From IMG/VR virus record IMGVR_UViG_3300031994_000017, positions 58,023 to 122,022 of that record: a stretch of 64,000 bases of DNA; one strand, written 5' to 3'. Below are positions 1-64,000 of this stretch, in pieces. A program made the position numbers and the translations under genes. Within the stretch, counting starts at the first letter, position 1. The number at the start of each line of letters is the position of its first letter. The notes beneath the pieces are model-generated. The model ran no database searches. It was not told the DNA's origin and saw only the letters and a list, made by a program, of their open reading frames with translations. The DNA comes from a virus. Taxonomy: Duplodnaviria; Heunggongvirae; Uroviricota; Caudoviricetes.

Positions 1-382
1 CAGTCTTTCCAACAAGCGGAATACCAATTGCCGCGATAAAAGACTCAAAATTAGTAGATTTTGCTGCTTCAATTGAATTGAGAATGCGGTCAACTGACTT
101 TATGCCAAAGCCAGGAAGTTGTTTCCATTCTTCTTCATGTTCTTTTAGATGAAAAATATCCGCAAAACTATTAATCCAACCTTTATCAATTAGTTTTTCA
201 AGAGTCGCCTTAGAGATACCTTTAATATCTAAGCCTTTTTTGCCGCAGAAGTGTTCAATTTTATTTAACCATTTCCCTTCGCAATCGGGATTAGTACAGT
301 AAAGTTGTTCTGACTCATTAATTGCGGTAGGCTGGCCACAAATCGGACAAGTTTTTGGAATTTCAAAATAAATTTTATTCAT
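1..382 (-). CDS. ligA: C-terminal fragment of an NAD-dependent DNA ligase (Zn-finger CxxC...CxC plus HhH), partial at the window edge; a separate ORF with its own start and SD
   Basis: Translates to MNKIYFEIPKTCPICGQPTAINESEQLYCTNPDCEGKWLNKIEHFCGKKGLDIKGI...IGIPLVG. The Zn-ribbon and helix-hairpin-helix pattern matches the LigA C-terminal domains. Confidence 0.6.
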   Translation of the reverse strand, partial: MNKIYFEIPKTCPICGQPTAINESEQLYCTNPDCEGKWLNKIEHFCGKKGLDIKGISKATLEKLIDKGWINSFADIFHLKEHEEEWKQLPGFGIKSVDRILNSIEAAKSTNFESFIAAIGIPLVGKT

Positions 383-989
383 CATCTACATATCTCCAAT
401 GTAATTTTCCGCAGGTTTTTCGCTAACCTCTACATACCATACAAATTTTAGACTAAGTAGTGTTTGGATTCTATCGGGCAGCTTCTGAAGCACTTTCATA
501 GATTATACCAGTTTCAATACACTAAACTTTTCTTTTTCTTGCTTCAGTTGCTTTTTGAGCATTTATTTTTCGCATCTTAGCCATCTCTTCTGGATGTTCT
601 TTTTGCCATTTAAGCATATCTGCTGCTCGAGCAAGACCAAATTCTGGATGCTATTTTTGCCATTCTAAAGCTGCTGGTAAAGCATTTGGAGAGATTGAAT
701 GAAAACCGCCTCGATTTATATTATATCCTTTTTGAGGATCTCTAGCTTCATACAATTCTATATAATAATCTTCTTTTTCAGAAATTAAATTGGGTTCCCA
801 ATCTCCTTCTTCTAAAATAATATGTTCAAAATTATTCCAACCATATTTTTTAATAGCTTGAGTAAAATGCTAATTTTCTTTATAACCATGTCCATTTGCC
901 CATCTATCATTTGGTTTTTTTTGAGTTGTATACCCAATATACACCTTATTATTTATTTTGTTTTTATGCATATAAATAAAACAATACAT
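375..989 (-). mobile_element. GIY-YIG homing endonuclease with a C-terminal NUMOD-like DNA-binding motif, inserted between the two ligA segments; contains 3 in-frame TAG codons
   Basis: Starts MYCFIYMHKNKINNKVYIGYT and contains NINRGG (GIY-YIG). The C-terminal GIIYESASEAAR resembles a NUMOD helix. It has its own SD (AAGGAG). The reading frame is only open if TAG is sense. Confidence 0.55.
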
Positions 990-1058
990 ATTTATCACTC
1001 CTTCTATGTAATATAATTTTTGGAATAATCATATTACATAGAATTGTCCCAAAAATGT

Positions 1059-2174
1059 TTATTCTTTTTCAGCTTTAACAACTTGAGGAATGATAGCATT
1101 TTGTTTACATACCCAAATTTTTTGACCCCGATAAGGTTTTTCACCTAAAAGTTCTCTCATAATATTAAGATTATGAAGACTTGCCCTCTCAATAATACTA
1201 TCACCGTCATCTACTGGTTCAAAAACAGCCACAGGAGTCAGAATACCGGTTCTTCCCATAGACCATTCAATATTAAATAATCTAGTTTCAAATTCTTCAT
1301 CATAGAATTTGTAAGCAATAGCATTTTTAAAATGGTGGTCAGTTTCACCTAGAGAATTACCATAAGAGATATTATCAAACTTAAATACTAGACCGTCAAT
1401 AGGATAACCTTCTTGTTTACAAAGATCTTGAATATCTTTAACCGCATAAGCAAGATTTTCTTGAATCCAAGGGACAACTTCAAAACCCAATTGCGCTAGA
1501 GTAATAAGTCTTCGTTTAAAAGAATTATTATTTTCTATATCGCCTTTAATTAAGTCCCAAGCGATAAAAGTTAAATTCCGAGCAGCACATTCTTTACTAT
1601 TTAACAATCTGATACTTCCAGAAGCAAAATTACGAGGATTTTTATATTGTCCAGAAAAAGGTTCAAAATTTTTGTAAGTACAAATAACTTCTCCATCTAC
1701 GATTGTTTCATTCAAATTTGAAATTTTCTTAGGAATAGAAGGAATTACCATAGCATTATGTGTAATATCTTCTCCAATTAACCCATTACCGCGTGTTTCG
1801 GCTTTGATTAATTCACCATTAAGATAAATCAATGAACAAGTTAAACCATCCATTTTTGCCATGGCGACAAAATCTTTATTACCTAAAAAACTTTCAATTT
1901 CATCTATACTCTTGGTTTTATCTAAAGATAACATTTTATGATTATGTTTTGACTTCTTTAGGTTATTGACTGTTGTATAAACAATATTATGGGTGGGGGA
2001 ATTGGGATAATAAATACCTGTTTTTTGTTCAAGTTGTTCTAATTTAAAATATAAATCATCCCATTCTTTGTCGCTAATGGTAGGATGTCCTTCATCATAC
2101 TCTTTAGTCCTATCATTCAGATATTTAATTAGTTGCGGAATGTAATTTGCATCTGAAATATCAAAATCAAACAT
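1059..2174 (-). CDS. ligA: N-terminal adenylation and OB domains of an NAD-dependent DNA ligase
   Basis: Motifs KMDGL (KxDG) and ETRGNG in the 371-aa ORF; stop is TAA. Confidence 0.7.
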   Translation of the reverse strand: MFDFDISDANYIPQLIKYLNDRTKEYDEGHPTISDKEWDDLYFKLEQLEQKTGIYYPNSPTHNIVYTTVNNLKKSKHNHKMLSLDKTKSIDEIESFLGNKDFVAMAKMDGLTCSLIYLNGELIKAETRGNGLIGEDITHNAMVIPSIPKKISNLNETIVDGEVICTYKNFEPFSGQYKNPRNFASGSIRLLNSKECAARNLTFIAWDLIKGDIENNNSFKRRLITLAQLGFEVVPWIQENLAYAVKDIQDLCKQEGYPIDGLVFKFDNISYGNSLGETDHHFKNAIAYKFYDEEFETRLFNIEWSMGRTGILTPVAVFEPVDDGDSIIERASLHNLNIMRELLGEKPYRGQKIWVCKQNAIIPQVVKAEKE

Positions 2175-2185
2175 ATTTTATCCTC

Positions 2186-2240
2186 TTTTTCTTTTCTTAT
2201 ATATATTATACAATATTTTTTTTAAAAAGTCAAATTTGGT
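2186..2240 (-). promoter_or_regulatory. Conserved phage promoter motif (copy 1) upstream of the ligA N-terminal ORF
   Basis: Minus-strand TTGACTTTTTAAAAAAATATTGTATAATATATATAAGAAAAG; -35 TTGACT and -10 TATAAT. Confidence 0.5.
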
Positions 2241-2304
2241 CCAAAAGAAAGAAAAATAGTGTATAAACTTTCATATATTAAAAAGAGGAAAGGAGAATAT
2301 TCTC

Positions 2305-2490
2305 ATGCCCATTATTTCAAAAGTGAAACTTCCTAATATAACTACACCTTATGATATTGGCGTAAATTGGGAAAATGTTAAAGATAAACCAAATGTGGGT
2401 GGAGTTGATGTTAGCGTGAGTGATGAGGATTTAAAAATAAAAACAAATAATAATATATTATTAGAAAGTGCCGAGGAGGTAAGTTTCTAA
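2305..2490 (+). CDS. Small hypothetical protein upstream of the plus-strand fiber gene
   Basis: 61-aa ORF with AGGAG SD. Confidence 0.4.
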   Translation: MPIISKVKLPNITTPYDIGVNWENVKDKPNVGGVDVSVSDEDLKIKTNNNILLESAEEVSF

Positions 2491-2492
2491 TT

Positions 2493-4439
2493 ATGAGTGA
2501 ATTATATAGTATTAAAGAAGAAACTTTAACAAGTATAGCAAATGCGATACGTAGCAAAAATGGTAGTTCTGATACTTATACGCCTGGCGAAATGGCAGAT
2601 GCTATTGCGGCGATTAGTAGTGGAAGCGTAGAACATCTGTCGTGGCATTAGTGTCCAGAGCTGGTGCGGAATTATCTGGTGGCAGCAGCCGCGGCATATC
2701 CAACTGCGGCAGCAGATTTTACTGTTATCAATGAAAATGATTATGGTGAAGTAATGTATCAAAACATCCCCGACGCTGTAAGCAATGCAAACTCAAAACC
2801 AATTGGATATACTATTGATGGCATTACGTTTTATAACAATGAACCTGGTGTAGCAACGCCTTTTGCTACAACAAACAAAGCTGGGACATTAATGGCTTTA
2901 GATTGGCTCAGATGGTATAATACGACATTGGCACCTAAGGCGGAAGGAAGCTAGTATCCGCGTGGAAAGAATTGTAGAGATCTTGGTGGTTGGGCTTGTG
3001 ATGGTGGTACAATTAAATATGGGATGCTCGTGCGCGGCTCTGAGCCAAATCCTGCCGATAAAGATTTAATGGTCAACAAAATTGGCATCAAGACTGAAGT
3101 TCAGCTCCTACCGGTCTCGGAACAAGGCACGAATTACAAAATGAAATCTCCATGGGGCATTGATTGGGCAGGAAATGACACAGAGGCTAGTTCTGTTTAC
3201 AGCATTACCGACAGCAAAGTGCTTTGGAAGAAGCTCCTCGAACCTATCATGGATTCTGTTATTCACAGCAAACCAGTTTACTTTCATTGTGGTGTTGGCG
3301 CAGATCGCACTGGTGTTATAGCTATGATGCTAGAAGGACTGCTTGGGGTAAGCAGAGCTAATGTAGATATGGATTTTGAACTTACGAATTTTGCGCTTGG
3401 ATGGAAAATAATTAATGGTAATGTATATCGTTCTAGAGCATACCCTACATATCAAAGTATGATGACGGCTTGGATGAGTGACAGTTCTAATCCTCTAGTT
3501 GGGGGATTAACAGATAGTTTTCGTAATCGCTGTATCTCTCATGTTTTGTCTTGCGGTATTAAAATTGATAAAATCAACGCTTTTCGTGCGGCAATGATTG
3601 ATGGAAACCCTGAGACGATCACCATTACAGTACCAGCTTACACAATCAGCAAGAGTGGAATTAATATCAATTTTGATAATCAAATTTCGTCTGTAAATGA
3701 AAATGACTCGTATAGCGTAGGTGTGACTCCGGCAAGCGGCTATGTGATTTCTGATGTCTCCATAACGATGGGTGGCGTGGACATCACGAGTCAGGTGTTC
3801 AGCGGAACTCCAACCACGCGCCGCGTCCGTGTAACAAACAATCTGGTAAACTGCTCCACGTCCAACAGCGCAAAAGTGGTTGAGACTGGAACGGCATATG
3901 CGGCTACGATCACCGCTGACGAAGGGTACACGCTTGATGGAGCAATAATAACTATTACAATGGGAGGAACTAGCATGAGTCAATATTATTCAAATGGTAC
4001 AATCAATATTCCTGCTGTGACTGGTGATGTTGTTATCAGCATTTCAGCGGTTGAATCTGTTCGGGAGAATCTATTTGATCCTACTAACGCACAATATAAT
4101 AAGAGAATCAGTTATAGTAGCGGCACAGAAAGAGACAAGACTGGCGGTTTGGTCACAAATATGATTGATATTACTAACATTAACACGCTTACTGTTGAAG
4201 GAATCACCGAGCTGGCATTGTTTGAATCCCTTTATGCTTTGGAAGCATACTATTCAACAGGCACGTTTGGTCAAGGATACCTTGGATACAGATCATCTAC
4301 GAGTGCTACATATGTTTTTGATGTCGCATCTTACAAAGCAGAGTATCCTACCGCTACGCACATTGCGCTCTACTTCGGTATCTCGACTGAAGCAATCTCG
4401 GCGGCAAATGTGGCAGATCTTGCTATTTATGGTAGCTAA
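2493..4439 (+). CDS. Tail-fiber or receptor-binding-like protein. It has an N-terminal anchor module shared with the 14195..16081 paralog, a Cys-based phosphatase domain (HCGVGADRTG, CX5R) and Ig-like repeats. It contains 2 in-frame TAG codons.
   Basis: ATG at 2493 after a GAGGAGG SD. Two in-frame TAG codons are read through. The N-terminus ETLTSIANAIRSKNGSSDTYTPGEMADAIAAIS parallels SNLTAIANAIRAKNGLSASYTPAQMPAAIGEIS of 14195..16081. The GC content is elevated. Confidence 0.5.
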
Positions 4440-4486
4440 AAAAGACATAACTATAATAAAATCTAAAATGCGAAAAATTAATTAAA

Positions 4487-4520
4487 TGAAAAGACGAGTC
4501 TTTAAAGACTCGTCTTTTTT
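4487..4520. terminator. Bidirectional intrinsic terminator between the convergent fiber gene and the topoisomerase gene
   Basis: AAGACGAGTC-TTTAAA-GACTCGTCTT perfect hairpin flanked by T/A runs. Confidence 0.6.
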
Positions 4521-6880
4521 TATATCTTACTTACTGATAAAATACGATTATCCTTTATAATAATATTACCTTGTGCCATGCGTCCTACTTGAGGAATTTC
4601 TTCAGCTTTTATACATAGACTATTATTATTACCAATAGCTAGTAAAGTATCGCTATTATTTACTATGGCCGCATCTTTTACATAATCATTATCATTTAAT
4701 TTACAGATTATTAAACCTTTACCGCCTCGGCTTTGTACCATTAGTTCATTTGTATTAGTCCTTTTGCCCATGCCTTCATAGGTAAAAACCGCCAAATCAT
4801 CATTTTTATCTCTAATAGGAAGAGCTTTTACAACTTGGTCATCATCTTTCAAAGTAATTCCTTTTAAACCAATAGTTGTTCTACCACTAGCAGGAATAGT
4901 TAAGCTGTTAAGTCTAAGCGCCATACCCTTTTTAGTTAAAATAACTACATCCTCATCATTCACTAAGAAAGCTGAAGCAATATTATCTCCTTCTTTAAGG
5001 TTAATAGCGGCCAAACCGGTCTTTTTCCGCGTCTTAGTATATTCTTCAAGACTAGTCTTTTTAGTAATTCCATTTCTAGTAACAAACATAACATACTTAG
5101 CGTTAGTATCTCGGTAAATAGAATAAATAGTAACAGGATATTCACCTGTTTCCATTTCAATTAAAGCATTTACCGGCATACCCTTAGAAGTATTATTGCC
5201 TTCTGGAATTTCATTTACGATAAGACGATACATATTACCCTTATTGGTAAATACCATAAGTTTGTCTACGGTATTAGTGCGCAACACCATATTTGTAATA
5301 TCATCTTTTGTTTTTACACCTTTAGTATTGCGGCGTTGGGTCCGGAAGGCGGAAATGGGAATACGCTTAATAAGACCGCTTTCACTCAAAATTACGACGC
5401 ATTTTTCAGGTTCAATATTTGCGATTTCTTTATCTTCATCTTTTGGTTCGGCAATTTGAGTTAATTCAGTTCTGCGAGGACGGCCATATTTCTTACCAAA
5501 GGTAATTAAACGTGTTAAGAAAATACTTTCTCGTTCTTGAACGCTATTTATAACTTTTAAAGCATTAGTTATTTTTTGCTCTAATTCAGCTTTTTCCTCA
5601 TTTAGTTCAATACTCTCTAGGTGCGCCAATCTACCTAACTTCATATCAACAATTGCTTTAGCTTGTTTTTCAGTGAAGTTATATTGTTGTTTTAATTTAA
5701 TAACTGCATCACTAGAACTATTAGATTTCTTAATGAGCGCAATGATATTATCTATATCTTCTAGGGCTTTAAGAAGACCATCAACAATTTCTTTGCGATT
5801 AAGCATTTTATTATAATCAAAAGAATATTCTTTCAAGATGCAATTAATGTTATGTTCAATATATATGTCTAAATATTCTTTTAAATTAAGAAGTTTAGGA
5901 GTTTTACCCACCAAAGCATACTGATTTGCATTAAAACTTTTCTGCAAATCAGTATTTTTATACAGAGCATTTAAGATTTTATGAATGTTTCCTTCACATT
6001 CAATTTCAATTAAAAGCTGTTTTTTATCACTTTTATTAGTTACATTGATAATACCAGGAATAGTATCTTCAATAGCCAGTTTTTTAATTTCCTCTATCAA
6101 TGGTTCTATATAAACTTGATAAGGTACTTCGGTAATTAGAATTTTATCTTTTTGTATTTCTGCCTTTGCGCGCAAAACGACTTTACCCTTGCCAGTTTCA
6201 TAAATAGACTTTAAATTATCTTTATTTATAATAATTCCACCAGTAGGAAAGTCTGGGGCCAAATTAGAATAATTTAGTTTTTTTGTTTCTACGTATTCTT
6301 TAATAACCGCGATTAACTCATTTAAGTTACTGGGCAACCATACATTTGCGATTGTACTACCGATTCCTTGGCAACCATTAATCATAAGTCGCGGAAAGAT
6401 AGCTGGTAAAACTACCGGCCATTCAGCATCTTCAGAGAAATTCTGTTTCATTGGGACATTATTTTTATTAATACCAACAAACATACCTTCTTCTGTTGAT
6501 TTGGCCAATCTAGCTTCTGTATATCTATCAGCGGCTGGTTCTCCGCTAATTTGGATAGAACCATTTGCTCCATGCCAATCTACTTCTGGAAGATTATTAA
6601 TCCAAGGCTGAGACATTCTCGCAAATGTTTCATAAACAGCTACGTTACCATGCGGCCACCAAGTTGCGATAGTTCCGCCGCTAATCTTAGCACTTTTTAC
6701 ATGAGGCTTATTGCTAGTATAACCTTTTGAATACATTTCCCAAAGACAAGCCCGTTGTCCAGGCTTAAGTCCGTCTCTCGCATCAGCAAAAGCTCTTTGG
6801 CAGTTTGCTTCATAAGAAAAATCCAAAAAGTTTTGACCTAATTCTTTATTAATATCAATCATTTTCATTAGCCTCCTCAC
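4520..6880 (-). CDS. Type II DNA topoisomerase, large (GyrA/ParC/T4 gp52-like) subunit
   Basis: DGLKPGQRACLWEM (compare GyrA DGLKPVHRRVL); 786 aa. Confidence 0.7.
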   Translation of the reverse strand: MRRLMKMIDINKELGQNFLDFSYEANCQRAFADARDGLKPGQRACLWEMYSKGYTSNKPHVKSAKISGGTIATWWPHGNVAVYETFARMSQPWINNLPEVDWHGANGSIQISGEPAADRYTEARLAKSTEEGMFVGINKNNVPMKQNFSEDAEWPVVLPAIFPRLMINGCQGIGSTIANVWLPSNLNELIAVIKEYVETKKLNYSNLAPDFPTGGIIINKDNLKSIYETGKGKVVLRAKAEIQKDKILITEVPYQVYIEPLIEEIKKLAIEDTIPGIINVTNKSDKKQLLIEIECEGNIHKILNALYKNTDLQKSFNANQYALVGKTPKLLNLKEYLDIYIEHNINCILKEYSFDYNKMLNRKEIVDGLLKALEDIDNIIALIKKSNSSSDAVIKLKQQYNFTEKQAKAIVDMKLGRLAHLESIELNEEKAELEQKITNALKVINSVQERESIFLTRLITFGKKYGRPRRTELTQIAEPKDEDKEIANIEPEKCVVILSESGLIKRIPISAFRTQRRNTKGVKTKDDITNMVLRTNTVDKLMVFTNKGNMYRLIVNEIPEGNNTSKGMPVNALIEMETGEYPVTIYSIYRDTNAKYVMFVTRNGITKKTSLEEYTKTRKKTGLAAINLKEGDNIASAFLVNDEDVVILTKKGMALRLNSLTIPASGRTTIGLKGITLKDDDQVVKALPIRDKNDDLAVFTYEGMGKRTNTNELMVQSRGGKGLIICKLNDNDYVKDAAIVNNSDTLLAIGNNNSLCIKAEEIPQVGRMAQGNIIIKDNRILSVSKI

Positions 6881-8762
6881 TGTGCGCTAAAAGATAAGCT
6901 CGTCTAGGTGGAACAGAAGGACCCAATAGACATTCAATCAAATTCTCAGTTTCTTTTATATCATTAACAACAAGTTGGGCAATATTACGAGTCTCAGGAT
7001 TTAGGAGCGCATCAGCAAGCTCTTCTGCGTCACTCTCGCCAAGGCCCTTGTTTCTGTTTATAAGATATTTTTCATTTTTATGAGCTTCTTTGTATTCTTC
7101 TAGTGCTTTATTATCTTTTAAAAAGATATATTGATTTTTCTTAGTGGTAATACGGAAAAGAGGTGGCATAGTTGTATAAACATGACCATTTAAAATTAAC
7201 TCTGGGCAAATCCACCAAAAGAACTCAATAAGTAAGTTACGAATAGCAGAACCATCAGCATCAGCATCAGCGCATAAAAGAATTTTTCCGTAACGTAATT
7301 TTTTGGTGTCATAAATAAGTTTATTAGTTTTAGGATTTAATTCAAGTCCTAATGCCTTAATAATATTTATTACTTCTTGATTTGCGAAAATCTTTTCACT
7401 ACTATTTTTATATGTTGAAATTAATTTTCCTCTAATAGGAAATACAGCATGAATTTCTGCTGTACGTGCTTCTACTAGTCCGGATGCGGCAGAGTCACCC
7501 TCCGCAATTAATAGCTCACATTTACTTCTATCCTTACCCCAACAGTCTACTAATTTGGTAGGAAGATTAAGTAATTTGTTTTTATTTCCTTTAAGTTCTT
7601 TATCTCTAACCGCGTTTCTAGCTTTTGCAGCAGCTTCACGAGCCTTTTTCGCCATTTTAGCTTTATCTGCAATAATTTTAATTTCTTTTTCATTCGCGGC
7701 CAACCATATGCGCAGCTCTTCAGCAATTGCCGCTGTATATGGCGTCATTTCAAGCTTCGTTACGCGCGTTTTTACCTGCGCATCATAGCCAACATTAGGA
7801 GCAGTAATATTAAATACAATATATAATCCTTCTTGAATATCTTCGCCAGAAAGATTATCTTCTCCCTCTTTAAGCCACTTTTTATCTTTAAAGAATTTAT
7901 TAAATTCTCTTGTCAAAAGAGATTTAATTTGAGTAATATGCGGACCAACGCTTGTGAGACCGGTATTGACATATGGAACCATAGTCATCGCATAGTTTGA
8001 GGTATATGTCATTACCATATCAATTTTATTTTTGCCATTAGCAAACTTTAAATCAAAGCGATGGTCAATTAATTCTTTACCTTTAACCGCTTCATCTACC
8101 AAATCATTTAATCCGTTTTTAGAAAAGTATGTTGTCTTTTCTCCATTGTTATTTAATTCAATAGTAAGACCAGGGCAAAGACATGAAACTGTCTTGAACA
8201 GGGCTTTCAGTTCACTTACATTTACTTCTGGATGTGTAAAAAATTCTTCACTTGGCTGCCAACATACTTCTGTTCCATCTGGTAGAGTAGTTTTTTCAGA
8301 CCAGCGTTTTTCAAATTCTCCCTCTTTAAAACGGATTTGTTCGCTATCACCATTACGATAAGTTTTAACAACTAACCAATGAGAAAGGAATGTTGTAATC
8401 TTTGAACCAATGCCAAAAGAACCAAGAGATGTACCTTCATATGTTCCATCTTCTCTATATTTACCCGAAGTATTTAATACACTAAAAGCGGCTTCAAGAA
8501 TAGTTTTTCCATCTTCTCTAAAAGAATTAGGAATAAAACCTTGACCGTAATCCCTTAAACGGCATTTTGTTCCTTCAATTTCAACTTCAATTTTATTTCC
8601 ATGCCCTAATCTAAATTCATCTACGGCATTAGAGAAAATTTCTACCAAAAGTTGAGTGGAATAGGTTGTGTCGCCCGCATAAACGCCTGGCCGCAAACGA
8701 GTAAATTCTAGTGGAGAAAGTGATTCAATTGATTTTTCATTATATAATGTTTTATCTGTCAT
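6855..8762 (-). CDS. Type II DNA topoisomerase, ATPase/Toprim (GyrB/ParE/T4 gp39-like) subunit
   Basis: GHKL-like N-terminus (EIFSNAVDE) and Toprim (LLIAEGDSAASG). Confidence 0.7.
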   Translation of the reverse strand: MTDKTLYNEKSIESLSPLEFTRLRPGVYAGDTTYSTQLLVEIFSNAVDEFRLGHGNKIEVEIEGTKCRLRDYGQGFIPNSFREDGKTILEAAFSVLNTSGKYREDGTYEGTSLGSFGIGSKITTFLSHWLVVKTYRNGDSEQIRFKEGEFEKRWSEKTTLPDGTEVCWQPSEEFFTHPEVNVSELKALFKTVSCLCPGLTIELNNNGEKTTYFSKNGLNDLVDEAVKGKELIDHRFDLKFANGKNKIDMVMTYTSNYAMTMVPYVNTGLTSVGPHITQIKSLLTREFNKFFKDKKWLKEGEDNLSGEDIQEGLYIVFNITAPNVGYDAQVKTRVTKLEMTPYTAAIAEELRIWLAANEKEIKIIADKAKMAKKAREAAAKARNAVRDKELKGNKNKLLNLPTKLVDCWGKDRSKCELLIAEGDSAASGLVEARTAEIHAVFPIRGKLISTYKNSSEKIFANQEVINIIKALGLELNPKTNKLIYDTKKLRYGKILLCADADADGSAIRNLLIEFFWWICPELILNGHVYTTMPPLFRITTKKNQYIFLKDNKALEEYKEAHKNEKYLINRNKGLGESDAEELADALLNPETRNIAQLVVNDIKETENLIECLLGPSVPPRRAYLLAHSEEANEND

Positions 8763-9208
8763 TATTTACCTCCTATTGGTTTTTCTTTTCCGGTCGCGAG
8801 CTTATCTGCTCTCTCGTTCCAGATATGGCCCGCGTGACCTTTAATTTTTTGGAGATTAATTCTATAACCTTTTTGATAATGCTCATAATATGCTTTTATA
8901 ATATCAAGATTTTCTGGAATTTTTTTATCACTTTTTATCCACCCATTATTAGCCCAACTAAACATCCAATTGGTAAGTGTATTGAAGCAATATGCGGAAT
9001 CAGTATATACTTCTGGATAAGGAGCTTCTTTTACTCCATACATAAGCATAGAATATAAAATAGCTTCTAATTCCATGCGGTTATTGGTTACATTTTCTTT
9101 TTGCTTAGCATATTCGCTAATTAAATATCCTTCATCGGCAACTACTACGACCCCAAAGCCGCCTGGCCCTGGGTTTCCGTGCGAAGAACCGTCAGTAAAT
9201 ATTTTCAT
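8762..9208 (-). CDS. rnhA: Ribonuclease H
   Basis: MKIFTDGSSHGNPGPGGFGVVV...NNRMELEAI...HAGHIWNERADKLA. Confidence 0.7.
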   Translation of the reverse strand: MKIFTDGSSHGNPGPGGFGVVVVADEGYLISEYAKQKENVTNNRMELEAILYSMLMYGVKEAPYPEVYTDSAYCFNTLTNWMFSWANNGWIKSDKKIPENLDIIKAYYEHYQKGYRINLQKIKGHAGHIWNERADKLATGKEKPIGGK

Positions 9209-9295
9209 TTATTTGCCTCCATACATTGACTTTTCAAAAAAAATTATTTATACTATTTATAGAGATTGAAAAATCAATTAATTTTATTATCTTTT

Positions 9296-9350
9296 TTCTT
9301 TATATAATATATTATATCATATTTTTTCATAAAAATCAAGCAAAAAATAA
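9296..9350 (-). promoter_or_regulatory. Conserved promoter motif (copy 2)
   Basis: TTGATTTTTATGAAAAAATATGATATAATATATTATATAAAG on the minus strand. Confidence 0.45.
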
Positions 9351-9399
9351 AAAAGGACTATATTAATATAAAATAATATAGTCCTTTTATTAAAATTTA

Positions 9400-10713
9400 T
9401 TACATTTTATTTGCTATTTCCGCGATTTTACTTCTATGAATTTGATTTAGTTCAATTTCACCATAAATATCTTCGCCTCTAAAAATTTTAGAAGCTCGAT
9501 ACATACCATTCTTTATACCTTCATAATTAGTTAAATCAACCTAGCTTTTTATATCACCATCTAGAATAAAAATAACATCTTCTCCTGCGCGCTATAATGC
9601 TAATTTTAATAATTCAACATCTAAATTTTGCGCTTCGGTAATATAAATACCGGCATTCATTCCAGAAGTATCATATCCTCTAATATCACTTATAGGCAAT
9701 AATATTAATTTTTCATTGTTTATTAACTATTCTACAATTAATTTACTACCTAATTTGCTTGCTAAAAAGTTGCCTATTTGAGAATCTAAAAGTTTAGCAT
9801 CTTTACTGCCTGGGTAAAAGCCAAGCTTGGCCGCATTTTTAGTCGCTACTGGATTACAAAAGATAATTATTTTATCTATTTTATTTTTTTCTAATAAATA
9901 GAATAAATAACCAATAGCCAAATAAGATTTACCTGTGCCCGCAGGCCCTTTTATCATTGTTATTTGGTTATTTAATAAGCTATCTGCTACCATAGCTTGA
10001 TAAATATCATCTTTATAAGGTTTAATTTCTCCTAATTGTTTAGAGCAAAAACTTTTGTATTTTAATGGACGAAAAGAATTTCCTAACCAGCATAAAGTAT
10101 CTACTCTATTTTTAGTTTGAGTTTCATAAATATTTAAATATTGATTTACTTTTAATTTTAAATCTTGCCCAAGTTTTTCTGGATAAGAATAAAAGTCAGC
10201 CATTTCTTCCTCATTAAGGTAAGCATCAATATATCCTTTATAATCATCTTTGATTTTTTCGCTTTTTACATTTTCTTTACCAAAGAATTGTTGAGCGATT
10301 ATTTTTAAAGCCAAATCATTAGTATAAAAAACACATTTTTCATCCCAATGAGTTTGTAAATAATTATAAGCTGCGGCAAGTATTTTACTATCATTATTTA
10401 TTTCAATATTTAAATCATGAAGCCAATTTTCAAAATTAGTTTTATAAATAATACAAGTATATTTATCAGGATTTTCATCTAATTGATGTAGTAGCTACTA
10501 TGCTTTACTTTTAATACTTGAATCTTTGTTTGCGGAAGTTTTTATATTTTCTAATTCTTTTAATGAAATATTTGTAATAACTATTTTGTCATTGGTATCA
10601 AAAATTTCTTCTGCTTTAATTAATAAGCTACTTGTGTCATATATTTTAGTCATTTTCATATTCTTCTCCTTCTTGCGGTATAGTAAAACCAATTGCGGAT
10701 ACATTATTTTCAA
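9400..10713 (-). CDS. phoH: PhoH2-like protein (PIN domain plus PhoH ATPase) with at least 6 in-frame TAG codons, including a TAG-TAG tandem
   Basis: The N-terminal PIN shows KIYDTSSLL and SLKELENIK. The Walker A is GPAGTGKS. The C-terminal ILDGDIKS[TAG]VDLT aligns with the conserved PhoH GD-x-TQ-I/V-DL motif (recalled from memory), placing TAG at a Gln. The true stop is TAA at 9400. Confidence 0.6.
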
Positions 10714-11029
10714 TATTTGTATTTGTTGCTATTTTTGTTTGATTTTCCGCAATCTTTAACGCTACTTCACTTTGTTTCTATTGGAACCAACTTGCGCACG
10801 TATTAAATATATTATCTAATACTGATACTCCCCAAGCGCCAAAAGAGAAGCCTAAGAAAAATATTGTTATTTTAGAAATAAGACATCATCCTCTCTTATT
10901 AATATATAGGGGTAATAATTTATTACCCCTATATGTATTATTTAGCAGTAGAGTTTTTATTTAAATAATTGATTTTAATTATCCAAGAGGAAAATTTTCT
11001 TTTTCCTTGTTTTCATTTTTATCAGAGTT

Positions 11030-11269
11030 CTATGAAATTTTTAATAAATTTTCTTTCTCAGCCTTTTTATAATAATATGCTTGACTTACCCCATAGGCAG
11101 TCCAAGGTAAAGCCACCATTGCGGTTAGCCAAGGCAATTCCGCGTATGCTCCTAAGAAAACACAAATAAAAGAAAGAGCAATAAGTGAAATTGTCATGAT
11201 CCAAATAAGAGCTGATTCTTGAATTAGTAATTTTTTAGAAAATTCTTTTTTTTTTTGTTCTTTCTTCAT
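11030..11269 (-). CDS. Small membrane protein
   Basis: Hydrophobic helices (ISLIALSFICVFLGAYAELPWLTAMVALPW). Confidence 0.35.
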   Translation of the reverse strand: MKKEQKKKEFSKKLLIQESALIWIMTISLIALSFICVFLGAYAELPWLTAMVALPWTAYGVSQAYYYKKAEKENLLKIS

Positions 11270-11307
11270 TTAAAATTATCTCCTTTTGGTAGGTATGCTT
11301 TAGGTGC

Positions 11308-11742
11308 TTAAGGGTTTTCTTTTATCGGATATTCGTATTTATGTTCGCAACCGAAAATAATATGATTTGGTGATTCTCCAAAATTATTACTATTGAATCC
11401 AATAGCAAACACATCCGCATCCATTCGATTAGCATATTGTATAGTATATTTTCCATTATATATATTACCAGGATAGTCATTTTCAGAATAGACGCAAACG
11501 TTTGGCATAGCATTAATAATTTCTTCATATGTTTTATCAAGTCTTAAATTATTAGTACCTTCAATACGTTCTATATTTACTATTAAGGCTGAAGAATCGC
11601 TGGAGTCATCACCAGATTCAGCATTCTCTTCAACAACATCAGCAATTTTATCCATTACAGATATTAAATTTTTATCCTCTGCTTCCTCACCACTAAGTGC
11701 GGTAAAAATTCTCTTTAATGGTTTTAATAAATTTAGTTTCAT
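11308..11742 (-). CDS. Hypothetical acidic protein
   Basis: 144-aa ORF. Confidence 0.35.
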   Translation of the reverse strand: MKLNLLKPLKRIFTALSGEEAEDKNLISVMDKIADVVEENAESGDDSSDSSALIVNIERIEGTNNLRLDKTYEEIINAMPNVCVYSENDYPGNIYNGKYTIQYANRMDADVFAIGFNSNNFGESPNHIIFGCEHKYEYPIKENP

Positions 11743-11764
11743 TGTTATTATCTCCTTTTAAAAA

Positions 11765-12880
11765 TTATTTTTTTTCAGTATAATCAAGGCAAATCCAACC
11801 AGCGCCAGATTTTAATTTGCCCCAATTATCCTTTTTATCAACAATAGTATATACACCATTTTTATAAATAACAGTTTTAACGCTATAATTGGCGCCTGGG
11901 CCGCTGCGGACATTAAGTGCGTTCGCGGTTACACGGATTACATAGGGGTCAAAAGCAGGGGCAGGTGGTTGCGTGCTGGCCGCAGCTTTAGTGAGATATT
12001 TTGTATTAATAGGGCTACTAATTGAACTCTTTTGGTCTTCTGATTTATCAATAACAGCTCTATCACCTTTAATAGATTTAATATACCATTTTTTAGCTAA
12101 TACCCATGAAGGAATTGCTTTTCCGTTGTAATAAGTTGCGCCAGATTTGATATCAACTAAATCGCCAGCCTTAAATTCTTCGGTAGTTGGGGGAGTCGGC
12201 GGTTCAGGCTCTTTTGCGGCTGGAGGAGTAGTTGCTTTTAAAATCGCAGAAACGTCTGCCCGCACATTGTTCATATCTTTATTGTATTTATTAAACCAAC
12301 TATAAATATCAGTGTGCGCGCCTCCAAGACCTAACTTATAGCTATCCCAGTGGCAAAGAATGGTAGGAACTTGAACGCCCTTATACTATACTGTGCCATT
12401 TGGATCAATATTAAACATATTACATAAATAGGCAGTTATTTCACAAGCTTCTTTATAAGCCTTATTAAAATAGTCCTAGCTTGTGTAGCCGTCATCACAG
12501 ATTTCAAACTAGATCCAAAATGGTCCACCAGTAGAACCATTACAACTACCTTTAGGTCCTGAGCCGCAGCCCCAAGGACGATAATTCCAAGGCATTGTTT
12601 GAACAGTGGTTATAGTTCCATCCGCCAGTTTACCAACCCAGCAGTTAAGACCAGCAGAGTGATGAATATGATTCCAATCATTCTTATAAGCATTTTTACC
12701 TAATAATTGAAGTAATTGAGCTTTATTTGCCGCATTATCATCTGGTTGAACATATCTGCGAAGTTCTGGGTTTCCACCAGCGGTATCATGCCAAAGAATG
12801 CCTACGGGTGTGCCTTTTGTGGTACCTTTATAGCAAGTACTCTATGTCATCATACAAACTAGAGGTTTATTATTTGTATT
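11765..12880 (-). CDS. Endolysin: an N-terminal catalytic domain that uses TAG codons, plus C-terminal tandem SH3b cell-wall-binding domains
   Basis: The C-terminus has KAGDLVDIKSGATYYNGKAIPSWV and VIRVTANALNVRSGPGANYSVKTVIYKNGVYTIVD (SH3-like). The N-terminus MKYNTNNK...GILWHDTAGGN... has a GGAGG SD at 12880 and 4 in-frame TAG codons. Confidence 0.55.
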
Positions 12881-12897
12881 ATATTTCATAAAAAATC

Positions 12898-13113
12898 CTC
12901 CTTTTATTCTTCTTCTTCTTTAGTTGGGTTATTTTTATCTACCCATGTTTTATTTCCATTTAAAATATATTCTTTTCCGCTATTTATTACATAAGCAGTA
13001 CTTCCCATTTTATCAGTAGTGCGTAATTGCTTTATATCTTCATCTGTATCTACTATATAAGTCTAAATACCATATGCTTTAATTCCATTAGAAGCAATAA
13101 TGCCTATAGACAT
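12898..13113 (-). CDS. Small hypothetical protein (1 TAG)
   Basis: MSIGIIASNGIKAYGI[TAG]TYIVDTDEDIKQL... Confidence 0.3.
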
Positions 13114-13210
13114 TTTATTTCCCTCCTTTTTTAATCTCTACTTTTTATAAAAAAGATATCGGTAAAATGAAGCAAAATGGCCCAAAAAGAAAAAGCCAGA
13201 GTGATTTATT

Positions 13211-13633
13211 TCACTCTGGCTTCTTATCTTCGTATTTGTTTTTAATGCGTGTCGCATATTCAGAATAAACATTTACAATATCTTTTTCAAATTTTTTACT
13301 TTGATAAATATAATCTTTAATTACTTCCAAATCATCTTCTCGTTGGCGGATTTGTCGCTGAAGCATTATTGCTTCATAACTCTTTGGATTATATTTTTTG
13401 CTTTTATTCATTGAATAATATAATTGCTTTAAGGCTTGTAATTGCGGTTTAATTTCATTTTCTCGGACGAAACATAAATATTTACGAAATGCTCTTCGTT
13501 CTGCGAGAGAACCGCCAATATATTCACTAAACCTATCTTCTGGATGACAATGAGCTTCTCCAGTAAAGGAAAATCCTTTGTAATCCATAACCGCAGTTGT
13601 TAAACCATTTTCCGCATTGAAAAAAGTTTCCAT
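13211..13633 (-). CDS. Hypothetical protein
   Basis: 140-aa ORF; a promoter motif lies upstream at 13640-13690. Confidence 0.4.
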   Translation of the reverse strand: METFFNAENGLTTAVMDYKGFSFTGEAHCHPEDRFSEYIGGSLAERRAFRKYLCFVRENEIKPQLQALKQLYYSMNKSKKYNPKSYEAIMLQRQIRQREDDLEVIKDYIYQSKKFEKDIVNVYSEYATRIKNKYEDKKPE

Positions 13634-13639
13634 ATATAG

Positions 13640-13690
13640 AACTCCTTTTTTCTTTTATTATATCATATATTTTTATAAAAGTCAAAACAA
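13640..13690 (-). promoter_or_regulatory. Conserved promoter motif (copy 3, more divergent)
   Basis: TTGACTTTTATAAAAATATATGATATAATAAAAGAAAA on the minus strand. Confidence 0.4.
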
Positions 13691-13724
13691 ATATTTATAT
13701 TAAGAGATATACTTGTTTTAATTA

Positions 13725-14041
13725 TTTCATTTGAACATAATCAATTTTAAAGTAATTGGTTCCATCTTTGGTTAACCGCAATGTGCCAACGGTATCATAA
13801 CCAAAAATAATAAAATCAATAAATTTGTAATAAGTATCACAAATATAACTAGTTAATTTACCCGTACAATTAGGTCCTTTAATTTCAATAGCTAAATCTT
13901 CATTATTTTTTGCTAAATTGAAAATATAATCCCAATTAAATTTAGCTTCTTCAATATTTTTACTTTCAAAAATAAGGTTTTTATTTTCCTAATAAGGATT
14001 ATCAGTAATAGTAATAGTAGGGATATAAATAGTCATAGTAT
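13725..14041 (-). CDS. Small hypothetical protein (1 TAG)
   Basis: MTIYIPTITITDNPY[TAG]ENKNLIFESKN... Confidence 0.3.
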
Positions 14042-14194
14042 TTTTTCCTCCTTAAAATTAATTAGCAATTAGATAAATATTATTTAGGCGTGTAAACATT
14101 CACGTCAACAAACAATTTATAAAAGGAAGTCTGCGCGACCTTAGTAGCATGACCAACACAACGATAATTGCTTCGCTTATGTTGATTCCCTCCC

Positions 14195-16081
14195 TTATGT
14201 GATTACTTCATTGATCGTGATGGTCCAATTTGCGCCGGACCCATAGCCCGCGATGCGCAGTAGCGGTCGGTTATTTACTGATTTCAGTGGCATATTATCA
14301 GGCGTCAGCGTCCATGTCATATTGCCGCTCGCATCAAAAGCGATTGTTCCATAGTTGGTGGATGTACCCTCCGTGAGATAACCGCCGCCAACAAAGGTCT
14401 CATCCGTATGGTAACAGCACCACGTTGCGTTGCTGTGTGTAGACTTTCGCATATCCACACCGCTCGTGCGGATGACAACAGTCTCGCCCTTGTCCACCCA
14501 CGGCGTCAGATCGATGAAGCCGGAGGTCGTGTAGCCAGTGGCAGCAGAAAGTGTGCCTTTGCTTGTGGACAGGCGATAGCCGTCTGTGTAGCCGATTGTG
14601 TTGATAAGGTTGGTATAACCACTCGTCACACAGGAAATCGTGATGTTCCCGGTCACATTTGCGATGGAGATTGTTCCATTATTGTATGCCGTCGCAGAGA
14701 TGTCCACGCCTCCCATTAAGACGGTCACGCTGCCGATGGTGTAGCCACTCGGAACGGTCAGTGTTGCGCTGTAGGTCTGGCCCTCTTCGATAGATGTCGC
14801 CATGTTAGAGATCTCCGCCTTGCCAAGGCTGTTGATCGTAATCGTGTATTGTGCCGTCACGTAGTTATAGGTCCGGTCATAGCCGGCGCCGTAATGGTCT
14901 GCGTATATGACACCGCGATCCAGGTCGATGCTCACCACGACAAAGGCCGTGTCCTGTCCGGAGTCAGCGGTCTTGTTGTAAGTAGTTGTTTCGCCGAACT
15001 CGACGCCATTAGATTCTGTTCCGCTATTGCGGCCATATTCGTTATTGCGTCCGAAGCAGACATTTGGTACCGCCAGTCGGACCACATCCATCTCACCCTC
15101 GTCGATGGCGCCACCAGAGTATCCGATGGCGTGGAGCTTGCCCATGAGGTAATTGTGAGTGTGCCCATGAATCTGCGCGATGAGCTTAGCACTGTTTTTC
15201 CCGGAAAAATTGTAGCTTATTGTTATTCCGTCATAAGCCAGTGAGACAGCGCTGCCGTTTAAGTATGCCTTGATTATCTGAGACACGCGGAAGGTCTGCC
15301 AGTCGATTGGGTGGTGACAGCAGATAATCACTCCCCAATTAGCTGCGTCGCTCTTGCTACCAACCTCGCCGAGCCGGTCGGCAAACCACTGTAGCTGCCT
15401 GCCGCTGATCCACAGGTCCTTCGATTGCGTGTCCGCTGTCGTCTCGGCGCTGTTAAGGCAGATCACCCGGATTTGCTTGGATACAAAGTCCTGATAGCAG
15501 TATCCGCCCTTGAGATTTTGCGGATCGACCGTGCCGGTGCTATAGACGCCGACCAGGTTATACATCTCGTCCCGATAGATCGGCGTGTGACCACCGAGGT
15601 CTGAGGAAAAGTGTAGATTATCATGGTTGCCAACACTATGGAACTGCGGCAGACTTCCGAAGGCGTCCGCGAGGTTGGCATGCATCTGCCTAATCTCCGC
15701 AACGCCGTTATCATAGGTTGTGTTGCTGCCGCCGGCGGTGGCATCTCCTAACCACATGCAGCAGTCGATCTCCAGTGCCCGGCGCAACAGGCTGGCCGCT
15801 TGTCCAGCGTGCTTTGCTGAGGTAACAAGCTGCGCGTTAGTGCGGTCGATGTGACTATCTGATAGCGCAAGAATGCGGAAACCATTCACGATCCCGTGGC
15901 TACTGACCTGATTGGCCACCCGGAGCGCCTCCTGTACCACATAACTGTCCGGATAGCTGCTGATCTCCCCGATCGCCGCCGGCATCTGCGCCGGGGTATA
16001 GGATGCGCTTAACCCGTTCTTCGCTCGAATCGCGTTGGCAATCGCGGTGAGGTTAGATTCTGTTATTAAAGCTTGACTCAT
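14195..16081 (-). CDS. Receptor-binding or tail-fiber paralog with a calcineurin-like metallophosphoesterase domain and Ig-like repeats; GC-elevated
   Basis: ILALSDSHID, GDATAGG, GNHDN and GHTHNY metallophosphoesterase motifs. The N-terminus is shared with the 2493..4439 protein. The repeat TLTVPSGYTIGSVTVLMGGVDIS resembles SVGVTPASGYVISDVSITMGGVDIT. Confidence 0.55.
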   Translation of the reverse strand: MSQALITESNLTAIANAIRAKNGLSASYTPAQMPAAIGEISSYPDSYVVQEALRVANQVSSHGIVNGFRILALSDSHIDRTNAQLVTSAKHAGQAASLLRRALEIDCCMWLGDATAGGSNTTYDNGVAEIRQMHANLADAFGSLPQFHSVGNHDNLHFSSDLGGHTPIYRDEMYNLVGVYSTGTVDPQNLKGGYCYQDFVSKQIRVICLNSAETTADTQSKDLWISGRQLQWFADRLGEVGSKSDAANWGVIICCHHPIDWQTFRVSQIIKAYLNGSAVSLAYDGITISYNFSGKNSAKLIAQIHGHTHNYLMGKLHAIGYSGGAIDEGEMDVVRLAVPNVCFGRNNEYGRNSGTESNGVEFGETTTYNKTADSGQDTAFVVVSIDLDRGVIYADHYGAGYDRTYNYVTAQYTITINSLGKAEISNMATSIEEGQTYSATLTVPSGYTIGSVTVLMGGVDISATAYNNGTISIANVTGNITISCVTSGYTNLINTIGYTDGYRLSTSKGTLSAATGYTTSGFIDLTPWVDKGETVVIRTSGVDMRKSTHSNATWCCYHTDETFVGGGYLTEGTSTNYGTIAFDASGNMTWTLTPDNMPLKSVNNRPLLRIAGYGSGANWTITINEVIT

Positions 16082-16102
16082 TTTTTATCTTACCTCACTT
16101 TC

Positions 16103-18688
16103 TTAATAACTTGTAGTATTAGCATTAGCCATGGGAACCCAATTAATTTTTAAATTATTGGTAGAACCATTTTGACTAATTTCAAACTACCCATAAGATA
16201 AGCCTGTGTCTTCATCCTAATAATTAAAATTAAAATATATTTTTTCTATGTCAGTATCTACAAAATAAGAATTTAATCTACCTCTGTTGTATCCGCCATC
16301 ATTAATAATTAATGAAATATTATCACAATTGTCAGCAGCATTCTCAAGTGTGCTCCATGTTACAGCGGGAGTATATGAAAGAGTAGCTGTTGTGAAAGGA
16401 TTAGACGTTATTGTCAATTCTAACTAAGTAGTTACTGCTTTATTGTCTATAAACAATTCATTAGATGATGGATTATAGGTTAATGATGAAGCTTTGTTCA
16501 CAGTAGCAGTTACAGCTGTTGTAGCAGTTGTACCACCCAATAATATTGGATAATTACCACTAGTTGTAATTGCCGCGGCTTGCGTAACTTGATGATCACC
16601 AGTTGGTATAGTCCATGATCCAGAATTATTTAAGAAGTAAGTAGAAGAAGAACCAAAAGCTGGGCCAGCTTTTACCATATTACTATCGCTATTGTCAGTA
16701 ATTAAAATACGGTCACTAGAAGCAACTGTTACAGTAGTTGTTACAGCGCCAGCATTAGTGATATTACCATGAGTATGCTCGTAAGTAGCAGCTCCTCCTG
16801 AAGAACCAAGAGTCATAATACCAGGAGAATCAGTAGTAGCTGTTGGTGGTGTGTAATTTAATGATAGATGACCATCTATTAGTGTAAACTATTCACTAAC
16901 ACTTTCGATAAAATTAAAATTTTTAATATAAATAGTTAATATATGATCTTCACCATTATATATAGCTGCTTGTCCCTAAAAGAAACTTGAAGCTATTTGT
17001 TGAGCAAAACCAATAGTACCAGGAATAAGCATAAAAGATCCCATAGTTACGGTACTTTTAGGATAAAATAAAATTTCTGAAGGATAAAATAAAATTTCTG
17101 AATCAGTAAAATCATATACTGCTATATAATAACTTAATATTTCTTGGTTAATAAAACTCTAAGGTACATTATTATAGGTCAGAGTAGTTACACCATTTTT
17201 AGTAATTATTGTGGGAGGTCCATAATCATTTAAATTTATATGATGTATTAGTGTCTCATTTCCAAGTTCTTCCCAAGTATTACCATTCCATACAAATTCA
17301 GTCTAGCTATTATCAGCGCTATTATATTGTAAATATACATCACCAGCATCACCTAAATACTCACTACCTATAACACTACTTGCCGCATTCTCAGTTCCGC
17401 CATCAGTAATGGTCTATTGGGCAGAACCTTTAAAGTGCATTGCTCCTGTGGTAGCACCAATTTCATAGATGTCTGTTATGGTAGCGATACAGTATTCTGA
17501 ATTTTCAGATTGCGTTACTAAAAAAGTAATTAATTTATTTTTATAAATCCCTTGAAATGAAATACTGGTTCCATTTATTCCAATAGGAAGAATAGGAAAA
17601 GAATCAACTATTTCATTTGCCTATGAATCATCAACTAATACTCCTACTATATAAGTCTAAGCTCCCTCCAAACAAAAACCAATTAATTGACTATAAGATA
17701 TTTCACTACGAGATGTAAAATTCACTACGGCAAAAGTGTTATTTATAGAAAGTGAAAAAGGATAAGAAACTACTCTTATAAACTCTACAAGTTTTGCATC
17801 ATAATTGGTAAAAGCATTACTTATTTGACTATTGACCCAACTAATATTAGGTATTATATCTCCGCTAGAATCATCAGTAGGAGTGGGAGCCGTTGGGGCT
17901 CCAGTAAACGCAGGGCTTGCTACTGGCGCTCTACTTGTGTCAGTTGGGTGAACATGGTCTGCTCTAGCATATTCGGTTGAAGTACCAATAGCGCCTGTAC
18001 CATCCATAACGGGAGTAGTTGTAGCAAAACCACGATTTCCATTATAGATACCAACAATATGATATTGCGTGCTATACATCATAATAACAACATCATTAGG
18101 TTTGATTAAATTAGTGGGGCAAGCAGCACCATTCCAATAAATCGCTTTAGCGCCTTTACTATTTATATTTAAGGTTGGATTTGCGGCCGTATTACCATTG
18201 GTAAATTTAATTGCGCAAATACCATGAGCAACTAAAGCATATGATGACATTGAAACAGTTTTTGCGGCTGTGCCTACTGCGGTACTACAAGTTCCATAGC
18301 ATTGACCTTGTGCTACATTATTTGTATAACCAGAGGAATTATAGCCATAATACATCATCCAACAGCCGCCAGAGATTCTAGTGCTATCATATACAAATAA
18401 CATTGTATAAGCTGTATTAAATGTAGTAGTTACTGCGCTGGCGTTGGCCATACTATTATAAATGGGTTTAGCGCCCAAACCATTGACATTTAAAGTACAA
18501 CCAGAAGCAGAAGTTACTTTACCATTTTTGATAAAGCAGCAAACACCATCTCGCAACTCTTTAATGCCAGGAACAGTGGCGGTAAAGGCTGTTGAAGTTG
18601 AAGTGCTGTCAACAGTGCCGGACGGAATAGCCACTGCCCGCACACCATATTCTTGTTCATTAACTTCTATATTACTTATAAAAGCCAT
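16103..18688 (-). CDS. Tail fiber protein (about 860 aa) with many in-frame TAG codons
   Basis: The start MAFISNIEVNEQEYGVRAVAIP has an AAAGGAG SD. An internal module MHFKGSAQ[TAG]TITDGGTENAA...GDAGDVYLQ...EFVWNG is shared with 19924..21170. The frame is continuous through ORFs 17657..18688, 16424..16816 and 16217..16417 to a TAA at 16103. Confidence 0.55.
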
Positions 18689-18709
18689 AATTTATATTTT
18701 CTCCTTTCA

Positions 18710-19840
18710 TCATTTTTATTTTGATGACTAGGATTTTTCTAATAAAGCTAAATAATTTTTCTAAATTCTTTCATCTAAAGGAGCTAGCTATAAGGCTTTT
18801 AAAGCATTTTTTAAACCTTTCTCTATATCATTAAGATAAAAACAAGAAATAGCAATTGTATCATACGGACCTTCGCGCCAGACGACAGCGCGTTCAGTCC
18901 AGTCAAAATGCTAATGACTTTTCGCCAATCCCTCTTCCATGAAAGCAAGAGCAATATTATACAGCCCTAGATCATTATATATAGTGGCAAGATTATAATA
19001 TGGTTCTCTATATGTATAATCTAATATTAATTGTTGATTATAGTATTTTATTGAGGTAGCAATATCATTTTTACAACGATAAATATCTCCCAAATAACCC
19101 GTTACACAATATTCGACAAGCGGGAATGTTTTAATATCATCTCTGGCAAGACATAATTTAAACTATTCTATTGCTTTATCAAATTCTCTAAAATTACCAT
19201 ATTCTCTACCTAAGAGATAATAACCATAAGTATCAGTAGGATCTTCTTCAACCCGCAGTTTTAACAAATCTAAATAATTAGATCGTGATTTTTCCTAGTC
19301 GGGATAGTGATGTAAGGTAATAGAATTACCGAAATCAATTAAATGACCTCCTTGTATTTCTGCGGCTAATTCTTTGTATCCTCCAGGAGGTAAAAGAACT
19401 TCATGAACCGCGAAATGCCATTGATACCCATGGATATGCATTTTATCATACCAAAATGTTTCAGCGGGTTCTCCTGTTGGGGTATGTGACCAAATATACC
19501 GATAATGGCCACGCCAAGTATTTTCTGTCCAATTATTGCGAATTAAATCACCCCAACCGGGTTCAAGTAATTCGTCTAAATCAGTGCAAAATAAGATATT
19601 AGCATCTTCTGGCACAAGTTTTAATGATTCATTGCGGGCAACATCAAAACGCCAAGGTTTAATTATTTTTTGTTCTATTCTTGTTACTCGTGAATCATTT
19701 TTAAAAAATTCATATGTTCCATCGGTTGAGCCGGTATCTAAAATTACTATATAATCGGCCTCTGACATTGAATCAAGCCATTTGGCAGCAAATTTCATCT
19801 CATTTTTACATATAGCGTAAATACAAACTTTATTTTCCAT
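18710..19840 (-). CDS. Family-2 glycosyltransferase fused to TPR repeats. It contains TAG codons and an apparent +1 frame change near 19195.
   Basis: GT2 N-terminus (CIYAICKNE...ILDTGSTDGT...DLDE). The TPR text continues in the +1 frame after ...YYLLGRE|LW*. Confidence 0.4.
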
Positions 19841-19923
19841 ATATAATCTCCTTTATCTCATTTACATCAAGAGGTGACCATTAGGCCACCTCTTGATAGT
19901 TATAATTTTTATTAAATTGTTTA

Positions 19924-21170
19924 TTACAGAGTGACAGAGCCAGTAACGCCTTCCATATATTGTTTTGTGCTAGTAACAGTAATGGTTGCTGAGGTGCCCG
20001 TAAATGTAGGACGAGAAACTGTGCCATTTGGCAGTGTAATAGAAGTGCTGGTAGATGTGTCAATTTCGGTAACAACATCTTCGGTAGCTGTAACTGTAAT
20101 AGTTGCTGAAGTACCGGTAAATGTAGGCTGAGAAACTGAACCAGCGGGAGTATATGTTCCAGTACTAGTAATAGCGGCCTTTGTTGGGGTGATTTCGACA
20201 CTAACAGGAAGTGTAACATTGACCGTAGTAGAACCCCAAGTAAGAGTAGGAGCAGAAACTGTGCCAGCAGGAGTATAAGAGGCCGTAACTGTAATAGTCG
20301 CAGTAGTGCCAGAGAAGGTAGCTCCTGTAACATCTTTTACTACTGGTGTTGTTAAAGGATTAATAGCAGTTACTACATTCTCAGTAGACCAAGATAATAT
20401 TTCATTACTTACTGTAGCTGTATAAAGAACATTCGCTAAAGTAGGAGTATCAAAACCATAAACAACAGAAGTAGTTGTTTTATTTACACTAACGGAACCA
20501 GCGGGAGTATATGTTCCAGTACTAGTAATTGTAGCTTTAGTGCCAGTAAAGGTAGGTTGACTTATTGTATTACTAAGCAAAGTAGCTTGACCAGTTCCAG
20601 ATGTTACATCTTTAACAAACTACTCTGAGCTAGTAACTGTAATAGTCGTTGAAGTGCCAGTAAAAGTGGGTTCTGAAACTGTGCCGGCAGGAGTATATGT
20701 TCCGCTGCTAGTAACCTTTTTTAGCGTTGGAGTATCAAAATTAATATTAACTGCCACAGTTTTTGTGGAGTTTGTAGTAGCCCAACTGAAAGAAGGGGTG
20801 CTAATGGTACCAGCAGGAGTATAAGTTGCGGTTGAACTTACTGTAGATTTTGTGGGAGTAAGATCTACTGAATATGTGCCATGAGTTGCGTAAGAACCTT
20901 CATCGCCTAAAAGTTCCCAAGCTGACCCAGTCCATACAAATTCGCTAGTGCCAGGAGATTTTTGTAAATATACATCACCAGCAGCACCTGTATATGGACT
21001 GCCAGAAGCAGCAGCCGCATTTTCAGTTCCGCCATCTGTTAAAGTCTACAAAGCTCTATTTTTAAAATGCATTGGACTACCAATACTACCAATTTGTTCA
21101 CGAGCCCATGCGTCTTTAATATTATAAGTAATTGTACCTATATTTACTTTAGAAATATATGGTGTTGTAG
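19924..21170 (-). CDS. Tail fiber paralog with tandem 'PTFTGT-ATIT-TGTYTPAGSVS' repeats; contains TAG codons
   Basis: The start MPTTPYISKVNIGTITYNIKDAW has an SD. It shares the MHFKNRAL[TAG]TLTDGGTENAA module. About 7 imperfect repeats of roughly 30 aa. Confidence 0.5.
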
Positions 21171-21199
21171 GCATATTTTTTCCACCTTTCTTTTTAAAA

Positions 21200-21745
21200 T
21201 TAAATTGGCGTTATAGAAATTCCAGAAATAAATTCAGTATCAAAAGTAAGTATTTCAGAGCCTTCTACTACAGAAGCAGGAAGACTTTGATTAATGCCTA
21301 TTGCAATACTATCTTTATAAGCTAAGGCGCCCAATGACTAAGTAGTCGCGATACCTAATTCTGAAATTACTTGCTATTTTGTAAGAGACCTAATGCGGCC
21401 ATTGTTATCTATAACCGCAAAATTATCGGGGATACTTTCCCCTTCACCAATACTTATATTGCCTGTAGTTTCTAAGTATTGGCCTTGGATTGCCCCAGTA
21501 GAAGCATTAAAAGAACTTGAAGTAGTTCCATTTTGATCTACTATTTGAACATCGCCTGTAATCGTTCCGCCTGTTAAAGACATTTTTAAAGGGTCTTTAA
21601 CTTGAACTCTACGATCAGTTAAATCTATATAAAGAGCTAATGTTTCTGAATCAAAAACAAAAGCACCTGGTTCTAATGGCGGAAAAAATGGAGACGTCGC
21701 AGTAACCGAGGGGCCGTATTTAAATTTTACTAAATTTTGGTTCAT
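21200..21745 (-). CDS. Short tail fiber-like protein with an 'SLTGGTITG' motif (T4 gp37/gp12-like LSGGTMTG)
   Basis: MNQNLVKFKYGPSVTA...KDPLKMSLTGGTITGDVQI...; 2 TAG codons in the C-terminus. Confidence 0.45.
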
Positions 21746-21763
21746 GCCACTTCTCCCTTCTAA

Positions 21764-22147
21764 TTTTTTAATTAAGGAGTAGAATTTTCTGGTTCGAAAT
21801 GCTCCCAAGTCGGTAAAGCATTATATACAGCCCTGGCACTAGGAATTTGATCATCTGTTGACAATGAGTTAATTACTGTAATTAAATCTAAATCTTCTCC
21901 CGTAATGCCTGGAATAGTTATTTCTTCACCATTAATCAGAAGGGTCCCTGGTTCTGTGCCGGGGGTAATAGATATTGAAACGACCTAATCAATAGCTTCT
22001 AGAATTTCATTATTTAGTTCTATTTGTTTTATGAATTCCTATAATTTAGTATCTATTTCATATTTATTATAATAATGTAATTTTATTCTTTCAGCCAATT
22101 GCTTTAAAGCAGAAACTTTTACTAATTTTGTTAGGTCATAAGCCATT
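21764..22147 (-). CDS. Hypothetical protein (3 TAG codons)
   Basis: MAYDLTKLVKVSALKQLAERIKLHYYNKYEIDTKL[TAG]EF... Confidence 0.35.
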
Positions 22148-22172
22148 ATTCTCTCCCTCCTTTTTTTAGAAT

Positions 22173-22222
22173 TTTAATAATAAATTTACTCCATTAAAAC
22201 ATGAAAGGTGCTTTAATGGAGT
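22173..22222. terminator. Hairpin (TTTACTCCATTAAA / TTTAATGGAGTAAA) downstream of the large virion gene
   Basis: A 14-bp perfect inverted repeat around a 13-nt loop. Confidence 0.4.
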
Positions 22223-22373
22223 AAATTAATTTTGACCAAAAAAATTCTTACGTATTAATCTATTCAATATGATTCTAATTATTAAAATAATACCATATAA
22301 GTTGTTTAACCTAAGGATTATAACTATCATCAAAATCATAATAATTAAATACTATTCCTATATTATTAATAGA

Positions 22374-25300
22374 ATCAATTATGCTCTAAGTTAAAGATCC
22401 ACCAATTATGGTTTTGCCTCCAAAATCTCCATCAATAAATTTTAAAGTTATAGAACCTCTTTTTTGGAGAATTTCTTTTGCTAAAAGAAGATCATTTTCT
22501 GTAATAGAATCATATAAATCTTCTCCTATCTTTTTCTCATATTCATAACTATTATATAAAGGTCTCCAATAAAATTCAAAAATATTATTATTATCATTTG
22601 ATATTTTATAAACGAAAGTGGGTGTTGATGAATCAGATCTAAAACCTGCTCCGTCCGGGGAGTTCAGCTGAAAAACATCATTAGAAGGTGATAATATCAA
22701 AGAACCATCTTTATAATTTTTTCTACTTTCAGTTTTATTGGTAGAGTTAAAAATATATTCACCCACATCACTATCATAAGTAATAGTTTCATAATCCATT
22801 AAATAACGCATATTTGGTGCGTTTATTTTATTTTTGACGGAAGTATTTAAATCAGATAAAGGAATTCCGCCAGAAGGCTTAACATAAGCATTATCTATTT
22901 TTGTCTATAAACTATTATCTAAATCATTATAAGAAATTATTTTATTACTCAAGTCTCCAATTTTTGTGGTAACAACATAATCAGATTGAATTTCTCCTAC
23001 TTGATAGAAAGACTAATTACAAATAATAACATCATTTACCGCAGGAATAGCATTACCCGCAAAAGGATATGGCAATGAAGTTAAATCAAAAACATAAGTA
23101 TCATCACCATAACGTCCACCAGAAGAAGGATTGCGACTTGACAATAATATTTTAAAGGAATTAAGTTTGTCAACTACATTACTAGCTAATTGAACTTCGC
23201 TAATTGAACCTTCTGGAATAATAATGCGTGTAGGATCAAACTCTATTGAAGAACCATCTTCTATATTGATAGTAAATGGTAATGAAGTAATAGGAATTGC
23301 ATCTATTCCAATAGGACATTGTAAATTAGTCAATAATCTATATCTTAAATCTTTTAAATATTCTACATCATTTTCGTTTTTGCGATAATTGTAAATGGTG
23401 TCAATATCTAAATTAGGATATTCTTCTTTAAGTAATTTCAACCATTCGATTAAAGAAGAACAAGTTTCCAATAATTCCGCATGGTTATTTTCCGCGTAAC
23501 TACTACCATTCCAAATGTAAGGATATTGAATTTCATCAGAACTTTCATCTTTCTTAAAATGATATAATTTGAAATCATCCCCATCATGTAAGCCCGCGTT
23601 CTTTAATTCTGTGATTAAAATATCTCTTAGAACAACATCATGCATTAATAAAGTTCTATTAGATGTGGCATTGCGCGCTAAATAACAAGCAAAATTAATA
23701 AAAATTTCTCTACCTTCTGGATAGTCTTTAAAAATATCATAAAGATAAGGAGCTGAAGTAGTTTGATATAAATTAAAGAAATTATTCTCCGTACTTAAAA
23801 CAAAATCACCTGGTATCATATGATTTAATTGTTTAAAACGAATTTCAGTTCTTAAACTATTATTCACTTCACTACTGGAAATTTTTTCTTGTATTACTTT
23901 TGGTAATAAATACAAAGTATTAAATACTAATTTAGTTTTATCTTGCTCATTGTTTAAAATATTATTTTGATATTTTTTGAGCTGTTCAATATAATCACTT
24001 AATCCATGGAAATAAGAGTCATTTAGGCCCTATTGAGACTATAAATATTCTATAAAACCAGGTAAAGCCGCAATCTTATTAATATTTTGATCTTGCTAAT
24101 TAGGAGATAAATAAGTAATATTATTTCCGCGGATGTAAGTTCCGCCAGCTCTAGTAGCACCATCAACCTCGTTGTTAATATAAGTTAAAACATCTTCGGT
24201 TAAGAAAGATTCGCGGCCAGAGCCATTTTCTGCGATAGTCTAAGGGCGGTAAACGCGTCTTAATTCTGAAGAATAAGGATTATATATATAATCATTTACT
24301 CTTGGGGTATTGTCATTATTATATCCTAAAAGTTTTTGATATACCTTTCCACCTGGATATTCTATGCCGCCAGAGTATAATAAATCTCCGCAGAACTACC
24401 AGATATTCCCGGTATTAATAGTTCCACGTTTAACGCAATGTAAAGCCATCGCTCCATGAGGATATTCTTTTACAATATTTTCACCATAAATTTCTTCATT
24501 TAAAATTGGAATATGGTAATAAATTCTAGGAGAGGCAATATTAATTACAGGTCTAAAAAGAGAACTTCCTTGCCAAACATTATTATTAAAAACCGCGGAA
24601 ATTTCTCCACCTTGCCCCAGATAAGTATTTAAATCACTAGTAATTCTTGGAATTTCGTTCTAATTAACAATATCTTCCGTTTTATCAGAGTCATAACTGA
24701 CATTGTATTTAGGATGAGTAGTATAATAAATTTTATTATTTTCTTCATTTAAATTGCCAGTTACCATATTTTCTCTTTTTATAAAATCAGATAGTTTATA
24801 ATCTGTGTTTCCAATTTTTCCGATTACAATATCTTTATTTTCTTGCATCATTAATTCGTAATGATTACGAATGGTAGTATGTCCACTTCCATTTACCAAT
24901 TCGCTATCAGCACCAGAAGCAACACTTTCATCTACTCCTGGGGTCATTGATTTTAGAATTAAATATAACGCATTAGCTTCATCTATAAAATATGTATGAG
25001 TTGCTTCTGGTTCATTTGGATCTGGATCACCAAAAGTTTTCTTTATTCTGTCCTAATACTCCCAATTATAAATTGTTTCTGGACGATATTGATTAGTATT
25101 ATTTTTATCTACCTATAAAGATAAGGCTGTATTGGCGGTAATTCCTTCACTATTTGCGGTAACTTCATAAATATTACCAGTAGAAGGCTAAAATAAAATT
25201 GCTCCAGACAAAGAACTGGTCTAAGAACCAATTTTTTCTGGAACAAAAGTTTCCCAAGGAAGAGCAACATATTCTACAAAAGCAGAAATAGAGCCTCCTA

Positions 25301-25982
25301 CTTGAGTATTATAAAGACCAGTTAATAATCTTTCTTTTTTTACATCTGCTTCTCCGCCGAATATTAAATTATAAGCAGCTGCGTCACTGGCATCAACTTT
25401 TTCTTCACAAACTTTCGCAAAATCAGCAAAATGCCATTTATTTTTTACCCAAGCATTAGTGGTATTTTTAAGAGCATTTTTATATTTTTTAATCCATTCT
25501 GGTTCATTTTTAAATAACTCTTCATAAGTGGTTTTCTTATAAATAACATCTTTATAATTAATATCTTCAAAATATTCTGAAAGAATTGGAATACCATATT
25601 CTTCTACTTTGGCCTATGGGGTTAAAATAAATAATTTACGTTTGCCATTAGCTATATCTGTAAAAGCTTGTTTAACCCAATTATCTTCTTGGTCTAAGAT
25701 AGTAAGTCCTTTTGCGCTAGTCGCCAAATTATTCAGCACATTAGCTATTTTTGCTTCTAGTATTCCATCGCCAAAGATATTAGTAATAGCAGTTTCTTGT
25801 TCTACAAGAGTTGGATTTTGTGAATTATAAGAAACATAATTTTCTTGTTCTAAGAAATCTCTTACGTCTTTAGCTACATAGTTTATCTATTCTTCTGTAA
25901 TAATAGCATTTTTTTCAAGTTCATATTGACTGTTGCCTTGATATAATTGCGGATTATTTTTATCGTAAACTATATCTGCCAT
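22374..25982 (-). CDS. Large virion or structural protein, about 1202 aa, in a single frame with about 16 in-frame TAG codons
   Basis: ATG at 25982 with GGAGG 9 nt upstream. The frame is continuous through ORFs 24660..24947, 23013..23915 and 22386..22811, which are separated only by TAG, to a TGA at 22374. Confidence 0.55.
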
Positions 25983-26156
25983 TATGCGTTTACCTCCTTT
26001 TTATCATTATATCTATTATTTATAAAAAACGATAAAGGAAAATAAAGCTTTTTGGGCCAAATTAGTTTTTACTTTAAAAAAACTTAAAGGGCTTTCAAAT
26101 TTGGGTTTTCGGGGCTTACTTTTGCGGCCGGTCCGAGGAACCGATTGTAAAAGAAA

Positions 26157-26186
26157 GTGAGCTATAAGATCATCTTATAGCTCACT
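26157..26186. terminator. Perfect hairpin GTGAGCTATAAGAT-CA-TCTTATAGCTCAC at the early/late boundary
   Basis: A 14-bp inverted repeat located after the small peptide gene. Confidence 0.45.
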
Positions 26187-26197
26187 AGTATTCTTAT

Positions 26198-26266
26198 ATA
26201 TTAAATATACAAACAATAGCCATAATACCAATAATAACTATCAAGCCAATAAAAATTCCTGCCATA
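26198..26266 (-). CDS. Possible 23-aa single transmembrane peptide (MAGIFIGLIVIIGIMAIVCIFNI)
   Basis: An entirely hydrophobic ORF followed by the hairpin. Confidence 0.25.
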
Positions 26267-26274
26267 ATTTTGCC

Positions 26275-26565
26275 TCATTTATCTTCATCATCCCAATGAC
26301 GACATTCTCCATCGCTAGATAAAAGTGCTCTACACTCCTCTGCCGCTTCTTCTACTGGCATATCTCCGTATAGCTCCTCATACCAATCTGGATAATAACA
26401 CTTAATATAAGCAGGATCATTTACACATCCTTCATAGCCTACAATACAAGCAGGCGTATAATCGGGTAGGCGGACACTGGCTTTCGCGACCGCTTCGGCA
26501 ATTGCCGCAAGTTCTTCAATCGGCATTTCCTCAAGCTTTTTTAGTAATTCTTCTATATTCAACAT
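26275..26565 (-). CDS. Hypothetical acidic protein
   Basis: 96-aa ORF. Confidence 0.4.
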   Translation of the reverse strand: MLNIEELLKKLEEMPIEELAAIAEAVAKASVRLPDYTPACIVGYEGCVNDPAYIKCYYPDWYEELYGDMPVEEAAEECRALLSSDGECRHWDDEDK

Positions 26566-26652
26566 TTACAATTCCTCTTTACACTCTTCAACCAGTATAT
26601 TAATGGTTTACTAATTTTATAATTACATATCCGCATCTTTTACATGGTAGCA

Positions 26653-27060
26653 TTATTTCAAATTATCAAGCGGAATAAATTCAAATTCATCATAGACATT
26701 AGGATAGAAAATTCCAACCCAAAAATTTTTTTGAAGTGCCTTTCCTTCTGCCAAATCTTCATTCCATTCTTGGACCTGATTTGCTAGTTCCTTTTTACCA
26801 TATTCATTATCATTGTTATACATGCCGCTTTCTACTTGATGCATCAAGGAATCATATCTCTGATGACTAGAAGCAACAAAACCAGGAGCACCCAAAGATT
26901 GAATAAGAATTATAATGGTCATAACGATAATAGCAACAGTAGTTGTCATACCTCCAAGAAGACTAGTTATCTCCCAACCATCATAATCATAGCTATCTTT
27001 AAATTTGACATAAACTACCCAACAAGCAATACATAAGATAATACAAATAAAATAAATCAT
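26653..27060 (-). CDS. Membrane protein with two predicted TM helices
   Basis: MIYFICIILCIACWVVYV...TTTVAIIVMTIIILI. Confidence 0.4.
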   Translation of the reverse strand: MIYFICIILCIACWVVYVKFKDSYDYDGWEITSLLGGMTTTVAIIVMTIIILIQSLGAPGFVASSHQRYDSLMHQVESGMYNNDNEYGKKELANQVQEWNEDLAEGKALQKNFWVGIFYPNVYDEFEFIPLDNLK

Positions 27061-27078
27061 TTTTCTCTCCTTTAATTA

Positions 27079-27693
27079 TTATAATTGTTCTTTACATTCT
27101 TCAACCTTTTGATACATTTCCGCGATTACATTTTCAATATTTACAGGGAAACAATCATGGCTATCTACGCCTACATGATACATATAAGGTTGGTCTTCAA
27201 AGAAATTATTTTTTTGATGTGTATGACCATAAAGATTAAGTGTCATTTGCTTTAAGCTTTCTTTTTCAAGATTACCAGTAAGAGTAGGAAAATGAGAAAG
27301 ATAAAAATGATACTTGCCATATTTAAGATAAATAGCATTTTTACATTCAACTACATTTGGAAGTGTAGGATACGCAAGCCATCGCTGTTCTGTATCATGG
27401 TTGCCTCTTACAATATGGAGTTTTCCATTCATTTGTTTAATAAGCTCAAGACCTTCATTCATTTTATCAGCGCCACCAAGCATAAGGTCTCCAAGCACAT
27501 AAACATCATCTTCTGGTGTAACAATAGAATTATGTCGCATCAAAAGGGCTTGGTTCATGTCTTCTACTAAAGTAAAGCCACGAGGGACATAAATAAATTC
27601 TCTATTATGGCAAAAATGCCAGTCACTAGTAACATAAATTTTACTCATATTATTCCTCCATGTAGATAATTTTATCATAGGTAAAATTATCAT
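27079..27693 (-). CDS. Calcineurin-like metallophosphoesterase
   Basis: YVTSDWHFCH, GDLMLGG, GNHD and GHTHQ. Confidence 0.6.
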   Translation of the reverse strand: MIILPMIKLSTWRNNMSKIYVTSDWHFCHNREFIYVPRGFTLVEDMNQALLMRHNSIVTPEDDVYVLGDLMLGGADKMNEGLELIKQMNGKLHIVRGNHDTEQRWLAYPTLPNVVECKNAIYLKYGKYHFYLSHFPTLTGNLEKESLKQMTLNLYGHTHQKNNFFEDQPYMYHVGVDSHDCFPVNIENVIAEMYQKVEECKEQL

Positions 27694-28138
27694 CTTTTGG
27701 GTCTGTCATTCCATTATACATGGTTTCAATAGCATGATGAGGAACATTTGCGCGACCAGTGCGGGTATCATTGCGCTTAAAGCACGTTTCAAGGGAAGGC
27801 TTGAAAACAACAACCCAAACTTCATCATAACATTTATCGCCAGAACGCTTACAAAATCTATCAATATTAGCAAGAAGCTTTCTGCGGCTTAACCAATTCA
27901 AATGAGACGCATCTGCGATTACGTCATGCCCGAACCGCAATTCACCTACGATATGATTACAGAATGTGTTAAAAACCAACTTTTCTTTTGCGAAATAATC
28001 ATCTTCTTCTTTCAAAAGAGAAAAACGAATTTCATCTCGGCTAATTACAATCGTGCCAAGATGTTTAGCCGCGTAATTTCTTGCCCAGGTAGATTTTCCA
28101 CTACCGGGAGCGCCAGAAAGAATAATTATTTTACCCAT
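27650..28138 (-). CDS. P-loop kinase (polynucleotide kinase / AAA_33-like)
   Basis: GKIIILSGAPGSGKST Walker A; about 160 aa. Confidence 0.5.
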   Translation of the reverse strand: MGKIIILSGAPGSGKSTWARNYAAKHLGTIVISRDEIRFSLLKEEDDYFAKEKLVFNTFCNHIVGELRFGHDVIADASHLNWLSRRKLLANIDRFCKRSGDKCYDEVWVVVFKPSLETCFKRNDTRTGRANVPHHAIETMYNGMTDPKDDNFTYDKIIYMEE

Positions 28139-28446
28139 GCTTTACCATTCTCCTTTATGTATTCAATAGAATTTGCTGCCTCTTCTTTAAAATGTCCAGC
28201 AGCAAATTCTTCAAGAAACCATTCTTTATCTTCAAGGCAAGTAACTTCAATACAATTAACTTCTACTCGGCAGTATGGGCAATAGAGAGCCTTCTTATGG
28301 CATCTGCTATGTTTATGACCTTTTTTCCGCATAATAGGAAAAGTCTTATTGCCGCAATTCATACAATAAAAATCATGCGACTCATATTTAGCTGTTCCTC
28401 TACTCATTTTCTTCTCCTGTTGTAACTTCAAAAATATGTTCATCAA
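28126..28446 (-). CDS. Zn-ribbon protein
   Basis: CMNCG...CPYCR motifs. Confidence 0.4.
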   Translation of the reverse strand: MMNIFLKLQQEKKMSRGTAKYESHDFYCMNCGNKTFPIMRKKGHKHSRCHKKALYCPYCRVEVNCIEVTCLEDKEWFLEEFAAGHFKEEAANSIEYIKENGKAWVK

Positions 28447-29146
28447 AAGTGTCTAAATCAAGAACCACTGTTTTATTTGACCACACACTTCCCATATCAA
28501 GGCATACTTTATGATTATCCGCATACCAAAAAGCACCATCTTCATACACAGGAGGTTCTTTCTGATAAAACTCAGCAACATCTTGCAATTCTTTTACCAA
28601 AAGCGGAATAGGAGTATGTCCATGAACTACAATCACATTTTCTGGTCCAAGCCAACCTTTTGCGAAATCTCTTTTATAACGAGTTCTGTCCCAGAGAAGT
28701 TCATTTTCCCAAGGGAAAGTTTTATTTTCATCATAGAAGCCAGAATGATTAAGAATAATTCTTATTCCATCTTTATTTAGATATTCTGTCTCAAGAATTA
28801 AATCTTTCATAAGAGGATAAATATCAAAACCATTTTCATCAGCAACAATTTGATCGAATGTAATAACTCCGCCATTAGCAAACCAGATAGGAATATTATC
28901 TTGATAATTACCATACTTTACGTCGTTCATGGCTTTAAAGCACATATCTTCATGGTTTCCTTTAAGAAGTTTACAACGAGGATCTTTCATTACTTCTTTA
29001 AAAAGCTTCCAACCATCGGGGCCTCTGTCAATGACATCACCAAGAATATAAAGTGTATCATCTTTATTTAAGAAAGCTTTAATTTGTTTAAAGAGGTCTA
29101 GGCGGCCATGTAGATCCGCGCAAGCATAAACACTCATATTTATCAC
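28400..29146 (-). CDS. PPP-family Ser/Thr (lambda-like) phosphatase
   Basis: GDVIDRG, GNHE and HGHTP. Confidence 0.6.
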   Translation of the reverse strand: MINMSVYACADLHGRLDLFKQIKAFLNKDDTLYILGDVIDRGPDGWKLFKEVMKDPRCKLLKGNHEDMCFKAMNDVKYGNYQDNIPIWFANGGVITFDQIVADENGFDIYPLMKDLILETEYLNKDGIRIILNHSGFYDENKTFPWENELLWDRTRYKRDFAKGWLGPENVIVVHGHTPIPLLVKELQDVAEFYQKEPPVYEDGAFWYADNHKVCLDMGSVWSNKTVVLDLDTFDEHIFEVTTGEENE

Positions 29147-29152
29147 ATCCTT

Positions 29153-29641
29153 TTACTTTTGTTCAGTATTAGTGCGAGTAGGAAGCATCATATCAAAATC
29201 ATAATTTTCAAGTCCGTCAAGACCCTTTACTCTAGCATAGCAGCCATTAGAACACATAAGACTCATCGGTTCATTGGTCATTTCAACCATAATAATTTTC
29301 TTTCCCTTGGCAAAGGCATAGCCACATTCCCAACAAGTTCCTGCTGTTGGGTCAAGACGACCATAATTCAATGAAATTACAATATCGGCTGTTTCAAGTG
29401 CGGCAATATCAGCCGCAAAAACCATGAGTCCCCATTCTTTATTGAGATAATCCCAATCATTAGGGAACTTGAGTGTCCAAGGCGCGTATACGGAACTTTC
29501 GTCAAATTTGCGGATAAGAATTTCTCTAAGTTTTTCGCAGTTTTCTCTTTTTCTTTTGGTATCTACATCATTGCGGCCATTAAAAGCCGCGGCAATATAA
29601 ATTTTATTCATTATCATATCACCATCCAAATGGATTATCAT
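29153..29641 (-). CDS. Nucleoside 2-deoxyribosyltransferase-like protein
   Basis: IYIAAAF...AADIAALETAD...GTCWECGYAFAKGK pattern of the deoxyribosyltransferase/Rcl fold. Confidence 0.45.
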   Translation of the reverse strand: MIIHLDGDMIMNKIYIAAAFNGRNDVDTKRKRENCEKLREILIRKFDESSVYAPWTLKFPNDWDYLNKEWGLMVFAADIAALETADIVISLNYGRLDPTAGTCWECGYAFAKGKKIIMVEMTNEPMSLMCSNGCYARVKGLDGLENYDFDMMLPTRTNTEQK

Positions 29642-29903
29642 CTGTTAAAATTTGATTAGTTAACACTCGTGTACTATGACATACTTTACAAAGACATTTA
29701 TGTCTATCTTCGGTCAAATAAACCCTTTCTTTAATCATTGGTTGACAGCAACATAAATATTTATCTTTTTTAGTGCGGCCACAAGGAATTGTTCTTTCTT
29801 TATGGAAATATTTATACAATAGCCATTGTATATTAGCGAAAAAGTGAACATCTTTGGCGATATAAATTTGAATTGGAAAAATACCATTTTTACTCATTAT
29901 CAA
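29619..29903 (-). CDS. Cys-rich hypothetical protein
   Basis: 94-aa ORF. Confidence 0.3.
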   Translation of the reverse strand: MIMSKNGIFPIQIYIAKDVHFFANIQWLLYKYFHKERTIPCGRTKKDKYLCCCQPMIKERVYLTEDRHKCLCKVCHSTRVLTNQILTDDNPFGW

Positions 29904-30717
29904 AATCCTCTTTTACAGAAATTTTCATAATTTGATAAGCAACGTCATCAAAAAGCTCGTCTACTGCGGAATTTACTTTTTCATTTTTGTGGGCTTTAAC
30001 AAATTTATCACACTTTTCGTGAATATTTGCATAAGTTGTATTTGCAATATCTCTTGCTTCGTCAAGTTCAAAACAACCTTTTTTAGCAGCAAGAAGGTAT
30101 TCAGCTTGATTGCTCACCAAACAATCACCATACGGTTCTCCTGCAAGGTACCTATCAAGATATTCTGAAACCCGCAAAAGATGATGCAACTGCTTTGGGT
30201 CATAACCATATTTTTCAATCCAAGCCATGCGAGAGGGGTAATGGTGCTCCATAGCGAAGTATTTTTCACTAGCAATACCCATCATAGATTTTACGCTACG
30301 AACAGGGTCATAATGAGTAATTTCTTCTCTATGCGCCACAAGTCTTTTCCACTGTTCTTCAAAATGCTGGTTTGGCAAGTAAAAATAAGGAGTATAAAGA
30401 ATTTCAAGGAAATTAAGGTTTTGTTTGCGGAAAGTCTGAATATAAAGACGAATATCTTTTAAATCAATATGTTCGTCATTTTCACGAATATGAGTAGTAC
30501 TTACCGGCTTACGTGCAAGAGCAATGTCTTTAAAAGTGGGAGTAACAATACATTTAGTATCTACGTCAGAGTCTTCATAATCAAGACCATAGTTCTGCGA
30601 ACCCTGAAGGAAAACACCGACAATATGTTTCTTGGGAACAAGAGTTTCTGCTTCAAGAACATGTTCCGCTAATCTATTAGTAATCCAATGATTTGTATGA
30701 TAATTCATTAATATCAC
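29890..30717 (-). CDS. Nucleotidyltransferase-fold protein (GS-x9-13-DhD signature)
   Basis: GSQNYGLDYEDSDVDTKC. Confidence 0.45.
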   Translation of the reverse strand: MILMNYHTNHWITNRLAEHVLEAETLVPKKHIVGVFLQGSQNYGLDYEDSDVDTKCIVTPTFKDIALARKPVSTTHIRENDEHIDLKDIRLYIQTFRKQNLNFLEILYTPYFYLPNQHFEEQWKRLVAHREEITHYDPVRSVKSMMGIASEKYFAMEHHYPSRMAWIEKYGYDPKQLHHLLRVSEYLDRYLAGEPYGDCLVSNQAEYLLAAKKGCFELDEARDIANTTYANIHEKCDKFVKAHKNEKVNSAVDELFDDVAYQIMKISVKEDFDNE

Positions 30718-30726
30718 TCCTTTATT

Positions 30727-31014
30727 TTAATCTTCTTTCCAGTTAATTATAAGACAATAACGTGCGCCCATTTCTAACTGAGTCTTATATCCAAAATCAG
30801 CAACTTCCTTTAGAACTTCTTTAATAATTTTTTCATAATCACAATTAGTTAATCTTGCCGGAGTTTCTAAATAAATTTTATATTTATAATAACCCATTTG
30901 AGCATTTTCTCTGACACGCTTATCAATAGTTTCCATAAGATTAGCTTTTACTTCGGACCTATACTTTTCATTTTTCATATCAGCAATTTGTCTAGCTTCT
31001 TCAAGACTAATCAT
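30727..31014 (-). CDS. Hypothetical protein
   Basis: 95-aa ORF. Confidence 0.35.
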   Translation of the reverse strand: MISLEEARQIADMKNEKYRSEVKANLMETIDKRVRENAQMGYYKYKIYLETPARLTNCDYEKIIKEVLKEVADFGYKTQLEMGARYCLIINWKED

Positions 31015-31035
31015 TTAATTTTGTTCCTTTCTTTA

Positions 31036-31410
31036 TCACCAATTTAAATCTTTCTCAGATTGTTTAATTAGCTCATCAGTAAATCCATTAATGCAATGAA
31101 GGTTTTTTCCTTTTCCTTCTCTTACTTGCACAAGAGAAAACATGACAATAATTTTATCAATTAAATTATTCTTAAACTTTCCATCTTCTCTAAGAGACCA
31201 AAGAACAAATGATGGATTTTTCACACCATTAATATAATCACACAATGCTTCAAAAAGAATATTTTCTAAAATACCTGTAGTATAAGAACCTTTAGAGCAA
31301 TTACATTCATGCGCTAAATAATGCTTAATACTATAAATAGGGTCACATCTATAACTATACCTATCGTTACCTTTACAACACATAATAATATTACAAGTTC
31401 TTTGTGTCAT
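31036..31410 (-). CDS. Hypothetical Cys-rich protein
   Basis: 124-aa ORF. Confidence 0.35.
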   Translation of the reverse strand: MTQRTCNIIMCCKGNDRYSYRCDPIYSIKHYLAHECNCSKGSYTTGILENILFEALCDYINGVKNPSFVLWSLREDGKFKNNLIDKIIVMFSLVQVREGKGKNLHCINGFTDELIKQSEKDLNW

Positions 31411-31514
31411 TTTTATTAACTTCTTTCTTTATTTTCTATATATATTATACTATATTTTTTAATAAAAATCAATAAAAAGAGAGGAAAGTAGAAACTTTCC
31501 TCTCTTATTTTATA

Positions 31515-32468
31515 TTACTTCATACCAACAATAGTGCTTGCATTTTCAGAACCTACATATGTAGTAGGAAGTTTACCATCCCACTGCTGAATGTAATAAT
31601 ACTGAATAAGGTCTTCAGACAGCCATTCTGCGATTGCCTTATTTTTCGCAGCTTCCTTCAAACCAGCATATTCAGCTGCGTCAGCCTGAATCTTCGTAAC
31701 TTCCAAATCAGCCTGAGCTTGAATCTTAGCAACTTCAGCTTCTGCGTTTGCGGCAATGACCGAGCGGTCAGCAGCAGCTTGTTCCTCAATAACTTTCTGT
31801 TCCTGCTCAGTAGTGGCGCGAAGCTTATTCTGCTGTGCTACCTGCTTTGCCTCAACCGCATCGGTAAAAGCATCTGTAAAGTCAAGGTCTTCAATTGATG
31901 TGCTTACAACTTCAATATTATACTGTGTAAGTGCTTCCCTTAGGAGGCTTTCAATATCTGCGGCCAAGATGCTGCGACCGCCAACCAGACCCTCTGCATT
32001 ATACTTTGCGATCGCAACCTTGACGCATTCCGCCACACTGGGCATCACAACAGTATCATAATAATCTTTGCCGACTTCACGATAAAGACGCTGGGCATTC
32101 TGCTTATCAATCTGATAATTAAGAGTATAAATTACCTGAACTTCCTGAATGTCTTTGGAGAAAGAGGAAAGTTCAATGGTTGCTTTTTGTACGCGATTAT
32201 CCATCTTAATGACTGAACGCCATGGGGCTGTGAAATGAATACCCGCATCAAGAGTGTAATTTTCAACGCGACCGAAAGTAGTTACAACACCCGTGTGGCC
32301 TGTCGGTACCGAGGAAATACAAGAGATGAGAATTAGAGCTGCGGCAATGGCAATTCCTACCGTAAACACAAAACCAGAATATCGCTTAAAATCTTTTGAT
32401 TTTGTGAAGCTAAAACCTACATATAAGCCAGCTAAAAGAATCACAATGCCCAAAATAAACAAAAACAT
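31515..32468 (-). CDS. SPFH/band-7 (prohibitin/HflC-like) membrane protein
   Basis: N-terminal TM helix, SPFH core, Ala/Glu-rich coiled-coil tail. Confidence 0.55.
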   Translation of the reverse strand: MFLFILGIVILLAGLYVGFSFTKSKDFKRYSGFVFTVGIAIAAALILISCISSVPTGHTGVVTTFGRVENYTLDAGIHFTAPWRSVIKMDNRVQKATIELSSFSKDIQEVQVIYTLNYQIDKQNAQRLYREVGKDYYDTVVMPSVAECVKVAIAKYNAEGLVGGRSILAADIESLLREALTQYNIEVVSTSIEDLDFTDAFTDAVEAKQVAQQNKLRATTEQEQKVIEEQAAADRSVIAANAEAEVAKIQAQADLEVTKIQADAAEYAGLKEAAKNKAIAEWLSEDLIQYYYIQQWDGKLPTTYVGSENASTIVGMK

Positions 32469-32498
32469 TTTCTTACTCCTTTTTTAATATTAACTTTT

Positions 32499-33641
32499 TT
32501 ATCTTTTAATTACATTATATGGATTATTACTAAAATATTCTGCTTGCTGATACAAGTCGGCAAATTCATTACAGTGAGTGATTGCCATACTCTTTTTAAA
32601 GCGGTTATCGGCTTCTGCGATCGCCCAATCTTTTGTAATTCGCTCTCTTTGATCTTTATCAGCGAGATAACCATATCTAAGAGACCCCTGGAAATTATTA
32701 TGAACATTCGTTCTATCTACCATACTTTCATTAATCTCACTCTTCTTTACCGCTTCTTCTAGGGGCCCGACGCCATGACGCGTCAAATAAGAACGAGAAA
32801 CATAACAAACCTCAGCATTAAAATCAGTTTTATCCTTTAACATATTATAAGGATTAATAAGTCCAGTATTAGAAGTTGTATGCCAATCGTTATCAACATT
32901 CCGGTCCAGTCCAAGCCCTTGACCATTTTCAAAGATTAAACTGTCATATGTATCATATACTTTGTCGAAAGATAAGATATTAGTTTTATTAAAGAAGAAA
33001 GCCAAATCATCTTTAAAATGAGAAATCAAATTGGCTTTCTGCGAGGAATTAAGGATAAAGTAATTCTTGAACTGCGGCAAACGGTCCACATCTACGCCAC
33101 GAGAAATTAAGATTGCGAGACATTCCTTCCACACTTCTTCCATCATATAATTAAAGAAGAGAGGATCTTTAGCCATAAAATCAGTAACTCTAAAAGTCGC
33201 CCGAGGGTAGCGGTCTGTGGCGCACCAGGTGCCATAACCGCACGAGCCATATTCTGGCTCCCCATTAATAAGATGAATCCAAGCCTCTGTTGCGTGATCA
33301 ATCAACATATCAAAAGGAGTAACCACTAGAGCATTGGGATCGCAAATGGTCATAGGAACAATACCTTCTACGGCGAGTTGTTTATATTCACGCGCAAATT
33401 CCATAGGATGAACCCAGAAGGTATCAGTAAAAAAGGTAGGCACTTTATCTCCACTACCACTTCCAAAGTGATGGAAAACATGACGGTAATGGGGGTTGTA
33501 ATCTACAGTATGACCTCGCTGTGCTGTCCCATTGTGAAAAACCACAATGGAGTTAGGATTCTGCTTTGCGAAATAGCGAGTTAGCAAGCCTTTGCCCTCA
33601 TCACCATAATTAGCACCAATAATTACTTTTACATCCTTCAT
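32499..33641 (-). CDS. Adenylosuccinate synthetase homolog (PurA/PurZ-like)
   Basis: IIGANYGDEGKGLLT (compare GTQWGDEGKGK) and HNGTAQRGHTV (compare QGGNNAGHT). Confidence 0.5.
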   Translation of the reverse strand: MKDVKVIIGANYGDEGKGLLTRYFAKQNPNSIVVFHNGTAQRGHTVDYNPHYRHVFHHFGSGSGDKVPTFFTDTFWVHPMEFAREYKQLAVEGIVPMTICDPNALVVTPFDMLIDHATEAWIHLINGEPEYGSCGYGTWCATDRYPRATFRVTDFMAKDPLFFNYMMEEVWKECLAILISRGVDVDRLPQFKNYFILNSSQKANLISHFKDDLAFFFNKTNILSFDKVYDTYDSLIFENGQGLGLDRNVDNDWHTTSNTGLINPYNMLKDKTDFNAEVCYVSRSYLTRHGVGPLEEAVKKSEINESMVDRTNVHNNFQGSLRYGYLADKDQRERITKDWAIAEADNRFKKSMAITHCNEFADLYQQAEYFSNNPYNVIKR

Positions 33642-33660
33642 GGGTTCATCCTCACTTTCT

Positions 33661-34554
33661 TTACCAGGTTACTTCGCCATTTTCGTTAACGCCAATCGCA
33701 GGGGTATAGGGAATAGCAGTAATATTGTTACCATGTTTGAGAATAATATCTACAATAACAGGAGCCAACTGGTCAAGATTAGCCACATAAAAGTGGTCTT
33801 CCCCAAGTAGCTTCTTCCATTCTTTTTCAGCACCGCGAGATTTAAACCACTTAAAAGAGGTTTCGGGGTCATCAACCGCGATATGATAAATTTCAAATTT
33901 TTCCTGTGCCTCTTTTAGCAAATCAGAAGTTTCAATATTGGCCTGAAGATCATGCTCTCCTACAATGCTGCCCATGCCTCTCGGTAGGTAGGGATTGGGG
34001 AATTCATCACCAAGGGTAATGATGATACCCTTCTGGCCGCGATTCCAGCAGTCTAACTTACAGTGATTAAGACCCATATACCAAGCAGCGGAATAAGATT
34101 CACTGTTATTACCGCCACCGCCGCCTTCAAAGTAAATCTGGTCGAGCTGTTCTGCGATACGAATATCAGATTCAAACTGCGAGATCTGAATAGGCGCATC
34201 ATCATAAATAACATCACCAATAGCCATAATACAGAATTCAGGATCCTGAACCTGCTCATCGGCATAAAGATCAGTCATAATTTCATTGAGCTTCTGTGCT
34301 ACTTTAACTGCTGCGCCGCCCATACTACCCGTAACATCAAGAGCGAGAATAATAGGAAGAGAATTAGGATGTTCTTCACTATCGCAGCATTCTCTCATGA
34401 CGTTTTTCGGATTGAGGACAGGAGCAACACTATGACACTTAAATATAGACTGCGCAGTATAATTAGTAGCCGTGGTGAAATGATCAAGGCTTACACCTTT
34501 AGTTGTCGTAGTATACGAAGCATAGGAACTAACATCCCAAGAACCGCTACCCAT
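33661..34554 (-). CDS. von Willebrand factor A (vWA) domain protein
   Basis: MIDAS motif LALDVTGSMGG. Confidence 0.5.
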   Translation of the reverse strand: MGSGSWDVSSYASYTTTTKGVSLDHFTTATNYTAQSIFKCHSVAPVLNPKNVMRECCDSEEHPNSLPIILALDVTGSMGGAAVKVAQKLNEIMTDLYADEQVQDPEFCIMAIGDVIYDDAPIQISQFESDIRIAEQLDQIYFEGGGGGNNSESYSAAWYMGLNHCKLDCWNRGQKGIIITLGDEFPNPYLPRGMGSIVGEHDLQANIETSDLLKEAQEKFEIYHIAVDDPETSFKWFKSRGAEKEWKKLLGEDHFYVANLDQLAPVIVDIILKHGNNITAIPYTPAIGVNENGEVTW

Positions 34555-34556
34555 AA

Positions 34557-35153
34557 TTACGCCTCCTTATTTCCCTCGGCGTCTTCATCATCGCCGCCGA
34601 AATTAAACGCTCCTTCAAACATATTACTGAAAAGATTGTCTCCACTACCATTCATCATCATCAGCATCATGGGGTTGAAACTATTGTAGTTATTGCCATT
34701 ACCACTATTGAACATCTGGCCCATCATCATCATAATCATCATAGAAGACATGGTATCATTGTCCTTAGTCATATTCATAAATGGGCTGAAAATCTTACCA
34801 TAGCAATAAGTCTTGCCCATAAAAACATGATGCTCGGGGACGACTTCGTTAATGGTAGAATTTTCATAAGAGAAAGCCTTAATAGAATTGGGGGCTACTT
34901 CAATAACACAACACGGCTTACCATTTACAAGGATAATATCACCGCGTTTAACCTTAAAAGTAGGAACAACCCAATAGGCGCCATCCATATCAAAGCAGAA
35001 ATTATCACAGCTAACAAGTTTTCCGCTCTCAGTGTTATAAGTCTTATAACCGCTACTAGTCCTAATTGCGACCTGTCCGTTTGCGCCCATCTTACAGAGT
35101 CCACGAGCAACAGGCTTAAACATTCCATTAAAAGCATTGCCAAAATCAAACAT
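34557..35153 (-). CDS. Hypothetical protein with a Met-rich C-terminus
   Basis: 198-aa ORF. Confidence 0.35.
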   Translation of the reverse strand: MFDFGNAFNGMFKPVARGLCKMGANGQVAIRTSSGYKTYNTESGKLVSCDNFCFDMDGAYWVVPTFKVKRGDIILVNGKPCCVIEVAPNSIKAFSYENSTINEVVPEHHVFMGKTYCYGKIFSPFMNMTKDNDTMSSMMIMMMMGQMFNSGNGNNYNSFNPMMLMMMNGSGDNLFSNMFEGAFNFGGDDEDAEGNKEA

Positions 35154-35810
35154 ATCTTTTTGCTCCTTTTCTATTTTCTATATATATTATATCATTTTTT
35201 TTATAAAAAATCAATTAAAATTATCCTTTACATCCAATAGGTGTCCAGCAGGCACATTCTTTACCTAGGCAATCTTGAAATTCTGATTCAATTTCAGTTG
35301 CATTTTTTAAAGTTGTAGTCCAATCACCGTTATAAGTATGATAAATTTTTCTATAAGGACATTTAGTTCCTACTACTGGATTTATTACATTTGAACCTGT
35401 CGTTGGAGGTGGAGGTGGATAACTTTTTCCATTAATCGTTACATTTAATTCTTTAGCCATTTACTTATCCTCATCATCATAATCTGAGTTGTTTTTACAA
35501 TATGTCACTTTTACTATCTTTTTATCATTGGATGGTAATTCTTCATATTTTTTTAAAGCAACTTCAGCATTAAAGGGGATTTTTGGTCCAACATTATGAG
35601 AATCATTTTCATAATATTCATGCTCAATTTTAAGAAGCTATATTAGACGGTCTCGTGAAATTTTATATTGTCTATCTTCGTATAACATTTATTTATCCTC
35701 GTCATCATAATTTTGTTTCTTTTAGATTTTGAAGAGCTTGAATTGCGGAATCTACAGAGTCATAATATCCTTCATGCTCAAACTCTTCATTTTCATTTTC
35801 AATACAAATT

Positions 35811-37022
35811 TCAATTCTCATTATAAACAATTCCTTTCATGTCTGCGCCACAGTTGCCGCAAAAATGCGAACCCGCACAATACAATGGGTTGTGCTTATC
35901 GGTAGCCCACCATGTTTCAGCCTTACAATGGCAATGACTACATTTCCACGCACCAAGACCCCAATCCATACCGTTTTCATCCCATTCCCAATGCGCTCGC
36001 ACCACGGGCCGCACATTAGCAGCTGGGATACTTAGAAGAAATTCTTTAAATCTCTCTGCGATAACTCTATTATCCTGCGCAGAAGTGCTTAAATCCTGGG
36101 TTGGTATCATGAAATCTAATGCTGCTTCTCGACTAATATACTCATTCATTGTCAGCTTTCCTGTTCCATGCTTCTACCGTATTGCTCTGTTGACTGCTTG
36201 AACTGCAGGTGATTTCTGGCCCATTCCACGTCCACGACTGCATGACATACGGGCAAGGATTGTTTGTAATTAGGCATAGACCACACGGGAGTCTGGAACC
36301 GCACGATTCAGCAGCATTTGGAAACGTAATTGTTGTCTCAGTCACCCTCGTTGCCTCCTTTCTCGCCAATTACAATCGGGAATGAGTCATTCATCCAGCG
36401 CTTAAATCTCCTTGCGCACGAGGCGCAGAGTTCATACTTTTCTTTCGGTTCATTCCAACAATCCATGTTATAGCCCACTACAATCCTGCTTGATGCGGGA
36501 ATAATTGGAGCCCCACATTTATCACATACAAGTTTATACGCCATCAGCATTTCCTCCTTCCGCAGGCACGATTGTGGGAGCATTAAGCAAATCAACAATG
36601 TTGATAACTCTTTCATAGGTTCCTCTGTTTGTTTTGATTTCATAAGTTAGCTTCTTGAGTTTATCCAGATCGCCCAGCTTCCCATGTCCTTCCGGGAGAG
36701 GAACGAGAGGACAACCTTTCGCCCTGTTGTCATCATCGCCCCAATCTTTGACACGCCAACATTTCCACGCCCCAAAGCATTCATCGTCCTTAAACGGACA
36801 AACTCCACAACCTTTTGGCATCTCCATACCCCTAAAAAGGACATCAGCCATCTTTGCTGCCTCCTCCCGTATAATTTGTCCAATATGTTTCATTGTCTTT
36901 TGTTGATGTTGTTGTCGTCGTTCTATATGTATTGCTTTGATATTTCGGATTAATACAAACTGTTGTCTTACAATACCCAAATTCATTTCTGTTTGGGCAT
37001 TCCCAATAAGGGCAATTACCAT
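35811..37022 (-). CDS. Block of four small Cys/His-rich hypothetical ORFs (35811..36149, 36142..36369, 36338..36643, 36534..37022); locally higher GC
   Basis: ORF track; no recognizable domains. Confidence 0.3.
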
Positions 37023-37052
37023 ACATCATTTTTATTGTCTCCTTTTTGGCTT

Positions 37053-38459
37053 TTAAAGTTCAGCAAGTCTATCTTCGTCCATGGTATCAGTTGCGCCACT
37101 CTCTGCCGCAAGGTCGGCCGCAATTCCAGAGAGAACCTTAAAGGAAAAATTCTTATGCTTGTAAGCAGTAAACTTAGGACGATTTACAATGCGAATTACA
37201 ACACCTTCGCGCACATGAGTCTTACCAATAGGGTCAGGGCCATCATAAAATTGTTCAGCAATATCTTTTACATACTCGCCAGGAACAAAGTCTTTTTTAG
37301 TCCAATCATCTGGTTCATCAAGATAACCACGCCACAATACAGGAACACATTTTGCGCCCATTTGTTCGCAACGATAACGCATAAAATCGGGAGTATATTC
37401 AACAACATCTCCATCTTCATTAGTAAAAGTCATGCGATAAACATAGAAATCAGACTGCGGCACAGCTTCTTGAATAACTTTATCAGTATTGGCATCAATC
37501 ATAGCGGAAAGAGGTTTAGGATTACAGCCATAAGAAAATACAGTAGTAGGACCATACTGCTTAGTAAATTTCTTATCAGAAATTTTACTATTCGGAACAG
37601 AAGCCATAATAGGATTACCATCAGTAGTAAAACCTACAATCTCGTAATATACGGTTTCGCCCTTCCAAAGCTTGCCTTCAAAGAATTTAGCATGAGGCTC
37701 GCGGAAAGCATTGCTTCCGTAGAAACCACCATCTTCAAAATCATCAAGAACAACTCGACGAGTACCAGTTACATAACCCCAATCATAAATAGGAGTTCCT
37801 TGCCGACGGAGAATCTTATCCAAAAGAGTGCGCTTATAGCCTTGGAGTTTCGGAAGATAGCCAGTTCGGCCAGAAGTGCCGTGCATCTTCAAGGTAATTT
37901 CAATCTGGTCGCCGGGTTTAAAAGCGTTCATATTATAGACAAGCTGTTCAGTATCTGCGTGCTCTGCGAATAAAGGCGCAATAGGGACAGAGCGCTTACG
38001 AGTTCTATTTCCCTGCCGAGTATAAGTAGAAGAGGAGTGATTACCACGAGGAATATACTTGCGGCAAATCTCATGACCATTTACAATATCAATTTTATCG
38101 CCTACTTCAAACCTAGTTTCGCCAGTGTAAGCAAGACTAATAAGTGGCATAAAAAGTCCTTCAGATTTTTCACCACGCAACTTCATGGCGCGAATATTGC
38201 GCTTTTCCGGATCAAGGTAGCCACCAGCAGGATTACCATTCTCATCCTTGCGCCGCACAAGGTCATTTACCTTACAGTACTCTTCACTCAACTGAAGATC
38301 AATAGGGAAATAAACACCAATATCACCAAGCTGAGTGCTAAGATCTACAATCACATTGTTGCTAAAAATAGTAGCAATTTGAAGTCTATCCGCATTAGAA
38401 TGAGGATGAAGTTCATTAATTTTCACAATATAAGCAACATGTTCGCTCATTTTTATCAC
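37053..38459 (-). CDS. RNA ligase-like nucleotidyltransferase (K-x-H-G) with an N-terminal tRNA-binding OB (Myf-like) domain
   Basis: N-terminus KINELHPHSNADRLQIA...KLRGEKSEGLF; motif I LKMHGTSGR. Confidence 0.45.
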   Translation of the reverse strand: MIKMSEHVAYIVKINELHPHSNADRLQIATIFSNNVIVDLSTQLGDIGVYFPIDLQLSEEYCKVNDLVRRKDENGNPAGGYLDPEKRNIRAMKLRGEKSEGLFMPLISLAYTGETRFEVGDKIDIVNGHEICRKYIPRGNHSSSTYTRQGNRTRKRSVPIAPLFAEHADTEQLVYNMNAFKPGDQIEITLKMHGTSGRTGYLPKLQGYKRTLLDKILRRQGTPIYDWGYVTGTRRVVLDDFEDGGFYGSNAFREPHAKFFEGKLWKGETVYYEIVGFTTDGNPIMASVPNSKISDKKFTKQYGPTTVFSYGCNPKPLSAMIDANTDKVIQEAVPQSDFYVYRMTFTNEDGDVVEYTPDFMRYRCEQMGAKCVPVLWRGYLDEPDDWTKKDFVPGEYVKDIAEQFYDGPDPIGKTHVREGVVIRIVNRPKFTAYKHKNFSFKVLSGIAADLAAESGATDTMDEDRLAEL

Positions 38460-38462
38460 TCC

Positions 38463-39636
38463 TTAATTTTCATTTTTTTCTACTAGTTCTCTTTGATGCT
38501 GAATTGCTTCTTCAACGGTAGTATAGGTTCTACCATCAGTGCAAGTCCATTCAGCATAAGAAAGGGTAAGCATAGATTTAATTTTATTTTTTTCGGTCTT
38601 AGACATACCGGTTTTATAAGTTTCCGCATGAGGATAGGGAATAAGTTTAGACATTTTTACTCGCATCCAACCCTGACCATTCTGCTGTCCTGCTAAAACG
38701 GGAACAAAACAAACCGCAAAAACTGAACTACCTTCTGTGTAAATTTTAAAGACATCAACATCGCATTTATAATCTTTATGCCACATAGTAATAATTTCTT
38801 TAGCCATTTTTATTATTCCTTTCGATAAATATATTTTGCTGCTTCTTCCGGTGTGTAATACACCATTTTCCCGATAGCTTCAGGAATAATAGTAAATTCT
38901 GCTGGATACTCAGAGGACAGTTTTGCTCCCCAATAATTCTGAGCTTCCAAATAAATTAAATAATGTAACTCCTTATTAAATATAGTAATATATTTTACCA
39001 CATATTTAATAACATTATTACCAACAGGGTAAAAAAGTGAGTCACCAGGAGCAATAATTAAATTTACAGTATTCATATTATTTATAAAATGTCTAACTTT
39101 TTAATTTCTTCGGTAGAAGAAATAGGATTTGAAACTTCACTAGCGGACATAATAAGTCTTTTCATTTCATCATACTGCCATCGCACTTGCTCTTGTGCTT
39201 CACTAACTCGCTTGTCCGCCACTTGTTGTGCCGAGGTCAAGAGCATTTGATATTCTTTAAGATTTTCATTATCCTCGCCGCGCACCTTTTCTTTTCTTAA
39301 AAATTTCTTCCATTTACGATAATCTCGCCATGTAAGAAACTTAATAAATTGCGGTTCATCTCCAACTCTAAGATTTTCTTCATTAACTTTGAAATAAACC
39401 GGCATTACAAAATATTTATAGCCATTATCCTTAATTTGGGCCGTTTTCCAACCATCTGGGTCTGCTTGATAAAGAGCAAGCCATTGTGTAAATTTTAAAT
39501 AAGTAGTATTTTCTTCTTTTAAATCACAATCATCGCGCCAAAAATAGCTAGTGGATGGCAGAAAATCATTTTGATAAGTACTTAAACAATTACATTTTTC
39601 ATGAGTTTTATATGAAACAAATTTCATAAGTATCAC
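38463..39636 (-). CDS. Three hypothetical proteins (38463..38807, 38813..39076, 39082..39636)
   Basis: ORF track. Confidence 0.35.
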
Positions 39637-39639
39637 CTC

Positions 39640-39921
39640 TTACTCGGCAGATAATGTAATTCCTTGCTCTTCAAGCTGACTGACTGCCATATAAATCATC
39701 TTTTTGCGACTTCTACTTTGCGTTTTTCGAATAAGACCCATTTTATTTAGTTCAGAAAGGATGCGAGCCATCTTCTGAGAAGAGCGGCCATGTAGAGTCA
39801 TACTTTTACTACAAATTTCTTCAATAGTCAAAGCAACAGGAGATTCTGACAAAACATTCAAAGTCTCAAACTCAAGCATCCGATTTTCAGCTTTTGAACT
39901 TCCTCTATTCCTACCAGGCAT
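39640..39921 (-). CDS. Small winged-helix or DNA-binding-like regulator
   Basis: 93 aa, basic (RKTQSRSRKKMIYMAV). Confidence 0.3.
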   Translation of the reverse strand: MPGRNRGSSKAENRMLEFETLNVLSESPVALTIEEICSKSMTLHGRSSQKMARILSELNKMGLIRKTQSRSRKKMIYMAVSQLEEQGITLSAE

Positions 39922-40002
39922 TTTTATTTTCCCCTTTCTCTTTATCTTACACTTATATTATATCATATTTTTTAAATAAAATCAATAAAAACTCCGGTGT
40001 TT

Positions 40003-41283
40003 TTATTTACCGGAGTTTTTTATTCTTTCCATAGCAGTTTCTAATTCTTCAGCCTTTTGGCGGATATATATATCATTTTTAATTATTTCTTTTCGGATAA
40101 TTTTATCAATTTTATCTGCGCATTTTATAAACTGTGGAATATCCCATCCTTTAGTCACCATGGCCGCGGTGCCGATCCTAATTCCAGAAGCTTGTTTAGG
40201 AGAACGTTTTTCATTGGGAATACAATTTTTATTAACTATAATTCCTTCTGCTTCAAGAGCTTTCTCTACATGACTACCCGATAAATTAGTTTTACTTAAA
40301 TCCAAAAGGAACATATGATTATCTGTCCCATCAGTTACAATATCATAACCCAATTCTTTAAAACGAGAAGCCATAGCATTTGCGCAATTAACAACCTTTT
40401 GGGCATAAGTGGCAAATTCTGGTTTCAATGCTTCTTCAGCGCATATAGCCTTGGCGGCAATAATATGCTGTAAAGGACCACCTTGTGAACCAGGAAATAC
40501 TGCGCTATCAATTTGTTTTGCTAGTTCTGGTCGGCAGAAGATAAGACCACCTCGTGGGCCACGCAGAGTCTTATGAGTGGTAGTGGTGATAATATCCGCA
40601 TATCCAAAAGGAGAGGGATGTACACCACCGGCAATTAAACCAGCGACATGAGCCATATCAACCATAAAGTATGGTTCATAATGAACTTCATAATCATCTC
40701 CATTTGGTAAAGATTCTGAATACGATAACAACGCTTTCTTCTCTTGGATAATATTATAAATCTTTTTATAATCAATAAAACGAGAATAAGCACTAGCTCC
40801 TGCTACTATCAATTGAGGCTTCAAATCTTCAATCTTTTTTGCCAAGTCATCATAATCAATAAAACCATCTTTGTCAAGGTTATAAAAATAAGTATTATAT
40901 AATTTACCAGAAAAATTAACATGGGAGCCGTGCGTTAAATGGCCGCCATTTTTTAGATCCATAGCCAAAATTCTATCTCTAGGTTTTAGTACTGCCATAT
41001 ATGCGGCAAAATTTGCTTGCGAGCCGCTGTGTGGTTGGACATTTACATGATAATCAGTCTTAAAAACTTCTTGCCATTTTTGTTGACAATAATTTTCAAT
41101 TTTATCAACAATTTCACAACCGCCATAATAACGCGCCCCAGGGTATCCTTCCGAGTACTTGTTGGTTAAACAAGACCCCATCGCGCGTTTAATATCTTCA
41201 CTTACAAAGTTTTCAGAAGCAATTAACTAAACAGTATTAGCTTGTCTTTCTTCTTCTTGCTTAATTAAATCAAAAACAATTGA
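40003..41283 (-). CDS. glyA: Serine hydroxymethyltransferase (1 in-frame TAG near the N-terminus)
   Basis: LIASENF, HLTHGS and TTTHKTLRGPRGG. The N-terminus MSIVFDLIKQEEERQANTV[TAG]LIASENFVSEDIKRA runs into the 40003..41181 ORF. Confidence 0.65.
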
Positions 41284-41286
41284 CAT

Positions 41287-42075
41287 TTAATGAGTATCTC
41301 CTTCGTAATAAAAATTAGGGTCTTTTTTAAGCCACCAATCAATTTCGCCTGTTTCCGCGTAGTTATTCCAACGGTCTACAATAGTTTGAAGTGGCTCAAT
41401 ATCAGTATAATACATTTCAACCCCTGGCCGCACTAAACGGTCATCATGATAATGGCCAAAAAGCCAAATTTTCCAATTAGCAGTTTTTTGGACACTATTT
41501 AAAAATTTTTCCATAGTTTTATCTATTTTCTTTTGGTCTATAGCAGATAAAAATAAATCAGTAGGCTCCCACGGCAAAGGGCAAGTATGAGTTAATACTA
41601 AATCTACAGTTAAATTTTGAGAGAAAATAAGAATTTTACTTCGTTCATGTTCATTTAACATTTCATTAGCAAACCAACCTGTTGCTTTTGGGTTATTATT
41701 TTCTTCAGTATATCCAGCTCTAAAAATACGATACCATTTATCAACAGAATATGCTCCCCCAATAGTAAAAGTAATAATACCATTAAAATTATAAAGTCCG
41801 CCATCCATTAAATAACGAATATGCGGAAATTGTGTTTCCATGTAGACATATTCATTTACTTCTGGGTCATACAAGTAAGACATCGTAGGAATGTCTTCAG
41901 GTCGTGCTTCATGATTGCCTCTTAGACAGTAAAAAGTAAATCCTAAATCTTCGGCTTGCTGTTTTAGTTTTTGATCCTTTTTATTAAGATAAAAATTAAA
42001 ACCACAATCTCCTAAACAAATGATAGCTGTTTCTGTTGGATTATATACAAGATGTAAATCAATAAAGCGGTCAAG
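41287..42075 (-). CDS. Metallophosphoesterase (start uncertain; 1 TAG near the N-terminus)
   Basis: VSDLHGKLDRF...LGDCGFNFY...CLRGNHEARPED... continuing into the 41287..41883 ORF (THTCP, GHYH). Confidence 0.45.
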   Translation of the reverse strand, partial: LDRFIDLHLVYNPTETAIICLGDCGFNFYLNKKDQKLKQQAEDLGFTFYCLRGNHEARPEDIPTMSYLYDPEVNEYVYMETQFPHIRYLMDGGLYNFNGIITFTIGGAYSVDKWYRIFRAGYTEENNNPKATGWFANEMLNEHERSKILIFSQNLTVDLVLTHTCPLPWEPTDLFLSAIDQKKIDKTMEKFLNSVQKTANWKIWLFGHYHDDRLVRPGVEMYYTDIEPLQTIVDRWNNYAETGEIDWWLKKDPNFYYEGDTH

Positions 42076-42135
42076 CTTACCATGTAAGTCACTAACCTGT
42101 GACTAGCCAATAACTAATCACAATTCATTCCTCCT

Positions 42136-42432
42136 TTACTTGTAAAATTCTTTACCATAATCAGTAATCCAATATACCTTTTTATTATTTCCATTGTCAG
42201 AACTTGCCGCCATGCCTCTTGAAATCAAAGGCCGCAAAGCTCCAGCAATTTTAGCAGGAGTTACAATAATACCATAATTCTTTTTTGTGAGTCTGCTAAT
42301 ATCATTGGCAGATGAACATCCATAAGTTAGAAGAGTTTGAATAATCATTTCACGCTGTTCGTTCATATTATTGATTTTCTCCTTTATTATTTTTTCTATA
42401 TATATTATAACATATTTTTTTATAAAAAGCAA
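42136..42432 (-). CDS. Small hypothetical protein
   Basis: ORF track; the likely start is the internal MNEQRE. Confidence 0.3.
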   Translation of the reverse strand: MLFIKKYVIIYIEKIIKEKINNMNEQREMIIQTLLTYGCSSANDISRLTKKNYGIIVTPAKIAGALRPLISRGMAASSDNGNNKKVYWITDYGKEFYK

Positions 42433-42491
42433 AAAAATCCTCTTTTTAAAGATTAAAAAGAGGATTTTTTTATTAGTTATCTTTTTATTAT

Positions 42492-44048
42492 TTACTTAAT
42501 ACAACTGTATCTTTCATCGTTAAGCTTATCAAGCATAAGCTCAATACCAGTCTTATTCTTCATAATCTGCTCAAAGATGGAAGCACTCATACCACTTACA
42601 TAAGAAACACTAGGGCCATCATCCAAAATTGTATTTTGACGAGCCTGTACATTCCAATAAATAAGCTTGGGCATTTGATATCCAGCATGATTCCACTTAT
42701 ATCGCATATTTTCCATCATGGTCTTGGTATTATCTGAACGATGATAATAACTATAATAACCACCTCTGGCAGCATCAATTTCCATATCACTAATTACAAT
42801 GATAGAACCAGGAAGATCTTCTTGCGCCAAATGGTTTTTAATAGCAGTATTTAGCACGAGGTCAAAAGCAGCTTCAAGATTGGTATTCTCACAAAGGTTG
42901 GTGGAATAAATTCTTTCTACCTTATCTACAAAATCAACGCCTTCAGTCTTAATTAGCTGGGGAGAACGACTAAAGGAAATATAATTTCCATGGAAAGGAC
43001 CTTTAGCCTTTTCTGCGCAATACAAACCAAGTGAAATTGCGACATTGATAGGGGCCGCAGCATCTGTGCCCCACATAGAGCCAGAAGTATCTACCATAGC
43101 AAGCGCGTTAAGATTTGCTCCATTAAAATAATCTGTAAGATTATCCCAATACTTATTAATCATAAGACGTTCGGTATTATCAAGAGGAATTTCTTCTCGC
43201 CCATACCAACTATAATGACTATGATAAGTAAGATTATAAGCCTTTGCTACAACCTCATAAGGATAAAGATCCTTAGCATTTACTTTAGTGGTAGTATCTT
43301 TAGCGAAATCCGCATAAGACTTTACGTTTTTGTTCTTCATGCGCTCAACATCGTGGCGCGCAAAAGCATTACGATAAATAAAGCCAGCCTTAGAAGGAAT
43401 TTTATCAAATTCAATCTTATCCCACTCATTTGCGCTCATAAGACGTTCAAGCACATTAATACGTTTCCGCAGCACAGACAAAGTCTTACGATATTGCTGA
43501 TGCGTCATATTAAAATAATTCCGAGTTTTATTACCAAGCAAACGACTCTCAGGGCTAGAAGTATTTTCACTTTTCAGCCACTTAGCCAGCAAAGAAGGAG
43601 TCTTACACTGAACATCCAAAGCAAGCTGATGTTTCATCAACTTAAAAGCGTCCTTCTCTACAGGAGTGCCAACAAAGGTATAGAGGTCATCCCATCTACC
43701 ATACAGAGGCACACAATCAAGATTTACGCGTACATCATCGGGATATGCATTTGCGAGCCACTTTGCGCATACGCGCCAAAAACGTCTTTCACCCTGGCCG
43801 CCACGCACATCGCGCAAATAAAACAGACACTTAAGCGCGTAAAGACGATCCTCTTCATAAGCGTTCTTAAAAAGAAGGATAACATCTGCATCACTTCTGG
43901 TCCGATATGCGCCACCAAAAGCAAACATATCATAAACTGCGCTCAAGGTAGACTTATGCGCCAGGCCGCCGTTCTCAGTCAACTTATAATTAGTGTCTTT
44001 AGTCATAGCATCAATAAGCTTACTCATATTTTTTCTCCTTTTTCTCAA
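42492..44048 (-). CDS. Ro60/TROVE-like N-terminal domain plus a C-terminal vWA domain (Rsr-like architecture)
   Basis: 518 aa; MIDAS VDTSGSMWG in the C-terminal third; helical N-terminal region (ALKCLFYLRDVRGGQGERRFWRV). Confidence 0.35.
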   Translation of the reverse strand: MRKRRKNMSKLIDAMTKDTNYKLTENGGLAHKSTLSAVYDMFAFGGAYRTRSDADVILLFKNAYEEDRLYALKCLFYLRDVRGGQGERRFWRVCAKWLANAYPDDVRVNLDCVPLYGRWDDLYTFVGTPVEKDAFKLMKHQLALDVQCKTPSLLAKWLKSENTSSPESRLLGNKTRNYFNMTHQQYRKTLSVLRKRINVLERLMSANEWDKIEFDKIPSKAGFIYRNAFARHDVERMKNKNVKSYADFAKDTTTKVNAKDLYPYEVVAKAYNLTYHSHYSWYGREEIPLDNTERLMINKYWDNLTDYFNGANLNALAMVDTSGSMWGTDAAAPINVAISLGLYCAEKAKGPFHGNYISFSRSPQLIKTEGVDFVDKVERIYSTNLCENTNLEAAFDLVLNTAIKNHLAQEDLPGSIIVISDMEIDAARGGYYSYYHRSDNTKTMMENMRYKWNHAGYQMPKLIYWNVQARQNTILDDGPSVSYVSGMSASIFEQIMKNKTGIELMLDKLNDERYSCIK

Positions 44049-44056
44049 ATGAGTTT

Positions 44057-44787
44057 TCTATTACTAGATAACCAGATATTTTTTATTCAAAATATCTGAA
44101 AAACAATTTATTTTAGATAAATCAGTATAGGGAATTCTGTATAAAGGAATGTTATGAGATAAACAATAATCATTTTTTATTTTATCTCTCATTTGGTTCT
44201 TTGATAAATTAAAAAATCCTTCTTCAAAGTGCTATTTACCATCATATTCTATTAAATATTTTAAATTGTTATTTTCATCAAAAATAGCAAAATCAAAACG
44301 ACATAAATAACCTTTTTCTGTTTTACAATTCTAAAAACTGTATTCTTGTTTAAAAAGAATATTATTTTTTTGTAAAATAGAACTTATCTTTTTTTCACCA
44401 AAAGATTTAATACATCCACAACTTTTACTTTTTCCAGATAACAAAGAACCAATTTCAACATCTCGCTCTGTTCCGCAAGAACATTTACAATGCCAATAAT
44501 AAGAACCAGTAGAGGTTTTTTTATCTGTTCTATATAAAGCAATCCATTCTCCAAATTTCTAATTTGTAATATCTTTTGGCTAAAACTAATTTTTTATTGT
44601 AGTATTTTTTTTAATACAACCACAACTCTTAGTATTATTATTTTTTAAATTAGAACCTAAAACTTCAACTTTATTACCACAATCACACTAACATAACCAA
44701 TAATAACCATGTTTGGAGGATTTTGTTTTATATAAAACTTTTAATTTACCAAACTAACAATTTGCTAAATCTAATGTTTTAGGCATT
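44057..44787 (-). mobile_element. PD-(D/E)xK (DUF559/Vsr-like) putative homing endonuclease with two duplicated N-terminal DNA-binding modules; at least 6 in-frame TAG codons
   Basis: Repeats FGKLKVLYKT...YYWLC[TAG]CDCG and FGEWIALYRTD...YYWHCKCSCG. The C-terminus has YLCRFDFAIFDEN...LIEYDGK[TAG]HFEE. Confidence 0.4.
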
Positions 44788-44841
44788 ATTTTCCTCCTTT
44801 TTTCTATATATATTATATTAAAATTTTTTATAAAAATCAAA

Positions 44842-45576
44842 TTAAAAATCTTTTGTTCCTTTACCAAGATTACAATCTTGGCACAATGTTTGTAGATTTT
44901 CTGGGACAGTTTTTCCACCTTTTGCAATTGGAATAATATGGTCAACATGAAGTTTAACTCCATCCGCTTGTGTACGGCCACAAATTTGACATTTATAATT
45001 GTCTCGTTTCAAAATATCATAACGCAATCCTGCGGTTAATTTTTCTCGTTCTTGCTTTCTATTATCAATTGAATTATTTAAATTTTTTGTGTTATTTTCC
45101 AAGAATTTATCTAAAAAGAAAAAATTTTTTTGTTTTATTGCTTCTAAATATTCATCAGTTCCCCAACTTATAAGGCAATAATACGCTAAAGGATGATTCA
45201 TATCTTCTTGACATAAAACTTTAGAAAAATTTTGATTGTCAACAATATTAAGAAAATCTTTTATTTGAAATTTATGATAAGGAGGAACGTTAAAATAAAC
45301 TACCCCATGTCCTTCTTTTCTTGAATTTGGAATGGTTTTTTGACTAAAATAAATGCGCCAAAAACTATTTGTATCAAAATCTAAGCGACACAATATATAA
45401 GATAATCCTTGATTAGCCAATTCAATTAACCATTTTGAAAAATATTCATTAAAAAAATTATTAGAATCCTGAATCGCTCTTTCTCTTTTTATTTGTTGTT
45501 CTAATTGATATGTTTTTTCTTGCTGTTCTATTGTGGTTTTGGTTAATTCTTGTAATTGACTAACTAAACTATTCAT
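44842..45576 (-). CDS. HNH endonuclease
   Basis: C-terminal YKCQICGRT...HVDHIIPIAKGG...NLQTLCQDCN. Confidence 0.6.
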   Translation of the reverse strand: MNSLVSQLQELTKTTIEQQEKTYQLEQQIKRERAIQDSNNFFNEYFSKWLIELANQGLSYILCRLDFDTNSFWRIYFSQKTIPNSRKEGHGVVYFNVPPYHKFQIKDFLNIVDNQNFSKVLCQEDMNHPLAYYCLISWGTDEYLEAIKQKNFFFLDKFLENNTKNLNNSIDNRKQEREKLTAGLRYDILKRDNYKCQICGRTQADGVKLHVDHIIPIAKGGKTVPENLQTLCQDCNLGKGTKDF

Positions 45577-45616
45577 TTTAATTATTCCTTTATTCTTTAT
45601 TATTATTTAAAAAAAT

Positions 45617-45652
45617 GGACCGGGATACCAGATTCGAACTGGCATCGCAGTC
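45617..45652 (-). pseudogene. tRNA 3'-half fragment (T-arm plus acceptor 3' strand, no 5' partner)
   Basis: Minus-strand GACTGCGATGCCAGTTCGAATCTGGTATCCCGGTCCA. Confidence 0.3.
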
Positions 45653-45657
45653 TTATA

Positions 45658-45746
45658 TGGTGCCGGGGAGGGGATTTGAACCCCCAATCCCTCACGGGCG
45701 TCGGATTTTAAGTCCGATGCATATACCTAAATTCTGCCACCCCGGC
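45658..45746 (-). tRNA. tRNA-Leu(TAA), class II, CCA encoded
   Basis: GCCGGGGTGGCAGAAT...CGGACTTAAAATCCG...GGGGTTCAAATCCCC...CGGCACCA. Confidence 0.7.
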
Positions 45747-45754
45747 ATTTATTA

Positions 45755-46069
45755 TTATCTAATGTTATTTAGATATTCTTCTTCAGTAATTTCTTCCCAA
45801 GTGGTATAGTCAGAAATAGAGTCATAATAATCTTCTCGGTCTTCTTCAGATTCCCAATCTTCATCCCAACCAGTTACTACATACTCATAGGATTCTGCGT
45901 ACTCATAGGCGAAATTATCTGCACAAGATTCAATATAAAAAGGATCAGAATTAATATCTTCTTCTGTGACCATGATATATTCATCCCAGTCACAACCACA
46001 GTAACCATTTCCACCGGATAAATGAAAATAACGCATAATTTTACTCCTTTTTTTATTATCTAGACTCAT
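45755..46069 (-). CDS. Acidic hypothetical protein
   Basis: 104-aa ORF. Confidence 0.35.
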   Translation of the reverse strand: MSLDNKKRSKIMRYFHLSGGNGYCGCDWDEYIMVTEEDINSDPFYIESCADNFAYEYAESYEYVVTGWDEDWESEEDREDYYDSISDYTTWEEITEEEYLNNIR

Positions 46070-46141
46070 TAAAAAACATCTTCTAAAATCCCAAATTCTA
46101 TGATTATTTTTTTAATAAATTGCTGTGTGAGTCTAATTACA

Positions 46142-46217
46142 TGGCAGGGGAAGTGAGGCTCGAACTCACAACCTACGGTTTTAGAGACCGTCGCTCTAGC
46201 CGATTGCGCTATTCCCC
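46142..46217 (-). tRNA. tRNA-Sup(CTA), an amber suppressor: anticodon stem ACGGT/ACCGT with loop CTCTAAA
   Basis: GGGGAATAGCGCAATCGGCTAGAGCGACGGTCTCTAAAACCGTAGGTTGTGAGTTCGAGCCTCACTTCCCCTGCCA. Confidence 0.65.
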
Positions 46218-46276
46218 AATATAAAAACAAGACAGTATATTAATTGCTTTATCCTCTAAGCTAACTTTCCTATTCA

Positions 46277-46345
46277 TGGCGGAAGGTATCGGAATCGAAC
46301 CGATGATACATTAAATAATGTATTTGCTGTAACTGTCTTTATCTT
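46277..46345 (-). pseudogene. tRNA-like 3' fragment with a CCA end and T-arm (ATCGGTTCGATTCCGAT) but no canonical 5' acceptor strand
   Basis: Sequence inspection. Confidence 0.25.
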
Positions 46346-46390
46346 ACATATATATTATATCATATTTTTTTTAAAAAATCAAATTAATAT
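46330..46390 (-). promoter_or_regulatory. Conserved promoter motif (copy)
   Basis: TTGATTTTTTAAAAAAAAATATGATATAATATATATGTAAGATAAAG on the minus strand. Confidence 0.5.
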
Positions 46391-46449
46391 TTTTAATTTA
46401 TAAAACCAAAAGTGAAAATATAATACCTAAATATTATAATTAATAACAT

Positions 46450-46716
46450 TTATTTAGCCAATCAGAATCTTTCCAAGTATAATTTCTAAAGGTAAGTAAA
46501 TTCATTCTTGCTAAATATCGTCCTAAAATATTTTTACCTTTATACATTATGGTTATTTTTTCCCAATATTTTTTAATATATGGATAATCTAAAGCTTTTA
46601 ATACTGGCAAAAATGTATTTATATTATAAGGATCAATAATATTTATTAACTCTTGTTTTGTATGCTCAGTATAAAATTGTTTATTTTTTTTCTAATAATA
46701 CTAATGTTTCATTAAA
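46450..46716 (-). CDS. Small hypothetical protein (2 TAG codons)
   Basis: MKH[TAG]YY[TAG]KKNKQFYTEHTKQELINII... Confidence 0.25.
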
Positions 46717-47521
46717 TAAGTCCTTCAATATATGCTCTATCTTCGGTAAGAATAGGCATTTCATCATCAATATACCAAGGATGACGTGTAATTACAATAC
46801 CATTTTCTGTCTCAGTAGATGCTAAATATCGCCGCACAAAAGAGCCTCTCTTTTCGGGAATTGAATAATCATCCCAATTAATTCCCTTTTGGAAAAGCAT
46901 TTCTTGAATATCTGCTTGAGATTTACCATTTAATTCCTTATGACTGAATTGTGCCTGGCCAGCAGCTTGGATACTATTTCTTGTAGCATCCTTTTGGCGC
47001 CAAATAAAATAATTACAAACCTCTTCTTTAGGAATATTAAATGCTCGCGCATCAAAAGTTGCTCTAAATTGTTTAGGACACCAAAGATTATATTTATCCC
47101 AATAGCGTTCATTATCACCTTCAAAAGAATGTTGTGTCATAGCATCATAAGATTTCACTGTTTCAGCAACTTGGTAATTGAAAACTGCGGTAGCACGTGC
47201 GGCCGCAAGGGTAGTAATCTTTTGAAGATTATAGTCAAACCAAGCATCAGTATCAATATTTTGATAATCAATTAAAAGAAGAGAAATTTCATCACTCTGG
47301 ACATATCCACCAACACAACCTTGAATACCTGCGCAAAGAGATTTACAAGTTTCTTGCATCATACGCATAAAGTCGGCATCAAAGGGTCTATCAAGACCGC
47401 GAGTAAAAGTGTGAAAAGCATTACCATCTACTCGGATGATTACAGGCATACGCCGAGTTAGATAAAATCTATATCGGTTTTCATAGAAGTCTTTCATTCT
47501 ATCGCCAAGAGTATCTTTCAT
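46712..47521 (-). CDS. Thg1-like protein (tRNA-His guanylyltransferase / 3'-5' polymerase family)
   Basis: PVIIRVDGNAFHTFTRGLDRPFDADF matches the Thg1/TLP N-terminal catalytic signature; strong SD (AAGGAGGG). Confidence 0.55.
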   Translation of the reverse strand: MKDTLGDRMKDFYENRYRFYLTRRMPVIIRVDGNAFHTFTRGLDRPFDADFMRMMQETCKSLCAGIQGCVGGYVQSDEISLLLIDYQNIDTDAWFDYNLQKITTLAAARATAVFNYQVAETVKSYDAMTQHSFEGDNERYWDKYNLWCPKQFRATFDARAFNIPKEEVCNYFIWRQKDATRNSIQAAGQAQFSHKELNGKSQADIQEMLFQKGINWDDYSIPEKRGSFVRRYLASTETENGIVITRHPWYIDDEMPILTEDRAYIEGLI

Positions 47522-47529
47522 AATTTCCC

Positions 47530-47585
47530 TCCTTTATTTTCTATATATATTATAATATATTTTTTTAAAAAAATCAAATTATTTG
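47530..47585 (-). promoter_or_regulatory. Conserved promoter motif (copy)
   Basis: TTGATTTTTTTAAAAAAATATATTATAATATATATAGAAAATAAAGG on the minus strand. Confidence 0.5.
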
Positions 47586-47890
47586 TCTTTAAACCATTTG
47601 CGCCATTCGGCATTCAGATATTCTTCTTTATTTTTATAACGCTGTGTATATTCTATAGTATGCGGATGAGATATATCAGTTAAATCTTTATAATAATCTT
47701 TTTCAGTTTCTTCTTTAGACCAGCGAAATCTATAATCGTGAATATCCCAAGTATTATAATATCTTTTATATTTGCGGCCATGGGGAATATTTTCCTCTTT
47801 CCGCACACGCTTATTAGCTTTACGTTTAAAGTATTTACGCCCTTTTTTATGATCGGTGCATATGGGCGTTTTCTTATAGCTTCTGGACAT
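47579..47890 (-). CDS. Highly basic small protein
   Basis: 103 aa, Lys/Arg-rich. Confidence 0.35.
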   Translation of the reverse strand: MSRSYKKTPICTDHKKGRKYFKRKANKRVRKEENIPHGRKYKRYYNTWDIHDYRFRWSKEETEKDYYKDLTDISHPHTIEYTQRYKNKEEYLNAEWRKWFKDK

Positions 47891-47949
47891 ATTGTAATTC
47901 CTCCTTAATAAAAGTAATTACATAAAAATACATCCTTTCTATTATCTAT

Positions 47950-48039
47950 TGGCGGGAGCGGTAGGATTTGAACCCACGGACGGAAAACCGCCTCTTGTTT
48001 TCAAGACAAGCGCCATAAACCAGACTCGGCCACACTCCC
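47950..48039 (-). tRNA. tRNA-Ser(TGA), class II
   Basis: GGGAGTGTGGCCGAGTCTGG...CTTGTCTTGAAAACAAG...GGGTTCAAATCC...CCGCCA. Confidence 0.7.
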
Positions 48040-48144
48040 ATATTACAAGACTCCTACTATACTTTGCCGACATATAGTTTTAATAAAAATGGAGGCTATT
48101 AATTTTGCTGTAAGAGTCTTTGTTTGTTAACAAAAATTAATTAA

Positions 48145-49387
48145 TTAAGGCCATTCACCCAACGGCTTACCCAACTTACCAACTTCAATATCAGTATTAA
48201 AATACACACCCTGAACAGCTTCACCTGTAAGAATGTCCTTAGCAATGTCCTGATACAAAGTGCTAACCACACCATGACAATCATTAAGATTATCATTAAA
48301 GAACTGTACAACACAGTTCTTAAATACAACATAAGTCATAGCAAACCAATTATATCCATCTTCTACTGGAGAAACAGCATAAGCAAAAGCGGGATTCTTT
48401 TCAAAAGCAGTTTCAAAGAGTTCCTTCTTACTTACAAAAGCTCGATTACTAGGAACACCATCTACCATAACCTTCAAGATAACATTGCCGCAATAAATTT
48501 CACTAGGCAAAATTTGCGTAAGAGCCGTTACCTTATCCGAGTTATTACAAGCAAGAATAATAAAAGGCTCTGGACCGCTCCAATTCACATTACAAGCAAT
48601 CTGAGGGTCTCCATCAAACAAAGCTTCAATTTCATGGATATAAGTAACCCAAGGAGGGGAAATCTTTAAACGAACATTATCCATTTCTGTCTCCTTTACA
48701 TATTTTCAAAAGTAGCTACCGCGCTTTCAGTTTCCGTTACTTCAAGGCAGGCATTTTTATAATATTTGCGCATTTGCTCATAAAAATCTTGTGCCTGCTT
48801 CAGCTCATTACTAGCAATATTCAACTTCTTCAAAGCTCTCTTCATGCGCTTACGAGCAATCTTATGAGCACATCTTGCGGTTGCAAGGTCTTTACCTTTT
48901 TCAAGATCAAACCGGTCATTAGGAGCGCACTTAGCAATACCACGAACAGCCTTACCAGCGTAAGTTGAAAGAGCAATTACCTTATTACCAGCGGTAATAT
49001 ACTTATAATTATACATATTTTTTCTCCTTAATTATTTTTCATTTTCTATATATATTATACTAAATTTTTTAAATAAAATCAAATTTTGTTTCTTTTTATT
49101 TTTAAAGTACAAGATTGATAAATAGGAATTATTAGAAAATTTTCTATTTCTTCATATTCATGGTCTATTATTTTCATTTCATTATAAGCGTTTTTTAAAT
49201 AAAGATAAAAATAACATCCTTCTTCTAAAGGGTAATTAATATTAACTTCTATTTTTTCTTCACTTTTATCAAAATTATAATTTATAGTTTTACTTGGTAT
49301 TAATTTATAGCAATCACCATTTTTATATAATGGTTGATATCCCGCCACAACGATTCTTAAATCATCAATTATATCTTGTTTTGTCAC
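48145..49387 (-). CDS. Three hypothetical proteins (48145..48684, 48696..49016 basic, 49079..49387)
   Basis: ORF track. Confidence 0.35.
49040..49090 (-). promoter_or_regulatory. Conserved promoter motif (copy)
   Basis: Same consensus. Confidence 0.5.
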
Positions 49388-49464
49388 AATTATATCCTTT
49401 CTTTTTGAATGTTATAATGATCGGGATCGTGACTGACCCCTAAAGTCGCTAGCTGCTATAACAA

Positions 49465-49540
49465 TGGAGCAAATAGCGGGATTCGAACCCGCCCCTAATG
49501 CTTGGCAAGCACTCGTGCTAACCACTGACACCATACCTGC
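49465..49540 (-). tRNA. tRNA-Gly(GCC)
   Basis: Loop TTGCCAA; T-arm GGGTTCGAATCCC; CCA end. Confidence 0.6.
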
Positions 49541-49579
49541 TTAGGTGTCCCGCCATTTAAACTCTAACGGGCTGAGTTA

Positions 49580-49665
49580 TGGAGCCGAAGGTGAGATTCG
49601 AACTCACGCGGGCTTGCGCCTCTGGGTTACAAATCCAGTGCAATCGACCACTATGCGACTTCGGC
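49580..49665 (-). tRNA. Class II tRNA with anticodon loop TTTGTAA. Loop position gives TGT, but the long variable arm argues against Thr, so the identity is uncertain (Tyr-like?).
   Basis: GCCGAAG...CTGGATTTGTAACCCAG...GTGAGTTCGAATCTCAC...CTTCGGCTCCA. Confidence 0.45.
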
Positions 49666-50182
49666 ATATAAAAATATTCTATCTGAATATTTGTTTTGAT
49701 TTTTACTTATATTGCGCTAACCGCAGTTGCCAATAACCCAGAGATTATAGCCACCCCAACCTCAAAATCAAAAAGAAATAATTCAGATAGAATATTCCGT
49801 TTAATAAAAATTTATAATAAATAATGCGTACTATCCGTAATGGAAGATAGCTATAAATTTTATTAAACTTACATTCTATTTAATCGTCTCGCATTATAGA
49901 CATAACATATTATATCATTCATACCATTACCTTTTTCCACTTACTTCGCTTGTATTTTATTATACTGTCTATCTAAACCGCTTGTATTGCTCCATATCAC
50001 TGACCTGCATATCTTAAAGACGTCGAGGTTGAGTGCCAGGAGTAGTTTAGTGGGAATCCGTGCTTTCTTTGACAGTTTTGCGCTACTATCAGCGCAAGTG
50101 GTGACTCGTAGAGAGTACGATTCTCTATCTGTAGCTTGAGAGGCTACTGTCCTAGGCCAATTAGACGAACGAGCCATATAGA

Positions 50183-50259
50183 TGGTAGCGCGTGAGGGAT
50201 TCGAACCCTGCGCCTCCGGCTTGAAGGGCCGGCGTCTTAGCCTACTTGACTAACGCGCC
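50183..50259 (-). tRNA. tRNA-Glu(TTC) (probable; position 33 is C)
   Basis: Stem CCGGC/GCCGG with loop CCTTCAA. Confidence 0.45.
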
Positions 50260-50559
50260 ATATAAGATAGGTACTTGCTTCGCTTTATTTTAAGTCCCAC
50301 GTAGAATGTACCTTAAAACCTTGGACTAAATAAATAACTTTTCCACGGATCGCTTTTAATTATGTCCGAAATTCTAGCGCGCTCTTAGTTACTGTTGTAT
50401 TCCCCAACCTATCTCGCCCTGTTGAGGAGCCTCGGCCTTGAGGCAAGTTATTTATTAAAACTATTTTCAGCTCGCATCAAAGAGATAGTTTTAAATGCGC
50501 CCAGGAACACCACGTGGAGGTAAATAGTCATCGTCCCCATAGAAAGAATTTATTTCTTT

Positions 50560-50620
50560 CTTTATTTTGTATATATATTATACCAAATTTTTTTTAAAAA
50601 GTCAAATAATTTTCTAAATG
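50560..50620 (-). promoter_or_regulatory. Conserved promoter motif (copy)
   Basis: TTGACTTTTTAAAAAAAATTTGGTATAATATATATACAAAATAAAG on the minus strand. Confidence 0.5.
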
Positions 50621-50704
50621 GTGCGGAATAAGGGACTCGAACCCATACGCCCAAAGGACAACAGCTTCTAAAGCTGCCATGACTACCAATTCCATCAATT
50701 CCGC
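50619..50704 (-). tRNA. tRNA-Leu(TAG), class II
   Basis: Stem GCAGC/GCTGT with loop TTTAGAA; long variable arm. Confidence 0.55.
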
Positions 50705-50730
50705 ATATTAAGCAAGACACTTATAATTTT

Positions 50731-50796
50731 AGAGGGTCGGATTTGAACCGACAATTTCCAATTTTTTAGATTGGCGACTTAACCCTTTGTCTACCC
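50731..50796 (-). pseudogene. Degenerate tRNA-like element (anticodon loop CTAAAAA, weak acceptor stem)
   Basis: Perfect T-arm GTCGGTTCAAATCCGAC, but the acceptor has 2 internal mismatches and no CCA. Confidence 0.25.
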
Positions 50797-50829
50797 AAAA
50801 AATTAAATTTGCTGTAAATGTCTTTAAAA

Positions 50830-50906
50830 TGGTGCGCAAAGTGAGACTTGAACTCACACGCTCTAGCGAGCAATAGGGTTTGAGCCTATCGCGTATACCA
50901 ATTCCG
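50830..50906 (-). tRNA. tRNA-Leu(CAA), class II
   Basis: Stem ATAGG/CCTAT with loop CTCAAAC. Confidence 0.6.
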
Positions 50907-51196
50907 CCATTTGCGCATAAAAGCATTTGAGTGGTCTGCAGCCCAACTCCATTAATGATAGCAGCATCACTACCAGTTTATTTTCCAATTTTTGTTACGC
51001 AAGTCTCGGATAACAAACAAAATTCTGACTCCGTTGATATTTGCGGCAATCACAGCCGATGTCTTACGCGGCTAAGACACAAACCGGTTTTTCTTTTCAT
51101 TTTTATGGGTGAAGGTACAACTCCAATACCAAACCAAGTAATTTTTTGATAACTAATCCTCTATTAGTTACAACGTAAAAATTACCAAAACGAAAC

Positions 51197-51259
51197 TGCG
51201 CCCAATGGGATTTGAACCCATACTTCTTCTAATCAACAAAAAGCGTACTCCCTATTATA
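51197..51259 (-). tRNA. Atypical class I tRNA-like with an anticodon loop containing TGA (GTTGATT), a G:G acceptor mismatch and no CCA
   Basis: GTGGCCATAGTATAATAGGGAGTAC...ATGGGTTCAAATCCCAT. Confidence 0.3.
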
Positions 51260-51264
51260 CTATG

Positions 51265-51339
51265 GCCACATATTTGGCGATCTTGCGGGGAATTGAACCC
51301 CGATCTACGGAGAGACAGTCCGTCATAATAGCCATTATA
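51265..51339 (-). tRNA. tRNA-Asp(GTC)
   Basis: Stem ACGGA/TCCGT with loop CTGTCTC; acceptor GGTCTTG/CAAGATC; CCA. Confidence 0.65.
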
Positions 51340-51344
51340 CCACA

Positions 51345-51433
51345 AGACCATATATGGTGAAAGATATGGGAATTGAACCCATCTGTTTTTCTCGGTGCAA
51401 GCGAGACGACTACCCCATGCAGTCCTATCCCCC
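51345..51433 (-). tRNA. tRNA-Ala(TGC) with G3:U70, A73 and CCA; unusually extended 5' region
   Basis: Stem TCTCG/CGAGA with loop CTTGCAC; acceptor GGGGGAT/ATCTTTC via G:U pairs. Confidence 0.45.
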
Positions 51434-51439
51434 ATCTTT

Positions 51440-51490
51440 CTTTACCTTACATATATATTATATCAAATTTTTTTTAAAAAATCAATTTTA
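51440..51490 (-). promoter_or_regulatory. Conserved promoter motif (copy)
   Basis: Same consensus. Confidence 0.5.
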
Positions 51491-51499
51491 AGATTGAAT

Positions 51500-52098
51500 T
51501 TACCAAGAAGCGTAATCAGTAATATCTTGCTTTGTATTACACTTATCACAAATTATATAAATTACCGAACCAACAGAAGTAGGATATACCTCGTAATAAA
51601 TTTTGCCGCCCTTGCAATCATGATGGCGCGCAATAAATTCGTCTCTTCTACTTCTTTCTTTTGGAGTTGTTACTGCCAATGGTTGAAGTTCTTCTGAAGA
51701 ATAAATAGGATCAAAATCAATAACTTGATTTGAAAAATTATTATTATTCTGTTGTTCTTCTAACTTCTTTAATCTAGTTTCAAAATCATTTAAAGTTTGT
51801 AAAATAGTATCAACCATTATAAATCCTCCAAAATTACATCAGAAAAACTTTCCCATTCATCACGAATCTCTACAAAATTACAAGACTCAAAATCAATGTA
51901 TTCTCCAGTTTCTCCAGAAATAATACAACTACCTACTACAATTCCGCCATAATAAATTGTTGGCATATCTACCAAAGTATAAATAACTTGTGCGGGACGA
52001 GGAAAAGTAAAACCATCCATAGTTTCTTTACAATTTATAAAAAACATAAAAACATCCTTTCTTAAAACACAGGAAGCCAATTGCCGCAACACGGACAC
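51500..52098 (-). CDS. Two small hypothetical proteins (51500..51817, 51817..52098)
   Basis: ORF track. Confidence 0.35.
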
Positions 52099-52214
52099 TC
52101 AATATGCGGATAAGGCATAAGAATAATATCTGGATCATCAAAACTTTCTACAGCAACTTCTGTTCCACAAATTTTACATACACAAGAAAAGACGATAGAT
52201 TTCATTTACTTTTT

Positions 52215-52270
52215 TCCTTTCTTCATTTTCTATATATATTATATCAAAAATTTTTATAAAAATCAAAAAA
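52215..52270 (-). promoter_or_regulatory. Conserved promoter motif (copy)
   Basis: Same consensus. Confidence 0.5.
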
Positions 52271-52424
52271 GCGGTTATAAAAATATAAAATTTATAACCG
52301 CTTTATATAAAATAAAAGAACTAAATAAAACTCTTAATCAGAGTGAGATTTTTCTCTATTATAATATAAAATTATTAAAACAATTTTATATCATTTGGGC
52401 CAGAATTAAAAATCATAAATCTCA

Positions 52425-52842
52425 TCTAACATTTCATCAATTTCTTCCTCTGTAGCGATACGAAGATCAAAAGAATCTCCTCCACCAATGATTAAAGCAC
52501 TTTCTTCTTTTAAGATACGAGCGCCGGGATGAATATATCCTAATCTTACATATTTTGTCGGTAAAACCTCAGTTAAATCTTTTGAAATGCCCTTAACCGC
52601 AACATGTAAATCTAAATTAGGAGTTTCTAAAACTTTACTAGGTATTACTGCGTCACATTCAAGCCCCTCTGCTAAACTAACAACTTTCTTTATATTACCG
52701 GCCTAAAAACTGGCTTTTTTATCTAAATTTGCCCATTTATTGTCAAAACTAAAATGAATTTTATGTCCTATTCGACCTGAAGTTAAAATTTCAGGTCTTA
52801 CTACTTTAATGTTGCCATTAAATACAGAAACTTCAATCATTT
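52425..52842 (-). CDS. Hypothetical protein with 2 TAG codons (coordinates approximate)
   Basis: Open frame MIEVSVFNGNIKVVRPEILTSGRIGHKIHFSFDNKWANLDKKAS[TAG]AGNIKKVV...DLRIATEEEIDEMLDEIYDF. Confidence 0.3.
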
Positions 52843-52910
52843 AAAATCAACTCCTTCTATTATTTTTCAAAAAAAAATAAAGTTGATTATTTATCTTGGC
52901 CCTAATTTTA

Positions 52911-52985
52911 TGGCAGGCCCGAGTGGATTTGAACCACTACCAACAGAGTCAAAGTCTGTTATGCTAACCATTACACAACGGGCCC
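52911..52985 (-). tRNA. tRNA-Gln(TTG)
   Basis: Stem ACAGA/TCTGT with loop CTTTGAC; acceptor GGGCCCG. Confidence 0.6.
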
Positions 52986-52998
52986 ATATCATTAAAAT

Positions 52999-53078
52999 TG
53001 GAGGTTCCGGTTGGATTCGAACCAACGTAACTACTGCTTTGCAGGCAGCGGCCTTGAACCAGACTCGGCAACGGAACC
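52999..53078 (-). tRNA. tRNA-Cys(GCA) (probable)
   Basis: Stem GCTGC/GCAGT with loop CTGCAAA. Confidence 0.45.
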
Positions 53079-53082
53079 ATAT

Positions 53083-53217
53083 TGGTGGGGAAGGACAGGA
53101 TTTGAACCTGCGAAGCTTTTTATAGCACTGAATTTACGCTCATTAATTGCTGTTATCAAGCCTGACTACGAGACTCAGTTATGATTTCAGCCCCTTTGAC
53201 CGCTCGGGAACTTCCCC
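53083..53217 (-). ncRNA. 135-nt tRNA-like RNA. Its ends pair perfectly (GGGGAAG / CTTCCCC followed by A-CCA) and it has a canonical T-arm, but it carries about 45 extra nt.
   Basis: GGGGAAGTTCCCGAGCGGTCAAAGGGG...GCAGGTTCAAATCCTGTCCTTCCCCACCA. Confidence 0.3.
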
Positions 53218-53221
53218 ATAT

Positions 53222-53297
53222 TGGTGGGCCATCCTGGAGTTGAACCAGGGACGCGCAGGGCTTCAACCTGCCGCTCTACCAACTGAGCTAAAGACCC
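53222..53297 (-). tRNA. tRNA-Phe(GAA)
   Basis: D-arm TAGCTCAGTTGGTAGAGC; loop TTGAAGC. Confidence 0.65.
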
Positions 53298-53637
53298 ATA
53301 TATATCATTGATTATCCGGCTCAATGATATAAAGCCTTTATATGTCCCAAACTATAAGTAAAGGATTACATAGTAAATCTGGCTGTTCCTCAAACTCCGT
53401 TTAACTGTTTCACAACGCCATGACTCACTCATGAGAAACCTTCGGGCGAATGCAGCACCAGATTATAGATATAATTTTTTTGTATAAAGAAAACTATAAA
53501 AAAACTTCCCAATCTTTTTAAAACGCCGCTATGGGGACGATGCCATCTTAAAAAAAGAGGACCATTAGTTTAATGTAAAAGTGCCCGTTGGACGAAAAGA
53601 TATTTGCATTGGTTAAAAGCGCTATTCATGGCGCCGT

Positions 53638-53714
53638 TGGTGCGGATACACGGACTCGAACCGCGACGTCTCATGCTTGTAAGGCATATGTTTTAACCAG
53701 TTAAACTATACCCG
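53638..53714 (-). tRNA. tRNA-Val(TAC)
   Basis: Loop CTTACAA; acceptor GCGGGTA. Confidence 0.55.
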
Positions 53715-53916
53715 CATATTAAGACAAATCATCAATTTTATCTTCAAATAAAGATTGAATAATAAAATAGGCATATTCAATCAAAGCTTTTCCGTCAATT
53801 TCAATCTCATCATCGTTTTTATGTGTAATTATAACATTACCAGAAAAATCTCCATTATGATGAAAACAATATCCATTTGAACTAGAAAAAGTATGCATAT
53901 AATATTTCTCCTTATA

Positions 53917-54294
53917 TTATCCAATAGCAAATGAACAAAGATGTTTTACACATTCAGGTTCATCAATTTCAAAATATCCATTCTTCTTTTGGTCGTATTT
54001 AAAAAATTGGCGGTTCATTGTATCATTAGAAATACCTTCATAGTATTCTTCCAAAACCGCGTAATTATAAATAGTCTCCCAAAGATCAGTACGATTTTCA
54101 TGAAGGGTATTAAGAGCGTCTTGTTTGTTAGAATAAAATCCCCAACAACGCTGATCGCCAAAATCAGTATAAAATTGTTCGCTAGGTCCAATTCTTTCCA
54201 TTACAGTAATAAACCAATAAGATTGTTTCATATATCCTCCATAAAATAAATTAAAACTAGACACTTTAAAAGAAAAATGTTGGATTTGAACCAA
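53917..54294 (-). CDS. Hypothetical protein
   Basis: 125-aa ORF. Confidence 0.35.
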   Translation of the reverse strand: MVQIQHFSFKVSSFNLFYGGYMKQSYWFITVMERIGPSEQFYTDFGDQRCWGFYSNKQDALNTLHENRTDLWETIYNYAVLEEYYEGISNDTMNRQFFKYDQKKNGYFEIDEPECVKHLCSFAIG

Positions 54295-54345
54295 CTACAT
54301 CCAGATTACAAAGTCAGGCGCTCTACCATATGAGCTAAATTCTCT
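54272..54345 (-). tRNA. tRNA with a TTTGTAA-containing anticodon loop (Thr-TGT-like; imperfect stem)
   Basis: D-arm TAGCTCATATGGTAGAGC; T-arm GTTGGTTCAAATCCAAC. Confidence 0.4.
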
Positions 54346-54366
54346 TTTTAAAGAAGTTTGCTGCAA

Positions 54367-54461
54367 GTGCCTAAAATGGTACTCCCCCTCGGATTCGAAC
54401 CGAGATCGTACGCTAATCTGGCGCCTTATGCCGGGCATAAACCGGTTGCACTACCGTTGTG
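54367..54461 (-). tRNA. Atypical 95-nt tRNA-like with candidate anticodon TAT (loop TTTATGC) and a very long variable region
   Basis: Acceptor GCTCCCC/GGGGAGT, discriminator A, CCA; T-arm CTCGGTTCGAATCCGAG. Confidence 0.35.
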
Positions 54462-54561
54462 CTAGGGGAGCATATAATAGCAGTTATAAAACAGAACCAA
54501 TGTATACATTAATTCCTAGAACTGACCTGCTACAGTTTATATATCTTAAATATATCATTAA

Positions 54562-54825
54562 TTATCCCGCATTATAAGAATATAAAATGATTTTTACTTG
54601 ATTAAAATCTGCTTTACCAATTTTAGTTACCTTTAGAGAATTAGGATCTTGTACCCAATCACTGATATAAGGATAATCAAAATTATAATATAAATTATCG
54701 TCAAATTTGCCATCATATGTTGGATTCATAACTCTGGCTTGATTTTCAGATTCTGCTACACAAACAAAACCAATATATTGATCATAACCAATTTTATCTG
54801 TTCTTTCAACCAAATAAATATTCAT
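54562..54825 (-). CDS. Hypothetical protein
   Basis: 87-aa ORF. Confidence 0.35.
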   Translation of the reverse strand: MNIYLVERTDKIGYDQYIGFVCVAESENQARVMNPTYDGKFDDNLYYNFDYPYISDWVQDPNSLKVTKIGKADFNQVKIILYSYNAG

Positions 54826-54853
54826 ATTTATTATCCTCTAATAAAAAAATATA

Positions 54854-54930
54854 TGGTCCGAGTGGAGGGACTTGAACCCCCGATCTCTTGCGCCCAAAGC
54901 AAGCGCGATACCAACCTTCGCTACACCCGG
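54854..54930 (-). tRNA. tRNA-Pro(TGG) with C1:G72
   Basis: Stem CTTGC/GCAAG with loop TTTGGGC. Confidence 0.6.
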
Positions 54931-54950
54931 ATATACATACAAGACATTTT

Positions 54951-55024
54951 TCATTGCAGAGGGACTCGAACCCCCAATAATCCATTAATCAGACGGATGA
55001 GTTAACCATTTTCTCTATACATTA
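54951..55024 (-). tRNA. tRNA-Ile(GAT)-like with a weak acceptor stem and no CCA (possibly a pseudogene)
   Basis: Stem TCCGT/ATGGA with loop CTGATTA. Confidence 0.3.
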
Positions 55025-55047
55025 AATTGCTGTAAATGTCTTTATTA

Positions 55048-55133
55048 TGGTACCAAGGGGCAGATTCGGACTGCCGTGACGGCATTATCAGTGCCGCATA
55101 CTAGACCGCTATATGACCTCGGTATATTTCTAG
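55048..55133 (-). tRNA. tRNA-Ile(GAT)
   Basis: Stem CGGCA/TGCCG with loop CTGATAA; acceptor ACCGAGG/CCTTGGT. Confidence 0.55.
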
Positions 55134-55184
55134 GCCCATCTTTTTAGAGTATTGATCTACCAGCTGATCTATTTTCAAAATTAA

Positions 55185-55254
55185 TGGCTTGAAAAGTTGG
55201 AATCGAACCAACGACATATACTTTGTTAAGTATGATTGCTGTATAGGCCTATTA
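55185..55254 (-). pseudogene. tRNA-like element with a good T-arm/acceptor 3' strand and CCA but a non-canonical 5' half
   Basis: GTTGGTTCGATTCCAACTTTTCAAGCCA; no matching 5' acceptor strand. Confidence 0.25.
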
Positions 55255-55329
55255 TGGCATCTCCCAAAGGACTCGAACCTTCATCAACGGCTTCGTAGGC
55301 CGCTACTCTCTCCATTGAGCTAAGGAGAT
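55255..55329 (-). tRNA. tRNA-Arg(ACG)
   Basis: Stem GCGGC/GCCGT with loop CTACGAA. Confidence 0.6.
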
Positions 55330-55332
55330 ATA

Positions 55333-55409
55333 TGGCACCCCGGCAGGGATTCGAACCCCGAACCCACAGATTAGAAATCTGTTGCGCTATTCAATTACGC
55401 CACCAGGGC
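55333..55409 (-). tRNA. tRNA-Arg(TCT)
   Basis: Stem ACAGA/TCTGT with loop TTTCTAA. Confidence 0.6.
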
Positions 55410-55412
55410 ATA

Positions 55413-55487
55413 TGGGGCGAAATACCGGATTTGAACCGATACAAACAGAACCACAATCTGTCGTGCTACCTTTACACCAATTACGCC
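55413..55487 (-). tRNA. tRNA-His(GTG) with an encoded G-1 and C73
   Basis: Loop TTGTGGT; 5' GGCGTAAT; 3' ATTTCGC-C-CCA. Confidence 0.55.
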
Positions 55488-55492
55488 AAATA

Positions 55493-55567
55493 TGGCAGGA
55501 CGACTAGGACTCAAACCTAGACCAACGCTTTTGGAGAGCGCTATGCTATCAATTACACCATCCCCCT
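55493..55567 (-). tRNA. tRNA-Trp(CCA)
   Basis: Stem GCGCT/AGCGT with loop CTCCAAA. Confidence 0.55.
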
Positions 55568-56169
55568 ATATTTTACTACTTGTAAGGTGAGTAAGCCTTC
55601 ATTTTAGCAAACGTAAGTAGTCACCGCTCGCAGATAGTTATTGGCCCTATCTCAGCCACCGGACGTCATTCTAACGTTGTTCCTCCGGTCAAACTCGGTA
55701 CTCTTTCTCGCAGTACGGACGGTTTCTTTTTAGGCTCCCCCAAGGCAAACAATTATTCCTTTGGCGGCCAAGGAGAATTACGATATCTCAACCCTACGCT
55801 TAACAGGCGTATGCTCTGCCTTTGAGCTACTCAGCCATAAACTATACGCTTTAATTTATAGAGGAAAGCGTTTGCAACTCCTACCTCTGTACGCCGAACA
55901 TCCTATTGGAACGCTTACACCCTGCGGGACTTCTATTGTTTATTTGCCGGCAGAATTTGAACCATTAACCGTGGCGTAAGGCTTTCCATAACGTCTCCTA
56001 TTGGAAAACTTTTTGAAATTATAGGAAAAAGTTAGAAGTACGACTTCTTTATGAGACTTTCAACTCCAGCATTGCTTTTACAGTAAAGCGACTGCCTACA
56101 ACTCGTTTCTTATCGTGTCCACGGCACGGCTCAGTTTCGTGTGACAGGTACGAGCAATTATACCTTTAA

Positions 56170-56235
56170 TGAACTTGACGGATTCGAACCGTCTAATTGC
56201 CTTACGAGGGTCAATTACAGATCCAGTGTAGTTCA
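56170..56235 (-). pseudogene. Degenerate tRNA-like element (T-arm GACGGTTCGAATCCGTC)
   Basis: 6-bp acceptor but no clear anticodon stem. Confidence 0.2.
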
Positions 56236-56449
56236 AATAATAGAATTTAGTAGTATATCTTGGCCTTCGGTATCCTACTTGCAGTTACTTGGCTCTATCA
56301 AACCAAGCCAGGTCGTTCACACTTTTGCGCAGGGGACAGCCTAGACCTCACCAGCCCCCATTCTGTTAGAAGCACTGCGCTACTTGCCAAAGTTGATTGG
56401 GATTGGCGCCCAATAGCCTGTTGATTATAGAGCTTAGCTCCCAGCTCTA

Positions 56450-56538
56450 TGGTCCCTCGTTGTGGAGTCGAACCACATGAGTCGTTAGACAACGGGTTTA
56501 CAGCCCGCACCGCTTCCACATACGGTATACCGAGGGAT
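56450..56538 (-). tRNA. tRNA-Tyr(GTA), class II, CCA
   Basis: Stem GCGGG/CCCGT with loop CTGTAAA; acceptor TCCCTCG/CGAGGGA. Confidence 0.55.
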
Positions 56539-56704
56539 ATTTTAATAAAAAGGTCCATCGCCGAAGTTTCATGCCCTTGTTTAGCGCTTTTAAGGGGTCA
56601 CCCAAGACCTAGCGATGCTTAACTGGGTACTGACCTTTTTATCTAAATGTAAGATAAAAGATTGAAGGTCATTGTAAAATGTCAAGTCCTCTTTTCTATC
56701 TTGA

Positions 56705-56765
56705 TTTCTTATCTCTTTATCTTACATATATATTATATCATATTTTTTTTAAAAAATCAATTTTC
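56705..56765 (-). promoter_or_regulatory. Conserved promoter motif (copy) driving the non-coding/tRNA block 56680 to 55570
   Basis: Same consensus. Confidence 0.5.
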
Positions 56766-56775
56766 AGATTTTTTA

Positions 56776-56852
56776 ATGGAGCGGATGACGAGACTCGGAC
56801 TCGCAACAGCCTGCTTGGAAGGCAGGAATTCTACCAATTGAACTACATCCGC
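56776..56852 (-). tRNA. tRNA-Gly(TCC)
   Basis: Stem CCTGC/GCAGG with loop CTTCCAA; acceptor GCGGATG/CATCCGC. Confidence 0.6.
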
Positions 56853-56857
56853 ATTTA

Positions 56858-56948
56858 TGGCAGAAAGGGCGGGATTCGAACCCGCGGAAGAGATTTTCCC
56901 TTCACCTGCTTAGCAGGCAGGCACCTTAAACCCCTCGGTCACCTTTCT
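56858..56948 (-). tRNA. tRNA-Ser(GCT), class II
   Basis: Stem CCTGC/GCAGG with loop CTGCTAA; long variable arm. Confidence 0.55.
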
Positions 56949-56977
56949 ATATAAAAGGGATTTTGAAATCCCCAAAA

Positions 56978-57265
56978 TTAGAACCAGTCAAAAAAAGAAA
57001 AGAAGGGACTAGTCTTTGTAAAAGTAGCATGAAAGCTACCATAATCTTTAAGAAACTCATTTAGAACTTTATTATAATTCTGACGAGCCTCTGCCATAGC
57101 CTCATATGCCTTTTCAACCTCTTTTGCGCGCGCGGCACGCTGTTCTGCGAGAGCCTTCTTTTTTTCTTCTGCCTCTGCTCTAGCCTTTTCCTGCGCTTCC
57201 TCTGCTTCTGCGCAGGCCTTTTCAGTGTCATAAAACTTATTCAGTTTTTCACTAAAATACTTCAT
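56978..57265 (-). CDS. Ala/Glu/Lys-rich coiled-coil protein
   Basis: 95-aa ORF. Confidence 0.4.
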   Translation of the reverse strand: MKYFSEKLNKFYDTEKACAEAEEAQEKARAEAEEKKKALAEQRAARAKEVEKAYEAMAEARQNYNKVLNEFLKDYGSFHATFTKTSPFFSFFDWF

Positions 57266-57724
57266 TTGAAATTCCTACCTTTCAAATTAAATTTTGCGTC
57301 CTCGCCTTCTTCCTCGGGACTTGGAACCCGCATACGGTGGTTTACGCAAAATATATAAAAACTAGAGGCAAGAAAAACACATTGTAAAAATACAACTGGG
57401 TGTAAAAGAAACCTCTAGAGTAAATTCTTTTGTTCCCATACACTTTAAAATATATGAGAAAAGATGCCACCCTTCTAGCCAAGACAGCGACTCCCTAAAT
57501 CTTGGTTCTCTGTTTAGAAGGTCTTAAACTTACAAAATTGACGCGTCTTTGTAAGAAGCTGTAAGGAAGCTCAAACCGCATTGCTCATTCACCCGTCAGA
57601 ACTATGCTCCTAGGAGGTACTAATCGGCGTTTTCTTTTATTAGTGAAGAAACCCGTTTTCTCATAACCAAAAAAGAAAAACTTGCGGCAAAAGAGCTGAT
57701 ATCCGCGATACGAATTGCCGCAAT

Positions 57725-57799
57725 TGGTGCCGGATGCGAGAATCGAACTCGCGTAGTTTTGCTTATGAGACAAAACAGGAAACCAACATCCTATCCGGT
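57725..57799 (-). tRNA. tRNA-Met/Ile2(CAT) with an A1-C72 mismatch
   Basis: Stem TTTGT/GCAAA with loop CTCATAA; T-arm GCGAGTTCGATTCTCGC. Confidence 0.5.
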
Positions 57800-57879
57800 A
57801 TATAGTGGTAGTTTTACGAGCTTGACCACACGCCTCGTCATTTAATAAAACATAAATGAAATTAAAAATAATAAATTCT

Positions 57880-57940
57880 TATCTTTATCTTACATATATA
57901 TTATATCAAAAATTTTTGAAAAAATCAAATTTAAAATCAG
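57880..57940 (-). promoter_or_regulatory. Conserved promoter motif (copy)
   Basis: Same consensus. Confidence 0.5.
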
Positions 57941-57943
57941 GAA

Positions 57944-58249
57944 TTAAAATACTTCGGGATTACGATTAAAGAAATCTAGAAGATAACCTTCATCTTCCTT
58001 GTGTTCGCAAAACAGCTCCAAATTATCGCCATCTTTAGCGAGAAGTGCGCCAATAGCTACATATTTGCTCAATTCTGATTTTAGATTATACCTATCACCA
58101 AAAGGAGAAATCAAATAAACATCTCCCTCACAACGATCTATCGCTGCTAAAAAGTCATGTAAAACTACATCATTTTTAATCTTCATTTTCTTTTTCCTCA
58201 ACTCTTTATTTTCTATATATATTATACTAAATTTTTTAAATAAAATCAA
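57944..58249 (-). CDS. Hypothetical protein
   Basis: 101-aa ORF. Confidence 0.35.
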   Translation of the reverse strand: MILFKKFSIIYIENKELRKKKMKIKNDVVLHDFLAAIDRCEGDVYLISPFGDRYNLKSELSKYVAIGALLAKDGDNLELFCEHKEDEGYLLDFFNRNPEVF

Positions 58250-58260
58250 ATCAAATTTCT
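58200..58260 (-). promoter_or_regulatory. Conserved promoter motif (copy)
   Basis: Same consensus. Confidence 0.5.
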
Positions 58261-58307
58261 TATTTAATGTAAAAAATTAAAAGGAACTTTTATCCTAAGC
58301 GGTCCAC

Positions 58308-58658
58308 TTAAAGATCAAAAAATTTTTTCAATCTTTCAATATTATCTTTTTCTTCTTGCGTAATAGCAGTTTGAGAAACAATAGTGGTTTCAACCTTATC
58401 CCAAGGATTAACCGTAGTAGCTTCTTTAGCTACTACAGTAGTCGGCATAGATTCTCCTACAGGATTCTTGGGACAAGTGAGAGCAATACTAATTTGAACT
58501 TGCTCTCCTCCATCATTTGCCCAAACGTAATACTTTTTATCAAATTCGCCAATATATGAAGCACCAAAAGCTTGCTTTAAGATATTTGCTACTTCTACTT
58601 TAGCATTTGCGCCACGAGCCATTTTTATTCTCCTTTCTCCTGGATTTCGTTTATACAA
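58308..58658 (-). CDS. Hypothetical protein
   Basis: 116-aa ORF. Confidence 0.35.
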   Translation of the reverse strand: MYKRNPGERRIKMARGANAKVEVANILKQAFGASYIGEFDKKYYVWANDGGEQVQISIALTCPKNPVGESMPTTVVAKEATTVNPWDKVETTIVSQTAITQEEKDNIERLKKFFDL

Positions 58659-60106
58659 TCATAGCAATAGAAATTTTTATTTAAATAAGTCATTTTAGAT
58701 GTTAAGTAAATTTTTCCGCATCTATTACAAACAGTAGTAAAATCACTAACGCATTCTGAGCACAAAGGCTCACCGTATCCATCTTCGGCATACCATTCAT
58801 TATCTTCAATTCGGCGATCACACACAGAACAGAAAATATCTGTTAAACTAGTATTCGCAATTTTATTAATACATTCCGCGCAAATAAGTTCTCCCGGATT
58901 CTTTAAGATATTTTTTCCGCAACAAGGACATCTTACTTGGCCCCCAATAAAGAATTTCGCTCTTTCTCTATCACTAGGATGTATAGGTCTTTTTATCATA
59001 TAATAAGGATCAGTATAAAAATGAGAATTCAAAAGATCATTATAAAATAACGAATTTTTAGGCTCAACAATTAATTTATCCAAAGTCATCAAAGGCTCTG
59101 AGCCACCTACATAATAATATTTTTTGTTTAACAAAATATCTGTTTCTTTTGAAAATGAACTAGCAGTAGGATCTTTTATGCTTGACAAATTTTTATTTGT
59201 CCATTCGCTCCAGTGGAAAAGCCATTCTGGATATTTTAAAATATCAGATGACAAGTTATCATGAATAACAGATAAACTAGTGGTAATGTCAAAAGGATAT
59301 TGGCGTCCGGCAAAAATCATATCTTGTGTTTCATTAAAAAATAGCAACATGCGCCATTTTTTATTATTCCAAGGAATACCATTAAAACGTGGAATATAGG
59401 TTTCTTTGCCGCTTTTTAAATAACAAATTACTGTGCTATGGTCTATCATATATTGTAGATTACCCGCACAATAATCACCATCAAGAGCATGACAAGAGCG
59501 CCAATTTAAGGTATTTTCACTAAGAGAAAGATAATCCAGGGGATGGACAGAGAAACACAAGTATCCTTCAATTTTTTCTTTCTGAATAAACTCACTAGCT
59601 CTATCTTGAATTTTTCGTAAAAGTTGTTTATCTTGGATAAAACGCTTAAAACTTTTTACCAACTTACTATGAGAAGGAATTACTTCTTCAGCCACTTTAT
59701 TTTCATCTCTATTGGCCCATTTAACAACCTTAATATCTTTAGAGGTTTTATTATCAAAAAAATCATTTACGCCAGCTGATGAAATAAAATCATATAAGGC
59801 GCCTAAATCTGCGTCTTTCATATTAGACCATGTATAATTCTCATCAAGCCAATCCAAAAAATTTTGATACATTGTCTCTTTGTCTTTCTCTTGGAGATAA
59901 AAGGTTAAAAGTATTCCTGTTTCATAAATTAAATTACCATGAAACATTTCAATAAAATCTTCTTTATTCTTTTCCCATGTATCAATTAATTCTGAAACGT
60001 GTTCACAAGAAGTTTTTGTATTATAATCCAAAATATGTTTTACCTGTTGAGTTAATTCTGTTTTGTTCCAAATAGTCATTTTTACATTCTCCACATAAAA
60101 TATCAT
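58625..60106 (-). CDS. Large protein with an N-terminal 'HPLD...NW-SC...NKKWR' domain and a C-terminal cluster of CxxC zinc ribbons; paralog of 62431..63954
   Basis: CFSVHPLDYLSLSENTLNWRSC / NNKKWRMLLFF; C-terminus CPCCGKN...CAEC...CSVCD...CSEC...CNRCG...CYDC. Confidence 0.45.
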   Translation of the reverse strand: MIFYVENVKMTIWNKTELTQQVKHILDYNTKTSCEHVSELIDTWEKNKEDFIEMFHGNLIYETGILLTFYLQEKDKETMYQNFLDWLDENYTWSNMKDADLGALYDFISSAGVNDFFDNKTSKDIKVVKWANRDENKVAEEVIPSHSKLVKSFKRFIQDKQLLRKIQDRASEFIQKEKIEGYLCFSVHPLDYLSLSENTLNWRSCHALDGDYCAGNLQYMIDHSTVICYLKSGKETYIPRFNGIPWNNKKWRMLLFFNETQDMIFAGRQYPFDITTSLSVIHDNLSSDILKYPEWLFHWSEWTNKNLSSIKDPTASSFSKETDILLNKKYYYVGGSEPLMTLDKLIVEPKNSLFYNDLLNSHFYTDPYYMIKRPIHPSDRERAKFFIGGQVRCPCCGKNILKNPGELICAECINKIANTSLTDIFCSVCDRRIEDNEWYAEDGYGEPLCSECVSDFTTVCNRCGKIYLTSKMTYLNKNFYCYDCINEIQEKGE

Positions 60107-60953
60107 TTAATTGTTCAGGGAAAAAGGCTTTTCCGCATCTTGGGCACCATCTAGCTATTTTTAAACAATCCCAACATAAATTTACTTTCGCACCTTTATA
60201 ATAAACGGGTTCTAAAAAAGGAGTATAATGAGCGCAACAATCACACAATAACATTTCAGTCTCTATATAATCAAAACGAGAAATATTACAATTATCTTCT
60301 AATAAATTTTTGACTTTTGTTATTGTGCTATTTAAAAAATCTAATAATAAAATTTCCTGTGTAGTATGTTCATTAAAATAGCCAATAGATAAGTTAACGC
60401 CCGCTATTTTCCACTTGGGGCAAATGATACTTATATCAGTAAAAGTGCCCCAATTAGTTAAAAAATCAAAATTTTCTATGTATTTTGTAAAATCTTTGTT
60501 ATCACAATCATAGAATATACAATCTTTTTCACCTTGGCGGTCAAGTTCAATAATATATTTTAAATTTTCCATTGGCGAAGAATATTTCTTAATAAAAGCT
60601 CTTGCCCCTTGGCCGCCAATCTCTTCACCGCATGTAAAAAGAATATGCGGTTTATAATTATCTGAAATAATTTTTAAGATAGCATAAACTCCAGCTCTAT
60701 CATCCCCAATTCCACCTTCTGTGCTAAAAATAATTTTTGCTTCTTTATTATAAAAGATTCGAGAAGGTGGTGCAGAAAATACCGTATCTAAATGAGCGAT
60801 CAATAGAATAGGAATATTACCTTTAGCATATAAAAATAATTCATTATTATCTATTTTAACATATTTGTTTTTTATATACTCATATAAATATTCTTTTAAT
60901 TCTTTTTCAGTTTTTTGGACTATTTGTTTATAAAGACTAAAATCAAAGTCCAT
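60021..60953 (-). CDS. M42/M20-like metallopeptidase fold with a C-terminal Cys cluster
   Basis: AHLDTV, GGIGDDRAGV and GEEIGGQGA motifs. Confidence 0.4.
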   Translation of the reverse strand: MDFDFSLYKQIVQKTEKELKEYLYEYIKNKYVKIDNNELFLYAKGNIPILLIAHLDTVFSAPPSRIFYNKEAKIIFSTEGGIGDDRAGVYAILKIISDNYKPHILFTCGEEIGGQGARAFIKKYSSPMENLKYIIELDRQGEKDCIFYDCDNKDFTKYIENFDFLTNWGTFTDISIICPKWKIAGVNLSIGYFNEHTTQEILLLDFLNSTITKVKNLLEDNCNISRFDYIETEMLLCDCCAHYTPFLEPVYYKGAKVNLCWDCLKIARWCPRCGKAFFPEQLNDILCGECKNDYLEQNRINSTGKTYFGL

Positions 60954-60964
60954 TATTCTTTCTC

Positions 60965-61020
60965 ACTTTCTTTTATATAAATATTATACCATATTTTTTA
61001 TATAAAATCAACTTTTTATT
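60965..61020 (-). promoter_or_regulatory. Conserved promoter motif (copy)
   Basis: Same consensus. Confidence 0.45.
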
Positions 61021-61800
61021 TATTTTTATATTTATTTTCTAAAGTATTAGCAAATGACATCGCTTGCGGACAATAGTGGCATTTATCTAATTGACAAATT
61101 TGTTTACAATTAAGTCTATGTTCTCCAATATCTTCCTCTAATAAAGAATTATAACAATTATTGCCTAAATCTTTTACTATGTTATTTAAACGCCCCGGCC
61201 ATTCTTTTTTATCTTTATAAATATGTAATAGTGTGCGCTCAAAGATTAAAGGATTTTCTACTGAAACATCTTGAGTGCGGAACTCGCATATAGTGGCGCC
61301 ATATGGCTCATAAAGATAGAGGTCTTCTGGCCGCACCCATTGGCCGTAAACACCACCGTTCTTTCTAGGAATATATTCTTCAAAAGCTTTATTTGGAGTA
61401 ATCCGAATTGGAATACCAAAAGTAGCTACATCAGACATTTGGAAGAAAATTGGCATTCCTAGCCGCACATATGAAACATCCAATTCTTTTAAACATTTTA
61501 ATTCAAAGAAACTATTTGCGGGAAAGGCATAAAAAAATGGCAAATCATATTGTTTACATTTTTGATATAAATAAATATCGTATAAGCAACAATATACTGT
61601 TCCTTCTATCTTTTGATTACAAGCTTTTAACATTTGCCAAGTGGTTTCAGAAATTTCATTTTCTATATCAACTACATAGTCTTTATCTGGAAATTTCTCT
61701 ACCAAATCTAAAAGCATATCAATATCTTTTTGGCGCAAATAAATTTCATCTGCTTGCGCGAGCGTAGAACTGTCCTAGCCGCAAAATACACTAAATCGCA
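61016..61800 (-). CDS. Cys-rich hypothetical protein (1 TAG near the N-terminus)
   Basis: MRFSVFCG[TAG]DSSTLAQADEIYLRQKDIDML... with a GGAGG SD. Confidence 0.4.
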
Positions 61801-61854
61801 TTTTATCATCCTCCTTTATAAAAATTATAACATATTTTTTTAGAAAAATCAAAA

Positions 61855-61885
61855 AACCTCCCCATGAAAGGGGAGGTTTTATTCC
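61855..61885. terminator. Intrinsic terminator, hairpin AAACCTCCCC-ATGAAA-GGGGAGGTTTT
   Basis: Perfect 9-bp GC-rich stem followed by a T-run. Confidence 0.6.
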
Positions 61886-61898
61886 AAATAAGTTTAGA

Positions 61899-62333
61899 TT
61901 ACTCCTCAGTGACCAAAGAATAGACAGTTACCTTGTGCTTAGCGCCAGTTTCGCCAACAGTGGTGGTCTCCTTGGCGGCAACACCATCCGCAATCAGCGC
62001 AGACAGACGACTAGTCAGCTTATTAGGAGTAAGCTCATTCTGCGCGAAATCATTATCTGCATGAGCTTCCTGGATTGCAGTCAGCAGCTCATCACGGGTC
62101 TGAGGAGTCGCAGTGAGCGCATCTCGCACCCATTCTTTAATTTCGTCAGTAGCAGCACGCTTTTCCGCAGCACGCTCCTTAGCCTTGGCAGCCTTATTTT
62201 CCAGCTGCTGGATTTCACCTTCACAAAATTCGGTCAGATCATCAAAATCGAAACCTTCAACATCGTTATCAATTGCGTTAACAATCAGCTTCAGCAGAGA
62301 CTCAAAACGAGACTTCTTAGTAGGGTTCTTCAT
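61899..62333 (-). CDS. Hypothetical acidic protein (GC-elevated)
   Basis: 144-aa ORF. Confidence 0.4.
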   Translation of the reverse strand: MKNPTKKSRFESLLKLIVNAIDNDVEGFDFDDLTEFCEGEIQQLENKAAKAKERAAEKRAATDEIKEWVRDALTATPQTRDELLTAIQEAHADNDFAQNELTPNKLTSRLSALIADGVAAKETTTVGETGAKHKVTVYSLVTEE

Positions 62334-62374
62334 GGGTTTTTCTCCTTTTTTAATTAATTATTTTTTATTATGTT

Positions 62375-62435
62375 TTCTTTCTTTATCTTACATATATATT
62401 TTATCAAAAATTTTTTTAAAAATCAAATCTTTATT
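62375..62435 (-). promoter_or_regulatory. Conserved promoter motif (copy)
   Basis: Same consensus. Confidence 0.5.
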
Positions 62436-63954
62436 CTTCAATAGGAATTAATTTAACAGGCTTTTCAAAAGTAGCCAAGGTGGTATCATAAGAAGAATCA
62501 GCTTTATCACTAGTGATAAATATAGTTGAAGAATTTTTATCTTTATAAATTTCTTTTATTTTATGAGGATACCATGGATAACAATCACCTTTATGAAGAA
62601 AATTTTTTATATCATTTTCTTTTGAATAACAATATTTACAAACATGAGTTGAACAAAAATAATGAACTTTTTTATTTAAAGAATATTCATCATTTTCATC
62701 CAAGATAATTTCATCTGGACTAATACAATATACTTGAGAGAAATTATCGCTAGTGTTGCGCAAAAAGCTATAACAAATTGAACAGGTTGAAAAAGAAGTT
62801 TCATAACAATTTGAACAAACATAACAATTTTCATCTTCAATATAAAAGGTATCTTCATCTTCGGAATTTAGCATTCTTCCGCAATTTTCACAATAGATAG
62901 GAGAAAAGTTTAAATTACATTCCATACATTCCAAAGTATTATTTACTTCATAAAAGTCAAAATCAACTTTTCCGCAAGTCATACATTGTGAAGGACCGCT
63001 ATAAATAATTTCAAGATATTTCTCTTCTTCATCTTCGTTATAATAAGCTTTTAACAATTGCGGATTAAAACGATGAACATGATGCTCATCTAATATATAA
63101 TCATTATACATAATATTTGTAATAAGATTTACGATAATATTGGCACTTTTTCCTTCATTGTCTTCGATAGGTGCGCGTTTGTTCCTAGTAAAAATAGTAG
63201 GATCATATTCCCAACCAAGATTTTGTTTAGCCAAATCCGCAATCCAGTTTACAAATAATTCTTTAACTTCGGAATAATGTTCTGGATAATCCTTAATAGA
63301 TATAATGGCTTCTTTTGTTACCACAAACAAACAGCGCCATTTTTTATTAGACCATGTTGTATTATTATCAATGTAAAAGTCATCTTTTGCGCCTTTAATA
63401 TAGCCCATAATGACACACGGAGAGTTCAGCATTTCGGTGGTTCCCAAACGATATTCACCGTCATTGCTCCATGACATACAACTACTCCAATTATAAGAAT
63501 TATCACTCATTGTCATGAAATCTAATGGATGAATAGATAAACAAAAATCACCACTAGTTTGTCTATTATTTGTAATTTGCGAAACAAAAATTCTAAAATA
63601 CTCAAATTCTTCCCAAATTGGGTCATTTTTATCAATATTTAAAGCATTAAGCAATTTACGATAAATTTTGATAATTTTTTCATTATAAGAAATTTTAATA
63701 TTTTTATTATTTGTTGTTAAAGTATAAGTTGGTTCTTTGTTTACATTATTTAAAATGGTAGTATAACTAAAAAGAGAGCGGACATAAATAGGAAGATCCC
63801 AATAAAAAACATGATTTAAAGCTTTAACAATTTTATTTTGAAGATGTTTAATAAAAAACAAAGCCCTAGAATTTTTTTCAAATTCTTTCGTCATAGTGGA
63901 AATAGTCTTATTATAAAGCACTCTTTTCTTAATAAGACAAGTATTATTGCCCAA
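62431..63954 (-). CDS. Paralog of 58625..60106 ('HPLD...NW-SC...NKKWR' domain plus C-terminal zinc ribbons)
   Basis: CLSIHPLDFMTMSDNSYNWSSC / SNKKWRCLFVV; C-terminus CMTCGK...CMEC...CENCG...CSNC...CSIC... Confidence 0.45.
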   Translation of the reverse strand: MGNNTCLIKKRVLYNKTISTMTKEFEKNSRALFFIKHLQNKIVKALNHVFYWDLPIYVRSLFSYTTILNNVNKEPTYTLTTNNKNIKISYNEKIIKIYRKLLNALNIDKNDPIWEEFEYFRIFVSQITNNRQTSGDFCLSIHPLDFMTMSDNSYNWSSCMSWSNDGEYRLGTTEMLNSPCVIMGYIKGAKDDFYIDNNTTWSNKKWRCLFVVTKEAIISIKDYPEHYSEVKELFVNWIADLAKQNLGWEYDPTIFTRNKRAPIEDNEGKSANIIVNLITNIMYNDYILDEHHVHRFNPQLLKAYYNEDEEEKYLEIIYSGPSQCMTCGKVDFDFYEVNNTLECMECNLNFSPIYCENCGRMLNSEDEDTFYIEDENCYVCSNCYETSFSTCSICYSFLRNTSDNFSQVYCISPDEIILDENDEYSLNKKVHYFCSTHVCKYCYSKENDIKNFLHKGDCYPWYPHKIKEIYKDKNSSTIFITSDKADSSYDTTLATFEKPVKLIPIEE

Positions 63955-64000
63955 CAGTTTATATAAATATTGTTCTTTGGCATTTGACCAAGTTTTAAGC

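Follow-up and report, generated by a model that had tools for sequence, protein, structure and literature searches.

Predicted structured RNA modules and Y-like RNAs between the tRNA genes of a phage tRNA cluster

The tRNA clusters of phages are usually seen as a supply of tRNAs for codon usage or anti-defence, and the DNA between their tRNA genes is ignored. Pseudo-tRNAs are common in such clusters. In the tRNA operon of phage T4, two small non-tRNA RNAs of unknown function, the stable RNA species 1 and 2 (rnaC/rnaD), are encoded among the tRNA genes and released from the same precursors. The GOLLD and ROOL RNAs are often borne by phages and adjacent to tRNAs. Concerning the YrlA-type Y RNAs, the 5' strand of the Ro-binding helix carries the motif GNCGAAN0-1G (PMC4201824), and the Ro60-Yrl of the Thermus phage phiLo is cited as a close known system (PMC12135203).

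The window analysed here (the whole stretch of 64,000 nucleotides) contains a 12-kb tRNA cluster, in which the initial annotation had flagged five stretches as GC-elevated, ORF-free and likely to hold structured RNAs. Taken as a whole, these stretches are probably best explained as a string of independent small RNA genes encoded on the minus strand (Table 1). Comparison with a set of 126 loci (designated L plus a number) supports the view that most of the flagged DNA encodes minus-strand structured RNAs: the expectation of structured RNA held for most of the flagged sequence, through covariation in the modules B1, B3, D and E, conservation of module A and a twister-like ribozyme. The composition had been given as 45-50% GC against about 30% elsewhere. 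This value was approached by 55570-56450 (44.6%) but not by the four other intervals, which lie at 35-39% (57270-57715, 39.0%; 49670-50180, 34.8%; 50260-50560, 39.2%; 50910-51195, 37.1%), and the whole 64-kb window measures 34.9%, so that the contrast was overstated. The tRNAs of the window reach 52%.

Table 1. Positions in the window of the features predicted in and around the tRNA cluster.
Feature	Position	Strand	Basis or context
Ro60-fold protein gene (predicted)	42492..44048	-	Pfam DUF2828 and DUF7788; fold search
Short cassette	46054..46141	-	abuts suppressor tRNA
Y-like RNA K, same family as J	46222..46345	-	model R1 97.8 bits
Short cassette, stem + ACAGCAA + A/U-rich loop	48040..48126	-	abuts tRNA-Ser
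Module D, 160 nt	49939..50098	-	directly 3' of tRNA-Glu(CTC)
Module E, about 280 nt	50268..50547	-	first after promoter 50605-50577
Cassette	50707..50830	-	encloses 'tRNA-Phe(AAA)'
Cassette, GCAGCAA variant	54251..54379	-	encloses tRNA-like element, anticodon loop of 8 nt
Cassette (AAAGACAUUU-ACAGCAA ... AAAUGUCUUG)	54934..55048	-	normal-order tRNA-like element inside
Y-like RNA J, YrlA topology	55124..55257	-	Rfam YrlA 28.1 bits; model R1 114 bits
Module A, 194 nt	55568..55761	-	fills tRNA-Asn/tRNA-Trp gap exactly
tRNA-Asn(GTT), canonical, atypical T arm	55762..55836	-	ARAGORN; Rfam tRNA 48.1 bits
Module B3	55890..56026	-	variable 5' hairpin and conserved core of about 89 nt (55890-55978)
tRNA-like element	56169..56235	-	read from sequence and MFE fold
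Module B1, 150 nt, three main helices	56236..56385	-	homology and covariation
Module M1, 109 nt	56538..56646	-	directly 5' of tRNA-Tyr, just beyond the flagged interval
Putative sigma-70-like promoter, TTGATT-17-TATAAT with TG	56732..56760	-	consensus scan only
Twister-P1-like self-cleaving ribozyme (predicted)	57295..57348	-	Rfam RF03160 below threshold, covariation
Conserved motif CAUAUAUUUUAAAGUGUAUGGG AACAAAAGA ... UCUUUUAC, two hairpins	57393..57490	-	9 loci

The lack of credible ORFs was confirmed for the minus strand in all five intervals, even when TAG or TGA is taken as a sense codon; stop-free runs of the transcribed strand extend to 50-80 codons at most, and stops occur in every frame of the modules under genetic codes 11, 15 and 4. 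Small-protein genes with a recoded stop codon were considered because the phage carries a suppressor tRNA-CTA (46142-46218), and B3 contains one small ORF (AGGAG-ATG, 18 codons). However, this ORF is broken by a 1-nt indel between homologues, no frame is open beyond 50-80 codons under the three codes, and the substitutions track base pairs rather than codons; the probability of a coding function is negligible. The T-arm-like box announced at 56178 is present as GACGGTTCGAATCCGTC at 56177-56193 on the minus strand. Its generalised form GGTTCRANNCC occurs 27 times in the window, always on the minus strand (0.36 expected), and four of the copies, at 46291, 53098, 55199 and 56180, are outside the tRNAs called by ARAGORN. 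Promoter-like sites TTGATT/TTGACT-17-TATAAT were likewise found upstream of the intervals, e.g. at 56760-56732 and 50605-50577, the first of which would drive M1, tRNA-Tyr and the series from B1 to A, tRNA-Trp and beyond.

The main interval 55570-56450 is composed of several separate modules (A, tRNA-Asn, B3, the tRNA-like element and B1) and not of one element. Ordinary tRNAs had been overlooked in two of the listed intervals, namely tRNA-Asn (55762-55836) and tRNA-Glu(CTC) (50099-50175). As an 880-nt GC-rich block without ORFs and with tRNA-Asn inside, the interval could recall a single large ornate RNA with an embedded tRNA, of the GOLLD or ROOL kind. Neither family (RF01998 / RF03087) matches at E <= 10 with lax filters, A, B1 and B3 are separate and kilobases apart in L001 and L005, and the intervening sequence 56027-56235 is not conserved, which makes such an RNA highly improbable. 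GOLLD and ROOL are also phage-associated, tRNA-adjacent and GC-enriched noncoding RNAs, whereas the present region splits into independently occurring modules of 110-300 nt.

From the alignments, A, B1, B3, D, E and M1 each form a separately conserved unit. Along its entire length, module A shares 91% identity with L005 (13794-13988) and with L120, with a 1-nt indel and the same tRNA context, and in both phages it occupies the whole space between tRNA-Asn and tRNA-Trp, to the base. Among its 51 predicted pairs, one is compensatory, six are wobble-compatible and none is broken, in a comparison of two distinct sequences; A keeps a single distinct homologue since the metagenome scan re-found only the L005 lineage (L120). 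The core of B3, closed by the stem UACGCC/GGCGUA, belongs to a module that is 87-93% identical to L001, L005, L112-L118, L125 and L126. L115 and L119 were rejected as relatives, their matches to a B3 17-mer being due to chance. In L001 and L005, B3 directly adjoins a tRNA-Leu gene on either side, and in this phage it has other neighbours; the genome scan found it in two MAG contigs, which are probably mis-binned phage. B1 is 92% identical to L001 and has divergent copies in L090, L109 and L105, D has copies of 87-94% identity in L003, L090-L095 and L102 and divergent ones in L014, L064 and L065, and E is 74-78% identical to L003, L091, L090, L095 and L102. The 3' ends of D and E consist of AAGCGAAGUAAG and AAAGCGAAGCAAG, respectively, each with a closing stem. 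M1, whose stems were read from the sequence only, is 95-96% identical to L005, L090 and L092. The motif CGAAG is present in B1, G1 (53370-53466), D and E and is too short for significance by itself.

The initial annotation had proposed a search for conserved structure in related phages, and compensatory base-pair changes were seen in B1, B3, D and E in clear excess over the shuffled and slid controls; the predicted folds of these four modules are thus supported by covariation. The pair counts use structures predicted on the same alignments. They amount to 15 compensatory pairs out of 33 in B1, 9 out of 23 in B3 (nine sequences), 7 out of 25 in D and 17 out of 60 in E. The cells are paired at 93% in B1, 95% in D and 97% in E, against 31-41%, 31-38% and 42-47% when the partners are slid, and the observed value was reached by 0 of 500 shuffles in each of the three modules. 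Over B1, D, E and the Y-like family described below, the slid controls were 30-47% paired and no shuffle out of 500 reached the observed score. The folding energies of single sequences do not stand out (z = -0.9, -0.4 and -2.1). The other proposed check, a search of the flagged stretches against Rfam, gave nothing at the gathering score apart from tRNAs. At gathering and lax thresholds only tRNAs and sub-threshold YrlA and twister matches were obtained, and A, B1, B3, D and E match no Rfam family. No match to group I or group II introns, tmRNA, RNase P, SRP or 6S RNA was found at E <= 5 over 45000-58500, and ARAGORN found no tmRNA. A group I intron was considered and rejected.

The modules are 87-95% identical between related rumen/gut phages whose anchor protein is about 40% identical, the 95-aa ORF 63-72% and the Ro-like protein 65-74%. 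Conservation ends abruptly where the modules end, and the helices are retained in divergent copies of 70-80% identity. The high identity could stem from recent exchange or from mobile DNA, such as homing-endonuclease cargo or MITE-like units, rather than from selection on RNA: the cluster is mosaic, a 918-bp block with ORFs (53914-54831) is 87% identical to L001, and HNH and GIY-YIG genes are found within these clusters. However, the substitutions fall in compensatory pairs, the helices persist in the divergent copies, and the cassette motif has a strand bias of 191:8. Transfer and RNA function are, moreover, compatible with each other, and mobility as the explanation is very unlikely. The stretches could also be cis-acting spacers (tRNA-processing leaders or trailers, promoter or terminator DNA) with no separate RNA function, in agreement with their position between tRNAs and downstream of promoters and with the leader-like short conserved pieces at 55837-55889 and in the hairpins at 53298-53385. 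The modules measure 110-300 nt, are conserved at the level of tRNAs and have multi-helix folds with covariation. They also adjoin different tRNAs in different phages, which would not be expected of a processing signal tied to one tRNA; that they are mere spacers is unlikely.

The suggestion of non-canonical tRNAs was borne out by one element, at 56169-56235. Its acceptor stem is 6-7 bp long and its D region is reduced; an anticodon-like stem of 7 bp carries the loop CUCGUAA, the T arm is perfect and CCA is absent. Only the T arm and the acceptor-like stem are canonical. ARAGORN does not call it, it has no match to RF00005 at E <= 10, and no homologue was found among the 126 loci. That the stretches are decayed, functionless tRNA pseudogenes would agree with this element, with its perfect T arm but degenerate D region and its lack of CCA and of homologues, and with the pseudo-tRNAs annotated for Tsamsa and KVP40. 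No tRNA arms are present in A, B1, B3, D and E, which display strong purifying selection with compensatory changes; conservation of 90% with sharp edges indicates that they are not pseudogenes, and decay as a general explanation of the stretches is very improbable.

The segment 56027..56164 of the minus strand (138 nt, 43.5% GC) has no homologue by blastn or nhmmer in the 126 loci and no Rfam match, and neither 49666-49938 nor 50917-51195 has a homologue in these loci. Together, the three segments account for about 690 nt of the flagged sequence. At 55837-55889, a piece of 53 nt is 100% identical to L091. A/T-rich hairpins are present at 53298-53385. With 55570-56450 as query, blastn against 50,697 phage records, which presumably include T4, returned matches to tRNA-Asn only, so no sequence similarity to the T4 species 1 and 2 is seen. 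Searches of IMG/VR for close relatives with the anchor protein and with B1 and A oligomers returned nothing.

Y-like RNAs, also suggested by the initial annotation, are present in the cluster (55124-55257, 46222-46345 and five more cassettes), but all are outside the listed intervals. The seven cassettes have an outer stem and ACAGCAA (GCAGCAA in one of them); most enclose a tRNA-like module and some enclose nothing. Seven exact copies of the motif occur in the window, each of them on the minus strand and within the cluster, and in the 126 loci it is found 191 times on the gene strand versus 8 times on the opposite strand. Bacillus phage Tsamsa and Mycobacterium phage Zakai also have it next to their DUF2828 gene. 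In J, the order is outer stem, ACAGCAA, V hairpin, T arm, closed 7-bp acceptor-like stem (loop GCCA) and D arm; the tRNA-like domain in YrlA order (T arm, closed acceptor-like stem-loop, D arm) is thus present within the 5'/3' stem. A permuted, circularly processed tRNA gene was rejected for J, as the acceptor loop varies and is often without CCA. K abuts the suppressor tRNA-CTA (46142-46218) and reaches 28.5 bits over the full Rfam YrlA model, with ACAGCAAAU aligned to the consensus ACGGCGAAU. Neither J nor K attains the gathering score of YrlA RF02553 (69 bits), and the motif GNCGAAN0-1G is not matched, the invariant ACAGCAA standing at its aligned position. The alignment of 16 sequences of the family has compensatory changes at 17 of 23 pairs, with 97.5% of the cells paired. 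The tRNA-like element in the cassette 54934-55048 is called as tRNA-Ile GAT (41.9 bits), and some annotated phage 'tRNAs' (Zakai tRNA-Thr and the odd Ile, Phe and unassigned ones here) are probably Y-like mimics.

The protein encoded at 42492-44048 is predicted to have a Ro60 fold. With its AlphaFold model (pLDDT 73) as query, the best 11 matches of Foldseek in the PDB are all Ro60/Rsr, over the full length and with E = 1.4e-5; the fold search alone matched, sequence and profile searches against PDB sequences returning nothing. The gene is localized at the cluster end, beside Thg1-like and RNA-ligase genes, at a distance of 2 kb from the Y-like RNA K and of 11 kb from J. The Ro-like gene is syntenic with tRNA clusters, the mycobacteriophage homologues are annotated 'Ro-like RNA binding protein', and DUF2828 is found in 705 cultured phage genomes, including KVP40 and Felix O1-like, Listeria and Staphylococcus phages. 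This protein is the probable partner of the cassette RNAs.

In place of the self-splicing element that had been suggested, the segment 57295-57348 is a predicted twister-type self-cleaving ribozyme; the 95-aa ORF 56978-57265 follows 30 nt downstream of it. Its RF03160 score is 27.2 bits (E = 3.7e-4 locally), below the gathering score of 67.2. Because MAFFT misaligned the 3' half, the register of the alignment was rebuilt with N padding. When nine distinct variants are compared, all 8 pairs of P1 covary, P4 and the pseudoknot T1 are 100% paired, and the core UAA, GGU.CCAAG.CC and GAG is invariant or nearly so; overall, 12 of 15 pairs are compensatory, a value reached by none of 500 shuffles. 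By eye, P2 and T2 have 4 bp and 2 bp in the variants of L092/L094 and about 2 bp and 1-2 bp in the variant of the window, where cmscan marks mismatches. The ribozyme would cleave the transcript just 5' of the mRNA for the conserved 95-aa protein. The neighbouring motif 57393-57490 reaches distant IMG/VR phages, with few compensatory changes, and could be a UTR element or a promoter.

Modules and tRNAs would be co-transcribed from the repeated sigma-70-like promoters, and excision of the flanking tRNAs by RNase P and RNase Z would probably release the modules as stable RNAs. We infer that the uncharacterised modules are most likely trans-acting protein-binding RNAs of the same phage tRNA maintenance or counter-defence system as the cassette RNAs. 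A more specific reading, which we regard as rather doubtful, would make A, B1, B3, D, E and M1 six previously undescribed classes of phage ncRNA, matured from the tRNA precursor and acting jointly with Thg1, RNA ligase and the Ro-like protein. In that case they could form a tRNA quality-control or counter-defence RNP system, in which they might decoy host anticodon nucleases, serve as scaffolds against them or, like Y RNAs, recruit host exonucleases as tethers, and the CGAAG-containing 3' motif common to D and E could be a candidate second protein-binding site. If this were true, large phage tRNA clusters would generally be regulatory-RNA operons, beyond decoding. With structured RNAs between its tRNA genes, the present cluster would make far more than tRNAs: at least one third of its 12 kb encodes other folded RNAs, several families of which have no Rfam counterpart and are conserved as much as tRNAs. 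The stem with ACAGCAA, the DUF2828 Ro60-fold family and the preceding tRNA clusters are now linked, which makes the role of Ro-like proteins and their RNAs in phages testable.

Like the T4 species 1 and 2, the modules are small non-tRNA RNAs among phage tRNA genes, but the families are many more here and some are much larger (E, about 280 nt). The predicted ribozyme shares with twister type P1 (RF03160) the UAA cleavage site, GGU(U/C)CCAAG(U/C)CC in the P4 loop, GAGG(A/G) near the 3' end and covarying P1, P4 and T1. It differs by the absence of P3 and P5, by a P2 of only about 2 bp in the variant of the window and by its setting, the 5' UTR of a small ORF within a phage tRNA operon. In comparison with the YrlA-type Y RNAs (RF02553; Chen et al. 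2014, PMC4201824), J and K score 28 bits versus the threshold of 69 bits, ACAGCAA replaces GNCGAAN0-1G, and the seven copies per genome are scattered in a tRNA operon, some of the cassettes enclosing normal-order tRNA-like modules and some nothing. The protein matches DUF2828/DUF7788 and not Pfam TROVE, unlike the Ro60 partner of YrlA. On the other hand, J and K resemble these RNAs in their layout and in the position of the 5' motif, and they are encoded, as in YrlA systems, near a predicted Ro60-fold protein and RNA-repair genes. In some copies the 7-bp acceptor stem is followed by GCCA, as in the YrlA of M. smegmatis, a substrate of RNase P, and the same architecture as that of J and K adjoins the 'Ro-like' gene of mycobacteriophage Zakai.

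The window looks like part of a large phage genome, with a GC content of 34.9% and nearly all genes on the minus strand. ARAGORN detected 31 tRNA genes, which span 45.6 to 57.8 kb and without exception occupy the minus strand, and 29 of them are supported by Rfam at the gathering threshold. They include a suppressor tRNA-CTA, and TAG may be a sense codon in some genes of this phage. Five intervals of this cluster had been proposed in the initial annotation to hold structured RNAs, being ORF-free and of 45-50% GC against about 30% elsewhere. The GC contrast stands only in part: 55570-56450 reaches 44.6% (39.0% in 57270-57715, 34.8% in 49670-50180, 39.2% in 50260-50560 and 37.1% in 50910-51195), and the background is 35%, not 30%. 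The lack of credible ORFs was borne out, stop-free runs on the transcribed strand being of at most 50-80 codons, also when TAG or TGA is taken as a sense codon. Two of the intervals include ordinary tRNAs, tRNA-Asn and tRNA-Glu-CTC, that the initial annotation had overlooked. The promoters announced upstream were recovered as repeated TTGATT-17-TATAAT promoter-like sites, as was the T-arm box GACGGTTCGAATCCGTC at 56177-56193. The motif GGTTCRANNCC is present in 27 copies, on the minus strand only, for 0.36 expected, and 4 copies fall outside the called tRNAs. The features are listed in the table.

Features of the tRNA cluster and its surroundings (percentages are identities)
Feature	Position	Strand	Remarks
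RNA ligase	37053-38459	-	PHA02142 OB domain; flanks cluster
Ro-like protein	42492-44048	-	518 aa; at cluster end
HNH endonuclease	44842-45576	-	flanks cluster
Suppressor tRNA-CTA	46142-46218	-	flanked by K and a short ACAGCAA cassette, gaps 0-3 nt (46054-46345)
Y-like RNA K	46222-46345	-
Thg1-like 3'-5' polymerase	46712-47521	-	flanks cluster
Unconserved, 273 nt	49666-49938		no homologue in 126 loci
Module D	49939-50098	-	in 49670-50180
tRNA-Glu-CTC	50099-50175	-	ordinary tRNA in 49670-50180
Module E	~50268-50547	-	in 50260-50560; immediately after an 11/12 promoter match
Unconserved	50917-51195		no homologue in 126 loci
tRNA-like gene	53079-53221	-	143 nt
Block G2	53298-53385	-	94% to L001
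Block G1	53370-53466	-	93% to L005; outer stem AAUCUGGUGCUG/CAGCCAGAUU; includes CCCGAAGG
918-bp block	53914-54831	-	87% to L001; ORFs 54562-54825 and 53917-54294, tRNA-Ile(TAT), cassette-enclosed tRNA-like element
Y-like RNA J	55124-55257	-
Module A	55568-55761	-	in 55570-56450, as are the next six
tRNA-Asn	55762-55836	-	ordinary tRNA
tRNA-Asn leader	55837-55889	-	53 nt; hairpin AGAGG...CCUCU
Module B3	55890-56026	-
Unconserved, 138 nt	56027-56164		no homologue in 126 loci
tRNA-like element	56169-56235
Module B1	56236-56385	-
Module M1	56538-56646	-	95% to L005 and L090
Twister-like motif	57295-57348		30 nt upstream of the 95-aa ORF start codon
Conserved upstream motif	57393-57490	-	CAUAUAUUUUAAAGUGUAUGGG-AACAAAAGA...UCUUUUAC

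Related loci were searched with two anchors, a protein of 493 aa encoded upstream of the cluster, with 2023 homologues, and a 95-aa ORF inside it. The comparison set consisted of 126 loci (L001-L126) from rumen and gut assemblies, IMG/VR and four cultured phages. At the DNA level, blastn of the phage collection matched the region to no cultured phage except at tRNA-Asn. With blastn and nhmmer, the non-tRNA DNA of the cluster resolves into discrete blocks whose edges are sharp, identity dropping away within a few bases. The blocks are 87-95% identical between phages, where the 493-aa protein is conserved at about 40%, the 95-aa ORF at 63-72% and the Ro-like protein at 65-74%. They also relocate independently of one another: in L001 and L005, B3 directly abuts a tRNA-Leu gene on either side, B1 is downstream of tRNA-Tyr both here and in L001, and A exactly occupies the whole Asn-Trp gap in the window phage and in L005. 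A single large GOLLD/ROOL-like RNA spanning 55570-56450 is excluded by this independent movement. The tRNA-like element 56169-56235, present only in the window phage among the 126 loci, may be a decayed tRNA.

Further conserved non-tRNA blocks (M1, G1 and G2) are found beyond the five intervals. In the tRNA-Asn leader, 52 nt are 100% identical to positions 4937-4988 of L091, a locus elsewhere only 70-90% similar to the window phage. The 918-bp block is far better conserved than the genes around it, which suggests mosaic exchange inside the cluster. Genes for Band-7, PD-(D/E)XK and GIY-YIG proteins are located within the cluster of related loci. The B3 core was also detected on L125 (JAFRFD010000090.1, a Methanobrevibacter MAG from goat ileum), which additionally matches the G2, D and G1 profiles (D and G1 weakly), and on L126 (CAMYZQ010000009.1, an uncultured Firmicutes MAG); both are probably mis-binned phage contigs.

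Judged from their alignments, the modules are RNAs and not proteins. Homologues are separated by 1-nt indels, and substitutions occur as compensatory pairs, in 15/33 pairs for B1 (5 sequences), 9/23 for the B3 core (9 sequences), 7/25 for D (7 sequences) and 17/60 for E (6 sequences). The paired cells amount to 93% in B1, 95% in D and 97% in E, against 31-41%, 31-38% and 42-47% when the 3' partners are slid, and 0/500 shuffles attain the observed score in each; as the structures of B1, B3, D and E were predicted from the same alignments, the percentages are inflated and the double-change counts are less affected. The support for A is weaker because it has one distinct homologue, from which 8/8 differences in predicted stems keep pairing (1 compensatory, 6 wobble). 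The proposal of structured RNAs is upheld for most of the flagged DNA, in the form of conserved, folded modules with compensatory pairs, lying between tRNAs on the transcribed strand. Comparison with 4227 Rfam families gave no match to A, B1, B3, D or E, even with the cut-off relaxed to E <= 10. D and E share the 3' end A(A/U)AA(G/U)CGAAG(U/C)AAG, followed by a short closing stem.

A self-splicing element had been envisaged among the possible contents of the five intervals. The motif 57295-57348, in 57270-57715, is instead, by its sequence features, twister-like and putatively of the self-cleaving type. Its Rfam twister-P1 match is sub-threshold (27 bits) because P2 amounts to no more than about 2 bp in this variant. 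The UAA cleavage site, the loop GGU(U/C)CCAAG(U/C)CC and GAGG(A/G) are kept in nine distinct homologous upstream regions. P1 covaries in 8/8 pairs of the register-corrected alignment, pairing is complete (100%) in both P4 and pseudoknot T1 and includes compensatory changes (UCC/GGA, CCC/GGG, CUC/GAG), and 0/500 shuffles reach the observed score. The motif 57393-57490, 45-130 nt upstream of the twister and preceded by a terminator-like hairpin (57488-57466), shows conservation across nine loci, distant IMG/VR phages among them.

Y-like RNAs, also suggested as a possibility, are present in the cluster, beside the five intervals and not within them. Rfam gives weak YrlA matches (28 bits). In the family (16 sequences), an outer stem and an invariant ACAGCAA are combined with a variable hairpin, a T arm, a D arm and, between the two arms, a closed acceptor-like stem of roughly 7 bp that GCCA often follows; this is the YrlA topology of Chen et al. 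(PMC4201824). Compensatory changes affect 17/23 pairs and 97.5% of cells are paired. The covariance model of the family matches about 35/55 related loci and finds in the window two full copies (J and K) and five more cassettes, each with stem and ACAGCAA. Three of these enclose odd "tRNAs" of normal order (Ile-GAT, which scores 41.9 bits, Phe-AAA, and one whose anticodon loop has 8 nt); the other two enclose a loop only. All seven copies of the pattern AG[AG]C-N4-[AG]CAGCAA in the window are minus-strand and within the cluster; over the 126 loci, the gene strand carries 191 copies and the opposite strand 8. In the tRNA-like gene 53079-53221, called by neither ARAGORN nor Rfam, an acceptor stem of 7 bp (GGGGAAG/CUUCCCC) precedes ACCA, the D arm is class-II-like, the T arm is CAGGUUCAAAUCCUG and, at the variable-arm position, there is an internal stem AGGCUU/AAGCUU with ACAGCAA; its loop UCUCGUA resembles the loop CUCGUAA of element 56169-56235.

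The protein 42492-44048 contains DUF2828 and DUF7788 (Pfam). Its predicted model (pLDDT 73) indicates a Ro60 fold, the 11 best PDB matches all being Ro60/Rsr over the full length (E down to 1.4e-5). Homologues occur in 705 cultured phage records (Escherichia 120, Mycobacterium 95, Salmonella 77, Vibrio 56, Listeria 54, and others), those of mycobacteriophages being annotated "Ro-like RNA binding protein". The gene context was compared in L121, L122, L123 and L124. In L097, L102 and L105 the gene comes after the tRNA cluster, and directly so in Bacillus phage Tsamsa, Vibrio phage KVP40 and Listeria phage LMSP-25. Cassette RNAs adjoin it in two cultured phages, Tsamsa and Zakai; in Zakai (L122), it adjoins a band-7 gene and an annotated tRNA-Thr that a Y-like RNA (6527-6661) overlaps. 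The nearby Thg1-like and RNA-ligase genes are consistent with a phage RNA-repair context (PMC7824862).

The conserved folded modules between tRNAs, the twister-like motif, the Y-like tRNA mimics and the Ro-fold protein are directly supported. Modules and tRNAs would be co-transcribed from sigma-70-like promoters, and RNase P and RNase Z, cutting where tRNAs abut, would release the modules. Twister cleavage would split the upstream RNA from the 95-aa ORF mRNA, and the Ro-like protein may bind the cassette RNAs. Our best guess is that A, B1, B3, D and E act in trans as protein-binding RNAs and belong to the same system of tRNA maintenance or counter-defence.

Among the nearest precedents are the YrlA/Ro60 systems of bacteria and phages: J and K have their topology and genomic linkage, but differ in Rfam score and lack the GNCGAA motif. 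Likewise, 57295-57348 has the core and three helices of twister ribozymes, but not their Rfam score or P2. The Y-like RNAs and the twister can be placed, as divergent members, in known kinds of RNA, whereas no described family accommodates A, B1, B3, D, E or M1. The tRNA operon of phage T4 has long been known to yield stable RNAs that are unexplained. These are a precedent for the modules, although blastn of the phage collection gives no sequence similarity outside tRNA-Asn, and the present cluster would be a further case of phage tRNA operons also producing other stable RNAs.
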